From Myxococcales bacterium (GTDB taxonomy: Bacteria; Myxococcota_A; Polyangia; Polyangiales; Polyangiaceae), in contig JADJCA010000011.1 in NCBI GenBank assembly GCA_016703425.1, positions 378,050-442,049 on the forward strand: 64,000 nt of DNA, read 5' to 3'. Below the pieces are notes generated by a model. The model did no database searches and had not been told where the DNA came from. It saw nothing but the letters and a program-made list of their open reading frames with translations. The position numbers and the translations under genes are program-made. Positions within the stretch are counted from its first letter, which is position 1; each line of letters begins with the position of its first letter. This document shows positions 1-64,000 of the stretch, one piece after another.

Positions 1-1027
1 CTCCGACGATCGCGGTCCGCCCGGACCGCGGTCGCCTCGCTCGATACGGCGCCTCCGTGGAGGACGTCCTGTCGGTCGTGCAAGCGGCACGCGTGGGCAT
101 TCCTGTCGGCCTCATCTACGAGGGACAGCGCCGCTTTGACCTCAGGCTCTTCGTGCCGCCCCGCTCCTCGACGCCGGAGGCCATGGGAGAGCTCTTCGTC
201 GAGGCGGGGGGAACGACGGTACCGCTCTCCGAGGTGGCAACGGTTGAGGAGACCGAAGGCCCAACGCAGATCCGACGAGAAGCGCTGACGCGAACGGTCC
301 GCGTAGAGGTGAACCTGAGGGACGCGACCTCGTCTCATGGGTCGCCGAGGCCCGCGCACGTGTTGCCAATGAGGTCTCCTTGCCGCCGGGCTACGAGATC
401 TCGTGGGGTGGGCAATTCGAGAATTTCGAGCGCGCCAAGAAGCGCCTCGCGGTTGTCGTTCCCATGGCCCTCGTGATCATCTTCGGCATGCTCCTGTGGA
501 TGTTCGGCGAGACGCGCTACGCGGTAAGCGTCTTCGTCGTGGTGCCCTTCGCGCTCGTCGGCGGCATCCTCGGGCTCGTGACGCGAGGGCTGTCGTTCAG
601 CATCCCGGCCGCCGTCGGCTTCATCGCGCTAGCCGGGGTTTCGGTCCTCAATGGGGTGGTGCTGGCAAGCGAAGTGAAGCGGCGCTTCGAGCACGGCGCG
701 ACGGCATGGGACGCCACCGTCGAGGGATCTGTTCACTCGATGCGTGCAGTCCTCACGACGGGCGCGGTGGCGGCACTCGGCTTCCTGCCGATGGCCATCG
801 CGACCGGCGCCGGGGCCGAAGTGCAGCGCCCCCTCGCGACGGTCGTCATCTCGGGCATCTTCATGTCAACCGCGCTCACGATGTTCCTCCTGCCAGGCCT
901 CATCGAGGTCGCCCTCCGGGCCAAGCGCGAGGAGTTCAAACCCATCACGAGCGTGATGCCGCCGTCGCAGCGGCAACCGGGCAAGTACGTGCCGCCGGAC
1001 GATGCCGACCTGGGTGCCAAGCGCTAG
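1..1027 (+). CDS. RND heavy-metal efflux pump, CzcA/CusA family, C-terminal part (5' end cut by window); reading frame switches once near 319-323
   Basis: Frame 3 from nt 3 reads [22 protein letters not shown]...VNLR. A shift of one base then reads [43 protein letters not shown] and the C-terminal TM helices of an RND pump. ORFs 57..476 and 380..1027 are its two halves. The missing base is in the aggg run at 319-322. Confidence 0.8.
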
Positions 1028-1094
1028 CTAGACCGGTTCACATTCACACGATGCGAGGCTGGGGCTCTAGACCGTCACGCACAAGCCGTTCCGG

Positions 1095-2081
1095 CTACGT
1101 GCCCGGTCTCAGCCGATAGACAATCGCCACGACGACCACGACCCACAGGACCAGGTTCAAGACGAAGGGCACGTCGCGGAGCATCTCTTGCGTGGGGCTC
1201 TCGCTCTTGAGGCCGCGACCGCCGCGACCCGACACGAGGTACAAGAAGCGCAAGATCCCGAAGACCGTGAACGGCGCCGTGATCCACAAGAGCTTCGAGT
1301 TGAAGAACAGCTGCGTCGCCGGATCGAGCGTGTAGGCCACGTAGGTGACGACGGTGGCGCCGCCGGCGAGACCCAGGGCGACGTTGAGCGCCCCCGGCGT
1401 GTAGGCCTCGAGGGCCGCGCGCTGCTTGCCGGCATTCTCATTGGCCAGCTCGTGGCGACGCTTGCCGAACCCCAAGAAGAGCGCCAACAGCGCGGTCGAC
1501 GCGAGCATGTAGAGGCTCGGCGTCACGTTCGTCGCGAGGCCGCCGGCGACGACGCGAAGGACGAAGCCGAAGGCAATCAGTCCCACGTCGAGGTAGGCGA
1601 CCTTCTTGAGCTTGAACGTGTAAGCCAGGTTCTCGACGAAATAGACGAGCGCCACGACGCCGAACATTGCGTTCAGCAAGAACGCCATCCCCAGCGAGAC
1701 CACCACGAGCAAGACGGCCATGGTGCGGGCGAGGCTCTCGGGCACTTCGCCGCTCGCGATGGGGCGCTCTCGCTTCACCGGGTGAACCCGATCGGCCTCG
1801 ACGTCCACGAGGTCGTTGATCGTGTAAACGGCGCCCGCCAAGAGGCAGAACACCGCTGTTGCCGCCAGCGCCTTGCCGGTGACGGCGAGGTTCAGAGCGG
1901 GCCCCACGGGCGTGCTCAAGAACACGCTCTTGTGGAAGAACATCGGAGCGAGAACGAAGAGGTTTTTCACCCACTGGTGAGGCCTCACCGTCCGGACGAG
2001 CCCGGCGATCACGGCGGCACCATAGCGCTTTCGACGAACCCCGTCTCGTTTCCTTCTGTCGGCAGCCGCGCCAGAGCCCAT
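1095..2081 (-). CDS. UbiA-family prenyltransferase (decaprenyl-phosphate phosphoribosyltransferase-like)
   Basis: 328 aa polytopic membrane protein with RPHQWVKNLFVLAP and NDLVDVEADR motifs typical of UbiA / 5-phosphoribosyl-1-pyrophosphate:polyprenyl-phosphate phosphoribosyltransferase enzymes. Confidence 0.7.
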   Translation of the reverse strand: MGSGAAADRRKRDGVRRKRYGAAVIAGLVRTVRPHQWVKNLFVLAPMFFHKSVFLSTPVGPALNLAVTGKALAATAVFCLLAGAVYTINDLVDVEADRVHPVKRERPIASGEVPESLARTMAVLLVVVSLGMAFLLNAMFGVVALVYFVENLAYTFKLKKVAYLDVGLIAFGFVLRVVAGGLATNVTPSLYMLASTALLALFLGFGKRRHELANENAGKQRAALEAYTPGALNVALGLAGGATVVTYVAYTLDPATQLFFNSKLLWITAPFTVFGILRFLYLVSGRGGRGLKSESPTQEMLRDVPFVLNLVLWVVVVVAIVYRLRPGT

Positions 2082-2211
2082 GCGGGGCGGTCCCCAACGG
2101 GCCCGCCGCGGCTGTGCGGCCTTCGTCGAACCTGCGCACCGAGGTCCCTCGCGCAGCGACGCGCTTGGTGCTTTGCCGAAGGCTCGTTACTGTCTGTGCG
2201 TGTTTTCCTCG

Positions 2212-5200
2212 ATGAAGCGGCCGAGCGCTCTCGCCGCGTGGACCCTCGCTCTCGGTTTCTCCGCGTTCCCTTGCGGGGCCGAGGCCAGCACGAAGCCGGC
2301 GCGCCTCGCACGAATCGCTGAGCTGCGCGACGCGGCCGGTCGCGGCGCGCCACGCGCCTACGTCGCGTTGCGTGAGCTTTGGCAGGAGTGGGATCAGGGT
2401 GATCCGCGCGAAGTGGAAGAGGCGCTCCGCGACGTCGCCGCCGACAAGTCCATCGCGCCGCCCGTTCGAAGCTACGGCGCGCTGCTCGCTGCCTACGCGC
2501 GCCGCCGCCGCGGCGACCTCGACGGCGCCGAGAGCCAGATCAGAAAGCTCGGGTTCGTCTCGGCCTGGCAGGTCGTGGGCCCCTTCGACAACGAAGGCAA
2601 GACGGGCCTCGCCCGCGCCTTCGAGCCAGAGGTCAGCGCCGAGTCTCCCTCGGCGGCAAAGAGCTACGACGGCAAGGAGCGTCCGGTGCGGTGGCGGCTC
2701 CTTCCGAGCGGCGCGCCGTTCGGTTGGATTGATCTCGGCAACGTGATTCGACCCGCGGAAAAGGGCTGCAGCTACGCGTCGACGTACGTCCGCGACAGAA
2801 CGCTGGCGGACGGGAAGAGTCGCGCCATTTCGCTGTGGGCGGGGAGCGCCGGAGCCTTCAAGCTCTTCTGGAACGGGCAAGAGGTCATGGTCGACCCCAA
2901 GTACCGCTCGCTCGACGCTGACCGGCAGGCCGCCGCGGTGGTCCTCGAAGGCGGCTGGAACCGGCTGCTCGTCAAGGTGTGCGGCGAAGAAGACGCGCCG
3001 CTCTTCTCGGTGCGACTCGCCGACGACAAGGGCGCGCCCGACGAGCGGCTCGAAAGCAGCGGAGACGCCGCCCACCACGCGGCCGCAGCGACGAAGAAGG
3101 GCAGGCGCGCGCCTTCGCTCCTCGCCGGCCCCATCGACGCCTTCGAGCGCGCGGCAAAGGGCGAGAGCGCCGAGGCCCTCGAGGCCTACGCGCGCTACCT
3201 GGTCTTGTCGTTGGCCGACGACCCGGCGGAGCGAAAGGCCCGCGAGCTGGCTCGAAAGGCCGCCGAGCGCGGGCCGTCGGTCTCACGCTTGCTCCTTGCC
3301 GGCGAGCTCGCCGAGAGCCGCAATCAGCGGGCCCAATGGATCGAGCGCGCCGAGGCGATGGTCGCCAAAGGCGGCGCCACGGGCGGCGTCTCGGAGCGCG
3401 ATCGCATCGCCGTCTTGCACGCGCGAGCCGCGCACGCGCGGAGCGGCGTGTATTTCCGCGACGCGATGCCCTTCTACGATCGCATCCTGGCGCAAGATCC
3501 CGACGACGTGACGGCGCTCTTGGCCCGCTTCGAGCTCTACCTCGAGGCCGACCTCGCGAGCACGGCGACGACGCTGCTGGAACGCGCCGTGACGAGAAGG
3601 CCGCGAAGCGTGGCGCTCCTGCGCGCGCTCGCGTCGTCGCTGCGGCAGCAAGGCCGCGTCGCCGAGGCCACAGAGATCGAAGAGCGCTACGCCCAGCTCC
3701 GCTTCGACGACCCCGGTTACCTGCGGGACCGCATCGAATTGGCCGTCGCACGCCGCGACAAGGCGTCCGCCGCGCGCCTCCGCGAACGACTCATGAGGGT
3801 CATGCCCGATCACTTGCCCACGCTCCTTTGGGTCGCGCGGAGCGCCCTCCAGCTCGGCGAGCCGGAGCGGGCGCTCCCCCTCCTCAGGCGATGCCTCGAG
3901 CTTGCCCCCGAAGACATCGACGCGCTCCGCGCCTTGGCCGACGCAAACTCGGTCCTCGGCAAGCGCGACGAGCAACTGGCGCTGCTCCGTAAGGTCTTGG
4001 TCCTCAAGCCTCAGGCGAAGGAGGTCCGCGAGTACCTCTCGCAGCTCGAGCCGGAGCGGCCCAGGCCCGATGAAGCCTACGCGCGCCCCTCCAGCGAGTT
4101 CCTCAAGCTGCGCGGAGCGCCGGCCGACGGCGCAAGTCAGCGGACGCTCTCCAGCCTGCGAGTCACCACGGTGTACCCGAACGGCCTCGCGAGTCGCTTC
4201 AACCAGCTCGTGTGGCAGCCGCTGACGGAGAGCGCCGCCCAGGAGGCGCGCCAATACGCGTTCACCTACGAAGCCGACAGCGAAACGGTGCAGCTGCGCG
4301 GCGCACGCGTCTTTCGCAAGAGCGGCGCCGTGGAGGAGGCCGTCGACGTCGGCGAGGGCCCGGCCAACAACCCCGCCATGGTGATGTACACCAGCGGCCG
4401 CACCGTTTACGTGCGCTTTGCACGCGTCGAGGTGGGCGATGTCGTAGAGCTTCGCTACCGACAGGAAGACGTCAGCGCCCGCAACGCCTTCGCCGACTAC
4501 TTCGGCGAGGTCACGACCTTCCCGTCGAACGAGCCCGTGGCGCGCGCCGAATACGTGCTCATCACGCCGAAGTCCCGCACGTTCCATTTCAACGAGCCTC
4601 GCGTCGCGGGCCTCAAGCGAACCTCCACAGAAGGCGGGAGCGAGCGCATCGACCGCTTCGTGGCCGAGAATCTGGCGCCGCTCCCTCCTGAGCCGCTGCA
4701 GCCGCCTTACAGCGAGCTCTTGGGGTACGTGCACGTCTCGACCTACAAGTCGTGGGAAGACGTGGGCCGCTGGTACTGGGGCCTCGTCAAAGATCAGTTC
4801 GTCGCCGACGACGAGGTTCGCCGCCGCACGCAGGAGATCACCAAGGGCCTCACGGATCCGCGCGCCAAAGTGAAGGCGGTCTACAACTGGGTCGTCCAGA
4901 AGACGCGCTACGTCGCCCTGGAGTTCGGCATCCACGGCTTCAAGCCCTACCGCTGCGCCCAAATTTTCGCGCGAGGCTTCGGCGACTGCAAAGACAAGGC
5001 GACGCTGATCGTGACCATGCTGAAAGAGCTTGGGATCCCGGCCACCATCGTCATCGTGAGGACCGGCATGCGCGGCGACTTCGACGAGAAGCCGGCGAGC
5101 CTCGCGCCGTTCGATCACGCCATCGCTTACGTGCCGAGCATGGACCTCTACCTCGACGGCACCGCCGAATGGACCGGCTCCTCGGAGCTTCCAGCCATGG

Positions 5201-5901
5201 ACCGGGGAGCGTTGGCGCTTCAGATCAACGAGGGAAACGCGAAGCTCGTCCGCTTGCCCGACGCGCCCGCCGCGGAGAGCGTCTCATCCAAGACCATCGA
5301 GGTGAACCTCGAAGCCGACGGCAAGGCAACCATCGACCTCCGCGCCGAGGTCACCGGCGTTTCTGCGCCAGGTTTTCGCGAGCGCTACCACGCGACCTCG
5401 ACGCGCAAGGCTCGCTTGCAGGAGGATCTGTCGCAGGAGGTCCCGGGCCTCGAGGTCGCCGCCGTCGAGGCCAACGACCTCTTGAACCTCGAGGAGAAGG
5501 TCTCGCTCCGGGTTCGCGGCAAGTCGTCGATCGTGGGAAAGCGAGAAGGCGACCGCTTGAGCCTCGCCGTGGGTCCGCGCGAGTCCATGGTCCGCGACTA
5601 CGCGGCCCTCTCGCGGCGCTCGACGGACCTCAGGTTGCGCGCCCGCTCGACCACCGAACAAGCTTGGAAGGTGAAGCTGCCGCCGGGCATGAAGGTGGCC
5701 GACCTGCCGGCGGCCCAAAGCGGGACGACCCCCTTCGGCAGCTACCGGCTACGCGTCGAACAGACCGGCAACGTCGTCTCCGTCAGCACGACGGTCACGC
5801 TCGACAAGAGCCGCATCAAGGCCTCGGAATACGGGGCGTTCCGCACGTTCTGCGAGAGCGCCGATCGCGCGCTCGGTCAACGGCTCGTGCTCGCCCGATG
5901 A
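2212..5901 (+). CDS. Secreted TPR / DUF3857 / transglutaminase-like protein with an intact catalytic triad
   Basis: ATG at 2212 gives signal peptide MKRPSALAAWTLALGFSAFPCGAEA. N-terminal TPR-like repeats, DUF3857-like segment (VVELRYRQEDVSARNAFADYFGEVTTF), and transglutaminase core GFGDCKDKA...FDHAIAYV...LDGT (Cys-His-Asp). Confidence 0.75.
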   Translation: MKRPSALAAWTLALGFSAFPCGAEASTKPARLARIAELRDAAGRGAPRAYVALRELWQEWDQGDPREVEEALRDVAADKSIAPPVRSYGALLAAYARRRRGDLDGAESQIRKLGFVSAWQVVGPFDNEGKTGLARAFEPEVSAESPSAAKSYDGKERPVRWRLLPSGAPFGWIDLGNVIRPAEKGCSYASTYVRDRTLADGKSRAISLWAGSAGAFKLFWNGQEVMVDPKYRSLDADRQAAAVVLEGGWNRLLVKVCGEEDAPLFSVRLADDKGAPDERLESSGDAAHHAAAATKKGRRAPSLLAGPIDAFERAAKGESAEALEAYARYLVLSLADDPAERKARELARKAAERGPSVSRLLLAGELAESRNQRAQWIERAEAMVAKGGATGGVSERDRIAVLHARAAHARSGVYFRDAMPFYDRILAQDPDDVTALLARFELYLEADLASTATTLLERAVTRRPRSVALLRALASSLRQQGRVAEATEIEERYAQLRFDDPGYLRDRIELAVARRDKASAARLRERLMRVMPDHLPTLLWVARSALQLGEPERALPLLRRCLELAPEDIDALRALADANSVLGKRDEQLALLRKVLVLKPQAKEVREYLSQLEPERPRPDEAYARPSSEFLKLRGAPADGASQRTLSSLRVTTVYPNGLASRFNQLVWQPLTESAAQEARQYAFTYEADSETVQLRGARVFRKSGAVEEAVDVGEGPANNPAMVMYTSGRTVYVRFARVEVGDVVELRYRQEDVSARNAFADYFGEVTTFPSNEPVARAEYVLITPKSRTFHFNEPRVAGLKRTSTEGGSERIDRFVAENLAPLPPEPLQPPYSELLGYVHVSTYKSWEDVGRWYWGLVKDQFVADDEVRRRTQEITKGLTDPRAKVKAVYNWVVQKTRYVALEFGIHGFKPYRCAQIFARGFGDCKDKATLIVTMLKELGIPATIVIVRTGMRGDFDEKPASLAPFDHAIAYVPSMDLYLDGTAEWTGSSELPAMDRGALALQINEGNAKLVRLPDAPAAESVSSKTIEVNLEADGKATIDLRAEVTGVSAPGFRERYHATSTRKARLQEDLSQEVPGLEVAAVEANDLLNLEEKVSLRVRGKSSIVGKREGDRLSLAVGPRESMVRDYAALSRRSTDLRLRARSTTEQAWKVKLPPGMKVADLPAAQSGTTPFGSYRLRVEQTGNVVSVSTTVTLDKSRIKASEYGAFRTFCESADRALGQRLVLAR

Positions 5902-6302
5902 CGTTCCGCGCGGCCTCCCCCGCTTGCCCCGCCTGCGGCGCGCTCGTGTCGAGCCGCGTCCTGTTCGACGTCGCCGTTCTGCGATGCCCGTCGTGCAACG
6001 GCGCCTGGCTCGATGGCTTGGCGATGACCGCCGCTTCGCTGGATCGCCGTGAGCCGCGCGCGTCGGCCCTTCGCGCCCTTCCCTGTGTGCGCTGCGGCGC
6101 TCCGCTGACGGAGCCCGACGGCCTTCACGAGCTCGCTGCTTGCGGCGCCGGCTGCGGCGTCTTCGTCCCGGCGGCCGCGGCGGACGCGCTGCTCTCGCGC
6201 ACGGGACACGGCACGCTCCCGCCACCGGCGCCGCACCTCGTCCGTATCTTGGCTATCGTCCGCGCGCTCGAGCGCGAACCCCGAAGCGAGTCCCCATCAT
6301 GA
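5898..6302 (+). CDS. Double zinc-ribbon protein (CPAC..CPSC and CVRC..CGAGC)
   Basis: 134 aa. ATG overlaps the upstream stop (ATGA at 5898-5901) and its own stop overlaps the downstream ATG (6299-6302). Four CxxC-type pairs. Confidence 0.6.
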   Translation: MTFRAASPACPACGALVSSRVLFDVAVLRCPSCNGAWLDGLAMTAASLDRREPRASALRALPCVRCGAPLTEPDGLHELAACGAGCGVFVPAAAADALLSRTGHGTLPPPAPHLVRILAIVRALEREPRSESPS

Positions 6303-9300
6303 GCCGTCCCCGCCACCCACGAGCGCTTACCGTTTCCCGCGTTCTGCTCGCCGTGCTCGCCACAGCCACCAGCGTCGGCTGCGCCGGCGCCGCTGCCGAC
6401 GGAAGCGCGAAGACCTCGGCAGAGTCCTCGAGAGCCGTTCGGTCGCTCGCCACGCTCCGCGAAGACGCGGGCGACGGGGCTGAGGCCCTTGGCCTGTTGG
6501 CCCTGGGAGAGATGATCTTGCCGGGCGGGGATCGCACAAGAGCCGTGAGCGCGATCCAGCGACTCGAACAAGACGGCGCGCGCGGCCACCTCGCGGCGCT
6601 CGCGCGAGGCCTCCACGCCGAGATGCACGGCCGCCCCACCGCCGCCGCCGACGCGTACGTGCAGGCGCTCCTGGCCGCGAAGGAGAGCGCCGAAGAAGAC
6701 GTCGCTGTCACCGCGTGGTTCGCGGCGCACCGTATCGGGCAGTTGCGGTCGAGCGTCGCGGGTGTCCTCGAGAAGTACCGACGCGTCTTCGAGGCGCTCA
6801 CCGTGGCGCCGGGCCAGCTCGGGTGGCGGGCCGTCGCCGAGCTCCTCGACTTCACGCTCGCCGCCGAACAAGCGAAGGCCGAAGGAGAAGGCGCCGCGGC
6901 CGCCGAACGCATCGCGGCGCGCGTCGGCTGCGCAAGGCCGGTTCGACTGGCGGGCCCCTTCGGAGCTGGGAACGCCGCGTCCCGACGACGCCACTACGCG
7001 GCGGAGCGTCCCGGACCTTGGCCGCCAGTATTCGCCGACGATCCCATCCGAGGCACCACGCCTCGCGTCCTTCGGACGGACCAGCCGCGCTGCCACGCCA
7101 CGGCTGCCGAGGAGACCGAGGCCGGCGTCTTCTACGCGGAGACCTTCTTCACCGCCGCCGAAGAGACGGATCTCATCGTCGCCGCGCAAGGTGCGCTGGC
7201 CGTCTTCATCAACGACGCCCCGGTCCTCGATCGCGATCTACGTGAATGGGGCGTGTGGCAGCGCTTCGGCGCCCGCATCGTCGTTCCCAAGGGTCGCCAC
7301 CGCGTCGTCGTCCGCTTGCTCGGCGACGGCACGACGCTGCGATTTCTTCGCCCCGACGGCCGCCCCGCCGCCGTCACCACCGACGGCGATCCTGAGAAGG
7401 CCTACTCATCGGTGCCGGCCCGGGTGCTCGCCGATCCCAACCCCATCGACGCCATCGTGCGACGTCGCGGCGAGAAGGACGGGCTCCGCGCCTTCTTCGC
7501 CGCCTACGTCGCGCACGTCGAGTCGATGGACGACGTGGCCGCCGCGCTCCTCGAGCCGCTCGTCTTGCCGGAGGACGCCGCCGGCATCGCGCTGGAGCTG
7601 GGCGCGCTCTACGCGCGCGGCGACACCGCGTACCCCGACGACGCCAAGCGCCGGAATGAACGCGGCCTTCGGACGCGGGCCGCGGCGCGCGACCCGGGCC
7701 TTTGGTACTCGCGGGCGTGGCTCGCCATCGACTCCGGTGAGCAACGGGGCGGCGTCGAGGCGGTCGTGCCGCTCTTGGCGCTCTCACGAGAATTTCCCGA
7801 AGTCCCCGACGTGGCCGAAGGGCTCGCGCGCCTCTACGGTCGCCTCGGCTGGCGCGGCGAGCGGCTCGCGACGCTGAAGACGATTGGCGCGCGGTTCCCC
7901 GACGACACCTCGGGCCTTCGCATGCTGCTCGCGGCCCTCGACGAGGAGGGCCCGCCGGCGGAGGCCGACGCGCTTGCCGCCCGAATCCAGAAGCTCGACC
8001 CGGACGCCGAGTTGGCGGTCGACCGCGCGCTCGCGAAGCACGATTTCCAAGGCGCCATCGCGGAGCTTCGCCGCATCCAGAAGCGGCGCCCCGACAAGAA
8101 GGACCTCGCGGGCCGCATCGCGCAGGTCCTCGAACAAAGCGGCGATCCCGCGGCAGCGGCCAAGCAGCTCGCGCTCGCGCTCGAGCGCGACCGCAACAAC
8201 GCGAAGGCGCGCTTTCGCCTCGCCGACCGGGCGCTGGCCCGCGGCGATGAGGCGGCGCTTCGTCGTGCCCTCGCCGAATCGCTCGAGGCCGGCGCCGCAA
8301 CGAGTGATCTGCGCGACGCCATCGCGCTCGTCGAAGGCGCCACGCACCTTGAGGGCTACCGCATCGACGGCCGCGCCGTGCTTCGCGAATTTGATCGCTG
8401 GGAGAAGAGCGGCAAGAAGATGGATGGCACCGCGGCGCGCATCCTCGACTACGCGGCCCTCTGGGTTCATCCCGACGGGACGAGCGAGATGCTCGAGCAC
8501 GAGATCCAGCGCATCCAGTCGCAAGAGGCCGTCTCGAAGGAGGCCGAACAGCCGCCGCCGGAAGGCCTCGTCTTGCGCATGCGGGTCATCAAGAAGGACG
8601 GCAGCGTCCTTGAGCCCGAGCTCGTGGCCGGCAAGCCCACCGTGACGATGCCTCACCTCGAGATCGGCGACGTCGTCGAGACCGAGCGCATCATCCAGAC
8701 GAGCAGCGACGGCGACCCGCGGCGGTATCGAAGCCCGCACTGGTTCTTCCGCGAAGCCGACAAGGGCTATTGGCGGAGCGAGTTCGTGACCGTCACGCCG
8801 AAGGGCAAGGCCCTCGAGATCGAGACCCGCGGCAAGGTGCCGGCGCCGACCAAGAGGTCGCTCGGCGCCTTCGTCGAGCACCGCTTCCGCGTCGACGAGA
8901 GCCCGCCGGCGGTCATCGAACCGGATGCTCCGCGGCCCGTGGAGTTCCTTCCGAGCGTACGCATCGGTTGGGGCATCGATCTCGAGTCGACGCTCTTGCG
9001 CCTCGTCGACGTTGGCACCGACGAGACACCGCTCGACCCGCGCCTCGGCGCCATCGCCGCCACCATCGTCCGCGACGCGCCGGCCTCCGATCCGATGGAG
9101 CGGGCGCGACGCGTCTACCGATGGGTCCTGTCGGCCGTCGAAGAGGGCAACGAGAACGACGGGCGCCGCGCCGTGCTCGCGCGACGTGGCAGCCGCCAAG
9201 CTGCGTTCGTGCACTTGGTCCGGCAGCTCGGAATGAACGTCTCGCTCGCCATCGCGAAAAACCGCCTGGCGATGCCCGCGCTCGGAAAGATGAGCGAGGT

Positions 9301-10129
9301 CGAAAATTGGGACAGCTTGGTGTTGCGCCTCGAGCCTCCCAAGAACGCGACGAAGGCGCCGCCTCCCGCGCAGTGGATGGTCGTGCGCGACAAGTTCACC
9401 CCCTTTGGCTTCGTGCCTCCCGAGCTCCGAGGGCAACAGGCCATCGTGCTCGCCGCCGGCGCGCCGCGCGTCACCTTGCCGAGCGAGGGCTCCTCCGACG
9501 GGGTCTTCTTCGAAGGGCGCGCCGTCGTCCGGGAAGACGGCGGCGCGAGCCTCGAGCTCGCGCAACGATACGGCGGTCGCATCGCGACGCAGATGCGCGG
9601 CGTGCTCGATCGCATCGCGCCGGGCCAGCTACGCGATTTCGTGGAGACGCGCCTCGTCGGCCGGACCTTCTCCGGCGCGCGTATCAAGGACGTTGTCGTC
9701 GAACACAAGGACGATCTCGACCTCCCGATCACCATCCGCGTCACAGCCGACGTCCCTGAGCTCGTGCGACGCGGCGAACGAACGAGCGTCCTCAAGCCGG
9801 TTTTTCCCATCAAGCTCGTCCAACTCGCTTCGCTTCCGGCGCGAGAGACGCCGCTGCTCTTGCCGACGTCGTCGCACGCCGAGGTCCTGTTCAAGGTCGT
9901 CTTTCCCGAAACGTGGCGGATGCCGTCGAGCCTTCCGCCGGGCGAAGTGAAGGACGGCGAGCGCTGGGTCACAGTCAACGACCGTGTCGAAGGGCACACC
10001 ATCACGCTCGACCGGAAGGTCGAGGTGCCCGCGGGGCGCGTCGCGCCCGGCGGCGACTACGCCGCGCTCCTCAAGTTCACGCGCGACGGCGACGCGCTCC
10101 TCGAACGCGAGGTCGCCGTCGGACGGTGA
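6299..10129 (+). CDS. Secreted lipoprotein, TPR / DUF3857 / transglutaminase-like paralog with degenerate (catalytically dead) core
   Basis: ATG 6299 gives MSRPRHPRALTVSRVLLAVLATATSVGC, a lipobox. Same architecture as 2212..5901, but the transglutaminase Cys position reads RGSRQAAF and the His position reads NWDSL, so the triad is lost. The 1329-aa ORF's upstream extension is Arg-rich read-through. Confidence 0.7.
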   Translation: MSRPRHPRALTVSRVLLAVLATATSVGCAGAAADGSAKTSAESSRAVRSLATLREDAGDGAEALGLLALGEMILPGGDRTRAVSAIQRLEQDGARGHLAALARGLHAEMHGRPTAAADAYVQALLAAKESAEEDVAVTAWFAAHRIGQLRSSVAGVLEKYRRVFEALTVAPGQLGWRAVAELLDFTLAAEQAKAEGEGAAAAERIAARVGCARPVRLAGPFGAGNAASRRRHYAAERPGPWPPVFADDPIRGTTPRVLRTDQPRCHATAAEETEAGVFYAETFFTAAEETDLIVAAQGALAVFINDAPVLDRDLREWGVWQRFGARIVVPKGRHRVVVRLLGDGTTLRFLRPDGRPAAVTTDGDPEKAYSSVPARVLADPNPIDAIVRRRGEKDGLRAFFAAYVAHVESMDDVAAALLEPLVLPEDAAGIALELGALYARGDTAYPDDAKRRNERGLRTRAAARDPGLWYSRAWLAIDSGEQRGGVEAVVPLLALSREFPEVPDVAEGLARLYGRLGWRGERLATLKTIGARFPDDTSGLRMLLAALDEEGPPAEADALAARIQKLDPDAELAVDRALAKHDFQGAIAELRRIQKRRPDKKDLAGRIAQVLEQSGDPAAAAKQLALALERDRNNAKARFRLADRALARGDEAALRRALAESLEAGAATSDLRDAIALVEGATHLEGYRIDGRAVLREFDRWEKSGKKMDGTAARILDYAALWVHPDGTSEMLEHEIQRIQSQEAVSKEAEQPPPEGLVLRMRVIKKDGSVLEPELVAGKPTVTMPHLEIGDVVETERIIQTSSDGDPRRYRSPHWFFREADKGYWRSEFVTVTPKGKALEIETRGKVPAPTKRSLGAFVEHRFRVDESPPAVIEPDAPRPVEFLPSVRIGWGIDLESTLLRLVDVGTDETPLDPRLGAIAATIVRDAPASDPMERARRVYRWVLSAVEEGNENDGRRAVLARRGSRQAAFVHLVRQLGMNVSLAIAKNRLAMPALGKMSEVENWDSLVLRLEPPKNATKAPPPAQWMVVRDKFTPFGFVPPELRGQQAIVLAAGAPRVTLPSEGSSDGVFFEGRAVVREDGGASLELAQRYGGRIATQMRGVLDRIAPGQLRDFVETRLVGRTFSGARIKDVVVEHKDDLDLPITIRVTADVPELVRRGERTSVLKPVFPIKLVQLASLPARETPLLLPTSSHAEVLFKVVFPETWRMPSSLPPGEVKDGERWVTVNDRVEGHTITLDRKVEVPAGRVAPGGDYAALLKFTRDGDALLEREVAVGR

Positions 10130-10166
10130 CCCGACGGGCGGCGCGCGGCCCGCTTGCGCGTGCCGT

Positions 10167-10189
10167 TGGTAGGCGCTACGCGCGCTTAC
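10167..10189. terminator. Candidate bidirectional hairpin terminator between convergent genes
   Basis: ggtaggcgc-tacgc-gcgcttacc gives a 9-bp stem (one G-U wobble) and 5-nt loop. It lies between the stop at 10129 (+) and the stop at 10200 (-). The downstream tract is only weakly U-rich (ttgctg), as usual for high-GC genomes. Confidence 0.4.
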
Positions 10190-10199
10190 CTTGCTGCGC

Positions 10200-10901
10200 C
10201 TACTTGGCCGGAACGCCCGCGTCGCCAGCGACGGGAGCGGCCGGCGCCGAGCCCGGCGGCGCCGCGAGGCCGTTGATGCGCTGTCGCACGCCGACGTAGG
10301 CCGCGTCGAGCTTGGCCCACTCGTCGACGAGTCGAAGCCGCTCGGTCGCCGACTGCGGATAGACGCCGCCGTCTTTGGTCTTCGCGAGCTCGCTGTACCG
10401 CCGCCAGAGCTCTTTGGCCTCGTCCCACTTGTGGAGGCGCTCCTTGGCGCTGGCGAGCACGAACACGATGCGCGGCTTCGTCGCCGCCGTTTGCGGAGCC
10501 GCGTCGTCGGCCACCATGAGCGCCGCCTCCGCGTCCTCGGTCTTGCCTTTGGCCAAGAGCGCCTCGCCGAGCGCGTATTGCGCGACGGCACTGCGCGGCT
10601 GAAGCTTCACGGCCTTGCGGAAGGCCAGGAGCGCGCCTTCTGAGTCGCCGTCGACCCATTTCTTGGTCCCATCGACCACCGACGCCATGGCCTCGCTCAT
10701 GGCGGTCTGGTTGTTCGCGTCGAATCGCTTGGGCGCGTCAGCCGCCTTGTCGGCCTTCTCGACCTTGTCCGTCTTGTCGGACTTTTCCGCCGTCTTGTCG
10801 GCCTTCTTCGGGTCCTTGGAGTCGGCCTCGGCGGTCGTCCAAACGAAGGCGACGGAGGCTGCAAGGAGCGTGGCAACGAGGGTGCGAGCGCGCGGCAACA
10901 T
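10200..10901 (-). CDS. Secreted hypothetical protein with K/D-rich low-complexity region and TPR-like C-terminal half
   Basis: 233 aa with signal peptide MLPRARTLVATLLAASVAFVWTTAEA, then KDPKKADKTAEKSDKTDKVEKADKAADAPK repeats, then TPR-like helices. Confidence 0.6.
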   Translation of the reverse strand: MLPRARTLVATLLAASVAFVWTTAEADSKDPKKADKTAEKSDKTDKVEKADKAADAPKRFDANNQTAMSEAMASVVDGTKKWVDGDSEGALLAFRKAVKLQPRSAVAQYALGEALLAKGKTEDAEAALMVADDAAPQTAATKPRIVFVLASAKERLHKWDEAKELWRRYSELAKTKDGGVYPQSATERLRLVDEWAKLDAAYVGVRQRINGLAAPPGSAPAAPVAGDAGVPAK

Positions 10902-10904
10902 GGC

Positions 10905-10927
10905 CGCGAGACTAGAGCGTATTTCGT
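10905..10927 (-). promoter_or_regulatory. Conserved 17-nt motif GAAATACGCTCTAGTCT (in gene sense) 7 nt upstream of the ATG of 10200..10901; second copy at 14402..14418
   Basis: An exact 17-mer is shared between two divergent intergenic regions. Both copies have the same orientation and spacing relative to a start codon. The motif is AT-rich in a 70% GC genome. Confidence 0.4.
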
Positions 10928-10969
10928 GCCTGCGCGACGCCGAAGTCGGGTTCGACGAGTGGTGTTTCC

Positions 10970-11698
10970 TTGCAAGCCTTGGAAATCGCCCCGAAGATCT
11001 CCCGAATGCTGCCCCGTGTCCTCGAACCCGAGATCATGGACACGGCCCTCGACGCCGCCGACTACGACGCCATGGATCACGGCGCCGTGAACGAGGCCTT
11101 CTGCCGTGATTTTCTCGCGGCACGCCCTCAGTTGGCGTGCGTATTGGACGCGGGCACCGGCACCGGGCTCATCGCCGTGGAGCTTTGCCGCCGCGCGCCC
11201 GCGGCGAACATCGTGGCCATCGACCTTGCCAACGAGATGCTCGCGCTGGCGAAGAAGAACGTTCAGGCCGCGGGCTACGCCGACCGCATCGAAGTGGCGC
11301 GACGCGACGCGAAGCGAACAGGCTTCGACGACGGCGACTTCAGCGCCGTGATCTCCAACAGCCTCGTGCACCACCTGCCGGAGCCCGGAGCTTTTCTCAA
11401 GGAGGCCGCGCGGCTCCTCGCGCCGGGTGGGCTCCTCTTCGTGCGCGACCTCGCGCGCCCCGAAGACGAGACCGCCGTGTCGTCGCTCGTCGACCGATAC
11501 GCGCTTGTCACCGCCACGGACCCGACGCTCCGCTCACGGGAGTCGCGGCAACGAGCGCTCTTCGCGGCGTCGCTTCGAGCGGCGCTCACGTGCGACGAGG
11601 TGTCGGCCCTGCTGCCCGACGCGCTTCGGGTCGGGGCTCGCGTCGAGCTGACGAGCGATCGTCACTACACGCTCGTCGCGCGGAAGGCGCGTGCGTGA
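10970..11698 (+). CDS. Class I SAM-dependent methyltransferase
   Basis: VLDAGTGTGLIAVEL (motif I), DFSAVISNSLVHHL, LLAPGGLLFV. An alternative start at 11006 (MLPRVL) is possible. Confidence 0.75.
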   Translation: MQALEIAPKISRMLPRVLEPEIMDTALDAADYDAMDHGAVNEAFCRDFLAARPQLACVLDAGTGTGLIAVELCRRAPAANIVAIDLANEMLALAKKNVQAAGYADRIEVARRDAKRTGFDDGDFSAVISNSLVHHLPEPGAFLKEAARLLAPGGLLFVRDLARPEDETAVSSLVDRYALVTATDPTLRSRESRQRALFAASLRAALTCDEVSALLPDALRVGARVELTSDRHYTLVARKARA

Positions 11699-12828
11699 GC
11701 CGCGTCCGCGCGTTTCCGTGGGCCACGCTCGACGCTCTCACGAAAGCCGAGGTCGCGCGCGCGCGCCACTTCGGCGACTTCATCGCGCACCTGCTCGCGA
11801 CCAGCACGAGCGCTCGCGCCGCGACGCTCCGGGGCCTGTTGGGGGTTTCCCCCGAGGTTCGGCTGCGCGCCATCGACAGCGCGGCATCCGCGAGCGCGCC
11901 TGACGACGAGCGCCTCGCGGTGCACCTCCTCGTCGCAAAGACCGAAGTCATCGTCGAGACGGAGAGCGCGCTCGCGGCCGACGTGGTGGCGCGGGCTCTC
12001 GAACGAAAGGGACCGTCGCTCCCGCCGCGGGGCACGGCGGCGCTCGCCGGCGCCTTCGGTGCTGTCGCGGTGAGCGCGCTGAGGCGCCTCCGAGCGGACG
12101 CCGACGTTCGTCTCAAGTTCGCCGGACTGTCCAAGGACGTCCTGGCGAGGCAGTCTCTGGCGGACCCCGTCGCGGCCCACGTCACGGTGCTCCTCGACGC
12201 GGACGCTTACGACGCCCGTCTCGTCTTTTCGTCCCGAGCAGCAGGAAGCGTTGGCGCGCGACCCGTAGGACGGCGCGCCCTCGCGGCGCTCGACGTTCGA
12301 ATCGCCGTGCCCCTCACCTTGGCGCCCTCGTGGGCGCCGGCGCGCGAGCTTCGTGCGCTCGCGACGGGCGACGTCTGGCTGACGGGAGGCCGCTCGACGG
12401 CGCTGTCCTTCGTCCTGGCCGCGCCGGGCGCGCGCCGCGGCGTGCGCTGCACGGCCACGGCTGGGCTGGCTCTAGGCGTGCGCGACGTGGCTGCGGCATC
12501 GTTCCAAGTCGTGGTAGGGGACGTAGTCGAGGATTTGACGATGAGCGAAGCGACGGAAGACACCCTCCTCGAATCGGCCCTCGACGCACCGGTGATCGTT
12601 CGCGTCGAGCTCGGCGCCGTCGAGCTGTCGGCCCGCGAGTGGGCGAGCCTGCGCGCCGGCGATGTGGTGACCGTTGGCGCTCGCGTGGGCGCGCCCGTGC
12701 TCCTCCGCGCGGGCTCTCGCGAGCTAGGCACCGGCGAGCTCGTCGACATCGACGGCGAGGTCGGTGTCCGTGCCCTTTCGATGCGCACCTCGACGCCGCA
12801 ATCGGCTTCTTTGGAGGGCGGCGCTTGA
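11695..12828 (+). CDS. SpoA (FliN/SctQ-like) domain protein, orphan
   Basis: GTG at 11695 overlaps the upstream stop (GTGA). The C-terminus PVIVRVELGAVELSAREWASLRAGDVVTVGARVGAPVLLRAGSRELGTGELVDIDGEVGVRAL matches the surface-presentation-of-antigens fold of FliN/YscQ. Size (377 aa) fits SctQ. Confidence 0.55.
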   Translation: MSRVRAFPWATLDALTKAEVARARHFGDFIAHLLATSTSARAATLRGLLGVSPEVRLRAIDSAASASAPDDERLAVHLLVAKTEVIVETESALAADVVARALERKGPSLPPRGTAALAGAFGAVAVSALRRLRADADVRLKFAGLSKDVLARQSLADPVAAHVTVLLDADAYDARLVFSSRAAGSVGARPVGRRALAALDVRIAVPLTLAPSWAPARELRALATGDVWLTGGRSTALSFVLAAPGARRGVRCTATAGLALGVRDVAAASFQVVVGDVVEDLTMSEATEDTLLESALDAPVIVRVELGAVELSAREWASLRAGDVVTVGARVGAPVLLRAGSRELGTGELVDIDGEVGVRALSMRTSTPQSASLEGGA

Positions 12829-13388
12829 GCCGGCTTCCTCGCCGACTGAGCGCTCTGGCCCTCGCCGGATTGCTTGCGCACTGCAGCAAAGCGCCGGCGC
12901 CCGGCGACGCCGCCGCGCCGGCTTCACTGGAGGCCGCCTCGTCGGGAGGCGCCACAGCGTCCCGCGACGCGGGCGCCACCCTCGCCAAGCCCGCCGCAGA
13001 CGGCCCAATGACGTTCAGCGGCGAGTACGACGCGGTGGCGGGGACGCTCTACGTGCCCGACGGGGGCGACTACGCCGGCGTGAAATTCCGAGGACTCACC
13101 AGCGATCAGGGCCTCGGCAAGGGCACCCTTCGCATCGACATCGACGCGCTCGGACGCGCGACGGGCAGCCTCGACGGCGCCCTCGGCGCGCTGACGCTAT
13201 CGGGGGCCCTCACCGACAAGACGATTCTCACCGCGCGGCTGGCGCCGGCCGCACCGACGTCGGGCGGCTACTACGGCACGGTGACGGCGGTCCTATCCCC
13301 CGCCGGCGAGCTCACCGGCTCACTCAAGGTGTCGCTCCATGACGCGAGCCTTATCCGCGAAGCGAAGCTCTCGCTGAAGCGCAAGTAG
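12825..13388 (+). CDS. Lipoprotein, hypothetical
   Basis: TTG at 12825 overlaps the upstream stop (TTGA). LSRLPRRLSALALAGLLAHC has a lipobox (LAHC). 187 aa, Gly/Ala-rich. Confidence 0.55.
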   Translation: MSRLPRRLSALALAGLLAHCSKAPAPGDAAAPASLEAASSGGATASRDAGATLAKPAADGPMTFSGEYDAVAGTLYVPDGGDYAGVKFRGLTSDQGLGKGTLRIDIDALGRATGSLDGALGALTLSGALTDKTILTARLAPAAPTSGGYYGTVTAVLSPAGELTGSLKVSLHDASLIREAKLSLKRK

Positions 13389-13441
13389 CCCTCCGACAAG
13401 ACACGCCGCCAAGACGGAGCCGACATGGCCGGCGCGGGGCG

Positions 13442-14326
13442 TCACCCTTCGCTGTCGCCCGCTTCGCTCTCGGTCGACACTTCGCCCGAGACCTCAACGG
13501 ACATCGTGTCGGGCGCGCTGCGCCAGCGTTCGAGTTCCTTGGCGAGGCCGTCGATCTCTGCGCTGGCCTCCACGAGACCGAGGGCGCGCGCCATGGCCTC
13601 GGACGACGGCCCGTGACCGTCGCGGAGTCGGCCAAGCAGTTGCTCCGCCGCCAGCGCCACGGCCTCGAGGCGGAGAGCCTGGCGTAAGAGCTTGTCGGGC
13701 GAGGACAGGTGGCTTCGAAGGCCCAACGCGAGGCCCAGCGCGTTCATGCGGTCCATGAGCCAGGCGCGGCTCTCGCGCTCTTCCTCGAGGTCGCGCTCGA
13801 GGACGCCGATGCGGCCCTCCATGGCGTTGAGGTCGACGTAGCGATCGACGGGCGTGTCGGTCAGCGCCACGAGGGGGACCTGCGCCAAGCGATCGAGGAT
13901 CGCCTCTTGGCAGGTCTCGTAGCCGTTGCGCCAGTGTTGACTGGGCCCGGCGTCTCCCTCGCGCACGCCGTTGCGCCGCGCTTCGTCGAGGGAGTCGAGC
14001 CGATCGACCCAGGCGCGCGCGTCGAGGAGCTCTTGCCGGAGCGAGCGAAATCGCTCTTGCATGACCTCGCCCTTCTGGCGGAGCGCCTCGTTGTGACGGG
14101 CAAACTCATCGACGGTGCGCTCCAGCCGGTCGGCCTTGTCGGCGGCGTGCGCCACGGCCACATCGCGAGCGCTCAAGCCCGACACGCGGACCACCTGGCA
14201 GAGCAGCGTGAGCTTCTCCCGCGCCACCGCTACGTAGTCCGCGTCGTCGGACACGAGCTCTTCGATGGCTGCCAAGGCTTCGAGCTCGGCGTCAGTCAGC
14301 ACGTGTCGATGGATACCAAAGGGCAC
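13442..14326 (-). CDS. Hypothetical coiled-coil protein
   Basis: 294-aa ORF rich in Glu/Arg/Leu heptads, with an acidic C-terminal tail. No recognisable catalytic motif. Confidence 0.5.
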   Translation of the reverse strand: MPFGIHRHVLTDAELEALAAIEELVSDDADYVAVAREKLTLLCQVVRVSGLSARDVAVAHAADKADRLERTVDEFARHNEALRQKGEVMQERFRSLRQELLDARAWVDRLDSLDEARRNGVREGDAGPSQHWRNGYETCQEAILDRLAQVPLVALTDTPVDRYVDLNAMEGRIGVLERDLEEERESRAWLMDRMNALGLALGLRSHLSSPDKLLRQALRLEAVALAAEQLLGRLRDGHGPSSEAMARALGLVEASAEIDGLAKELERWRSAPDTMSVEVSGEVSTESEAGDSEG

Positions 14327-14401
14327 GACGACGCGCGACCAAAGCGACCGGCTCTGCGGAGGCCAGCCTCGGCAAGCCCGTGTTCGGCGTCGTGTGGCTG
14401 T

Positions 14402-14418
14402 GAAATACGCTCTAGTCT
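14402..14418 (+). promoter_or_regulatory. Second copy of conserved 17-nt motif GAAATACGCTCTAGTCT, 6 nt upstream of the ATG at 14425
   Basis: Exact repeat of the motif at 10911..10927 (reverse complement on the + strand there). The flanks are also similar: GCGCAGGCAC / GTGTGGCTGT before and CGCGGCC / GCGCCG after. Confidence 0.4.
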
Positions 14419-14424
14419 GCGCCG

Positions 14425-15507
14425 ATGCTGACGCGACCGGCGTATCTGGGGTGGGCGCTCGCGCACTACGGCAAGGTCCCCTTCGACCTCGCGTCGAGCG
14501 GCATGCCGACGCTGCGCCAGAGCGAGCTCGGCGCGGCGAGCCTTGACGATCCCAACGGCTGGGAGATCTTGCAGGGCGCCATCGCGAAGCACAACGCGGT
14601 CACCCGCTCGGAGGCCATCGGCGCGCTGGGCGCGTCGCACGGGCTTTGGCTCGCGTACACGTCGATGATCGACGCTGGCGACGACGTGCTCGTCGAAGAC
14701 CCGGCTTACGAGCCGTTGTGTCACGCGGCGCGCGCGGCCGGCGGCAACGTCGTTCGCTTCGATCGGGGCCCCGACGTCAACTACGCCCTGGACCCGGAGC
14801 GCGTCCGGGCCGCCATGACCCCGCGCACCAAGGTCGTGGCCATCTCGAACCTTCACAACCCGAGCGGTGCGCGCGCGAGCGACGACGCCATGCGCGAGGT
14901 CGCCAAGGTCGTCGCCGATCGCGGCGGCTACCTCTTCGTCGACGAGGTCTACGCTCCCTTCGACGACCTGGTCGACGAAGCGGGGATCTTCCACGGAAGC
15001 GCGAGACGCCTCGCGCCGAACGTGGTGGCCACGGCGAGCCTCACCAAGGCCTACGGCCTTGGCCCGCAGCGCATCGGGTGGGTCTTGGGCCCGCCCAAGG
15101 TCATCGACGCCGCCATGGACGCCATCGTGGCCTCCGTCGGCGTCTTGCCTATCGCGTGGATGCACCGCTCCGCGCTGGCCCTCTCTCACGTGGGCGCGCT
15201 CTCGGCGCGTTCACGCTCGCTGCTCGGCAAGAAGCGCGAGCGCGTGGCCCGCTGGATGCGCGAGCAAGAGAACCTCGCGTGGAGCGCCCCACCGGCTGGA
15301 CTCTTTGGCTTCGCGACACTTCGCCGCAGCGCCGCCGACCTTAGGCCGGTGATCGAGCGCGGCATCGAAGCGCACGGCGTGATCGTCGCGCCGGGATCTT
15401 TCTTCGGAGTTCCAAACGGCTTTCGCCTCGCCTGGTCGCTCCCGGAGGAGCAACTGGACGAGGCGCTTCTTCGCCTGAGCACCGTGCTCACCACCGCGAC
15501 GTCGTGA
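14425..15507 (+). CDS. PLP-dependent aminotransferase (class I/II fold)
   Basis: 360 aa. Fold-type I aminotransferase-like segments (SNLHNPSG..., LFVDEVYAPF, ASLTKAYGLGPQRIGW). Confidence 0.8.
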   Translation: MLTRPAYLGWALAHYGKVPFDLASSGMPTLRQSELGAASLDDPNGWEILQGAIAKHNAVTRSEAIGALGASHGLWLAYTSMIDAGDDVLVEDPAYEPLCHAARAAGGNVVRFDRGPDVNYALDPERVRAAMTPRTKVVAISNLHNPSGARASDDAMREVAKVVADRGGYLFVDEVYAPFDDLVDEAGIFHGSARRLAPNVVATASLTKAYGLGPQRIGWVLGPPKVIDAAMDAIVASVGVLPIAWMHRSALALSHVGALSARSRSLLGKKRERVARWMREQENLAWSAPPAGLFGFATLRRSAADLRPVIERGIEAHGVIVAPGSFFGVPNGFRLAWSLPEEQLDEALLRLSTVLTTATS

Positions 15508-15543
15508 GCGCCGCGCGCGAGCGCCGTTCGTATCAGGAGCCGA

Positions 15544-16299
15544 TCAGAAGAGGCCGCCGAGCAAGCCGCCGAGGCCGCCACCGCCGCCGCCGCCGAGCAG
15601 ACCGCCAAGCGCGCCGAGGCCACCCGCGGGGTTCGCGCCGCCGCCACCGGTGAGGCCGCCGAGGCCCTTGATGAGACCGCCGACTTGCCCTGCGATCTGT
15701 CCGATCTGCGGGTTACCCGTCGCCTGACCGAGGAGGTTTCCGATGGGCCCGATGGCGGCGAGGGGGTTGCCTCCCTGAAGCGCGTTGAACACGCCGGGCA
15801 ACGCACCAAGCGCGCCAAGCGGGTTGGCTTGCGGCTGCTGCGCAACGGGCGCCTGTTGGAACACCGGCTGCGGCGCGAAGCCTTGGCCGCCTTGCGGGGC
15901 GAAGGGCATGAAGCCGCCGTTGGCGCCGTAGGCCGGTTGCCCGAAGCCTTGTTGGAAGCCGGGTTGAAACCCCTGTTGGAATCCGCCGGGAGCGGCGCCG
16001 TATTGCGGCGCTTGGATGCCGGGCGGGAGCGCAAAGCCTCCTTGCGGTGCCGCCACCATGTAAGGCTCCGGCGCGAAGCCGCCCTGCGCGCCGAACGCGG
16101 GCTGCGCACCGTACGCGGGCATCCCAAACTGACCGGCAGGCGCCGGCGCACCGTACATGCCCGCCTGGGGATCGAACTGGTTGGGGTCGAAGGCGCCCTG
16201 CTGCTGCGGGAGCCGCGCGCCCAGCGCACCGACCGCAATGCCGCCGCTCACCGCGTCGAGCGAATCAAGGTCGATGGAATCGAATTCGTTGTTGGGCAT
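15544..16299 (-). CDS. Gly/Gln/Pro-rich protein with N-terminal double-glycine leader-like peptide (MPNNEFDSIDLDSLDAVSGG)
   Basis: GGAG lies 9 nt upstream of the ATG at 16299. The leader matches the LSxxELxxIxGG bacteriocin/microcin leader pattern. The body is about 230 aa of low complexity (QQGF, GLGALG, LTGGGG repeats) ending GGGGGGLGGLLGGLF. Confidence 0.55.
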   Translation of the reverse strand: MPNNEFDSIDLDSLDAVSGGIAVGALGARLPQQQGAFDPNQFDPQAGMYGAPAPAGQFGMPAYGAQPAFGAQGGFAPEPYMVAAPQGGFALPPGIQAPQYGAAPGGFQQGFQPGFQQGFGQPAYGANGGFMPFAPQGGQGFAPQPVFQQAPVAQQPQANPLGALGALPGVFNALQGGNPLAAIGPIGNLLGQATGNPQIGQIAGQVGGLIKGLGGLTGGGGANPAGGLGALGGLLGGGGGGGLGGLLGGLF

Positions 16300-16821
16300 G
16301 ATCGACATCTCCGAGGACGAGAACTGCAAAGGCTCGGCCACTCGGAAGGAGCCTTTTCGCCCTCGTATTTCGCGGAAATTTTGGGCGCACACATCGCCGC
16401 CGGATCCGGTCCTCTCCGCACTGTCGCCTCAGGGAAACTCAGGGACGCTGTAGGTCTTCGAGGAGAGCGGAACGCTTCGCAAGTCCGCGCCCTGCACAGA
16501 GAATCAGCGGTCGACGCGGCGACGCGAGCGGGCGTCGCGCCGGGCTTCGGTCGCGCGGGGCCGGGGCGGGGCCCGCGGCGTCGATGGTGTGCATGCTAAC
16601 GATCGACCTGCGCGGCCATGCCCCCGCCCCCCGCCGAATCGCGCTGCCGCGCGCCCAACGCGCGAAACCAATGAACAACGGCGGGCGACCGTGAGGTCGT
16701 CCGCCGCGTGGCCAGGCCAACGAGCTGGCCGGCTGGCGTTCGTCAGAACGTACCGAGCGGTCCCACGCCACCGACGCCCGCGCCCGGGCAAGGTTCGCGC
16801 TCAACGCTCCCGCCGAGCGGG

Positions 16822-17382
16822 CTACCCAACGGACTGCGGAGGGGTTGGCGAAGCGACGTTGCCGCCGAGGTTGAGACTGCCGAGTTGGCTGCCGAGTTGG
16901 CCGCCGAGTTGGTTGATGAGCGGCCCGAACTGCGCGCCGAATTGCCCGACGAGGCCGTTGATCACGGGGCCGAGCGCCCCGAGTCCTTGACCGCCGGTGA
17001 GTCCACCAAGCAAGGGCGCGAGGGCGCCGAGGCCCTGCCCTTGCGTCAAGCCGTTCACGATGGCGCCGATGTTCAAGGCCCCGCCATTGGGAAGGAAGCC
17101 GAGCGGATTCGCCCCGCCGAGGAAAGCGTTGGGATCGGCCGACGGCGCCGCACCGGCCTGGACGAAGCCACCGGCAGTCCCGCCGAGGGGATTTCCGAAC
17201 GACGGCGTGAAGACGTGCGACGCGTCGAGCTGCGGCTGGCCGTATTGGCCGTAGGGATCGAAGCCGCCGTAAGGCGCGCCGAGCGGACCTGGCGCTCCGG
17301 GACTCGACGCAACCGGCGTCGCGAGGCCACCGAGCTTCACGCCACCAATCACGGCGTCCAGGTCTTCAAGTGCGAGCTTCAT
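16822..17382 (-). CDS. Paralogous Gly-rich protein with double-glycine leader-like peptide (MKLALEDLDAVIGG)
   Basis: GGAGG lies 7 nt upstream of the ATG at 17382. The leader is colicin V-like (compare MRTLTLNELDSVSGG). The body shares GLGALG, NPLG and LTGGQG motifs with 15544..16299. Confidence 0.55.
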   Translation of the reverse strand: MKLALEDLDAVIGGVKLGGLATPVASSPGAPGPLGAPYGGFDPYGQYGQPQLDASHVFTPSFGNPLGGTAGGFVQAGAAPSADPNAFLGGANPLGFLPNGGALNIGAIVNGLTQGQGLGALAPLLGGLTGGQGLGALGPVINGLVGQFGAQFGPLINQLGGQLGSQLGSLNLGGNVASPTPPQSVG

Positions 17383-17557
17383 GATCCGAGCCTCCGCTGA
17401 TGCAAACTGCAAGGGGTTTGCCAACGCCCCTCACGCCGGCATTTCCACGGATGGCAGACGATTCCGCGGGCCGCATGGACACGGCTCGGCTCACTTTGCC
17501 TCCGAAGGGCGACGAGAGAGCGCAACTAGACCTCGCGCGGCGCGGCCCGGACGACGC

Positions 17558-18493
17558 TCAACGCGCCACCGCCGAGCGCGTGGCGACGACGGTCACGCCG
17601 GCGAGGATGAGCGTCCCCGCGAGCAGCACGTGCCCTTGCGGGCGCTGCCCCAACTGAACAAACGCGAGCGCCCCTGCGACCAGCGGCTGCAAGTAGATGT
17701 AGATGGTCACGAGCGTCGCGCTCGACCGCCCGAGAGCCCAGGCGTTCGCGGCATACGCGACGATGGTAGGGACGACGACGATGTAGACCAGCAAGGTGAC
17801 GCCCAAGGCGTCGATGACCCCGAGGGTGCGGACGAGGGGCCCCACACCGAGCGGAGCAAACGTGAGCGCGCCCCAAGTGAAGATCCATCGAATGACCTCG
17901 ATGGCACCGAGGCGGCGAATGGTCGAGCGACCGAGGACGATGTAGCCCGCGTAAGCGAGAGAGTTGGCGACGACGAGGACCGCGCCGCGATCCACGCTGG
18001 AGAGCCCGGTCAGCTCGACGACGCCCAGGAGCGCGAGGCCAATGCCGGCAGCGACGCGCCAGGTGGGCTTCTCGTGTCGGAGGACGACGGCCAGCGCCGC
18101 CGCAAAGACAGGGATGGCCACGCACAGAAGCGCGGCAGAGAGCGGCGTCGTCGCTCGGAGGCCGAAGAGAAAGAGCGTCTGGTTCAGCGAGATGCCGAGC
18201 ACCGACAGGCCCGCCAGCGCGAGGTGATCGCGCCCCGAGAGCGGTGGTGCTGGTGGTGCTGATGCCCCACGGCGGCGACGAAGCAAGAGCGCCAGCCCTT
18301 GAAAGAAGAGCGCCGCGAAGCCCATGCGAGCCATGGCGATGGCCTCCGGCGAAAGGCCCGCACCGCCGCTGTGGCGCGGCATCATCGCGAGCTTTCCTTC
18401 GACCGCGTTGGACGCGAACGCTAGCTGAACCACAAGGAGCGCGGCGTGCGTGGCCCACGGACCGGGCCCTGTGGTGGCGATCTTGTCAGTCAT
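17558..18493 (-). CDS. DMT-superfamily (EamA-like) transporter
   Basis: 311 aa with 10 predicted TM helices and two EamA-like halves. Confidence 0.8.
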   Translation of the reverse strand: MTDKIATTGPGPWATHAALLVVQLAFASNAVEGKLAMMPRHSGGAGLSPEAIAMARMGFAALFFQGLALLLRRRRGASAPPAPPLSGRDHLALAGLSVLGISLNQTLFLFGLRATTPLSAALLCVAIPVFAAALAVVLRHEKPTWRVAAGIGLALLGVVELTGLSSVDRGAVLVVANSLAYAGYIVLGRSTIRRLGAIEVIRWIFTWGALTFAPLGVGPLVRTLGVIDALGVTLLVYIVVVPTIVAYAANAWALGRSSATLVTIYIYLQPLVAGALAFVQLGQRPQGHVLLAGTLILAGVTVVATRSAVAR

Positions 18494-18617
18494 GCATGGA
18501 GCGGGTCACGCGCCATGAGCGAGCCGGCGGCAGGGAGCGACGCGACCCGTTCGGATTCATAGCTGGTACACTTCCGCGCGCGGGAGCTCAACTCGGGTTG
18601 TCGCGGCTGAGGCATTT

Positions 18618-21473
18618 ATGTGGACAACCCTTCCTCTCTTTGGGACCGGCCTGCTCCTCACGGTCATGTTGGTGGCCAGCTACACGTTCGCCGTGTCGCT
18701 CGCCGCGCACGCCGACGGCAAGCCTCGGACGCTTCAGGCGGCTCGTTTCGGCGCCTACGGAGTCGTGATCCTCATCCTGACGACGGTGCTGGTCTTGGCC
18801 TACGCCTTCGTGAGCCACGACTTCCGACTGCGCTACGTCGCGCACTACTCGGACCGGTCGATGTCCACGCCGTACCTCTTCACGGCGCTCTGGGGCGGCC
18901 AAGACGGCTCGCTCTTGTGGTGGCTCTTCCTCTTGTCGCTCTACATCGGAGCGTGCGTGAAGTGGCTCGGCCGCCGCTTCCTTGAATTGCAGCCCGCGAT
19001 CTTGGCGACGTGCATGGCCGTCGTCCTGTTCTTCGCGGTGTTGATGACCTTCAGCGCGAATCCCTTCAGCACGAGCATCGCCGGCGCGAGGCCCGACGGC
19101 GAAGGCCTGAACCCGCTGCTCCAGAATTTCTACATGATCATCCACCCGCCGAGCCTCTACGTGGGCTTCGTCGGGTGCACGATCCCCTTCGCGTTCGCCG
19201 TCGCCGCGCTCGTCACCGGCCGCCTCGACACCGAGTGGATCGTCGCCAGCCGCAAGTTCACGCTCTTCTCGTGGCTCTTTCTCGCCATCGGCAACACGCT
19301 CGGCATGCTCTGGGCCTACGAGGAGCTCGGCTGGGGCGGCTATTGGGGCTGGGACCCGGTCGAGAACGCGGCCTTCATGCCGCTCTTGTCGGCGAGCGCG
19401 TTCGTGCACTCGGTCATGATCCAAGAGCGCCGGGGTCTCTTCAAACTCTGGAACGTGTTCCTCGTGTCGCTCACGTTCCTGATGACCATCTTCGGAACGT
19501 TCCTCACGCGCTCCGGCGTCATCGCCAGCGTGCACTCGTTCGCGCAATCGTCCATCGGCAACTACTTCGTCGGCTTCATGGTCGTCCTCGTGGCGTTCCT
19601 CATGACGCTCGTGCTCTACCGGTGGCCCGAGCTCCGCGACTACCCCAAGGAGGCGCGCCTTCGCAAAGCCGCCATGGCCACCGGCTGGACGGTTGTCGGC
19701 GTGGGCATCGCGGCTGGCTTGGTCCTCACCAACGTTCCCATGAGCGGCGCGGTGCGCGCCGCCATCGTGTCGGCCGTCGCCGCGGGGACCGTCTTTGCCT
19801 CCGTCGAGCTGGTGTTCCGCAAGATGACGGCGGGCCTCGACCTCTCGCATCGCCGCCCCGCCATCGAGTCGCTCTGGTCGCGCGAGTTCACCTTCGTCCT
19901 CAACAACTGGGGCCTGCTCGGCTTCATGTTGTTCGTGCTCGTGGCCACGACCTTCCCGATGATCTCGGAGGCCTTCTGGAACGAGAAGGTCACCGTCGGG
20001 CCGCCCTACTACAACGCGTGGGTTCAGCCCATCGGGCTCACGATCTTCTCGCTCATGGGCATCGGCTCACTCTTCGGATGGAAGAAGACGAGCGACGCGG
20101 CCCTCCGCAAGGCGTTCTTCTTCCCGAGCCTGACCTTCGTCGTCGTCCTCGTCCTCCACTTCGCCCTTGGCAGCCGCTTCGGTTACCCGGCCACGGTCTT
20201 CACGGACCCCATCTATCCCGGGCCCCTCGGGCAGGTGCTCCGCGCGTTCAACGGCATCACGCCGGTGCTCGGCATCTCGCTGTGCGCCTTCAACGCTGCC
20301 GTCATCGTGCAAGAGTTCGCGCTCCTCTTCGGCGCGCGCCGAAAGACCGGCGCCAACAAGGACGTGCCGAAGGCCCTCTTCTACGCCGGCTTCCTCCCGG
20401 GCTTCTTGATGACGCTCGTCACGTTGCCGCCTCCCTCGCGCCGTCGCTACGGCGGCTACGTGGTCCACTTCGGAATCACGATGATGTTCCTTGGCTTCAC
20501 GGGAGCGTCTTGGAACATCAACAAGGAGACGACGATGTCGCCGGGCCAGACCTACAAGGTCGACGCCTACGACCTTCAGTACGTCGGTCCGCGCATGGAG
20601 GTCGACACCTCGAAGCGCATGATCTTCGCCGACCTCCGCGTCCAGAAGAGCGGCAAGGACATGGGCCTCGTGACGCCGGCGAAGTTCATCTACAAGCGCC
20701 GCCCCGAGTCGCCGACCACGGAGGTCGCGATGCTCCACACCATCGCCGACGACCTCTACGTCGTGGTGGGCGCGATCAATCCGCAGACGAAGGTCGCGAG
20801 CCTGCAGATCCACGTCAACCCGCTCGTCGGGTGGATCTGGTTCGGCGCCATCATCCTCATCTTCGGCAGCGTCGTCTGCATGTGGCCCGAGCTCCGACCC
20901 AACGAGTCGCGGGCCTGGGCCGCGGCGCGCGGCGTGGCGGGCGCGGCAGCGAGCATCACGCTCGGGGTCGTCTTGGCCTCGATGCCCGCCCCAGCCTTCG
21001 CGCAGAGCGCTGGCAACGGCACCGCCGGCGCCTCGAGCCTCCACTCGGGCACCGTGAAGATCGAGAACGCCGAGGAGCGCGACCTCTTCGGAAAGCTGCG
21101 CTGCATGTGCGGCACTTGCCCGCGCGACCTCTTGTCGACCTGCGCGTGCGACACCGCCGAGGAGACCCGCGAGCGGCTGCGCGCGAGGCTCAAGGCCGGC
21201 GAGGCCAAAGACGCCATCATCTTGGCCTACGCGAAGGAGTACGGCTCCGCCGCGCTCTCCATTCCGCCGAACACGGGCGCCATGCGTGCCATCTACATGG
21301 TGCCCGTCGCCGCGATCGTGGCTGGCGCCGCCGGCGTCGTGGTGCTCATGCGTCGCTGGCGCAAAGGCGAGGGCGCCGCCGCCGCTCCGAAGGACAGCGC
21401 GGGCGCGACAAAGGACGCCAAAGACGAGTACGATCGCCGCCTCGACGACGAGCTGAGGGAGCTCGATGACTGA
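18618..21473 (+). CDS. ccmF: Cytochrome c maturation protein CcmF fused to a CcmH-like C-terminal domain
   Basis: CcmF hallmarks (WGGYWGWDPVEN, heme-handling His residues, about 15 TM helices), followed by LRCMCGTCPRDLLSTCACD (CcmH LRCxxC thiol motif) and a final TM helix. Confidence 0.85.
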   Translation: MWTTLPLFGTGLLLTVMLVASYTFAVSLAAHADGKPRTLQAARFGAYGVVILILTTVLVLAYAFVSHDFRLRYVAHYSDRSMSTPYLFTALWGGQDGSLLWWLFLLSLYIGACVKWLGRRFLELQPAILATCMAVVLFFAVLMTFSANPFSTSIAGARPDGEGLNPLLQNFYMIIHPPSLYVGFVGCTIPFAFAVAALVTGRLDTEWIVASRKFTLFSWLFLAIGNTLGMLWAYEELGWGGYWGWDPVENAAFMPLLSASAFVHSVMIQERRGLFKLWNVFLVSLTFLMTIFGTFLTRSGVIASVHSFAQSSIGNYFVGFMVVLVAFLMTLVLYRWPELRDYPKEARLRKAAMATGWTVVGVGIAAGLVLTNVPMSGAVRAAIVSAVAAGTVFASVELVFRKMTAGLDLSHRRPAIESLWSREFTFVLNNWGLLGFMLFVLVATTFPMISEAFWNEKVTVGPPYYNAWVQPIGLTIFSLMGIGSLFGWKKTSDAALRKAFFFPSLTFVVVLVLHFALGSRFGYPATVFTDPIYPGPLGQVLRAFNGITPVLGISLCAFNAAVIVQEFALLFGARRKTGANKDVPKALFYAGFLPGFLMTLVTLPPPSRRRYGGYVVHFGITMMFLGFTGASWNINKETTMSPGQTYKVDAYDLQYVGPRMEVDTSKRMIFADLRVQKSGKDMGLVTPAKFIYKRRPESPTTEVAMLHTIADDLYVVVGAINPQTKVASLQIHVNPLVGWIWFGAIILIFGSVVCMWPELRPNESRAWAAARGVAGAAASITLGVVLASMPAPAFAQSAGNGTAGASSLHSGTVKIENAEERDLFGKLRCMCGTCPRDLLSTCACDTAEETRERLRARLKAGEAKDAIILAYAKEYGSAALSIPPNTGAMRAIYMVPVAAIVAGAAGVVVLMRRWRKGEGAAAAPKDSAGATKDAKDEYDRRLDDELRELDD

Positions 21474-22239
21474 AAGCAAGGCCAGCTTGGGCGAACACGT
21501 GACGCCTCCCGAACCGAAAGCGGCGACGAACGACGAGGCCGACCGCGCGAGCCTCGAAGCCGACGCGGAGAGGCGCCTCGGTCGGCTCGCCTCTCGAGTC
21601 CTGCCGCCGGTCGTCGTGATCAGCGCCTTGGCCGTCGCCCTGACGGTGAGCATTGCGCCGGCGTTGCTCGTGCTCATCGGCGGCGCGCTCATCGGCACCA
21701 TCGCGCTCTTTTGGGCGAGCCTCCGTACGCTCGGCGGCGACGCTCCGTTGGCGGAGGACTTCGAAGCGTTGACGGTGCGCGTCGACAACCGGTCGGCGCT
21801 CGACGCCCGAAAGCGCTCGGCGCTCCGCGCGCTCAAGGACATCCAGCACGAGCACGCCATCGGCAAGATCGACGACGCCGACTTCGAGGTGCTCTCCGCG
21901 AAGTACCGCACCGAGGCGAAAGATCTCCTGCGCGAGCTCGACCTCGAGATCGAACCCTTCCGGGACCAGGCCGAAGCGCTGGCTCGAAAGCACCTCGAGA
22001 AGGCGGGCCTTGGTGCGACGGCGAACGCCGCCAAGGACGAAACCGCGGGCAACGCCAGCAAACCCGAGAAGGTCGCCGGCGACGCGAAGAAGGAGATGGC
22101 GACAGACGACGGCGCCGCCGACGCGCCCGCGTGCGCGACATGCGGGACGCGAAACGACTCCGACGCGGACTTCTGCAAGAAGTGCGGGAAGCGTCTCAAG
22201 GAAGAGAAGGCCGCTTCGGCCGAGAGTGACGATGCCTGA
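21466..22239 (+). CDS. Membrane protein with C-terminal zinc-ribbon (CATCGTRNDSDADFCKKCGKRL), possible cytochrome c maturation accessory protein
   Basis: The start overlaps the ccmF stop by 8 nt. Two TM helices, a coiled middle, and a CxxC...CxxC tail. Confidence 0.55.
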   Translation: MTESKASLGEHVTPPEPKAATNDEADRASLEADAERRLGRLASRVLPPVVVISALAVALTVSIAPALLVLIGGALIGTIALFWASLRTLGGDAPLAEDFEALTVRVDNRSALDARKRSALRALKDIQHEHAIGKIDDADFEVLSAKYRTEAKDLLRELDLEIEPFRDQAEALARKHLEKAGLGATANAAKDETAGNASKPEKVAGDAKKEMATDDGAADAPACATCGTRNDSDADFCKKCGKRLKEEKAASAESDDA

Positions 22240-23644
22240 TCGGAAGCTATTTTCCCGAGGTCTTCGCCTGGGCTTGGGCCTCGCCACCTTGTCCGTCACC
22301 GTGGGCGTCAGCGGCCTCGCCGTTGGCGCTGGCGACGCGAGCGCTCCGAAGAGCGTCGCCTCGAGTCGCCCCGCAAACAGCGACGCGGGTGCGGCCCCCA
22401 AGACGACAACGGCTTCGCCGGGCGAGAGCGGGCCGCCACGCGACGGCGTCGATCCCCACGGTGCCGGCGCTATGGACGTCGCCGACCCGCACGGCGGCGC
22501 CGATCCCCACGGCAGCGGCAACGCGGCTGGCGGACCCAAAACGCCCGCCGACACGGTGTCCGAAGATCCGGCGCTTCCCAAAGGAACCATCGACGTCGAG
22601 ATCCGAGACGAAAACGATCGCCCGCGCGGCCAAGTGCCCGTCCTGCTCGGCATCGTTCAGAACTCCGTAGCCAAAGGAGAGAACCGTCAGCGCCTCTCGG
22701 CCTCCACGTCGGCCGACGGCCACGTGCGCTGGAACAACCTCGAAGGCGGAAGCCAAATGGCCTACCGCGTGTCGGTCACCGAGGGCGCGGCGCAGTTCGC
22801 GGCGAGGCCGTTTCAGCTCGACCCGACCAAGGGCACGCGCGTCATCTTGCACACGTTCCCGTCGACGAGCGACCTCGCGACGGCGCTCGTCGTCATGCAG
22901 TCGATCGTCTACGTCGAGCTCAAAGACGATCGCGTCCAGGTCCAGCAGGCCTTCAACATCTTCAACTTTGGCAAGATGGCCTGGGTGCCGAAGGACTTCG
23001 TCTTGCCGTTGCCGGCGGGCTTTACGGCGCTCACCAGCTCGCAACAAATGAGCGACCAAACCGTCGAGGCAGCGGAGGGTCGCGGCGCGAAGGTCAGCGG
23101 CACCTTCGGCCCGGGCCAGCACTCCATCGAGTATCGCTGGCAGCTTCCGTTCGGGGGCGAGCCGAACCTCGACCTCGGCATCGGCATGCCGGGCAACGTC
23201 GCAGCCGCGCGCGTGATGGTCGTCGCGACTTCGCAAATGAAGGTCTCCGTCGATGGCTTCCCCGCCATGCGCGCCGGCCGCGACGGCCAAGGCAACAACA
23301 TCCTCGAGACGGAGCGTGAGATGCGCCGCGACGAGGCGCCCCTGCGCAGCCTACGAATCGTCTTGGCGGACATTCCCGGTCCGGGGCCGCTCCGCCTCTA
23401 CGCGGCCGGCATTTCGACCGTGGGCGTCCTGCTCGGGCTCTCCTACGCGAGCCGGTCCCGCAAAGATCACCGCGGACGCGAGACCGACCGAAAGAAGGAG
23501 CGCGAGCGACTCCTCGCCGAGCTCGAGGAGCTTGAGCGCGCCCATCGCGTCGGTGAGCTGGGCCCGCGGACCTACGAAAAGAGCCGCCGCGAGCTCATCG
23601 ACGCGCTCGCGCGGACGCTCGCCGCCGACGCCGCAACGACGTGA
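22232..23644 (+). CDS. Hypothetical bitopic membrane protein with DPHG repeats
   Basis: ATG 22232 overlaps the upstream stop. N-terminal signal/anchor, DPHGAGAMDVADPHGGADPHGSG repeats, large periplasmic domain, C-terminal TM, and a charged coiled cytoplasmic tail. Confidence 0.55.
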   Translation: MPDRKLFSRGLRLGLGLATLSVTVGVSGLAVGAGDASAPKSVASSRPANSDAGAAPKTTTASPGESGPPRDGVDPHGAGAMDVADPHGGADPHGSGNAAGGPKTPADTVSEDPALPKGTIDVEIRDENDRPRGQVPVLLGIVQNSVAKGENRQRLSASTSADGHVRWNNLEGGSQMAYRVSVTEGAAQFAARPFQLDPTKGTRVILHTFPSTSDLATALVVMQSIVYVELKDDRVQVQQAFNIFNFGKMAWVPKDFVLPLPAGFTALTSSQQMSDQTVEAAEGRGAKVSGTFGPGQHSIEYRWQLPFGGEPNLDLGIGMPGNVAAARVMVVATSQMKVSVDGFPAMRAGRDGQGNNILETEREMRRDEAPLRSLRIVLADIPGPGPLRLYAAGISTVGVLLGLSYASRSRKDHRGRETDRKKERERLLAELEELERAHRVGELGPRTYEKSRRELIDALARTLAADAATT

Positions 23645-23699
23645 ACGAAGGCCCTCTGACGGGCGCTTACGGGTGAGAAGAGCGCGCCCGCGAGAGGCG

Positions 23700-24095
23700 C
23701 CTTTCTTCGCACAAACGGCCTGTGGGTAAGCCTTGGAGTTGAGGGGGGAGCATCCCGTGGATTCCGGTGGGGGAAAGTCTCTTGACTACATCTGCCCCCA
23801 TCCGCCCCCAGTCATCCCACCTTCGACTCCACATGACATACACGGTCGATGTTTCTGATGTTCAATGGGATTTCGTGGCTGTCCACATTTCCACAGGCTC
23901 TATCAACACTTCTAGGATTTAAATCTCTAAGAAGATCTGGAGAGAAGAGCACCGCGCCCTCTCGCCCGTGAGGCAGCTCCAGTGGAGCCAAAACATGGGG
24001 TGCCGAGGCTTGCGTCCCGCCCAAATCGCGACGATGTAGGTGAGCCCGTCGCGAGCTTCCAAGAGCCGCCGTCCTGTCTCCGTCTTGCCTGAGGG
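23700..24095. other. Putative chromosomal replication origin (oriC)-like region upstream of dnaN
   Basis: Local GC drops markedly (ttctaggatttaaatctctaagaagatctgg). It contains DnaA-box-like 9-mers TGTCCACAT, TTTCCACAG, CATCCCACC and GGAATCCAC (rc), and sits immediately 5' of dnaN-recF-gyrB. Confidence 0.45.
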
Positions 24096-24099
24096 TCCC

Positions 24100-25239
24100 A
24101 TGCTGGAATTGTCGGTTGCGAAGAAAGATCTGCTGAAGCTCGTGAGCCGCGTGCAAGGCGTTGCCGAGCGCAAAAGCACGATGCCGGTTCTTTCCAACGT
24201 GCTCCTCACGGCCGACAGCTCGGGCACACTTCGCCTCTCCGCCACGGATCTCTACCTGGCGATCTCCGGCAAAATCGCGGCCGAAGTTCAGAAAGCCGGC
24301 AGCGTCGCCGTCCCCGCGAAAGATCTCTTCGAGCGCGTGAAGATGATGCCCGACGGTCCCGTGACCATCGCGTCGGGCGACAACGCTGCGACGACGCTCA
24401 AGGCCTCCGGCAGCGCGCGCCGGTACACGTTGCGCGGCATGCCGGGCGATGACTTTCCGCCGTTGCCGGCCGCCGCCGAGGGCGCGCCGTCGCTCGCGCT
24501 CGACGTGGCCGTGCTCCAAGAGCTGATCTCGAAGACGCACTTCTCAATCTCCACCGACGAAACGCGCGCGCACCTCAACTCGGCGCTCTTCGAGTGGGAC
24601 GGTGATGTCGTTCGCATGGTCACGACCGACGGACACCGCCTCTCGAAGATGGAGGTGAAGGTTCCCGGTCGACAGGCTTCGGCAACGATGCTCATCCCGC
24701 TCAAGGCCATCCACGAGCTGCGTCGCCTCGCCGACGACATGATGGGCGAGGCCGGCAAGGATCAAGACAAGCCGCAGATGCAGATCACGCAGAGCGGCTC
24801 GAGCGCGTTTTTCCAAGCGGGCACCACGAGCTTCAGCGTGAAGCTCGTCGACGCGCAGTTTCCGCCTTACGCCCAAGTCATTCCGCAAAACTCGGAGAAG
24901 CAGATCCGCGTGCCTCGCTCGGCCTTCGCCGACGCGCTCAAGGCCGTTGCCGTCGCCGCCAGCGAGCGCACGGGCGGCGTGAAGCTCTCGCTCGCGAAAC
25001 ACGCGATGCGAATCACCAGCGAGTCGCCCGAGACGGGCGATGGCTTCGATGAGATCGCGGTCGAATACGGCGCCGCGCCCATGACCGTTGGCTTCAACGC
25101 CAAGTACTTCCTCGACGTGCTCGCCGCGCTCGATGAGGACGAGGTCGTCTTGTGCCTCTCCGGCGAGCTTGACCCCGCCGTGGTGAAGCCCAACAGCGCG
25201 CGCGAGTTTCTGGCCGTCGTGATGCCGATGCGCATCTGA
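24100..25239 (+). CDS. dnaN: DNA polymerase III beta sliding clamp
   Basis: MLELSVAKKDLLKLVSRVQGVAERKSTMPVLSNVLL... has three-domain clamp architecture. GAGGG lies 5 nt upstream of the ATG at 24100. Confidence 0.9.
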   Translation: MLELSVAKKDLLKLVSRVQGVAERKSTMPVLSNVLLTADSSGTLRLSATDLYLAISGKIAAEVQKAGSVAVPAKDLFERVKMMPDGPVTIASGDNAATTLKASGSARRYTLRGMPGDDFPPLPAAAEGAPSLALDVAVLQELISKTHFSISTDETRAHLNSALFEWDGDVVRMVTTDGHRLSKMEVKVPGRQASATMLIPLKAIHELRRLADDMMGEAGKDQDKPQMQITQSGSSAFFQAGTTSFSVKLVDAQFPPYAQVIPQNSEKQIRVPRSAFADALKAVAVAASERTGGVKLSLAKHAMRITSESPETGDGFDEIAVEYGAAPMTVGFNAKYFLDVLAALDEDEVVLCLSGELDPAVVKPNSAREFLAVVMPMRI

Positions 25240-25241
25240 CG

Positions 25242-26438
25242 ATGGAGGCGGCTATCGAGATCGGTGACCGGCCGCTCGAGACGCGCGCCAACGATGGCGA
25301 GCAAAAGAGCCCGCTGATCATCGAGACGATTTCGCTGCGCGGCTTCCGAAACCTGAGCGACGTCGATCTCGCGCCGTCGCCGCGCTTCAACGTCATCGCC
25401 GGCGATAACGGTCAAGGCAAGACGAACATCCTCGAGGCCATCTACCTCGGCGGCACGACGCGGAGCTTTCGCACGACGAAGCTGGCGGAGGTCGTCGGGC
25501 ACCACAAGACGCTCGCGACGTCGAAGCTCGTCGTTCGTGAAGGGCCTTCCGAGCACGACATCGCCCGAGAGCAGGTGGTCGGCCTCCAAGGTGGCGCCCG
25601 CTCGGTCAAAGTGGATGGCAAGAGACCCGCGTCGCTGGCGGCTTATGCCATCAAGACGCCGGTCGTCGTGTTTCACCCCGGCGAGGTGGCGCTCTCGCAG
25701 GGGCCCAGCGGAGAGCGACGTCGCCTCCTCGATAGAGCCGGACTCTACGCGGCGCCGGGCTCGTTGGCCGATGCCGATGCCTACGCTCGCGCGATCCGTG
25801 AGCGTCAACGCGCGCTCGAGACGCGCGGCGCCATGGCTCGCGATTTGGACCAGTGGGAGGCGCTCGCGGTGCGTCACGGCATGAGCATCATGGGCGTTCG
25901 TCGTCGCGCCAGCGAGGCGCTGCTCACCGCGGCGGAGCGCGCCTTCCGACGCATCGCCGCGCCCGACCTCACGCTCACGGGAGCCTTCGCGCCGAGCGCA
26001 CCGGAAGACGAGACCGCGTACCTGAAGGCGCTCTGGGAGAGCCGCGCCGTCGACATGCGGAGAAAGAGCGCGAGCATCGGACCGCATCGCGACGAGCTCG
26101 CGCTCTTCATCAACGGGCACGCCGTTCGTGGGACCGCATCGCAAGGGCAGCACCGCGCGCTCGTGCTCGCGCTGAAGGCCGCCGAGATCGAGGTCATCGG
26201 GGATGCGCGTGGCGCGAGACCGATTCTCCTGCTCGACGACGTCTCGAGTGAGCTCGACCGGGAGCGGACGCGCGCGCTCATGGCGTTCTTGCGCGACCTC
26301 GAGGGGCAGGTCTTTTTGACGACGACGCGGCCGGAGCTCATCGTCCTCGGAGACGCCGAAGGTCTCTCCTTTGGCGACGAAACGCGGCGCGATTGGACCG
26401 TCCGCGAGGGCGCCATCGCGACGGCAGTAAATACCTGA
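25242..26438 (+). CDS. recF: DNA replication and repair protein RecF
   Basis: Walker A GDNGQGKTNILEAI and the signature/Walker B region LLLDDVSSELD. It immediately follows dnaN. Confidence 0.85.
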   Translation: MEAAIEIGDRPLETRANDGEQKSPLIIETISLRGFRNLSDVDLAPSPRFNVIAGDNGQGKTNILEAIYLGGTTRSFRTTKLAEVVGHHKTLATSKLVVREGPSEHDIAREQVVGLQGGARSVKVDGKRPASLAAYAIKTPVVVFHPGEVALSQGPSGERRRLLDRAGLYAAPGSLADADAYARAIRERQRALETRGAMARDLDQWEALAVRHGMSIMGVRRRASEALLTAAERAFRRIAAPDLTLTGAFAPSAPEDETAYLKALWESRAVDMRRKSASIGPHRDELALFINGHAVRGTASQGQHRALVLALKAAEIEVIGDARGARPILLLDDVSSELDRERTRALMAFLRDLEGQVFLTTTRPELIVLGDAEGLSFGDETRRDWTVREGAIATAVNT

Positions 26439-26451
26439 AATCAAAGCCTAA

Positions 26452-29088
<2,637 letters not shown>

Positions 29089-29094
29089 GCGAGG

Positions 29095-29112
29095 CGCGAC
29101 CCGCCCGGGTCG
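29095..29112 (+). terminator. Candidate terminator hairpin after gyrB
   Basis: gcgacccg-cc-cgggtcgc gives a perfect 8-bp GC-rich stem 7 nt after the gyrB stop. There is no U tract. Confidence 0.35.
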
Positions 29113-29294
29113 CAGTGTGGGACGTTAGGCGCAACGGCCCGGTGGCGTCAGATTCGTGACGCTTTCCCGCGGCGCCGCGCGATCGGCCTTCGCGGAATCA
29201 GAATGGCGTCGCGCATTTCGAGGCGCCCAGAGCGCCTTGTGTGCGCCTATTCGCAGACTTCACCTTCGGCCCGGGAGATGCTTGCATCGAGGGT

Positions 29295-30137
29295 GTGCGC
29301 TGGGTGATCGCCACGATGATGTCGGTTATCGCCTGCAGCGGCCAGGTCGACGACGAGTCTCGTGACGAACAGGCGAAGCTCGTGGCGCGCGGCGTGGAGC
29401 CACCGCCGGCGCCCGTTTACGCGAAGCAGGAGCAGCCGATCGCGACCACGCGCGTGACCAACCACGGCGGGCCCGTCCTCGCGAAGATGACGGTTCGTGT
29501 CGTCCACGTGGGCGACGTATCGGAGGGTGGAGCGTCGAGCGCCCAGCAGGCCGAACGCGACGCGCTCGTCGCCTTCACGCTCACGAGCGGCGCGGCCTAC
29601 TGGGAGACTCTCGCTCAATATGGCGTCGGGCCAGGCCGGCTCGCGGGCGCGCAGCGCATCCCCAAAGCGCTCGCGTTTGCCGGCGCCATGGCGGCGGAGC
29701 CGCTCGTCAGCGTCGAGGCGCTCGAGGCGCAGATCAAGCTGCTGCTTCATCCGAAGAGCGGCGCGTCGATCGTTCCCCCAGCGGACGCCTACTTGTTCTT
29801 CTTGCCGAAGGGCACGGCCGTCTCGTTTGGCAATCGGGGGACCAAGGTGTGGAAGTCGTGCGTCGACGTCGGCGCCTACCACCGCCACACGGGCCTCGAG
29901 CCGTACGCGGTGTTTCCGCCGTGCGACCTCGGGCAGAGTCCCCGAGCGGTCTCGCACGAGCTCGCGGAGATGGCCACCGACCCGGTCGTTGGGACCGGCT
30001 GGATGAGCGACCGCGATCAGAACGTCGGCGTCGGCGAGATCGCCGATCTCTGCAACCAAGACGTGCCGACGCCGATCGGCGGCTATCGCCTCACGCAGCT
30101 TTGGTCCAATCGCGACGGGCGCTGCGTCCCCTTCTAA
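29295..30137 (+). CDS. Lipoprotein, hypothetical
   Basis: GTG 29295 gives MRWVIATMMSVIACSGQ, a lipobox. A downstream ATG at 29316 is an alternative start. Contains a HELAEM segment but no clear HExxH motif. Confidence 0.5.
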   Translation: MRWVIATMMSVIACSGQVDDESRDEQAKLVARGVEPPPAPVYAKQEQPIATTRVTNHGGPVLAKMTVRVVHVGDVSEGGASSAQQAERDALVAFTLTSGAAYWETLAQYGVGPGRLAGAQRIPKALAFAGAMAAEPLVSVEALEAQIKLLLHPKSGASIVPPADAYLFFLPKGTAVSFGNRGTKVWKSCVDVGAYHRHTGLEPYAVFPPCDLGQSPRAVSHELAEMATDPVVGTGWMSDRDQNVGVGEIADLCNQDVPTPIGGYRLTQLWSNRDGRCVPF

Positions 30138-30364
30138 GTGGGCGTCGGGGCGCCTTCGTGGCCCAACGGCGCGCCACGAGCCGCGAGCCGGGGGATGGGA
30201 TCGCCGCGACTGCAAGCTCCGCGCCCTTGCGCCGGCTCTTCGGCGATTTACCTTGGCGTGGGTCAGCGAGCGGCCTGCTCGCCGCGACCGAACCCGGTTG
30301 GGCCGGTGCGCAAGCGCCGACGACCACATTTCGTAGCCCACGTTTTTCGTAGGGAGCCGTACCC

Positions 30365-32977
<2,613 letters not shown>

Positions 32978-33009
32978 CGCGAAGAGCGCGGCACGGGGGC
33001 CCCGACCGA

Positions 33010-35196
33010 TTAGAGGCCGGGACCCGCAGCGCTCTCCGGGAGCTCGGCGCTGCGGACGGAGCGGACGCGGTCGGCGAACCGCTTCACGTCGTCGTCGGTG
33101 AGCGGGGTGTCACCGAAACGAGCGGCCAAGTATTGGGACGTCAGCGCGTGGACCTCGCCCGACAGCGGGTGCCGTTGCGCCACGAGCTCTTCCGCGTGCC
33201 GGAGCGGCGGTAGGGCCGGCGGTCGCCCGATGCCGTGGAGGAGCAGGGCGGTCTCGAGGTCGCGGTACAGCGCCGTCGCGGCTTCGAGGGCGCGCGAGGT
33301 GGCCTTCGCCGGCGGCGGCGACGCTTTCGTTGGCGCCGAGCGCCAACGCTTCCACACGAGGTACGCGATGAGCAAGACGCCGAGCGTGGTGCCGGCGAGG
33401 TAGGGCGCGCGCGTCCAGCGCTCCCAAGGTCCGCGGTCGGCGCCGAGGCGCCGCCGGAGCTCGTGGTAGCGGCGTTCGACGGCGTCGAAGATGCGCGACT
33501 GGGCGCGGCGATCGTAGCCGACGACGTATCGGTTCCAGCGCTGCGACATGGCGTCGAGCAAGTCGCGGACGTAGATGACGGCGCCCACATTGGGAACCAG
33601 CGGCTGCGCCGCCGCCGGCGGCGTCGGGTCGAACGTGAACCAGCCGGGCCGCGCCGGATCGTCGGCGATGTACGCCTCGACCCAGGAGTGGGCGTCGCCC
33701 TCGCGGACCGCGTAGTAGCGACCGAAGCGGTTGTAGGTCCCGCCCACGAACCCCGTCACGTTGCGCGAGGGCACGCCGGCGGCGCGTAACATGACCGCCA
33801 TGGCCGTCGAGAAGAACTCGCAGTGGCCGCGCTTTGATTCGAAGAGGAAGTGGTCGAGCGGTTGAGGCGTCCCGCCAGAGGGAGAGCCGACGTCGTACCG
33901 GTAGACGGTGCGGAGCTTCTCCTCGAGGAGCTTGGCCTTCTTGTAGTCGGTGGTCGCGCCGCGGGTCCATTCCTCGGCGAGCGCGTGGATACGCTTGGGC
34001 AAGTCGGGCGGGAGCGAGAGGTACCGGCCGCGCTCGACGATGGGCTCGACGATGCGCTCCCCGTCCTTTGCCAGGATGACGTCGTAGCGGAGCCCGTGCG
34101 CGTCGGCGCCGGCGTAGCGGAGCTCGCCCTCGGGGCCCATGAGCAAACGCAGCGGGTCGCCGAAGACGGTCTGGTTGAGGGGCTTCAGCTCAACGGCGAC
34201 GGCCGACGGAGGCAGGAACACCACCGAGGGCGCCGGGTCGATGGGCTCCAAGTCGAAGGCGATGCGTCGATCGCCTCGGCTCGGGTCCCGCGCCAAGGGG
34301 TAGACCGACGAGCCGAGTCGCGGGCGGGCCTCGCTGCGGTCCGTCTTTGTTCGAGACCAGGCACGGCCGTCGTAGGCGTCGAAGGCCGTGCCGCGAAGAC
34401 GGAGCACCATGCGTGGGGGAGGAGGCTGAGGCAAGTCGGGCAGGTCGAAGCGCAGTGCCACGGAGGGATCATTGCGCAATACACCGACCTGCCCTAGGTC
34501 GACCTTGTCGGAGAAGCCGACCATGCGACCCGCGCGCGAGTGGTTGAGGAGCAGAAGAGACAGTCCCACGCGCGGGAAGAGCAAGAAGAGCGTCGCTGTG
34601 AAGAGAAAGATGGGAACGGAGATGAGGCAGGTCGCGCCCAAGAATCCGCGGCCCACGACGCGTCGACTTCGGAGGATGCGAGGCACGTCGACGGGGAGGC
34701 CTGTGCGGTCACGGGCGCCTTGGCGATAGTTGCCTTCGACCTCGCGCCGCAGGTGGCTGAGCACCAGGGCGCCTGGCGCGACGATGAGGAAGCCGAGAAA
34801 ACACAACCCGTAAGCGAGGCCGCCACCGAGGACGGTTCCGGCGACGAGGTGCAAGAGCGCCAGGACGATGATCTGCTGGTCGTGGGCGGCGCCGCGTCGC
34901 GTCGCGATGCGCAACACCTGAAGCATCGCCGCGAACTCGACGGCGACCTCGAGGACCGACTCGCCGGCGAGCAGGCGCACGGCCTCGACGAGGAAGAGCA
35001 CCAGCGGCGCGGCCGTCGAGAGGTGCCGCATGAAAGGTCGCGCCGACCAACCCTCGGGGACCGCGAGGGCCAGAGCGAGGCCCGCGAGGAGCCCCACGTT
35101 GGTCACTGTGCCGAGCGATGCGGTGCTCACCACGGCCAAGACGCCGAGCGCCGCCAGCGCGTCGGTCATGAGGCGGTGAACGAGACCGAATCGCAT
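33010..35196 (-). CDS. Transglutaminase-like membrane protein (DUF3488/TgpA-like), BatA-like operon member
   Basis: Polytopic N-terminal half, then transglutaminase core [28 protein letters not shown]...GDAHSWVE...FDPT. Confidence 0.8.
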
Positions 35197-35202
35197 GGGT
35201 GT

Positions 35203-36245
35203 CTACTCGGCCGCCTTGACGGGGCGACCACCCTCGGCGCGAGCCTCGGAGGGTTGGATCAGGGCGAGGTAGCGAAGGATCGGGTCGGCGCCGGCAAGCC
35301 GATCGGCGCGGGCGGCGATGGCCGCTTGCGTGCGGATGGCCACCGAGTCACCGCGCTTCAGGTGCGCGACGGCGCGGGACGCGAGGTCTTTGATCTTGCG
35401 CTCGAAGAGGGCGTCCCACTCGGCGGTGGCCTCGCGAGGCCTCTCGAGCTCGAGCGGGAGCGTCACGTCGGGCCGAGCTTCCCGGGCGCGTTCTCGGATC
35501 ACCATCTGGCCGGTTGCGCTCTTGCGCCAATAGATGTCTCGCGGATCGTCGCCTTCGCGCATCGCCTTCAGACCGAGGAAGTCGGCGCTGGTCCCGGCGC
35601 CCATGGAGCCGTCGCCCAGGGCGGTGCGGCCTCCGGTGGCCACCGGCAGCTGCACGGCTTCGACGGCGGGATAGATGATGAGCTCGCCGGAGGCCTGGAG
35701 CTCGCGCGACTTTTCGAAGAGACCGAATGGGAACCGTGTGGCGATGCGGAAGCCGACGTGAACGTCGCGACCGCGCTTCGTGGGCGTTCGACGGTAGGCG
35801 GCTACCTGCGCCGATCGCGGGCTTATCTTCAGGAAGAAGCACCGCTTGTCGGCCGGTTGCCCCGCGCGAAGGTCTTCAACCTCGATGGCGTAGGAGGGAA
35901 CGCGGCCCTTGTTGTTGTAGACCTCGATTTCAACGAGGTGCGCTCGCCCGACCTGGGCGCGCTGCGGGAGCCGCCGCAAGACGCTCAGGTCTCGCAGCGA
36001 CAGCTCGCTCATGACGCCGCTCACGACGATGAGCGCGAGCAACATGCCGAGCAGCAGGTAGAGAAGTTGTTGGCGGTGTTGATGGCGGCGAAGCCAACGC
36101 CCAACGTGATGCCGACGAAGAACTTCCCCTCGCGGGTGAACTTCAGCCGGCGCGGCGGCCGGATGAAGCGCCGGAAGCGAGCGAGGAGCGAGCGCGGCGC
36201 GGCCGCATCACCTTGCGAGGGACTTTCGGGCCGCGATCCAGCCAT
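35203..36245 (-). CDS. DUF58 domain protein (interrupted by a single-base frameshift near 36063)
   Basis: N-terminal part (ORF 36021..36245: [29 protein letters not shown]) and C-terminal part (ORF 35203..36045: [17 protein letters not shown]...[11 protein letters not shown]) are contiguous in one protein family. Restoring one C in ttcctc rejoins them. Confidence 0.7.
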
Positions 36246-36254
36246 CTCTGTTGC

Positions 36255-37220
<966 letters not shown>

Positions 37221-37304
37221 GGACGCGAGCGTAGCACGATCGAGTGCCGTTCCTCGCCGCGCAACTTGCGCTGGTTTGGTGTCTCGAGGCACTGTCGCCC
37301 CCGC

Positions 37305-37997
37305 ATGCCTGCCCCGCCGGCCTCCAACGTGATCACGCTCTCGGGTGTCTCGAAGACCTACGGCTTCGTGCGCGCGCTGACGAACGTGTCGCTTCAGCTG
37401 GCCCCCGGCATCACCGTGGTTCGCGGGGCGAACGGTTCGGGCAAGAGCACCATACTGTCGATTCTTGGGACGCTGACGCGGCCGACGGCGGGCGACGTGG
37501 ACTTCGGCGCGCTCGGCCCAACGCGCGAGGATGTGAGGGCGCAGCTCGGGTGGGTGGGACATGAGCTCCTAGTGTATGCGGATCTGAGCGCGCGAGAGAA
37601 TCTGACCTTGTGTGCCGCGCTCCACGGACTCGACGCGGAAGTGGTCGCGAAGGTCGCTGCGCGTTTCGGCATGGAGTCATTTCTGGATCGGCCCGTGCGG
37701 ACGATGTCGCGTGGTCAGCGGCAGCGCGTCGCCGTGGCTCGCGCGGTCCTCAACGAGCCGCGGCTGCTCCTCTTGGACGAGCCGACGACCGGGCTTGATT
37801 CGGACGGCGTCGCGCTTCTTGAGCGAGTCGTCGGCGAAGAGGCGTCGCGCGGAGGTTGGGTGGTGGTCGTTACCCACGAGGTGGAGTTTCTTAGGCACGC
37901 TTCATCGGTCTGGATGGCGCGAGGGCGCCTGAGCAGCGCGCCAGGTGTTTCACGTGAAACATCTCCCGCGGCGACGGGTGGCGCGGAAGGCGCCTAA
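37305..37997 (+). CDS. ABC transporter ATP-binding protein (solitary; CcmA-like size)
   Basis: GANGSGKST Walker A, signature MSRGQRQRVAVARA, Walker B LLLLDEP. 230 aa. No permease gene adjacent. Confidence 0.75.
   Translation: MPAPPASNVITLSGVSKTYGFVRALTNVSLQLAPGITVVRGANGSGKSTILSILGTLTRPTAGDVDFGALGPTREDVRAQLGWVGHELLVYADLSARENLTLCAALHGLDAEVVAKVAARFGMESFLDRPVRTMSRGQRQRVAVARAVLNEPRLLLLDEPTTGLDSDGVALLERVVGEEASRGGWVVVVTHEVEFLRHASSVWMARGRLSSAPGVSRETSPAATGGAEGA
37945..37960. repeat. 16-mer GTGTTTCACGTGAAAC (contains perfect palindrome GTTTCACGTGAAAC), copy 1, inside the 3' end of the ABC ATPase gene
   Basis: Identical 16-mer recurs at 38963..38978. Confidence 0.6.
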
Positions 37998-37999
37998 CG

Positions 38000-38960
38000 A
38001 GGCGCTACGGGTGCCCGCCCGTGGTCCCGTCGCGAAGGCTGCGAAGAGACCAACGCCGCGGGTTGGACGCACAGTTTCAATGGTTAGGGCGCGACCGCCT
38101 GGGCGCCGAGCGGGTGTGTTGGCGAACCTGCTGCGCATGCGGCGCAGGTTGCACTCGCACAGGCGCTCGCCGTCGAGGGGGTGAGCGGCGGCCATGCTGG
38201 CGGGTGGGGTCACGGCGCGCCGCCGAGGGGGCGGTGGCAGGTCGAGGGGGGCGGTGGCGCCGTGCGCGCGGGGCCGGCCGGGCCGGCGCGGCGGGGGACG
38301 ATGGTTAGCATGCACCGTGTTCACTCTGCCGCCCCCGGCCCGCTCCGCCCCGGCCCGCCCCGGCCCGCCCCGCCCCCCTCCCGCTGCCCGGCCTCGCTGC
38401 CCCCCACCGCCCGGGTCCTCCCGCTTTGGCTCGCGATCGCGCGGGCGTTCGACTGGGGTGGCCCGGTTCGGTCGGCACCCCCGGTGCGGCACCGCGGAGC
38501 CCGTGCGCCGCTGTGGGCCCGACCCGGCTGACCGTCATCCCGTGATCCGCGCCCGCGCCGCTCGCGCCCGCGTTCCCAACAAGTCCCCCACCTGCAGGTG
38601 CACGGCTTCAACGGGAGGCAGCTCGGCCGCGCACTTCATTGCGCCGCGGCGCGAGAGGCCTCGCGTTCGAGCCGCGCTTCGCAGCCCACGGGCGCCCGGC
38701 GAGTGCTGGCCAAGGCGCGCCACCGGAACCGGAGCGCCGTCGCCCGGTCCGCCCCTGCCGGGCCACCGTCGCGGTCTCGCGCCGCGCCCGTGGAGGCGTC
38801 GGCGTTGGCCACCGCGGGACCCTCTTGAGAAACGCGCTGGGCACCTCGTGGCGCACGGCGGAGACCGGGAGACGTTCCCGCTTTGCCGATCGTGGGCCCC
38901 GTCGCGAACGCCGGACGCCCGCGTTGAGCGGCCATCGTTGGGCTCAGCGCCCAGCCACGC
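38000..38960. other. Noncoding ~80% GC island between convergent genes (no credible ORF; G-run-rich then C-run-rich)
   Basis: All six frames give only Arg/Pro/Gly-rich overlapping ORFs. It contains runs such as gggggg and cccccc, plus short direct repeats (ccccggcccgc x3, atggttag x2). Confidence 0.4.
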
Positions 38961-38962
38961 CT

Positions 38963-38978
38963 GTGTTTCACGTGAAAC
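38963..38978. repeat. 16-mer GTGTTTCACGTGAAAC, copy 2, overlapping the stop codon and last codons (KRFT*) of the bioF-like gene
   Basis: Exact match to 37945..37960. Confidence 0.6.
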
Positions 38979-40065
38979 GTTTGAGCACGGCGGCGGCCGC
39001 GGCGACGTCCTCGGCGGAGTGTCGGGCGCTCGCCGTAACGCGGAGTCGCGCAGTGCCCGTCGGCACCGTCGGCGGCCGAATCGCCTGCACGTGGACGCCC
39101 TCGGCGCGCGCCGCCTCCGCCGCCGCGATGGCGACCGCCGGGTCGCCAAGCACGAGCGGGATGATCGGCCCGAATCCTGGAGGTGCCCCCAGTGCGGCCC
39201 TCAGGGTCGTGGCGTTCTCGAGGCACCGCTCGCGGAGCGACGAGTCCTCTCGCGCCCGACGGACACACCGGGCCGCTGAATGCGCAAGCGCAGGCGAGAG
39301 GCCCGTCGAGAACACGAAGCTACGAGCCCGGTTCCACAGCCAGTCGACGAGCGCCTGGGCCCCAACGACGAACGCGCCTTGTCGGCCGAGCGCTTTGCCG
39401 AGGGTCCCGATGAGCACGTCGGCCTCCACGCCGGCTTGCGCCGTGCGCCCGCGACCCTCGGGCCCGAGCACCCCGAGCGCATGGGCCTCGTCGACGATGA
39501 GCCCCGCGCTATACCGATCGCAGAGCGCCCGGAGCGCAGCGAGGTCGGGGCCGTCACCATCCATGCTGAAGTAGCTCTCGGTCACCACCCAGGCGCGGGA
39601 CTCCCGGCGAGCCACAAGGACCTCCTCCATGGCGGCCACGTCGAGGTGGTCGATGACCGCCACGCGCGCACCGCTCAACCGACACCCGTCGATGATCGAT
39701 GCGTGGTTCAGTCGGTCGCTGACGATGAGGTCGCCGGCCTGGGCGAGGGCGCTCAGCGCTCCGACGTTCGCGGCGTAGCCGCTCGAGAATGTCAAAGCCG
39801 CATCGGCGCGCAGCCAATCCACCAACTCGCGTTCGAGCGCTCGGTGGCCGTCAGCCTCGCCCACCACGAGGCGCGAAGCTCCTGCGCCGCCCGGACCCTC
39901 GAAGCCGCCCGGGTCTTCGCCAAGGCCGAGGTAGTCGTTGCTGCAGAACGACGGCCGCGGCCCCCGGTAGACGGGAGGTCGCTCGCGCAAGAGGCCGGCC
40001 CCCGCGAGGCTCCGAAGCTCCTCGCGGAGGTGCCGAAGGGCAGGTGGCGGCGGCCGAGCGCTCAC
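38968..40065 (-). CDS. bioF: 8-amino-7-oxononanoate synthase-like alpha-oxoamine synthase (PLP-dependent)
   Basis: 365 aa. SNDYLGL, DEAHALGVLG, GTLGKALG (PLP lysine). Belongs to the BioF/Kbl/SPT family. Confidence 0.8.
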   Translation of the reverse strand: MSARPPPPALRHLREELRSLAGAGLLRERPPVYRGPRPSFCSNDYLGLGEDPGGFEGPGGAGASRLVVGEADGHRALERELVDWLRADAALTFSSGYAANVGALSALAQAGDLIVSDRLNHASIIDGCRLSGARVAVIDHLDVAAMEEVLVARRESRAWVVTESYFSMDGDGPDLAALRALCDRYSAGLIVDEAHALGVLGPEGRGRTAQAGVEADVLIGTLGKALGRQGAFVVGAQALVDWLWNRARSFVFSTGLSPALAHSAARCVRRAREDSSLRERCLENATTLRAALGAPPGFGPIIPLVLGDPAVAIAAAEAARAEGVHVQAIRPPTVPTGTARLRVTASARHSAEDVAAAAAVLKRFT

Positions 40066-40075
40066 GGCCGCTCCG

Positions 40076-40372
40076 TCAGACGGCGTCGCTGGATTCGAGC
40101 GCGTGATCGATGCGCAAGAGGACGCGTCGCAAGAGATCGCGCGTGCGCCGTTCGAGCGTCTCCCGACGGCCGCGCTCTTCTTCGAGGTCGTGGGCCAACG
40201 CCAACGCGGCGAGCAAGATCGCTTGCGGCTGCGGCGCTCGGCCCTTGGGCGTCAGCTCGAGGATCTTCGACTCCACGATCCCCGCCACGCGGCCGAGCTC
40301 TTCGTCGCCCGCGGAGGTGACGACCTTGTAGCTCTGCCCACCGACGTGCAGCTGCACCGTCCGACGCTCCAT
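40076..40372 (-). CDS. zapA: Cell division protein ZapA
   Basis: 99 aa. MERRTVQLHVGGQSYKVVTSAGDEELGRVAGIVESKILEL...AILLAALALAHDLEE matches the ZapA fold pattern. Confidence 0.65.
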   Translation of the reverse strand: MERRTVQLHVGGQSYKVVTSAGDEELGRVAGIVESKILELTPKGRAPQPQAILLAALALAHDLEEERGRRETLERRTRDLLRRVLLRIDHALESSDAV

Positions 40373-40454
40373 CGACGAGAACGATAACACCCAAGCCTGG
40401 ACCGTTGTCGAGCAATCACTGCGTTTGCGCCGGTAGCATGCATCATGCACGCAT

Positions 40455-40994
40455 CTAGCGGGCCGCGCCCCAAACAAGCAGGAACGGGAGCGCCAGAACG
40501 CCCAAGTCGACCCGCGCCCCAAACAGGAGCTCTTGCGGTCGGCCGTCGCCGAAGGTCGAGCGGCCCTCCACGAAGAGGCCGTTCTGCATCGTGTAGAGGC
40601 TGTGGAAATTGTGACCGCGAAGGCCCACGAAGACCTGCGCCGCGGCGCCGACGCCAGCGCCGTCGCCCGCAGCGCCAAAGAACCCCGCCGACGGCAGAAT
40701 CGCGAGCGTTTCGAAGCCCGGCACGAGCGCTGTCAGGCCCGCGCCCGCGAGTCCGCGTTCAAAGCCCACCGTGAGCAGCTCGACGTAGGGCCCAAGTGCG
40801 CCGCTCCGGTTCCGCTCGCGCAGGAAGAGCAGATCCCCGCGCAGGCCTAGGTGAAGCCCGCCGCCCGCATCTCCTAGCGAAAGTCCGTAGCCGCCGGTCG
40901 CGCCGCCGCTGAGCTCCGGGCTCGCCGCGGCCCGCGCCGCCGGGACTGTCGTCGCGAGGGCCGCAAGAAGCGCCCAAGCGGTTCGCGCCGTCAC
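40455..40994 (-). CDS. Secreted Gly-rich hypothetical protein
   Basis: GTG 40994 overlaps the upstream stop (GTGA). Signal peptide VTARTAWALLAALATTVPAARA. Confidence 0.45.
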   Translation of the reverse strand: MTARTAWALLAALATTVPAARAAASPELSGGATGGYGLSLGDAGGGLHLGLRGDLLFLRERNRSGALGPYVELLTVGFERGLAGAGLTALVPGFETLAILPSAGFFGAAGDGAGVGAAAQVFVGLRGHNFHSLYTMQNGLFVEGRSTFGDGRPQELLFGARVDLGVLALPFLLVWGAAR

Positions 40995-41743
40995 CGACGC
41001 TTGTTGGGATCGCAGATGTCGAGGGTGTTGCACAAGCGGCAGTCGATGAGCTCGTCCTGCCCCTTTACGCAAGGCTGCGGAATGGCCGTGGCCTCACCCG
41101 TGACGCGGCAATCCACCTGAGGAGTGGTGACGTCGTCCGCTTCCGGCGGGAAATCAACCAGGCAGCCCTTGCAGGCGTTGATGGGAAACTGGGATTCGTT
41201 GCTCTCGATGCTCTGCCCACCGAGCGTCTGCCCGAAGACCTTGAAGCGCGCGAGGAGGCGCTTGGTCTCACCGATGGGAATCTCCTCGCGGAGCTTCTCG
41301 ACGAGCGCCGGATTGATCAGCGTGACCGACACCAGGCCATAGCCGGGCACGGTACCCGCGGACGGATTGACGAAGCCGGCCGCCAGCGTCGTGAAGCTCG
41401 CCCGCTGGTTGCCCTCGGCGTCCTCCACCGTCACGGTGGCCCCCTGAAGCGTGATCCGCGACGTCTCCGTGCGGAAGGCCTCGGAACGACCCTGCTGAAT
41501 CATCTGGTTGCCCACCAGGACGAAGGGCCGGTAGGCCGCCAGGAACTCGACGTCGATGGTGCCCGAAACGAGGGTCGGCTGGGCCGGGTCGGGCTTGTAG
41601 AGGCAACCGGCTTGTCCGGCGCCACCCGTCGGCGGCGCCTGCACGCTCAGCACGAAGAGCGTGCTGTCGTCATGGGCACACGAGGCGACGAAGACGGCGC
41701 TCACGCACCCGAGCGCAGCGCCATAGTTAAGAAACCGCTTCAT
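40991..41743 (-). CDS. Lipoprotein with Cys-rich C-terminus, hypothetical
   Basis: MKRFLNYGAALGCVSAVFVASC has a lipobox. Eight Cys in the last 70 aa. Confidence 0.55.
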   Translation of the reverse strand: MKRFLNYGAALGCVSAVFVASCAHDDSTLFVLSVQAPPTGGAGQAGCLYKPDPAQPTLVSGTIDVEFLAAYRPFVLVGNQMIQQGRSEAFRTETSRITLQGATVTVEDAEGNQRASFTTLAAGFVNPSAGTVPGYGLVSVTLINPALVEKLREEIPIGETKRLLARFKVFGQTLGGQSIESNESQFPINACKGCLVDFPPEADDVTTPQVDCRVTGEATAIPQPCVKGQDELIDCRLCNTLDICDPNKRR

Positions 41744-41841
41744 CCGAGGAACCTCCGGCGCGGCGCGCCACAAAAGGCGGGACGCAACACCAAGGAGAAG
41801 GGTACCGGCTGCGTTCGCCGAGAGCCAAAATTCGCGCGAAG

Positions 41842-43419
41842 TCAGTCCGAGAGGAGCGCCGCTTTGAGGGCGCTCAGGGCCACCGGCTCCACCGAGGCGG
41901 CCCCCACGGCGGAGACGACCGGCCACCTTACCTGTGCGCCCCTGCGCTTCTTGTCGGCGTCAATCCAAGGCAAAGCGGCTGCCAGATCCGCATGGCTGGC
42001 GGCGGTCGGGAGGTCCAACCGGCCCAAAAGGGCCGCGACGCGCCCCGCAAGCGCCGGGTCGGTCTTGCCCAACTTCGCGGCGGCGCGAAGCTCAGCCACA
42101 AGCCCGATGGCGACCGCCTCGCCGTGGAGCCACCGCGTGAAGGCGCCGTGAGCCTCGAGCGCGTGGCCGACCGTGTGGCCTAGGTTCAAAAGCGCGCGTT
42201 CGCCCCGCTCGGTCTCGTCGTTTCGCACGATGCGCGCCTTCGCGGAGATGGCCGCGTGCAAGACCGGGAGGAGCGCGTCCTCGTCGCCCGCCGCGAGCGC
42301 TTCTGCGGTCTCTTCCATGCGAAGAAAGAGGGAAGCGTCGGACGAGAGGCCAATCTTCGCCGCCTCGGCCAGCCCCGCCTTCCGTTCGCGAGCCGGCAGG
42401 GTTCTGAGGAGAGCCAAGTCGGCGACGACGCCGCTCGGCTGATGAAACGCGCCGACGAGGTTCTTTCCTGCCGGGTGATCAAAGCCTGTTTTTCCGCCCA
42501 CCGACGCGTCGATGAGGGCCAGCGTCGTGCTTGGCACGGAGAGCCATCGCACGCCGCGGAGGAGCGTCGCCGCCGCAAATCCAGCCAGATCCAGCACCAC
42601 GCCGCCGCCGAAACCCACGACGACGGCGTCGCGGTCGATGCCTGCACCGAGCGCCGCGTCCCAGATGGTGGACACGGAAGACACCGTCTTGTGCGCCTCG
42701 CCGGGCGCCAGCGTGACGTCGATCCGCGGCACCGTGAGCGGGCGAAACATCTCCGTCGCGTAGGCCAACTGCGCTCGTCGCACCCGCGCGTCGGCCACGA
42801 CGACGAGCGACGACGGCCCCATGGTCGCGAGCCGGTCGGCGATGCGTGTAGAGTCCCCGCGAACGATCTCAACGGTGTACGAACGCTCGCCGAGCGGGAT
42901 CGCCACCAGCGAGCGGCTGATCCACGGCACGATGCTGTCGGCGAGCTCGCTCGGCGTCGCGTCGTCGGTGGCGAGGGCGAGGTGACACTCGGCGTAGGCG
43001 GAGCGTCGCGCCTCGAGGAGGCGCGGAAGCTCATCCCCGTAGGCACCCGCGCCGCCCAAGAGCGGGCGGTCCTCACCGCCTTTGAGGCGCTCGCGAAGCG
43101 TCTCGGTGCGCGCGCTCAACGAGATCACGAGCGCCGCGTCCACCACGCGGTGCCGCAGCTCGCGGTCGACCAGCGCCCCGCCGCCCACGGCCACGACCTT
43201 CGGCTTCCCGTCGCGGAGCAGCGTATCGACGACCTCGCGCTCCATGGCGCGGAACGCCGGCTCGCCTCGCTCGCGCAAGAGCTCGCCCGGAGCCTTCCCC
43301 GACTGCTCGCGGAGCCGCTCGTCGGTGTCGAAGAAAGGGACGTCGAGCGTGGCCGCTAGGGCGGCGCCAACCGTGCTCTTGCCGACGCCCGGCGGCCCGC
43401 TGATGACGATCGTTTGCAT
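41842..43419 (-). CDS. aroKB: Bifunctional shikimate kinase / 3-dehydroquinate synthase (AroK-AroB fusion)
   Basis: N-terminus [22 protein letters not shown] (shikimate kinase P-loop). C-terminus shows DHQ synthase motifs GGGVVLDLAGFAAAT, GHTVGHALE. Confidence 0.85.
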   Translation of the reverse strand: MQTIVISGPPGVGKSTVGAALAATLDVPFFDTDERLREQSGKAPGELLRERGEPAFRAMEREVVDTLLRDGKPKVVAVGGGALVDRELRHRVVDAALVISLSARTETLRERLKGGEDRPLLGGAGAYGDELPRLLEARRSAYAECHLALATDDATPSELADSIVPWISRSLVAIPLGERSYTVEIVRGDSTRIADRLATMGPSSLVVVADARVRRAQLAYATEMFRPLTVPRIDVTLAPGEAHKTVSSVSTIWDAALGAGIDRDAVVVGFGGGVVLDLAGFAAATLLRGVRWLSVPSTTLALIDASVGGKTGFDHPAGKNLVGAFHQPSGVVADLALLRTLPARERKAGLAEAAKIGLSSDASLFLRMEETAEALAAGDEDALLPVLHAAISAKARIVRNDETERGERALLNLGHTVGHALEAHGAFTRWLHGEAVAIGLVAELRAAAKLGKTDPALAGRVAALLGRLDLPTAASHADLAAALPWIDADKKRRGAQVRWPVVSAVGAASVEPVALSALKAALLSD

Positions 43420-44582
43420 CAATACTCCGTCAGTTGGGCGAGGTAGCCCGTGAAATTTCGCCGCAGCTCGCCCATGGAATCGCCGCCAAACTTCTCGAGC
43501 ACCGCCTCGGCGAGGACGAGGCACACCATGGCCTCGCCGACCACCGACGCAGCCGCGACGGCGCAAATGTCGCTTCGTTCGAAGGCTGCGTCGAAGGGCT
43601 CCTTGGTCACGACGTCGACGCTCGCCAAGGCGCGCCGCAACGTGGCGATGGGCTTCATCGACGCGCGCGCCACGAGCACCTCGCCGTTGGTCACGCCCCC
43701 CTCGAGGCCCCCCGCGTGGTTGCTGCCGCGGACGAAGCGCCTCTTGGTCTCGTCGTAAGCGATGGGATCATGGACCTCGGAGCCGCGCTTCGTCGCCACC
43801 GACGCGCCGTCGCCGATGGCCACGGCCTTGATGGCCTGGATGCTCATGAGCGCCTGCGCGAGGCGCCCGTCGAGCTTTCGATCCCAGTGCACGTGACTCC
43901 CAAGGCCCGCCGGAACGCCCCGCGCCACGACCACAAAGGAGCCGCCGAGCGTGTCGCCGGCGTGGGATGCCTCCAGGATGGCGGCGCGCATGCGCGCTTC
44001 CGCCTCGGTGTCGGGGCACGCGAGCTCCGACGCGAGCGCCCGCGCGGAGATGTCCGCGAGCGAGCCCTCCGCCTTGGCCGTCACGTCACCGATGGCCTCG
44101 ACCCAAGCCGAGACCTCGATGCCAAGGGCTTGAAGGAGCGTCCGTGCGACGGCTCCCGCCGCCGTCCGCGCCGCCGTTTCGCGAGCGCTGGCCCGCTCGA
44201 GGACGTCGCGCAGATCGTGACGGTCGTATTTGAGCCCACCGGCCAGGTCGGCGTGTCCCGGCCGCGGACGCGTCAGCGGCTCGGGCGCGGCAGCGAAGGG
44301 CTCGGCGCCCATCTTGTCGCGCCAATTCTCGAAGTCGCGGTTCTCGACGCTGAGCGCGACGGGAGAGCCGAGCGTGGCGCCGCCCCGCACGCCCGAGAGG
44401 ATCGCGACGGCGTCGCGTTCGATCTTCTGCCGGCCCCCGCGACCGTAGCCGACCTGGCGCCGCGCCAAGTCACGGTTGATGTCGTCGGCCGACAGCGCGA
44501 GGCCCGCAGGGAGCCCCTCCACGATCGTCACGAGACGTGGGCCGTGCGACTCTCCCGCGGTGAGCCATCGGAAACGCGACAT
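43419..44582 (-). CDS. aroC: Chorismate synthase
   Basis: [28 protein letters not shown]... 387 aa. Its stop overlaps the aroKB start (TGATG). Confidence 0.9.
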
Positions 44583-44916
44583 GGGTGAGCCCGGCAGGGT
44601 AGCAGAGGCGAGCGCCGCCTCGGCTCTCACGCTGACGGCCAAGGGCGCGGGCGTGGAATTCGAGGTGTTCGCCAAGCCCAGCGCGAAGAAGAGCGCCGTC
44701 CGCGGCCTGCGTGACGGGGCTCTCGAGGTGGCCGTCGCGGCGCCTCCAAAGGAGGGGGAGGCGAACGAGGAGCTCGTTCGGTTTCTCGCAGAGGCGCTCG
44801 GCGTCCCCCGTCGTGACGTCACGCTGGTTCGAGGGGCGAGCGCGCGCCGCAAGCGCGTGTGCGTCGTCGGCCTTTCGCTCGAGGAGCTCCGCGCGCGGCT
44901 GGCGCACGCTTGCTGA
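44581..44916 (+). CDS. DUF167 (YggU-like) family protein
   Basis: [46 protein letters not shown] matches the DUF167 pattern. The ATG overlaps the aroC start codon on the opposite strand (CATG), so the true start may lie downstream. Confidence 0.5.
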
Positions 44917-44927
44917 CGCCGGCTACC

Positions 44928-45752
44928 ATGACGGAGAGCATGACCCTCGCGCTGCCGTTCACGAAATACGAGGGCCTCGGCAACGACTTCGTGGTGGTCG
45001 ACGTCTCGCTGGCGGACGCACAGGCCTTCGACGTCGGCCTCGCCTCGCGGCTCTGCGATCGCCGTCGTGGCGTTGGCGCCGATGGTGTCCTCGTCGTGTC
45101 GCCACCCTCCGCGGCGGGACACCTCGCGCGAATGCGCGTCATCAACGCCGACGGTTCGGTGCCCGAGATGTGCGGCAACGGTCTGCGCTGCGTGGCGCTC
45201 CATCTCGCGAGGCAGCGCGGCGCCTCCGCGCTGGAGGGATCGGTCGAGACGGACGCCGGGGCCCGACCCGTTGTCGTGCGCGGTGACGCGACCGCCGCGG
45301 AGGTCACCGTCGACATGGGCGAGGTGGGCCTTGGTGACGAGCGCTCGGTGGAGATCGCCGGCGAGACCGTTCGCCTCGTTGACGTCAACGTTGGCAATCC
45401 GCACGCCGTCCTCGTGCCGCTCGCGGCTGTGCACGAGCGAGCGCGAATTGAACGCCTCGGGCCCATCCTTGAGCGGCATCCGTCGTTTCCCGCGGGTGTG
45501 AACGTCGAGCTCGTAAGCCGTGAAGGCACCGCCCTTCGCGTCACCGTGTGGGAGCGTGGCGTCGGCTTCACGGAAGCCTGCGGCACGGGAGCTTGCGCCG
45601 TTGTGGCCGCGCTCACGGCGCGCGGCGACGTTGAAGGCGGCGTCGAGACCACGGTTCGTTTGCCCGGCGGTGAGCTCCACATCACGATGCAGCGGGGCCG
45701 CGCACGCATGCGAGGACCGGCACGCTACGTCTTTTCCGGGGTCTTCTCGTGA
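44928..45752 (+). CDS. dapF: Diaminopimelate epimerase
   Basis: [15 protein letters not shown], catalytic Cys in EMCGNGLRC and EACGTGACA. An alternative start at 44940 is possible. Confidence 0.85.
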
Positions 45753-47230
45753 CGCCGCTCCGCGTCCTCGTCGCGAGCGAAGAGTCGTCCTTCGTGGAGC
45801 TCGCCACGCGCGTCATTGCGTCGGCTGATCACACCGTCTTCGTCGCCAAGACGCCGGACCAAGCCGACGCGCTCCTCACGGCGACGCTCGTGGACGCCGT
45901 TCTCGCCGACGGGCGCAGCACGGCGGCGCTCGCGTGCCTTCCGCAGGTCGAGCTGCGAACGCCGGGCGCGGCGCTGCTCGTGGCCGTTGACCCTGACGAT
46001 GGCAATACGCTTCGGGCGGCCCTCGGTCTTGGCGCGACCGGGATCGTCGCGTTGCCGCTCTCCGGCGATGCGCTCCTCGGCGCCCTCGCTCGCGTCGCCG
46101 AGACGGTGGCCCTTCGGCGCCGCGCGCCCGGCACCGACCGGCCCCCCGCGCCCGAGCCGTTGCTCCTCGTGCAGCGGATGGTCGATGGCGCCCTGCTGAG
46201 TGAAGAAGAGTTGGTGCGCGCCGCCCTCTTGACCATCGAGACCTTGGTCCGCGAAGTCCGTCCGCGCGTCGAGCTCCGCTTCGCGAACGAGCCGGTGACG
46301 GCGCCGTCGGCCGACGTTCCTCGGCTCCTCTTGGGCGAGATCGACGCGCGGGTCGCCTCGTTGGAGATCGAGGGGGGCGACAAGGACGCCCGCGGCCGCG
46401 CCCTCGCCATCGGAGGCATCTTGGCCGGCCTGCTCGCGCTTCGCGGCAGCCGCGGAGAGCGCGCACCAAGCGAACGCCGCGTCATCTCCGATCGCGAGCT
46501 CTTCGAGGCGTTGCAGCGCACGCTCTCGGTGCTCGGACCCCACAAGCCGGTCTCCGTGTTGGTCGTCCCCGACGACGGACGCGAGCGCGCGCCTGAGTCG
46601 TCGCGCACCGACGCGACCGCTTGCGTCGGCCGCGTCGGCGAAGACTTGGTCTTCGTGCTGGCCGGCGTGGGCGCCGCGGAGGCCGCTACCCGGCGCCGCG
46701 TCCTCGCGCCTGATGGCCTGGCCGGCGTGGCTTCGGCGCCGCAAGACGGTCGCGGCGCGGCCGATCTCGTTCGCGTGGCGAAGGCGCGCCTCTTGCGCGC
46801 GCGCAGCTCTCCCTTCCGCGCCGTCGCTCGCGCAGAACCGCTCTCGGCCGTGGTCGACGAGCTCTTGTCGTCCCCCTTGCAGGCCGCCGGTGCCTACGGC
46901 TGCTACCCGCTTCTCTTGTCGCTCGGCGGGCTCTCGGCCCTGGCGCGACAAGCGACCGACGAAGCGCTCCGGGCGGGCCCGTGCATTATGCACCTAGGCG
47001 CTTCCGCGGCGTCGCTCCACGAAGCGCTGGCCGACGCCGAGCGCGCCTCCGGCGGAAAGCTGTCGGTGCACGCGTCGACGGCGCCCGATGGCGTCTACGG
47101 CGTGGTGCTCGTGGGCGAGGCGGGCTCTTGGAGCTGCGTCGGCCGCGACGACGGCGAAGGCATCGCAGCGGTCCACGCCGCCGATCCGGTCCTCGCCGAC
47201 CGCATTGCCCGCTCGATGGACGCGTCATGA
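45749..47230 (+). CDS. Hypothetical protein with N-terminal receiver-like (pseudo-receiver) domain
   Basis: GTG overlaps the dapF stop (GTGA). [11 protein letters not shown]...VDAVLADG is a CheY-like beta-alpha fold, with the acidic pair replaced by SEE. The C-terminal 350 aa are uncharacterised. Confidence 0.5.
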
Positions 47231-47658
47231 CCGATCGGCCCCCCAAAGACGGTTCCAAGAACGACGACGACCTGGTGGCCTCGGGATTCGTCGCGCAAGC
47301 GTCGCGCACGTCAACGCTGCGCGTGGTCTTCGCTGGGAGTCCGTCGCGCCTCGCGTCGCTCGGCGCCGTTCTCGCCGAGGGGAGCCTGCAGGCGCTGCCG
47401 ACGTCGTTCCAGCACGAGTCCGGGGTGCAGGTCGTCCTCTGTCCGCTCGTCCCCGCGTACGCGCCCTTGTGGCCCGTCACCCTCTATGGCGCCGCCGTCG
47501 TGGTGCGCCTCGACGAAGCGGCGCCGGGCCTGCTGGAAGCCGCGGCCGACGCCGTCGACCTCACGGTCGTTCACGACACGGCGAGCGGTGATCTCGACGA
47601 GCTCGTGGCGCGGGCCGCCTCGCTCTCCGCGAGCCAGGGCCGCGACGCGGCAGGCTGA
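47227..47658 (+). CDS. Hypothetical protein (143 aa)
   Basis: ATG overlaps the upstream stop (ATGA). No recognisable motif. Confidence 0.45.
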   Translation: MTDRPPKDGSKNDDDLVASGFVAQASRTSTLRVVFAGSPSRLASLGAVLAEGSLQALPTSFQHESGVQVVLCPLVPAYAPLWPVTLYGAAVVVRLDEAAPGLLEAAADAVDLTVVHDTASGDLDELVARAASLSASQGRDAAG

Positions 47659-47686
47659 CGGGGGCTGACGGCTCTCAGCCGCGCCG

Positions 47687-48460
47687 CTACCGGTAATCTT
47701 CGACGATCGTGCCGATGGGCTCGCCAAAGACCACGCGCTTGATGTTGCCGCGCGTGGAGAGCTTGAAGACGCGAACGGGCATGGCGTTGTCACGGCAGAG
47801 CGACGCGGCTGTCGAGTCCATGACGCCGATGCGATCGGCGAGGAACTGATCGAAGCTCATTCGGGTGTACATCTCGGCGTCGGGAAAGCGCACCGGGTCT
47901 CGGTTGTAGATGCCCTCCACCTTCGTGGCCTTGAAGAGCGCGTCCGCATGGATTTCCATGCAGCGGAGCGCCGCCGCCGTGTCGGTCGAAAAATAGGGGT
48001 TGCCGGTCCCGCCAGCGAAGATCACGACGCGGCCCTTCTCGAGGTGACGGACGGCGCGCCGCCTGATGTAGGGCTCCGCGACCTGACGAATCTCGATGGC
48101 CGTCATGACGCGCGAGGGGACGCCGCACTTCTCGAGGCCGTCTTGCAAGGCCAGCGAGTTGATGACCGTCGCCAACATGCCCATGTAGTCGCTCTGCGCC
48201 CGGTCCATGCCGGCGCTGGCGCCCTTCAGGCCGCGGAAGATGTTGCCACCGCCGACGACGATGCCGATCTGGACACCGACCGCGTGGACCTCGGCGAGCT
48301 CTTCGGCCACGTTCCGCAGGACCTCCGGCGCGATGCCGAAGCCGCCCGTTGAGCCGCAGAGCGCCTCGCCGCTCAGTTTGAGGACGATGCGGCGGTAAAC
48401 CAGCTCCGGATCGGGGGCCGAGGGAGGAATCGTGAGATCGCGGTCGTCCGGATGGCGCAT
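47687..48460 (-). CDS. pyrH: UMP kinase
   Basis: [43 protein letters not shown]. 257 aa. Confidence 0.9.
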
Positions 48461-48521
48461 GAGGCCTTCGCATAGCGAAGTGGGTGGCCGGCCGCAATCT
48501 GCCGTAGTAATTCCCTGTCCT

Positions 48522-49553
48522 ATGCCGGTCCGAGCGAACCTCCTCCTCTTCGCGGCACTCGCCTGGGCGCCCCTTGCGGGGTGCGGTCGCGGGCCCAAAG
48601 TCACCGGCGCCGACGCCGGGCTTGGCGCGACGACGCCCTCGTCGGCGGGCCTTTCGCCCGAGCAGGCAAAACGCGTCATCGTGAAGGTCGGTGAGCGCCC
48701 CATTACGCTCGGCGACTTCGCGGCGTCCCTTGAGCACATGGACCAGTTCGATCGGCTCCGGTACCAGTCGCCAGAGCGCCGCATGGAGCTGCTCGAAGAG
48801 ATGATCCGCGTGCGACTCCTGGCCGATGAAGCGCTGGCCAAGGGGTACGACAAGGATCCCATCGCGGTCCAAGAGCTGCGCGCAGTGCTGCGTGACGCTG
48901 TGCTCGACGAGGCGAAAAAATCGTCTCGCGCACCGGCCGAGCTGCCGGTGGCCGAAGTTCGGGCGTACTTCGACGCTCATCGTGCAGAATACAAAGACCC
49001 GCAGCGTCGTCGGGCCCAGCTCGTCTCGCTGCGCGACGACGCCGCGGCGCAGGCGGTGCTCGACGCCTACAAGAAGGCGCCGACCGTCGAGACCTGGGGT
49101 GAGCTCGTGCGAAGCCGCTCGCTCGACGCGCAGGCGCGCGCTGACGTGCCGGCCGATCTGGCCGGCGACGTGGGCTTCTCCAGTCCTCCCGGCGATCCGC
49201 GCGGCTCCAACCCTCGTGTCCCCGAAGAGGTGCGTGTGGCGCTCTTCTCGCTCGCGGCCGTCGGCGACGTCTTCCCGCAGCCGGTGCGCTCCGGGACGAA
49301 GACCTTCGTGGTGCGGTTCTCGGGCAAGGTCGACGCGAGCGAGCGCAGCTTCGAGGAGGCGGAGCGCACGATCCGCGTGAAGCTCGCGCAAGACGAGCTC
49401 CGGAAGAAGGAAGGGGAGCTGCTCGAGAGTCTTCGCAAGCAGTACCCGGTACAGATTGACGAGGCGGCCTTCGCCGCCGTGAAGATCGACATGACGTCGG
49501 ATGCGGGCACAAGCGGCGCCGGGGGCGCCAGCGTTGAGGCCGGGCGGAACTGA
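48522..49553 (+). CDS. SurA/PpiD-like periplasmic chaperone / peptidyl-prolyl isomerase lipoprotein
   Basis: [21 protein letters not shown] has a lipobox. SurA-N-like helical domain and a PPIC-type parvulin-like segment. Confidence 0.65.
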
Positions 49554-50702
49554 ATGCGGGTCTCGCTGCCGCAGCTAACGAACGACGACGGGCCGTCGCG
49601 GGAGCGAGGCGCCGAAGGCGCGCGCCCGCGCCGCTCGCCGCGCGACTGGCAGTGGCAGATTCGAAACGCCGTGACGACGACCGCCGATCTGTCTCGCGCG
49701 CTCGCGCTCACGCCGGAGGAGATGGCCGGGGCGAAGCGCGCGGAGGCGGCCGGCCTCCCGATGGCGATCACCCCGTACTACCTTAGTCTCGCCGACCGCT
49801 ACGATCCCCGCTGCCCCGTTCGCGTTCAATGCGTGCCCCACTCGGCCGAAGGGGAGAGCGTCGATGGCGACCTCGAAGATCCGCTCGGCGAGGTCGCTCA
49901 CGAGGTCGCGCCTCACTTGGTGCAGCGGTATCCCGATCGAGCGCTCCTCCTCGCGACCGATCGCTGCGCCGTGTATTGCCGCTTTTGCACGCGCTCGCGC
50001 ATCGTCGGAAGCGGCGGCGGCGCCACACCGCAGACGGCTCTCGAGCCGGCCCTCGCGTACCTTCGCGGCCATCCTGAGGTGCGCGACGTCATCGTCAGCG
50101 GCGGCGATCCGTTGGCCATGGCCACGCCGCGCGTCGTCCGCATCGTCGCCGCGCTCCGGGCCATCCCGAGCCTCGACACCATCCGCCTCGCGACGCGCGT
50201 TCCGGTCACGTTGCCGATGCGCATCACGGGGGAGCTGCTGCGCGCGCTCCGGCCGTACCACCCGCTTTGGGTCATGACCCACTTCAATCACCCGAAGGAG
50301 CTGACGCCCCAGTCGATCCGAGCTGTGACGCGCCTCGCCGACGCCGGCTTTCCGGTGATGAACCAGACGGTGCTCCTCCGCGGCATCAACGACGATGCGG
50401 CGGTCCTCGAGGCCCTGTTCCGTGGGCTCGTGCGGGCCCGGGTGCGGCCTTATTACCTGCTCCAGGCCGACCCCGTAAAAGGCACTGGGCACCTCCGCAC
50501 GCCCCTCGCGAAGGGCATTGAGCTCATCGGGACCCTTCAGGGGCGCCTCACGGGCATCGCCCTCCCCAAGTTCATTTGCGACACCCCCGACGGCCGCGGC
50601 AAGGTGCCGCTCTTGCCTGAAAACATCGTGGCCCGCGAAGGCTCGCGCACCACACTCCGCACGTTCCGCGGCGAGCTCGTGGACTACGTCGATCCGCCCT
50701 GA
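49554..50702 (+). CDS. Lysine 2,3-aminomutase family radical SAM protein (KamA / EF-P beta-lysylation EpmB-like)
   Basis: CAVYCRFCTRS radical SAM cluster motif, SGGDPL, and PYYLLQADPVKGTGH motifs. Confidence 0.8.
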   Translation: MRVSLPQLTNDDGPSRERGAEGARPRRSPRDWQWQIRNAVTTTADLSRALALTPEEMAGAKRAEAAGLPMAITPYYLSLADRYDPRCPVRVQCVPHSAEGESVDGDLEDPLGEVAHEVAPHLVQRYPDRALLLATDRCAVYCRFCTRSRIVGSGGGATPQTALEPALAYLRGHPEVRDVIVSGGDPLAMATPRVVRIVAALRAIPSLDTIRLATRVPVTLPMRITGELLRALRPYHPLWVMTHFNHPKELTPQSIRAVTRLADAGFPVMNQTVLLRGINDDAAVLEALFRGLVRARVRPYYLLQADPVKGTGHLRTPLAKGIELIGTLQGRLTGIALPKFICDTPDGRGKVPLLPENIVAREGSRTTLRTFRGELVDYVDPP

Positions 50703-50842
50703 AGCCTCGCTCTCCCCGTAAACGTGAACGTGCCCGTGCCCGTGGACGCTCTCCTCTGCTCTCCTCTCCTCTTCCTCCGCCGCACCGCCGCACTCGGTCT
50801 CATTTCTGGGCGAGACTCGCCGTAGGCAGCGAGCCGGGCATC

Positions 50843-52644
50843 TTGTACCTTGCGGCCGTGGCAAAGCTCCGCTCGTCCGCTCGTCTTCTTGCCGTTGTCG
50901 CCCTGGCCGCGAACGTCCTCGCGAGCGCGCCAGTTTTGGCTCAAGCCGGGGATGCGAAGGCGGCCCTGGCGTCGGCCGACAAGGCCGTCAAAGCGAAAGA
51001 CTGGGCGAAGGCCCAGGCCGACTTTCGCGCGGCCCACGCCGCCTCGCCGAGCGCCCAGGCGGTGCACGGACTAGGCGGCGCGAGCTACGAGCTCAAGGCC
51101 TGGGCCGAGGCCTACGAGGCCTACGACGAGTTCTTGAAGTCCTACAAAGACGCGATGGGCGGCGGCGCCAAGGCGCTCGCCGAAAAGCGCTTGAAGGAGC
51201 TCGAGGCGAAGACCGGCGCCGTCACGGTGCTCGTCAACGAGGCCGGCGCCGAGGTCTTCCTCGGTGATCGCAAGCTCGGCGCGAGCCCCGTGCGGGCCCT
51301 CGTCCGTGTCGCGACGGGGCCGCACAAGGTTCGCGTGACCAAGGCCGGGTTCGCGGCCTTCGAGAAGAACATCGACGTCGCGGCGAGCGCCCGCGTCAGC
51401 GTCGACGTCGCCCTCACCAAAGAAGCGAAGACCGGTCGACTCGTCGTCAAAGAGAGTGGCGGCCAGGCGGTGCGTGTCATCGTCGATGGGGTCGACATGG
51501 GCCCCGCTCCCTGGGAAGGTGAGCTGCCCCGGGACCGCACGACGTCTCCGTTCGCAGCGCAACGCTCGGCTCGACGACGCAAAAGATCGAGGTGAACGCC
51601 GGCAAGACCGCCGAGGCGCAGATCACCGCGACGTCGGCCACGGGCCGCATCGAGATTCGCACCGGCGACGGCCTCGGCAACGTCTACGTCGACGGCAAGC
51701 TCGTCGGCGAGGGGTCCTACTCGGCGGAGGTCCCATCGGGGTCCCACCTCGTGAAGGTCACGCGCGAGGGCTTCATGCCCTTCGAAAAGACCATCGACGT
51801 GGCGGACAAGCAGGCCGTTTCCGAGACCGTCACGCTGCGCCGCGAGGGGCAATCGCTCCAGGCCGTGAAGGTCGAGGAAGAGCGGCCGTTTTTTGGGCTC
51901 TATGGCGGCTTTGGTCTTGCCGGCGCGGCGGGCTTCGGCGGGATGGGCAGCAGCCTCGAAGGCGAGTCGTGCAAGACACGCGGCGCGGTGAGCTGCGATA
52001 CGCCTGGGCCCCTTGGTGGCGGAGCGTTTGGCTACGTCGGCTTTACCTGGCTCCCCGTCGGCTTCGAGCTGTTCCTCGCCGGTCTGTTCGACCACTCGGA
52101 ACAAAAGGCCGAATTTGTGCAGCCCGACCCCACGAAGGTCGCGCTCCTCGGCCCAAGCCGAACGGAAACGTTCAAGGTGAATCGCGTGGGCGGCGTAGCG
52201 GCCCTTCGCGTTCGCGCCACCTACGACGCGAAGGTCGTTCGACTGAGCCTCGCAGCCGGTCCGGGCATTGCCTACAAGGTCCTCATCCTTGAACGAGAGG
52301 CCACGACCCCCACGGGCTTCAGCGACCGTTATGTGCCCGACGACGGCAAGACCAACGCCGGCGAAACGGAGGCCAACAAGCTCTCGTACGTCGGTCCGGC
52401 CCTCAGCGGTGACGTGTCGATGCACGTCCGCATCTCGGATTCGGTTGCCATCTCGCTCGGCGCCTTGGCCTGGCTCGAATCGGCCGGCACCGAGGTCGTC
52501 GCCCAGGGCGACAAGAACCGCTACATGGTGAACTCGGCGCAGCAAGGCTCGACGCCCATCGCCCTTCGGACCCCGAGCTACCAGCCCACGGTCGGAACGC
52601 AGTTCTTCCTCGGCCCGTACCTCGGCATGCAGTTCGGGCCCTGA
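50843..52644 (+). CDS. Secreted multi-PEGA-domain protein (interrupted by a single-base frameshift near 51527-51531)
   Basis: ORFs 50843..51595 and 51592..52644 are PEGA repeats of one protein. Adding one C to the cccc run reads GELPPGPHDVSVRSATLGSTTQKIEVNAGKTAEAQI, a canonical PEGA segment spanning the junction. Confidence 0.65.
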
Positions 52645-52730
52645 GTCGGCGGCCGCTGATTGAAGCCCAAACGAAACGAGGGCGGCCTCCACTGGAGGGC
52701 CGCCCTCGATCGCTTATGCCTCGGCGCGCG

Positions 52731-54797
52731 TCAGTTCTTCTTTTGGGTCGCCGTCACGAAGAGGACCGGCGGCAGCGGGGCCGCGGCGGGCAGCGCGATC
52801 GTTGGGTCAACCTTCGCGATGAACTCGGACGCGAGCTTGCCGGTGCCGATGTTGCGCGAGTTGTTTCGCAGGGTCTCGCAGGGCGCGCCGCAGATCCGGA
52901 TCAGCGACTGTTGGGCGCCGGCGAAGTTCCACCCGTCGACCGGTGCGCCGTCCTTGCAGGCCTCGTTGAAGACGACGTCCGGTTGACCCAAGATCGACAA
53001 CGTCGTCTTGCTGCCGTCGGTGATCGAGCCGGGGCGATCGTAGAGGCAGCTCGAGAGGTCGCTGACGATGCGCCCTAGCGCTTCGGCGGCCGGGCCACCC
53101 TTGCCGCGCGAGTCGTCGAAGCAGTTCTCCTTGCGTCCAGCCGCCGTGGTCACCGCCTCGCACTGCGCGACGCGTTCAATGCGAAGCGGGCTCGCGTCGT
53201 CGGCTTGCTTGATCGGCGGGTTCGCCGGCGGCGCAGTGGGATCGTCGCCCTTCTGGCCGAGTTGGATCACGTAGGTGAGGATGCCCTTCTTGAACGCCTC
53301 GCCAGCGGCCGCGGCGATGGCGCCGGTCTTGGCGCTGCTGCACGACTCACCGACGGGGTTGTTCGTCAGGATCACGACCGCGCGAAGGTTCAGCTTGTCC
53401 TTGTCATCGAGCTTGTCGAGCATGTCGTAGACGCCGCCGCCGCTGAGCGCGTTCTCGACGGAGCCAACGGGGGCGCGCGCCGGCGATGAGCGGTCCTTGC
53501 CGACGAGGTCGGCGATGGCGTCGCGCGCTTGCAAGGCCGGCACGAACTTCACGTCGAGCGCGTTTCGGTCGGCGAAGCTCGCCGCGGGCAAACAGGCGCT
53601 CGCCCCGGCGGCCGCGTCGGTGAGCCACTTGAAGCCGACCTGCGTCGTCGAGAAGACTGCGTCGTCGAGCGAGAGGCTCAAGATGAGCTGGACCGGATCC
53701 TTGGTGGGGTCATTCGAGTACAGAATCCCCGCCATCGGCGCGGAGCGGTCTAGCAAGACCAGCAGCTTGCTCGGCGCCGGAATGAGCACGTCACCGTTCT
53801 CGTCGCACAGCGGCTGCTCCGGCGGCTTGGGCGGGCAGGAGCGGCTCGCGGCGAGGGCGAGGATCTTCTTCTTCTTCGGATCCTTCGTCTTGGTGAGCTC
53901 GCAGAGGCCCGGCGCGAGGCGGAACTTCCCGGGGCCGGTGATCGTGTAGCCCTCTTGGTGCTCGGCGAGGTCCTTCTCGACGGCGGCCTTCTCTTCCGGC
54001 GAGAGCTCCGCGAAACCGGGGACCGACGCCGCCGTGATGTCGACGTCCAAGACCTCGGTGACCATGCCCTCGAAGATGGCGCGGACGTTCATGCCCTCGA
54101 GCGAGCCGGGAACCGAATAGGTGCACGTGGCCGCGTCGTCGAGCACGGGCGCGACGGCGTCCGTGAGGCAACGCGCGAGCGAGAAGCACGTGCTCGAGTC
54201 ACCAAACGCCAGCTCGGCGGAGTAATCGTGGAAGATGTGCGAGTCGCGCTGCGGATCGACGCAGTTGCCACCGACGCAGACCTTGTCGTCGGGGCACTTC
54301 TGATCGAAACACGCGTACTTGAGCGGCATGGGCAAGTAGAGGATGCGCCCGTTGCGGTAGCTCTGCCGGCTGCGTCGCAAGATGCGCGCACCGAGCGGGT
54401 TCTTGCCCGAGGCGTCGCTCTCGCCGAGGCCCGTCTCCGACTCGCAGTCGGTGCCGCGCGCCAGGGCTACTTCCGCTTCCTCGGCTCGGTAGGCGACGAC
54501 GTTCACCATGACGGCGGGAGCGTCGGTGTTGGCCTTGTGCACGCCGAGGGTCTTCGGGAGGCGCGCCTTGCCGTTGATGACGGCCACGCGTGCACAATCG
54601 GTGACGACGCCCACGGGATCCGTCGCCGAATACGCACGGACGCTGTACTCGAGCGTCTTGAACTCTTTGGGGACCTGGACCTGCGTGCTGAAGCCCGCGA
54701 CGTATTCCGTGGCCGGCTCGCCCTTGGAGCAGCCCATCCCCCCACCCACGGTGGCGCAAACCAACGACGTCCCAACGAGAACCTTAAGAAGCTTCAT
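52731..54797 (-). CDS. Cys-rich lipoprotein with vWA-like domain
   Basis: MKLLKVLVGTSLVCATVGGGMGC has a lipobox. Cys-rich N-terminal third. LLVLLDRSAPM...VVILTNNP matches a von Willebrand A pattern. Confidence 0.6.
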   Translation of the reverse strand: MKLLKVLVGTSLVCATVGGGMGCSKGEPATEYVAGFSTQVQVPKEFKTLEYSVRAYSATDPVGVVTDCARVAVINGKARLPKTLGVHKANTDAPAVMVNVVAYRAEEAEVALARGTDCESETGLGESDASGKNPLGARILRRSRQSYRNGRILYLPMPLKYACFDQKCPDDKVCVGGNCVDPQRDSHIFHDYSAELAFGDSSTCFSLARCLTDAVAPVLDDAATCTYSVPGSLEGMNVRAIFEGMVTEVLDVDITAASVPGFAELSPEEKAAVEKDLAEHQEGYTITGPGKFRLAPGLCELTKTKDPKKKKILALAASRSCPPKPPEQPLCDENGDVLIPAPSKLLVLLDRSAPMAGILYSNDPTKDPVQLILSLSLDDAVFSTTQVGFKWLTDAAAGASACLPAASFADRNALDVKFVPALQARDAIADLVGKDRSSPARAPVGSVENALSGGGVYDMLDKLDDKDKLNLRAVVILTNNPVGESCSSAKTGAIAAAAGEAFKKGILTYVIQLGQKGDDPTAPPANPPIKQADDASPLRIERVAQCEAVTTAAGRKENCFDDSRGKGGPAAEALGRIVSDLSSCLYDRPGSITDGSKTTLSILGQPDVVFNEACKDGAPVDGWNFAGAQQSLIRICGAPCETLRNNSRNIGTGKLASEFIAKVDPTIALPAAAPLPPVLFVTATQKKN

Positions 54798-54847
54798 GAG
54801 CAACCTTCCTGACGAACCTGACGAATCTGGCGAAGACGGTGCGCCGT

Positions 54848-56066
54848 TCAGCGGCGGAGCCACGTCGGCATGATGCCGTTGTCCGGGTTGGTGACCGTGC
54901 CCCGGACCGGCTCGCCGTCTTTCGAGCGAGCCACGAAGAACGCGGTCACGCTTCCGCCAATGACCACAAGAGCGGCGCCCACGGCCCAGATGACGGCGCC
55001 GCGGGAGACGTCCTGCCGGAGGGTGGTCTCCACCGTGCGCACCTGATCGCTGGCGACGCCGATCTCCTGCTGGTACGTGATGTAGCCGTCCTTCTTGATC
55101 GTGACGTTGTGTCCGCCCGAGGGGAGCACACCCTCCCACTTGTCGACGCCCACCAGTTTCTGATCAATCTCGATGACGGCGCCCGCAGGCCTGGCGATGA
55201 TCGCCACGCGGCCTTCGGAGCGTGACTCCGAGAGGCGGAGCACGATGTTGAGCGGCTCTTGCTTCGTGACGTCGAGGCTCTGCTCGGCGGTCGCGTAGTT
55301 CGGCGCGTAGGCCTCGAACTTGTGACGCTTGCCGACCTCGACCTGGCCCTTGAACGGCGAAGGGCCCATCTCGACGCCGTCGATGCGAACGTTGGCCTTC
55401 GGCCCCGCGCCCCTTCGGGGCCCCGGTGACCGTCACCATGGTCATGAGCCGCTCGGGCACGAGCTCGAACTTCGCGACGGCCGGCGTTCCGCGCGCCACC
55501 GAGACACGCCTCGTCTGCGCGCGCCAACCGTCCTTCGAGACCACGATGTCGTGATCGCCCACGGCGACGTCGACGGCCTTCGCGAGCGGAGACCGACCGA
55601 CGTCTTCGCCGTCGACCGTGACCGCAGAGCCCGGCTCGTTGACTTGGATCTCGATCGTCGACACGAGCGGCTTGAGGTCGGTAATCGCCGCGTTGATTTC
55701 AGCGACCTCCGCCGGTGACAACACCGTCGCGCCCTCGGCGAGCGCGCGCTGGTAGAACACCACCGCTTTGGCCGCCTTCTTGTCGTCCTGGTAGGCGCGG
55801 CCGATGTTCTTCAGGATGCGCGGGTTCTTCGTCGCGTCGTAGACGCGCTGGAACTGCACGATGGCGCCGCGGAAGTTTCCGTCGCCGAAGAGCGTGAGCG
55901 CCGCGTCCCAATCCTTGCGGAGCTCTGCGGGCAGCTCCTCGCGAATCGTCTTGGGCTTCTTACCCTGGGCCGACGCCGCCTTGGGAAGCATCACCGTGAC
56001 GGGCACGGCGAGGTTGAGCGAAACCACGAGAGAGAGCCAGCGAGCAATCGGACGCATCGCGCCCAT
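54848..56066 (-). CDS. TPR + triple-PEGA membrane-anchored protein (interrupted by a frameshift near 55403-55410)
   Basis: ORF 55164..56111 (TPR, PEGA 1) and ORF 54848..55369 (PEGA 2-3, C-terminal TM) join if the G-run cgcgggg is corrected. The junction reads ...VTVTGAP / PKANVRIDGVEMGPSPFKGQVEV. Confidence 0.6.
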
Positions 56067-56111
56067 GGTACCGAAGGAACGCGCCCCCGCCCCGAGATTT
56101 CTCCGCGGCAC

Positions 56112-57680
56112 CTACTGCTGGACCGGAGGCCTTCGGGAGCCCGAAACCGGGTTCGGGTTATGGCCAGGTGACGTCGTCGGCCCCGGCGTCTTGGCCGTCG
56201 CCGACGCGCTCGGTGCCGGTCCCGGTGTCGTCGTCATCGTCACGGCCGTCGGCGGAGCCGACGGCGTCGGTGCCGCGGTCGGGGTCACCGGCGGCTGCGC
56301 CGCAAGCACCGTGGTCGCCGACATCGGCGGCGAGGGATCACTCGTGACGGTGGGCTTGCTGAACATCTTGAACCCACCGAACGCGAGCGCACCGATGAGG
56401 CCCAGCGGAACCAGGGGCGCGAGCACCAGGAGGCCCGCCTTCGATTTCGGTTTCTCGGCGGCCGTGTCGGCCGAGACGCCCATGCCCGTCTGGACCGCGT
56501 TGCCCGGCCCCGACGCCTGCGTACCGGCGATCGCAGCCATCTGCGGCGATTGCTGCGTCGGCGGCATCGGCACGTTGCTCGGCAAGGCCTGCGTTCGCGC
56601 CGCGAACTCTTGCGGCGTCTGCGCCATGGCCGGGCTGTGGGCTGTGACCACTTGCACCTGCACCGCCGAGTGCTGCATGCCGAGCTGCGAGAACGCTTGC
56701 TGCATCGAAGGCATCGGGGCCGGCATGCTGCCGCCGGGGATCGGCTCGCTTCGCTTCTCGATGCCCGCCCGAATCTGGCGAATGACCGTCAGGCTTCGCT
56801 CGTCGGCGTAGGGCGCCAGCGCCTCGGCGAAGTCGAGGGCCGTGGAAAACCGCGTGTCGCGCTCCCGCGCAAGGCCGTGGTGCACGACCTCGGCGAGCCC
56901 TTCCGGGAGGTCCTTTCGGATGTCCGAGATGGGCGTCGGGTCTTGCGTGAAGAGCTTGAAGAGGATCTCCGTGAGCTCGCCGCTCTCGGCGAAGTGCGGC
57001 GTCCGCCCCGTGAGAAGCTCGTAGAGAATGCACGCGACCGAGTAGAGGTCGCTTCGGAGGTCGACGTCGCGCGGCGACTTGGCCTGCTCCGGCGACATGT
57101 AGAGCGGCGTGCCGAGGGCCGAGTTCGTCTGCGTGAGCGAGGCGGCGCCGGGCTGCTGCACCTTGCTGATGCCGAAGTCGACGAGCTTCACGAAGTCGCG
57201 CTCGCCGTCCTTCTTGATGACGAAGGCGTTCGACGGCTTCAAATCGCGGTGGATGATGCCCACGGCGTGCGCCGCTTGAAGCGCCCGAAGCACCTGCAAC
57301 ACGAAGTGCACGGCGCGCGGCACATCGATGCCTTGCGCGCCTTCGTGCTCGATGAGGTGCGAAAGGTCGCGCCCCTCGAGGTACTCCATGACGAGATACG
57401 GGGCGCCGCTCTGGAGCTTGCCGACGTCGTAGATGGTGACGACGTGCTGGTTCTCGATTTGTGACGCGGCGACGGCTTCGTTCAGGAAGCGCTCCACGGC
57501 TCCCGGGATCGTCAGCACGTGCGGCGCCATGAACTTCAGCGCGACCGGCGCGCGCCGGAGGATGTGGTGCGCCTTGGCGACGGCACCCATCCCGCCCTCG
57601 CCGAGCATGTGGAGGACCTGGTATTTGCCGTCGAGGATTTCGCCCTCAGCGGGATAGGCAACCACCTGAGACGGGCGCAT
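56112..57680 (-). CDS. Ser/Thr protein kinase with C-terminal TM segment and Pro-rich tail
   Basis: GEGGMGAV...ALK, HRDLKPSN, DFG, GTPLYMSPE (Hanks subdomains). 522 aa. Confidence 0.9.
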   Translation of the reverse strand: MRPSQVVAYPAEGEILDGKYQVLHMLGEGGMGAVAKAHHILRRAPVALKFMAPHVLTIPGAVERFLNEAVAASQIENQHVVTIYDVGKLQSGAPYLVMEYLEGRDLSHLIEHEGAQGIDVPRAVHFVLQVLRALQAAHAVGIIHRDLKPSNAFVIKKDGERDFVKLVDFGISKVQQPGAASLTQTNSALGTPLYMSPEQAKSPRDVDLRSDLYSVACILYELLTGRTPHFAESGELTEILFKLFTQDPTPISDIRKDLPEGLAEVVHHGLARERDTRFSTALDFAEALAPYADERSLTVIRQIRAGIEKRSEPIPGGSMPAPMPSMQQAFSQLGMQHSAVQVQVVTAHSPAMAQTPQEFAARTQALPSNVPMPPTQQSPQMAAIAGTQASGPGNAVQTGMGVSADTAAEKPKSKAGLLVLAPLVPLGLIGALAFGGFKMFSKPTVTSDPSPPMSATTVLAAQPPVTPTAAPTPSAPPTAVTMTTTPGPAPSASATAKTPGPTTSPGHNPNPVSGSRRPPVQQ

Positions 57681-57811
57681 GAGTCCGACTAGTCTACCGC
57701 GGCCGCGGCGAGAACGGGAGAAGGTGGCGGCCGGCGCGAAAACGCATTCATTTCCAGCAAGGGCGCGCGGATGGCGAGCCGTCGCGTGACCTTCTTGCTA
57801 TGGTCGGGCCC

Positions 57812-58150
57812 ATGTTCGCCCGCGTCATCGCACCCGTCGCCATCGGCCTTTCGCTCACCGCGCTCGGCTGCAACCGCAACGCCTCCGCAGACACGGCGGG
57901 ACCGGCGGCTTCAGCGGCTCGCCCCAACGTCTACCAGGCCAAGGGGGTCATCAAAGCCTTCGGCGAAGGCAAGAAGACCGTGAAGATCGCCCACGAGGAC
58001 ATCCCTGGCTACATGAAGGCCATGACGATGCCCTTCGCTGTCGCGCAGCCGTCGGTCCTCGATGGTCTGAAGGAGGCCGACTCCGTGGACTTCTCGTTCA
58101 CGGAAGAGTCCGACGGACGCATGCTCATCCAGTCGATCAAGAAGCGGTAG
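57812..58150 (+). CDS. CusF-like periplasmic Cu(I)/Ag(I)-binding lipoprotein
   Basis: MFARVIAPVAIGLSLTALGC has a lipobox. HEDIPGYMKAMTMPF is a CusF-type metal site. About 112 aa. Confidence 0.65.
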   Translation: MFARVIAPVAIGLSLTALGCNRNASADTAGPAASAARPNVYQAKGVIKAFGEGKKTVKIAHEDIPGYMKAMTMPFAVAQPSVLDGLKEADSVDFSFTEESDGRMLIQSIKKR

Positions 58151-58175
58151 TTCACTTCTCGCCACTTCGCTCGGC

Positions 58176-59036
58176 ATGACCACCCCGCTCGACGAGTTGA
58201 TCGCGCTCCTTCGCGTGGCGGATGGAGCCGGCGACCGGTTCGTCGGCCGCAGCGAAGACCTCGGCTGGGGCACCGTCTACGGCGGTCAGGTGCTCGGCCA
58301 AGCGGTCCTCGCCGCGTCGAGAACCGTGGGGACCGAGCGCGCCATGCACTCGCTGCACGCTTACTTCCTCGAGCGCGGCGACGTGGCGCAGTCGGTGGAA
58401 TACGCCGTCGAGCGAATCCGCGACGGCGGCGCCTTCACCACGCGGCGCGTGGTGGCGAGTCAGGCGGCGGGACCCATCTTCAACCTCGCGGCGTCGTTTC
58501 AGCGCGCCGAAACCGGCTTCGTTCATCAAGACGAGATGCCCGCCGCGCCGCCGCCCGAGTCTTTGCCGACGGAGCTCGAGCGACTCGCCGCCCGCGTCGC
58601 GACCTATCCGCCGAAGATGCGCGAGCGCGCGCTCCGCGAACGACCCTTCGATGTGCGCGCTGTGGAGTCACCCGCGGAGGAGGGCACGAAGCGCCCCCCG
58701 TCGCGGCTCCTGTGGTTTCGCGCTGCCGGTCCTTTGCCCGACGACACCGCGTTGCACACGGCCCTCTTGGCCTACGTGACGGACTACGCGTTCCTGGGCA
58801 CGGCGCTCCTTCCCCACGGCGTTACGTGGCTCACGCCCGGCGTGCAGGCGGCGAGCCTCGACCACGTGATGTGGATTCACGAAGCGCCGCGCGTCGACGC
58901 CTGGCACCTCTACGCCATGGAGAGCCCCGTCGCGACGGGCGCGCGGGGCCTCGTGCGCGGAAGAATTTTTCGCGCCGACGGGAAGCTCGTGGCCACCACG
59001 GCGCAAGAGGGGCTGCTTCGCATTCGTCGCGCCTGA
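58176..59036 (+). CDS. tesB: Acyl-CoA thioesterase II
   Basis: 286 aa double hot-dog protein. HSLHAYFL, catalytic region YAMESP. Confidence 0.8.
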   Translation: MTTPLDELIALLRVADGAGDRFVGRSEDLGWGTVYGGQVLGQAVLAASRTVGTERAMHSLHAYFLERGDVAQSVEYAVERIRDGGAFTTRRVVASQAAGPIFNLAASFQRAETGFVHQDEMPAAPPPESLPTELERLAARVATYPPKMRERALRERPFDVRAVESPAEEGTKRPPSRLLWFRAAGPLPDDTALHTALLAYVTDYAFLGTALLPHGVTWLTPGVQAASLDHVMWIHEAPRVDAWHLYAMESPVATGARGLVRGRIFRADGKLVATTAQEGLLRIRRA

Positions 59037-59262
59037 CGCGACCGACCGCGCGACCGGCAGGGCGACGCCGACGCGACGCATGAACAAACGTCACGTCGCG
59101 CGCGGCTGAGGTGTCGCTGAGGAAAGGCGCGCTCGATTTGTGCCGCCGTCGTCGTTCGCTCGGATAGATTGGGCCGGCTCGCGGGGCGTAGCCCCGCCAA
59201 ACATCGAGCCGTGAACACGAGACTGGTGCTCCCGACGGGAGCTGAGGGGAAGCAGGCGCGAA

Positions 59263-60513
59263 ATGGAAGAGAAGGTTCGCTTCGGGATCTTCGCCCGACT
59301 GTGGCTCGTGATGATGATCATCGCGCTCGCGCCCGTCGGCTTGCTTGGCTACGCCTCGTACCAGCAGGGTGTTGGCTTCATCAGCCGCAGCATCGACGAC
59401 AGCCTCGGCAAGGTGTCGTCGGCCATCGTCAACTACACCGAGCTTTGGGTCGACAACATCGCCGCCTCGCTGACGCAGGGCGCGGTGCAGCCGGACATGG
59501 TCGCCGGCGACGCGAAGGCCAAGGAGAAGGCCGACCTCAGCAAGCCCGCCGGCAAAGACGACAAGAAGCCCGACGCCAAGGCCGCCGACAAGGATGACAA
59601 GAAGGTCGAGAAGAAGGCCGAGGAGCCCAAGAAGGCGGACGCCAAGGACGACAAGAAGGGCGAGTCGAAAGACCCGACGCCCATCGCTGGCGATCCGCGA
59701 AAGTCGATCCTCGAGTCCATCGTCGCGTCGCACGACTACCTCCGCGCCACGTACTTCATGCGCGGCTCCGACGGCTGGCAGACGGTGCGCAGCGACGACA
59801 CGAAGCTCCTGATGGTCGGTGACCGTCCCTACTTCCGCGACGCCATGCGAGGGCAGACCGGCATTCAGGTCATCATCTCGCGCACGACCAAGCTGCCGGC
59901 GCTCATCGTCGCGGTGCCCGTCAAGGGCAAGGATCAGTCGATCATCGGCGGTCTCGCCACGGCGTCCGAGTTGACGATGATCTCGGCGCAGATCGCCAAC
60001 GCCAAGTTCGGCAAGACGGGCTACGCGTTCATGCTCGATCGCGACGGCAAGGTCGCCGCGCATCCGAACAGCGAATACACGACCGAACAGAAGGATCTGA
60101 GCGAGCATCCCGCGTACGTGGCGCTTCGCCGCGGCGACAAGATGCCCGTCATGTTCAACGACCAAGGCAAAGACGTGGTCGCCTACGCCGGCCAGACGAA
60201 GCACGGTTGGACCATCATCGCGCAGCAGGACAAGGAGGAGGCCTACGCGTCGCTTCAGGCGACGACCGACGCCGCGGAACGTTTCCTCGCCGTCGCCGCG
60301 TTCCTCGTGACGCTCATGTCGCTCATCGTCTCGCGATGGTTCACGCGACCGATTCAAAACCTTACGTCGGTCGCTGACCAGATCAGCCGCGGTGAGGTCG
60401 GGGCGCGCATCGACGAGACGTCACGCTCCGACGAAATCGGCGCCTTGGCCCGGGCCATCGACCGCCTCCAGACCAGCGTTCGGCTCGCGCTCGACCGCCT
60501 CAAGAAGGCTTGA
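59263..60513 (+). CDS. Membrane protein with Cache-like periplasmic sensor and cytoplasmic HAMP domain only (no output domain)
   Basis: TM1, then a periplasmic domain with K/D-rich low-complexity insert, then TM2, then HAMP (RPIQNLTSVADQISRGEVGARIDETSRSDEIGALARAIDRLQ). It ends about 35 aa later. Confidence 0.6.
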   Translation: MEEKVRFGIFARLWLVMMIIALAPVGLLGYASYQQGVGFISRSIDDSLGKVSSAIVNYTELWVDNIAASLTQGAVQPDMVAGDAKAKEKADLSKPAGKDDKKPDAKAADKDDKKVEKKAEEPKKADAKDDKKGESKDPTPIAGDPRKSILESIVASHDYLRATYFMRGSDGWQTVRSDDTKLLMVGDRPYFRDAMRGQTGIQVIISRTTKLPALIVAVPVKGKDQSIIGGLATASELTMISAQIANAKFGKTGYAFMLDRDGKVAAHPNSEYTTEQKDLSEHPAYVALRRGDKMPVMFNDQGKDVVAYAGQTKHGWTIIAQQDKEEAYASLQATTDAAERFLAVAAFLVTLMSLIVSRWFTRPIQNLTSVADQISRGEVGARIDETSRSDEIGALARAIDRLQTSVRLALDRLKKA

Positions 60514-60649
60514 ACGAGGAGCGTGGGGGCGACGCCTACCGCGTCTTACCCCCGCGCAGTGGCGGGGGACGCACGTTCGAGCAGAGCCAACGCATCCTTG
60601 CGGTACACTTGCTGTTCTCGCACTGAGGCTTAGGGGGCGCCGGCGTTCG

Positions 60650-60985
60650 ATGGACAAGGAGAATCTGCAACGTATCGCGTGGACGGTGCCTGACTTGCGC
60701 ACCGCCGTCGTGATCAACGAACGCGGCGTGGCCACGCAGGGCATCGGTGGCGACGACGTGTCCGCGCTCGCGCAGAAGGTAGACCGAGCCGTCCGCACCC
60801 TCGACCGCGTCGGGCGCTCGCTCCGTCTAGGTCGTGTTGCGGCTGTTGGCGTCGTCGGGCGCGGCGCGAGCGCCTTCGTGGACGCGACCGATCAAAGACG
60901 CGTCGTCGCGCTCCTCGGCGGTGAAGTCCGCGACCTCGAGAGCACGCTCAGCACCATGAGCGAGCTCCTGAACAATCCCCGATGA
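60650..60985 (+). CDS. Roadblock/LC7 (MglB-like) domain protein
   Basis: 111 aa. AVVINERGVATQGIG...GRVAAVGVVGRGASAFV has the longin-like alpha/beta pattern. Confidence 0.6.
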   Translation: MDKENLQRIAWTVPDLRTAVVINERGVATQGIGGDDVSALAQKVDRAVRTLDRVGRSLRLGRVAAVGVVGRGASAFVDATDQRRVVALLGGEVRDLESTLSTMSELLNNPR

Positions 60986-62163
60986 TCGACCTCCTCGACA
61001 AGTTGACCCGCATCGCCGAGGTGCGCGGCTGCGCTGTCATCGACATCGCGGCGCACGCGCCGTTGGTCTCGTGGCTCCGCGATGGCAGCGATACGGCGCC
61101 ACTCGAAGCGGCTGCGCGCGACGTCTACGATGTCTCCTCGTCGCTCATGGGCGACAGCGACGGACCGTCGCTCTCGGCGCGCTTCGAGAACGGTGCCCGC
61201 CTTCTCGCGCGCCGCTACGGCAACCACTTTGCCATCGTCGTGTGCGAGGCGAAGGCCGACCTCGTCAACGTCCGCGTGGCGCTCCAGGGGCTCGCCCTCA
61301 AGATCTCCCTCCATCAGCGAGCCCTTTCGCTCTCGGGCGCCGACCCGTCGCCGTCGGCGAGCGCCTTTCAGGCCTCGCGCGAGAGGCCGTCGGGCGGCGC
61401 GGCGGCGGCGCCCAAAGACCGTCCGTCGGGAGGCTCGTTTCCGTCGTCGACCTCCTCGCCGGCGTCGAAGGAGCGCTCCTCAAGCCCTGACGCTTCGACG
61501 GACCGCCCTTCCACGCCAAGCCAGAGGGCGGCGCCCGGCCGCGGGCCCGAGTCGAGCTCGTCACCGCCGTCGCGGTCTGACCGCCCGTCGTCACCGGCGG
61601 CCAAGTCGCCGTTGCCGCCGTTGCGAGGGAGCAACGAGCGGTCCATCGGAGAGGCGAAGATGCGAGAGGAGCTCGTGCGCCTCTTCGCCGGCCAGTTGGG
61701 ACCGCTAGCGCCGATGCTGCTCGACGAGCAGATCAAGGCGCATGGTGGCATGTCGAGCTCGTCGGTCGCTCTCGCCGTTGGCGAGGCGCTGCTGCAACAC
61801 ATCCAGGGCGATGATCTCCGGGCCCGGGTCCGCAAGGAGCTTGACCGCGTCGTCCGCGGTGCGCTCGCCGCCCCGGCGGCGCCAGCGCGCCCCTCTCCCT
61901 CCGCGCCGCCGCCCACCAGTGAACCCTATCGGTCGATGCCCGATCAAATCGACGACAAGCGCATCAGCTCCTTGGGTCAGCTGTTCGTCGAGTTCGTCGG
62001 TCCCATCGGCAAGGTCGTCTTCGCCGAAGAGCTCGCGGCCGTTCGTACTGGACCGCTGCTCCTCAAGGTCCACGTGCGCACACTCCTCGCGGGCCTCGCG
62101 CAACACGTCCCGTCGTCGTCGCGCAAGAGCTTTCTGGACCGCGGCGAAAAACTCATCGGCTGA
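60982..62163 (+). CDS. Roadblock/LC7-like N-terminal domain protein with S/P-rich linker and duplicated C-terminal module
   Basis: ATG overlaps the upstream stop (ATGA). The N-terminal 120 aa are roadblock-like. About 100 aa of SPSxS low complexity follow. The C-terminus has two similar 60-aa repeats. Confidence 0.5.
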
Positions 62164-62204
62164 CGTGGTTCCACCGCCGCGCCGGTTCTAGTAGGAGGCT
62201 GGGT

Positions 62205-63788
<1,584 letters not shown>

Positions 63789-64000
63789 GCCCAACCCGAC
63801 CAGGGCTCGCCAGGCGCCCATGGCGGGCCTTTATCGTGTTCCGTGGGTCGACGGGGATCCCGATGGGACCCATGCCGATCCATCCGTCGGCGCAGCGCGC
63901 GCGAGGTGCCGCGAAAAGGCGCGCTTCGATCTCGCGGTCCCTGGCGCGCCCGTTGCTCCGCAGCGCATCGATGCAGAAGGCTCCGACGGTGGTTTCGGTC

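Follow-up and report, generated by a model that had tools for sequence, protein, structure and literature searches.

A tandem pair of glycine-rich, low-complexity proteins with double-glycine leader-like N-termini in an uncultured myxobacterium

Two tandem genes of a Polyangia-like myxobacterium, here called A and B, encode nearly uncharged proteins rich in Gly, Pro, Gln and aromatic residues, both of which open with the motif L..LDAV.GG. Their coding status, their conserved architecture and leader, their conserved promoters and the local absence of exporter and immunity genes are directly supported; from these we infer export, the type of exporter (of the PCAT kind, with its gene in another part of the genome), removal of the leader behind the GG, self-association outside the cell and a biological role, a reading which we favour tentatively. 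The window referred to below is the whole 64-kb stretch of DNA that was analysed, and the features of the locus are collected in Table 1.

Table 1. Features of the A/B locus, with positions in the window
Feature	Position	Strand	Description
Gene A (IPG50_22515)	15544..16299	-	251 aa; annotated 'hypothetical protein'
Conserved C-terminal block of A	15649..15822	-	residues 160-217; LGALPG..N.L..GNP....I.N..GQ.ATG.P..GQ..G; predicted three helices starting at Asn-Pro
Leader of A, MPNNEFDSIDLDSLDAVSGG	16240..16299	-	20 aa; I-12, L-7, V-4, G-2, G-1
Shine-Dalgarno of A, GGAG	16309..16312	-	9 nt 5' of ATG
Sigma-54-type promoter of A, TGGCCGAGCCTTTGCA	16325..16340	-	GG at -24, GC at -12; 25 nt 5' of ATG
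Upstream box ATCCGGCGGCGATGT	16391..16405	-	common to A and the orthologous L083 and L086 promoters; candidate activator-binding site
Terminator-like hairpin	16678..16692	-	about 50 nt past authentic B stop; divides B and A transcription units
Displaced remnant of authentic B C-terminus (...GSPLGGSV...GVGGVGPLGTF*)	16743..16829	-	other frame; L001, L214, L215 and L216 keep it intact and in frame
Gene B (IPG50_22520), as assembled	16822..17382	-	186 aa; annotated 'hypothetical protein'
Leader of B, MKLALEDLDAVIGG	17341..17382	-	14 aa; L-12, L-7, V-4, G-2, G-1
Shine-Dalgarno of B, GGAGG	17391..17395	-	8 nt 5' of ATG
Sigma-54-type promoter of B, TGGCAAACCCCTTGCA	17408..17423	-	25 nt 5' of ATG
EamA/DMT gene	17558-18493		beside B

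Coding status and transcription

The original prediction had placed two tandem ORFs at this site, with a Shine-Dalgarno sequence ahead of a short-leader ATG instead of the start of the longest ORF, and both points were borne out, the two ORFs lying on the minus strand. The longest ORFs span 15544-16392 (A) and 16822-17424 (B), and the true starts are the short-leader ATGs, each with its own Shine-Dalgarno sequence (Table 1); identical starts are given for both genes in the NCBI annotation of the source MAG, and the same ones were chosen by the gene callers at four sources. Two diverged orthologues differ at 34 first, 22 second and 90 third codon positions, and the codons of the 186 residues that they share contain 66 synonymous changes: A and B are real coding genes. 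Their proposed paralogy is weakly visible in a pairwise BLASTP (E 0.04) and is supported by profile comparison (hhalign 87.7%, E 3.4e-6). Of the sequence motifs that they were said to share, LTGGQG is confined to B, with LTGGGG in A instead.

In this assembly the 3' end of B is frameshifted, which shortens the protein to 186 aa; full-length B-type proteins in four related assemblies (L001, L214, L215, L216) comprise 219-223 aa and end in GPLGTF. Neither the 445-bp spacer between A and B nor the flanks contain a credible small ORF or immunity gene.

Each gene is preceded by its own sigma-54-type promoter, as judged from the reference pattern TGGCAC-N5-TTGCW, and expression would thus be conditional on an activator. 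The relaxed pattern TGG-N8-TTGCA matches twice in the window, once upstream of A and once upstream of B, and TGGC-N7-TTGCA likewise matches only at these two sites (0.29 matches expected in 64 kb). In two orthologous loci (L083, L086) the relaxed pattern is unique (1/1 each) and lies at the same position upstream of the cassette gene, the promoter elements being invariant in the alignment. A box, ATCCGGCGGCG[AG]TGT, is conserved upstream of A, L083 and L086 and absent upstream of B. A search for repeats as activator sites gave nothing convincing. No activator gene was found within the window, no sigma-70 promoter was found, and an Rfam search of the locus gave no match.

The N-terminal motif

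Recognition by PCATs follows the consensus L(-12)xxxE(-8)L(-7)xxxxG(-2)G(-1), in which residues -12 and -7 form a hydrophobic 'knot' and -4 is a specificity position (PMC6959990). In the family alignment, position -12 is Ile or Leu, -7 an invariant Leu and -4 an invariant Val, and the GG at -2/-1 is kept without exception, in A-type and B-type proteins as well as in L083 and L086. The consensus Glu is missing: position -8 is occupied by Ser, Asp, Ala or Thr, and the acidic residues stand at -6, -9 and -11 instead. The residues L, L, D, A, V, G and G of the motif are invariant across A-type and B-type proteins and two orthologues, whose adjacent aminotransferases are 67-68% identical to that of the window. 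This leader is the best-conserved part of the family; identity in the body falls to about 40%, with many indels. Double-glycine N-termini are present in both proteins, as predicted, and also in every family member found; none of these combines the Gly-rich body with loss of the GG, a combination that would have spoken against the original prediction. Conservation runs slightly beyond the GG (h-x-h-x-x-L), so that the motif could belong to a larger N-terminal module. Five of the eight acidic residues of A sit in the leader, and a low-confidence AlphaFold model places a short helix over its residues -7 to -4.

When all six reading frames of the window were translated, a loose regular expression for the leader found 12 matches; four of these have a Met at most 12 residues upstream, and only two are the N-termini of A and B. 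The profile searches that the original prediction had proposed as a check gave little: isolated leader A matched a single family, Pfam Bacteriocin_IIc (PF10439), below threshold (E 0.03, 14.7 bits; cut-off 27.1), the leaders of B, L083 and L086 had no Pfam match, and NCBIfam, which should include TIGR01847, returned no match for the leaders. The invariance of the motif beside a diverging body supports the proposal of leader-like function for both N-termini; taken as a whole, the original interpretation is partly supported.

The mature proteins

After the GG, 231 aa remain in A and 172 aa in B as assembled; 24-26% of these residues are Gly, Cys and Trp are lacking, and merely 4-5 residues are charged in each protein. 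In A, the leader is followed by a G/P/Q/A/F/Y-rich, disordered middle of about 140 aa, the conserved helical block and a Gly tail with a terminal Phe; the helical block and the Phe are also conserved in the family. The body of B as assembled is Gly/Leu/Pro/Gln-rich. The repeats of the middle region are lineage-specific (GFQQ in the window, YGSPS in L083). AlphaFold, again at low confidence, assigns pLDDT values below 50 to residues 9-161, and the cargo is predicted to be disordered. No Sec-type hydrophobic segment or transmembrane segment was found, the maximum 19-residue Kyte-Doolittle hydropathy being at most 1.15.

Neighbourhood and distribution

Genes for GG cargo known so far are usually linked to their exporter. 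In agreement with the original prediction, no C39 peptidase-ABC exporter is encoded in the window: a search for PCAT, membrane-fusion protein and C39 domain found none in the 64 kb, and apart from a soluble ATPase (37299-37994) the window has no ABC element; a Walker A motif at 37425, considered as part of a PCAT and rejected, belongs to this ATPase. Reading the relatives' loci with flanks of up to 10 kb, none of these three was found across approximately 17-20 kb of L083 and L214, an exporter is also absent at L086, and neither an immunity nor an exporter gene occurs in any of the six syntenic loci carrying the cassette. The EamA/DMT gene beside B was confirmed, and a role for it is not supported: in two related lineages (L211, L085) the aminotransferase gene abuts EamA directly, with no GG gene in between. 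EamA stays in place where the cassette is absent, and it was therefore rejected as a dedicated exporter and is regarded as ancestral neighbourhood.

Judging from the homologues recovered, the A/B family is small, lies outside known families and does not extend beyond a single lineage of uncultured Polyangia-like myxobacteria. Assemblies carrying the cassette include the IPG50 MAG, GCA_964269505.1 and GCA_044224815.1. Its distribution is patchy, with 0, 1 or 2 copies in relatives at a fixed site between the aminotransferase and EamA genes, and the minimal cassette consists of a single gene (JGI 3300048101, L083, L086). Profile searches of Pfam, NCBIfam, PADLOC, PHROGs and PDB with the full-length proteins gave no match, a word-based homologue search returned the same species only, and full-length B, run exhaustively with phmmer against a set of 1.84 billion representatives, recovered only itself. 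A scan of genome contigs with CcmF led mostly to distant phyla, and the one Polyangiaceae contig ended at the gene, showing no synteny. In metagenomes, a scan with the family alignment yielded 545 leader-pattern matches, none of which passed tblastn, probably owing to the low-complexity query, and L[DE]xLDAVxGG, translated back into a degenerate DNA pattern, gave at least 120 matches; those listed are nearly all noise that lies out of frame in GC-rich DNA. Two small GG peptides rich in Cys (L126, L169) are genuine and carry the same leader motif, on short contigs on which there is no exporter.

Proposed mechanism

In the mechanism that we favour, the acidic N-terminal 14-20 residues would serve as a leader of the double-glycine type and direct export. 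Their L/I(-12), L(-7) and V(-4) would be the docking site of a C39-peptidase ABC transporter (PCAT-type type I secretion) with its gene in another part of the genome; this transporter would cleave behind the GG and export the cargo by threading it through in unfolded form. Once released, the protein of about 19-22 kDa, almost uncharged, intrinsically disordered and built from short aromatic/Gly/Pro/Gln repeats followed by Gly-rich amphipathic C-terminal helices and the terminal Phe, would self-associate at the cell surface or extracellularly. Matrix, adhesive or surface material would be a more likely role than that of a classical bactericidal peptide, since the lack of immunity and exporter genes in the six cassette loci and the single-gene minimal cassette lean away from a classical bacteriocin.

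Size is one difficulty of this mechanism. [quoted passage not shown] With more than 200 residues, three to four times as many as in the PCAT1 cargo, the present cargo is far too large for alternating access of the PCAT1 cavity type and would have to be threaded, to which its disorder is suited. The wider proposition, that a C39-peptidase type I system exports uncharged disordered (elastomer- or prion-like) proteins of more than 200 residues, which build extracellular or surface material under sigma-54 control, is possible and on the whole doubtful.

Alternative interpretations

It is unlikely that A and B are bacteriocin-like toxins, that is, a two-protein, Cdz-like or microcin-like system using a distant PCAT, surface-held or released, whose Gly-zipper helices enter target membranes. 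The GG leader, the tandem paralogues, the near-neutral Gly-rich cargo, the patchy distribution and the fast divergence would all suit such toxins, and the tandem GG-type glycine-zipper proteins CdzC/CdzD aggregate on the cell surface (PMC5380434); however, A and B are two to four times the size of Cdz proteins (5-10 kDa) and microcins, and neither the syntenic loci nor the A-B spacer offers an immunity gene or exporter, down to a cassette of one gene. The GxxxG motifs, of which A has 24 and B 12-19, and C-terminal 95 residues consisting to 57-76% of G/A/V/I/L likewise suit such toxins, yet the helices are too weakly hydrophobic for a transmembrane segment. More than half of the protein is, moreover, a P/Q/aromatic-rich spacer, the like of which we know from no bacteriocin.

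Less probable still is a cytoplasmic low-complexity scaffold forming condensates or gels in the cell, for which the acidic N-terminal motif would be a partner-docking motif and not an export tag. The absence of an exporter from the neighbourhood would be explained at once, as would the conservation slightly past the GG and the sub-threshold leader profile matches, and we take the uncharged Q/G/P/F/Y-rich composition to resemble that of phase-separating prion-like domains. Against a scaffold, the motif fits the PCAT recognition positions -12, -7, -4, -2 and -1 exactly, the way in which an acidic leader is set against a neutral cargo follows bacteriocins or microcins, a 20-kDa protein of aromatic residues and Gly with hardly any charge would tend to aggregate in the cytoplasm, and the cassette is dispensable and patchy.

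Very improbable is a modified peptide (RiPP) precursor with a GG leader guiding tailoring enzymes ahead of cleavage: several RiPP classes use leaders of this type (PMC10885120) and a PLP-dependent enzyme resembling GntC or VioD adjoins A, but this enzyme is convergent, far below the family cut-offs and kept in relatives without the cassette, the locus lacks modifying enzymes, Cys is absent and Ser scarce in A, and the core would exceed 200 residues. That A and B are not genes at all but chance ORFs, which are plentiful and long in DNA of 70% G+C and would have no database families or distant homologues, is hardly credible and is refuted by the third-position skew of the substitutions, which keep the protein between orthologues, with the conserved Shine-Dalgarno sequence and promoter and the agreement of the four sources' gene callers also speaking against it.

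Significance

Double-glycine leaders are regarded as tags of small peptides such as bacteriocins, microcins and pheromones, and genome screens consequently drop anything above approximately 150 residues. Should leader-directed export of A and B hold true, the conserved GG leader, attached to a disordered protein of 20 kDa that is charge-free, would widen the cargo range of this export route by a new class of cargo and give double-glycine leaders a new role, and the cavity model of PCAT transport would be called into question. A and B would further suggest that predatory or social soil and sludge bacteria secrete a class of low-complexity proteins (matrix, adhesive or surface-bound toxin) that escapes homology searches. 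The paired sigma-54-type promoters would offer an experimental handle on the timing of A and B production.

Comparison with known systems

Class II bacteriocins and microcins, e.g. colicin V, share with A and B an acidic leader of 14-20 aa with hydrophobic residues at -12/-7/-4 and GG at -2/-1, a Gly-rich near-neutral cargo and the absence of a Sec signal. Their cargo usually stays below 100 aa, with screens extending to 150 aa (PMC12219008), whereas that of the A/B family measures 172-233 aa; precursors of 251 aa (A) and 186 aa (B as assembled, or 219-223 aa at full length in relatives) exceed the limit for a class II microcin (at most 150 aa; mature under about 10-15 kDa), and the adjacent immunity gene of that class is lacking. 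A and B further differ by having no linked PCAT or membrane-fusion protein, no E(-8), profile matches below threshold, no sequence homology and promoters of the sigma-54 type.

The contact-dependent CdzC/CdzD of Caulobacter (PMC5380434) resemble A and B in their tandem paralogous GG-type leaders, in their GxxxG motifs and high content of Gly and small hydrophobic residues, and in likely aggregating. [quoted passage not shown]

The GG-motif biofilm matrix proteins EbfG1-4 of Synechococcus elongatus (PMC4997328), exported by PteB (PMC9981879), have precursors of 9-10 kDa encoded beside pteB, whereas A and B exceed twice that size, are encoded away from any exporter and show no sequence similarity to them. 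Like A and B, they are tandem paralogues with no homologues outside their lineage, and their P/S/Y-rich mature peptides can be compared with the YGSPSYGSPSY of L083. The role of EbfG is structural or tied to the biofilm and not antibiotic, and A and B may play a role of this kind.

Coding status and family of genes A and B

Both minus-strand reading frames put forward in the original prediction are present, and judged by base composition and substitutions across codon positions they are real genes. In the NCBI source record, a MAG named 'Myxococcales bacterium', A is IPG50_22515 and B is IPG50_22520, each annotated as a 'hypothetical protein'. Gene calls from NCBI, ENA and Logan agree on the starts, with GGAG or GGAGG 8-9 nt ahead of each ATG. 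The longer upstream ORF extensions house the promoters and are therefore non-coding. In a window of ~69% G+C, the genes show a codon-position G+C of ~0.74/0.55/0.79 (GC1/GC2/GC3), as in coding DNA. Between the diverged orthologues in two related loci, L083 and L086, there are 34/22/90 differences at codon positions 1/2/3; 186 residues are identical, and among these lie 66 synonymous changes. Such a third-position bias rules out chance ORFs.

Gene B is 219-223 aa long and ends in ...GVGPLGTF in a 95%-identical strain (L001) and in the assemblies L214, L215 and L216. Compared with these four, the window's copy has several small indels and stops early; the sequence for its authentic C-terminus persists in another frame. 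The frameshift may reflect an error in the assembly or a lesion particular to this strain.

Features of the window
Feature	Coordinates	Strand	Description
DUF3857/transglutaminase/DUF3858 protein	2026-5901		1292 aa, TPR repeats
FliN/SpoA (FliMN_C) protein	11137-12825		domain C-terminal; beside methyltransferase; kept in relatives; no further flagellar or injectisome genes in window
Aminotransferase (PLP-dependent)	14425-15507	+	convergent with gene A; best models GntC (guanitoxin cyclodehydratase) and VioD (capreomycidine synthase), scores far under their cut-offs; kept in relatives with or without cassette
Gene A	15544-16299	-	ATG at 16299; 251 aa; N-terminus MPNNEFDSIDLDSLDAVSGG
B-A spacer	16300-16745		
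Box ATCCGGCGGCGATGT	16391-16405		within spacer
Out-of-frame B C-terminus (...GPLGTF)	16743-16829		
Indels in gene B	16743-16860		early stop at 16822
Gene B	16822-17382	-	ATG at 17382; 186 aa as assembled; N-terminus MKLALEDLDAVIGG
EamA (DMT permease)	17558-18493	-	
CcmF fused to C-terminal CcmH domain	18618-21473	+	951 aa; fusion kept in relatives, plus many Acidobacteriota and Chloroflexota matches
dnaN, recF, gyrB	24040-29088		7-12 kb from A/B
MoxR-type AAA ATPase, TgpA-like transglutaminase membrane protein	33010-37568		
Soluble ABC ATPase	37299-37994		20 kb from A/B
Three clustered PEGA-domain proteins	50621-57797		Ser/Thr protein kinase adjoining

The proximity of dnaN, recF and gyrB suggests that the window probably lies near the chromosomal replication origin.

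Full-length A and B have no match in Pfam, NCBIfam, PADLOC, PHROGs or PDB, and an exhaustive phmmer search of 1.84 billion representatives with full-length B returned only B itself. Relatives' loci were found using the neighbouring aminotransferase as anchor: the site between this gene and EamA/CcmF is conserved, and the cassette it holds varies. In L083 (9143-10461) and L086 (1813-3077) the single GG gene is adjoined by two genes lacking in the window, one for a DUF2288 protein and one for a lipoprotein-like protein with Extensin-like_C (PF06904).

Cassettes between aminotransferase and EamA
Locus	Aminotransferase identity to window's	Cassette
Window, L001, L214, L215, L216	100% (window); L001 DNA 95% identical	two GG genes (A and B)
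JGI 3300045391	65%	two Pfam-less genes, 249 and 187 aa (known without DNA, leader unseen)
JGI 3300048101	67%	one Pfam-less gene, 244 aa (known without DNA, leader unseen)
L083	68%	one GG gene, 249 aa, with Extensin-like_C and DUF2288 genes
L086	67%	one GG gene, 242 aa, with Extensin-like_C and DUF2288 genes
L211	69%	none; aminotransferase abuts EamA
L085	59%	none; aminotransferase abuts EamA

In the family alignment, an invariant leader L..LDAV.GG (N-termini MKKDLDLD[AT]LDAVNGG in L083 and L086) is followed by a low-complexity middle region of variable length with lineage-specific repeats (GFQQ-type in the window, YG[SN]P[ST]-type in L083) and by a conserved C-terminal block, LGALPG..N.L..GNP....I.N..GQ.ATG.P..GQ..G; all full-length members end in Phe. 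Despite a weak pairwise BLASTP match, A and B are paralogues, as had been proposed, since A-type and B-type profiles match over the C-terminal block (87.7% probability, E 3.4e-6).

After the GG follow 231 residues in A and 172 in B as assembled, 24-26% of them Gly, with Ala, Pro, Gln, Leu and Phe plentiful too, only 4-5 charged residues each, and neither Cys nor Trp; the leader is comparatively rich in acidic residues. Nowhere does hydropathy reach the level of a membrane segment or Sec signal (over 19 residues it peaks at <=1.15). A low-confidence AlphaFold model (shallow alignment, mean pLDDT 45.8) places a short helix at leader positions -7 to -4, followed by a disordered stretch of ~140 residues; residues 160-217 are modelled as three helices (pLDDT 56-67), and the Gly tail is again disordered.

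Promoters and transcription units

The DNA upstream of both genes shares TGGC-N7-TTGCAGTT...CGGAG...GATCATG, in which TGGC-N7-TTGCA has the GG(-24)/GC(-12) spacing of sigma-54 promoters. This element occurs twice in 64 kb (0.29 expected by chance), each time 25 nt upstream of the ATG of A or B; relaxed to TGG-N8-TTGCA, it is again matched only upstream of A and B in the window, and once each in L083 and L086, upstream of the orthologous gene. On this motif evidence A and B each have a sigma-54-type promoter; no sigma-70-like promoter was found in the locus. A terminator-like hairpin 3' of B indicates separate transcription units. The box ATCCGGCGGCG[AG]TGT, kept upstream of A and of the L083 and L086 genes, is a candidate activator site, and the window holds no activator gene. 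The B-A spacer is near-invariant between the window and the 95%-identical strain, exceeding gene B in conservation, and contains no credible ORF or Rfam match; it may carry regulatory sites for A's sigma-54 promoter, for example the box ATCCGGCGGCGATGT.

Leader and proposed export

These proteins evolve fast, and of all their parts the leader is conserved best. The peptidase domains of PCATs recognise a hydrophobic knot at -12/-7, with specificity at -4 and the GG in the active site (PMC6959990), and the family leader fits all these positions; this fit, together with the conservation, is the main argument for a working export leader, from which we infer export and cleavage of A and B. Curated profiles support it weakly: Pfam Bacteriocin_IIc matched A's isolated leader below threshold (E 0.03), the NCBIfam search gave no match, and the B, L083 and L086 leaders matched no curated profile. 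E(-8) of the consensus is missing. Small Cys-rich peptides on the metagenome contigs L126 (243-587, minus) and L169 share this leader motif (...LDLDDLDAVAGG... and ...LDSLDAVSGG...); the exact leader flavour thus also serves conventional small GG peptides elsewhere in bacteria.

As anticipated, the window encodes no C39 peptidase, membrane-domain ABC exporter or HlyD-type protein; nor do the relatives' flanks, and the sole ABC element in the window is the soluble ATPase. A PCAT for A and B would have to be encoded elsewhere in the genome. EamA was rejected as a partner because it persists in cassette-free lineages (L211, L085). The original prediction stands in its observation, to which the promoters, the family, the synteny and the frameshift are now added, and in part of its interpretation.

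The translocation cavity of PCAT1 is estimated at 15,000 cubic angstroms, against ~9,000 for a 66-residue cargo (PMC6959990), and the 209-233-residue A/B cargo cannot use this cavity mechanism. Microcin screens currently end at 150 aa, and their authors note that PCATs have no reported function other than with small proteins (PMC12219008). The A/B cargo would instead have to be threaded unfolded through the exporter, which the predicted disorder would permit. If export is real, cargo size is what makes the locus interesting, and it is equally grounds for caution.

Possible roles: surface protein or toxin

We favour, from sequence features, a reading of A and B as exported, self-associating surface or matrix proteins. 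Its main rival is a surface-bound toxin: with a near-neutral cargo rich in Gly, GxxxG motifs, an arrangement as tandem paralogues and a patchy distribution, A and B recall microcins and the CdzC/CdzD pair (PMC5380434). A classical bacteriocin, however, is adjoined by immunity and exporter genes, whereas the minimal cassette here is one gene and the A-B spacer holds no plausible ORF; moreover, over half of each protein is disordered and Pro/Gln/aromatic-rich, unlike any bacteriocin. A cytoplasmic scaffold is a weaker rival. Besides these points against a bacteriocin, the surface or matrix reading is preferred for its precedent of GG-motif proteins with a structural role, EbfG1-4 of Synechococcus, which give rise to secreted P/S/Y-rich peptides and whose GG motifs, together with the PCAT PteB, are required for biofilm formation (PMC4997328).

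Follow-up and report, generated by a model that had tools for sequence, protein, structure and literature searches.

Chromosomal parS sites of ParABS systems are the closest described counterparts of the DNA analyzed here, and the first Bacillus subtilis parS lies within spo0J. The consensus that we used for such sites, TGTTNCACGTGAAACA, was taken from two published accounts (PMC7383237, PMC7022226). Myxococcus xanthus possesses 22 clustered parS sites with the consensus TGTTCCACGTGGAACG (PMC7022226, Table 1); Noc-binding sites (NBS, TATTTCCCGGGAAATA), the target of a ParB paralog, differ from parS at specificity-determining positions (PMC7383237).

The window, by which we mean the whole 64-kb stretch of DNA that was analyzed, carries two palindromes that are very probably chromosomal parS sites, with the ~970-bp GC-rich island between them serving as an unconstrained spacer and not as a mobile element or RNA gene. 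Exact copies of the 16-mer GTGTTTCACGTGAAAC lie at 37945–37960 and 38963–38978, in agreement with the original prediction, and its count was matched in none of 100 dinucleotide-preserving shuffles. The natural register of the two palindromic 16-mers, together with their agreement with the parS consensus and the coordinates of the surrounding features, is given in Table 1. Allowing up to three mismatches to parS, the 64-kb window holds these two sites, against 0.07 expected, and no others.

Table 1 Features of the predicted parS locus and of its origin-proximal setting within the 64-kb window
Feature	Position	Strand	Description
Candidate oriC and dnaN-recF-gyrB context	23645–29088	+	Gap upstream of dnaN, then three genes
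dnaN	24040–25239	+	
recF	25242–26438	+	
gyrB	26563–29088	+	
ccmA-type heme-exporter ABC ATPase, 230 aa	37305–37997	+	Pfam ABC_tran; NCBIfam TIGR01189 ccmA
Predicted parS site 1	37946–37961		TGTTTCACGTGAAACA; 16/16 versus consensus, 0 mismatches
Non-coding spacer, 970 bp, 77% GC	37998–38967		Between convergent stop codons
G-rich arm	~38180–38300		Potential long hairpin with C-rich arm
Conserved, less GC-rich core	~38296–38330		gacgatggttagcatgcaccgtgttcactctgccg; between hairpin arms
C-rich arm	~38325–38420		Holds variable GGGCC/GGGGC-like repeat tract, 38328–38388
Segment inverted relative to nine close relatives, 109 bp	38790–38898		Adjacent ~50-bp deletion
Predicted parS site 2	38964–38979		TGTTTCACGTGAAACG; minus strand CGTTTCACGTGAAACA; 15/16 versus consensus, mismatch at outermost position
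BioF-like 8-amino-7-oxononanoate synthase, 365 aa, MBK6694972.1	38968–40065	−	Pfam Aminotran_1_2

The palindromes had been described as embedded in the 3′ ends of the neighboring genes, and both neighboring ORFs indeed end in, or run through, one of them. The ccmA assignment is supported by a score of 132.9 bits against NCBIfam TIGR01189 (cutoff 131.6). The conserved part of CcmA stops at ...ARGRL and is followed by a lineage-specific extension of 21 residues that runs through parS site 1; the site thus lies inside the non-conserved C-terminal extension, where it encodes (G)VSRET, and the tail reads ...SSAPGVSRETSPAATGGAEGA before the stop codon that ends the ORF at 37997. On the opposite side, the BioF-like protein finds its best NCBIfam match in TIGR00858 bioF at 367 bits, under the cutoff of 426. 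Its C-terminus reads ...AVLKRFT followed by stop, and parS site 2 covers the last three codons together with the TGA stop of the gene (R-F-T-stop).

The setting of the pair agrees with the origin proximity expected of chromosomal parS, oriC itself being a candidate. The gap upstream of dnaN contains the lowest-GC patch of the window, which is also its only AT-rich one (23801–23950), together with CCACA-type DnaA-box-like motifs. The parS pair is positioned ~9–14 kb from dnaN-recF-gyrB and ~14 kb from the candidate oriC; dnaA is absent from the 64-kb window.

We compared the locus with 107 Polyangia loci (1.17 Mb) and 38 non-myxobacterial bioF loci, the close relatives being gathered via the members of a 90%-identity protein cluster. 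With at most one mismatch, 108 sites were found in the Polyangia loci versus ~0.002 expected from base composition, and 97 of these were located between −400 and +1500 bp relative to bioF. The density of parS in these loci amounts to 0.36 per kb around bioF versus 0.012 per kb elsewhere, a 30-fold difference. At least one parS-like site occurs around bioF in 78 of the 107 Polyangia loci, whatever intervenes, and none in the 38 non-myxobacterial bioF loci. In relatives, parS often lies within coding sequence (codon ~52 of bioF, position +835), and a Haliangiales locus (L034) carries a Myxococcus xanthus-type parS variant adjoining bioF. This distribution shows that predicted parS sites are anchored at the bioF locus across the whole myxobacterial class, also inside coding sequence.

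The sites are also retained at close range. The sequence of site 1 is identical in the two close relatives L146 and L148, and that of site 2 is identical in all nine species-level relatives; between the unchanged sites, the DNA of L146 and L148 differs by 5–11% substitutions and at least nine indel runs. The nearest other genome, L001, possesses two parS sites 37 bp apart at the orthologous place, with the island absent. Here, too, the orthologous site is found at the BioF stop codon (ERFT followed by stop), and the two BioF proteins share 64% amino-acid identity. Genome and metagenome scans returned no relative with a BioF more than 64% identical, a distance that is sufficient for synteny and parS statistics, not for island homology. 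The 16-mer essentially behaves as a recurrent functional repeat that is independent of the spacing, an outcome that the original prediction had named as counting against it.

The spacer between the sites lacks coding signatures. The earlier figure of ~80% GC was a fair one: the island has 77.0% GC overall and peaks at 83–85% around 38200–38500, the window maximum, relative to a window mean of 68.5%. That the spacer contains no credible ORF was borne out over the 970 bp between the stop codons, in which the codon-position GC spread does not exceed 0.15, as compared to 0.2–0.45 in the flanking genes, indicating no periodicity; a Pfam search of ten island ORFs yielded nothing meaningful. A promoter and terminator consensus scan of 37700–39200 was likewise negative. 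Island GC (0.77–0.85) can be set beside the GC3 of the window genes (0.79–0.95), and with neither promoter nor coding constraint, the composition of the island would have drifted toward that of silent codon positions.

The 970-bp island is confined to this species cluster and is missing from all more distant relatives. Between the orthologs of bioF and ccmA, the spacer varies among relatives from −89 to 3306 bp in length. The spacer substitution rate is about neutral, with an aligned identity to relatives of 0.89–0.95 versus 0.87–0.99 at the 4-fold sites of the flanking genes. Indel runs of 50, 25–33, 32, 66–67, 7, 7, 2, and 1 bp were observed, many of them non-multiples of three, and the length of the GGGCC/GGGGC-like repeat tract differs among relatives. 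The inverted 109-bp segment is 94% identical to the opposite strand of L146, L147, and L154, while its self-complementarity is only 31%; all nine relatives share one orientation. We considered whether the segment could be an inverton and rejected this reading: no inverted repeats flank 38790–38898, no recombinase is present in the window annotation, and a deletion accompanies the inversion.

Several other readings of the island and its palindromes were weighed. According to the original prediction, the island could be a MITE-like, TIR-flanked mobile insertion with the 16-mers as its termini, having donated new C-terminal codons to both neighbors. Identical palindromic 16-mers at both ends are what such an element would display, each of the two ORFs terminates within a repeat or behind it, and the island-free L001 makes an insertion of ~980 bp between its closely spaced sites conceivable. 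The same genome undermines the proposal, as the repeats correspond to canonical parS and exist there at the orthologous place without an island, just as they recur around bioF in 78 of the 107 related loci. The prediction had also called for a search for further island copies; blastn and tblastx against the window and ~1.3 Mb of related loci retrieved low-complexity noise only, that is, no second copy, and nothing matched in plasmid and phage databases. With no transposase present, no target-site duplication recognized, and no similarity between the island ends past the 16-mers, we regard a mobile insertion as very improbable. Hardly any probability attaches to the palindromes being, instead of ParB sites, operators at which a dimeric transcription factor of another kind controls ccmA and/or bioF. 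A perfect palindrome of 14–16 bp is typical of dimeric regulators, and biotin operons are classically controlled via palindromic operators (BirA/bioO). The sites nevertheless lie where the two genes end and not at promoters, they match the parS consensus and no biotin operator, they often fall inside coding sequence in relatives, and they lie close to the origin. The original prediction of a dimeric transcription-factor site therefore stands in part: the palindrome is probably the target of a dimeric helix-turn-helix DNA-binding protein, while its role as an operator delimiting the locus gives way to that of a canonical chromosomal parS sequence.

The remaining alternatives concern the island itself. 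That it is the remnant of a decayed bioD (dethiobiotin synthase) is unlikely, though it has the genomic context on its side: bioD occupies the position of the island in most relatives, most Polyangia carry bioD directly downstream of bioF with a stop-to-stop distance of 570–950 bp, ~20 relatives possess a bioD ORF exactly between bioF and ccmA (GTGTxVGKT P-loop; NCBIfam TIGR00347 as the sole match), and there is no bioD anywhere in the 64-kb window. Against it, a BioD profile built from 20 orthologs, which detected independent orthologs as positive controls at E values of 1e-63 to 1e-83, reached a best E of only 0.45 on six-frame translations of four island versions (88-fragment database) and had no hit in those of the window. 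The L001 spacer is just 144 bp, such that decay in place would need an independent deletion there, and decayed coding DNA would not be expected to show 83–85% GC and GGGCC-type repeats. As to how the island arose, it could have been inserted between adjacent parS sites or have originated by in-place decay of bioD.

More improbable still is a functional non-coding element, be it a structured RNA gene or a terminator of hairpin, R-loop, or G-quadruplex type that acts in both directions on ccmA and bioF transcription, perhaps shielding the ParB loading sites. The architecture is suggestive of such a role. The island sits between convergent 3′ ends; the GC skew flips at ~38300 between the G-rich and C-rich arms, so that each transcript would be G-rich first and then meet the complementary C-rich arm; and the predicted hairpin, in an arm region (38180–38420) with repeats D4, D9, and I2, has a minimum free energy (MFE) of −193.7 kcal/mol. 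Only three G4 motifs occur in the window, among them a C-strand motif at 38332–38389, and a parS-to-parS distance of 985–1034 bp, or ~1 kb, is kept in all three sub-lineages. This conserved length and the possible large hairpin may point to some length or structural role. The fold is, however, no better than those of shuffled sequences (z = −0.22), which leaves the strong MFE as no evidence beyond composition, and the deletions in the arms are not compensatory, 25–33 bp being lost from one arm in L146 and 32 bp from the other in L148. In Rfam, neither the complete window, searched at gathering thresholds, nor 37800–39100, searched at E ≤ 1, had a match. These results speak against the structured RNA locus that had been proposed. 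No terminator consensus was present, substitution identity is about neutral, and the island is missing from all more distant relatives. A bolder version seems comparably improbable, in which the spacer would be a working part of the centromere: a promoter-free, hairpin-, R-loop-, or G4-prone buffer that separates two ParB loading sites by ~1 kb, keeping convergent transcripts from sweeping clamps off or forming a barrier by which ParB spreading is shaped. On a wider view, that version would make the bioF locus a fixed Polyangia centromere away from parAB, with parS kept even in coding sequence (V-S-R-E-T).

For the preferred reading, a predicted parS pair with an unconstrained spacer, a working model can be borrowed from the established ParABS mechanism. 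ParB (Spo0J) dimers would bind the individual 16-bp palindromes, turn into closed clamps in a CTP-dependent manner, and spread by sliding along the adjoining DNA. Near the replication origin, a partition complex extending over a few kb would thereby form, to be segregated by ParA and to recruit SMC. The island would meanwhile, as an unconstrained spacer, gather indels, changes in repeat-tract length, and a micro-inversion, and the neighboring ORFs would merely end in or traverse the selected parS sequences. ParB and ParA genes were looked for across the 64-kb window and, in each retrieved locus, up to 10 kb from bioF. Neither a ParBc domain nor a GERRxRA-bearing ORF turned up, nor did a ParA gene, and a search of all DNA examined for the GERRxRA ParB motif yielded spurious antisense ORFs only. 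The cognate ParB for both sites is thus one that we assume from general knowledge of the Myxococcota. Nothing specific on parS in Sorangium or Polyangia emerged from the literature that was searched.

The pair would then represent ordinary chromosomal centromere sites, and the spacer that they flank is apparently functionless; nothing in the locus calls for a new kind of system. The sites are expected to mark the centromere of an uncultured Polyangia chromosome and, together with the AT-rich patch upstream of dnaN, its likely origin region. Being anchored at bioF, predicted parS sites can aid the orientation and scaffolding of MAGs as well as the prediction of ParB loading sites. The spacer offers a worked example of apparently unconstrained DNA in a high-GC genome, in which GC similar to that of silent positions, indels, and a micro-inversion can mimic an ‘island’.

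Relative to chromosomal parS of the Bacillus subtilis Spo0J/ParB type, the palindrome is identical, at 16/16 and 15/16 positions, and the locus has in common with these systems that the sites are close to the origin, few, tolerated in coding sequence, and conserved beyond their surroundings. It differs in that no parAB operon was detected nearby, and in belonging to an uncultured Polyangia MAG. MITEs and other TIR-bounded non-autonomous transposons resemble the locus as short non-coding segments between identical palindromes that are absent in a related genome, whereas the repeats here are probably host centromere sites existing without the island, and the island shows no other copies, target-site duplication, or transposase-related sequence in the DNA searched. 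Noc-binding sites are likewise 16-bp palindromes to which a dimer of the ParB family binds; the sequences in the window agree with parS and not with NBS. The Myxococcus xanthus parS cluster, from the same phylum, likewise places several sites in one short origin-proximal region. In contrast to that cluster, the TTTCAC/GTGAAA variant is used here, and two sites are present in the window, anchored at bioF and not visibly at parAB; compared to the 22 sites clustered in Myxococcus xanthus, more predicted parS sites may sit outside the window.

An exact search of the window placed GTGTTTCACGTGAAAC at 37945–37960 and 38963–38978, the two copies described in the original prediction, and their count was reached in 0 of 100 dinucleotide-preserving shuffles. 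Shifted by one base, the register reads TGTTTCACGTGAAACA at 37946–37961 (site 1) and TGTTTCACGTGAAACG at 38964–38979 (site 2). Site 1 matches every letter of the consensus for chromosomal parS, the centromere-like target of ParB in ParABS segregation systems, which has been given as ‘consensus parS site (TGTTTCAC-GTGAAACA)’ (PMC7383237); according to a review, the palindrome of chromosomal ParABS systems is highly conserved as TGTTNCACGTGAAACA, and the variants found in individual species are listed in a table (PMC7022226). At up to three mismatches, the 64 kb hold no parS-like site besides the pair, with 0.07 expected. The pair comprises two canonical parS sequences that are origin-proximal, under strong purifying selection and part of a class-wide parS cluster at bioF. 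The earlier proposal was correct in taking the palindrome for the type of site that a dimeric protein binds; the consensus match makes the palindromes a predicted centromere, not a regulator's operator. Following the established ParABS mechanism, ParB dimers would load at the two sites as CTP-gated clamps and then spread onto adjacent DNA, forming a partition complex. No ParA, ParB or DnaA gene was detected in the 64-kb window, nor did ParB turn up in the other sequences analysed.

Both sites touch the ends of convergent genes. The left copy lies within the tail of the ABC ATPase (...SSAPGVSRETSPAATGGAEGA-stop, ORF end 37997), and the BioF-like gene takes its final codons and TGA stop (...AVLKRFT-stop) from the right copy, so that its ORF ends inside site 2; its product is NCBI MBK6694972.1, ‘MAG: 8-amino-7-oxononanoate synthase [Myxococcales bacterium]’. 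Comparison of C-termini revealed that, beyond the conserved CcmA end (...RGRL), the protein continues for another 21 aa in this species cluster alone. The overlap of the ORF ends with parS is incidental.

Genes around the parS pair and in the origin region of the window
Feature	Position	Strand	Basis or remark
dnaN	24040–25239		Pfam annotation
recF	25242–26438		Pfam annotation
gyrB	26563–29088		Pfam annotation
clpB	30365–32977		Pfam annotation
CcmA-type ABC ATPase	37305–37997	+	NCBIfam TIGR01189, at cutoff
BioF-like gene, class I/II aminotransferase	38968–40065	-	best match TIGR00858, below cutoff
MoxR AAA ATPase	near neighbour	-	
ZapA	near neighbour	-	
AroK-AroB fusion (shikimate kinase / 3-dehydroquinate synthase)	41842–43566	-	chorismate synthase next

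The gap 5′ of dnaN (23645–24039) contains the lowest-GC 150 bp of the window (47% at 23801–23950) together with several CCACA-type DnaA-box-like motifs, marking it as a candidate oriC ~14 kb from the parS pair. No dnaA precedes dnaN; the ORF in that place (22010–23644) has no Pfam match. Elsewhere in the window, a CcmF-CcmH fusion (951 aa, 18618–21473) lies ~17 kb away from the ccmA-type ATPase, which stands alone beside the parS pair, so the cytochrome c maturation genes are dispersed. Stop-to-stop ORFs for AroK-AroB and chorismate synthase exceed the gene calls (525 and 370 aa) in L146, a species-level relative, and their listed starts are probably too far upstream. Four PEGA-domain proteins cluster at 50843–56111, adjoining a Ser/Thr protein kinase (56112–57680). 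The sole tRNA, tRNA-Val (anticodon CAC, 11640–11733, minus strand), is unusually long at 94 nt as called, and overlaps the 3′ end of an opposite-strand methyltransferase ORF (10970–11698, plus strand).

BioF scans of a genome collection and metagenomes yielded 145 loci. Those from Myxococcota belong to Polyangiaceae, Labilithrix or Polyangiales MAGs, encode BioF proteins with at most 64% amino acid identity to that of the window, and have one gene order in common, aroC-aroKB-x-zapA-bioF, convergent ccmA, moxR-duf58-tgpA-clpB-gyrB-recF-dnaN. Sites within one mismatch of parS numbered 108 in 107 loci (1.17 Mb), against ~0.002 expected from base composition; 97 fell between −400 and +1500 of bioF (0.36/kb versus 0.012/kb elsewhere), and 78 of the 107 Polyangia loci carried at least one. 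None occurred in 38 non-myxobacterial bioF loci, mostly planctomycete. Sites recur in the region of the start codon, at codon ~52, at about +835, and either at the 3′ end or immediately beyond it. The codon ~52 site (~30 loci including L013, L029 and L040; ~+155 nt into bioF) encodes V-S-R-E-T in a variable BioF stretch after the SNDYLGL motif; the window BioF has no parS there, carrying GLGEDPGGFEGPGG instead. The enrichment and recurrent positions indicate that parS is anchored at the bioF locus across the class, and the window has one version of this arrangement.

The 970 bp between the stop codons proved to be the GC-rich noncoding spacer that had been predicted: codon-position GC periodicity is absent (spread ≤0.15 versus 0.2–0.45 on both flanks), 0 of 10 ORFs match Pfam, and GC is 77.0%, peaking at 83–85% near 38200–38500, the maximum of a window averaging 68.5%. 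With GC3 of the window's genes at 0.79–0.95, the GC of the spacer approaches the silent-codon-position level. No promoter or terminator consensus was detected in it. A MITE-like, TIR-flanked insertion, as originally suggested, finds no support, since DNA and translated searches of the window, ~1.3 Mb of relatives, plasmids and phages returned nothing similar. The suggestion of a structured noncoding locus fares no better: Rfam scans were empty even at E≤1, the predicted long hairpin does not exceed shuffles in stability (z = −0.22), and deletions in its G-rich arm (L146) and C-rich arm (L148, another species-level relative) are non-compensatory.

The 90%-identity cluster of MBK6694972.1 provided nine contigs from other samples as a close-relative set, in which the flanking genes share 95–99.5% nucleotide identity with the window (0.87–0.99 at 4-fold-degenerate sites). 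Both parS 16-mers are unchanged in L146 and L148, though the distance between them varies (1018, 1034 and 985 bp); identity of the intervening DNA in aligned columns (0.954, 0.894, 0.915) is about neutral. Indel runs of 50, 25–33, 32, 66–67, 7, 7, 2 and 1 bp indicate that no reading frame is preserved. A GGGCC/GGGGC-type tract (38328–38388) varies in length by 25–33 bp among close relatives. This tract overlaps a G-quadruplex motif (38332–38389, C strand), one of only three in the window. A 256-aa ORF publicly called within the L148 spacer (7083–7853, minus strand) has its frame broken by indels relative to the window and L146, and is most likely a false call in GC-rich noncoding DNA. The 109-bp segment 38790–38898 is oriented oppositely to 9 of 9 close relatives (94% identity on the other strand), adjoins a ~50-bp deletion and lacks flanking inverted repeats; this micro-inversion may be either a genuine rearrangement or a variant of the assembly. 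The spacer is best read as unconstrained, lineage-specific, neutrally evolving DNA between convergent genes.

Two origins for this spacer may be weighed. The stop-to-stop distance between bioF and ccmA in relatives ranges from −89 to 3306 bp, and in ~20 loci a gene that begins ...GTGTxVGKT, with bioD as its sole NCBIfam match, occupies an interval of 570–950 bp. The spacer could thus be an eroded bioD; a BioD profile, however, gave no signal anywhere in the window and scored four spacer versions at E≥0.45, against 1e-63 to 1e-83 for independent orthologs. Alternatively, DNA may have been inserted between two adjacent parS sites. L001, the nearest other genome (identity to the window 90% for MoxR, 85% for ClpB, 64% for BioF), carries a pair of parS sites separated by 37 bp in a 144-bp bioF-ccmA spacer, and the first of the pair likewise overlaps the BioF stop codon (ERFT-stop), which argues that the stop-codon site is orthologous and that the ~1 kb between the window's sites is extra DNA. 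Of the two, erosion of bioD seems the less likely. Among the relatives (L004–L041), bioD mostly follows bioF; the window, L001, L002, L018 and L040 lack it, and these lineages have either moved the gene elsewhere or lost it from their biotin pathway.

In a Haliangiales MAG (L034), two TGTTCCACGTGGAACA sites at 11004 and 11375 adjoin bioF. These represent the Myxococcus xanthus-type parS variant rather than the TTTCAC/GTGAAA type, which suggests that, within the phylum, ParB specificity changes together with the parS site. The most interesting by-product of the analysis is that parS has kept its position at bioF throughout Polyangia; the pair itself is a further example of a well-known site type.
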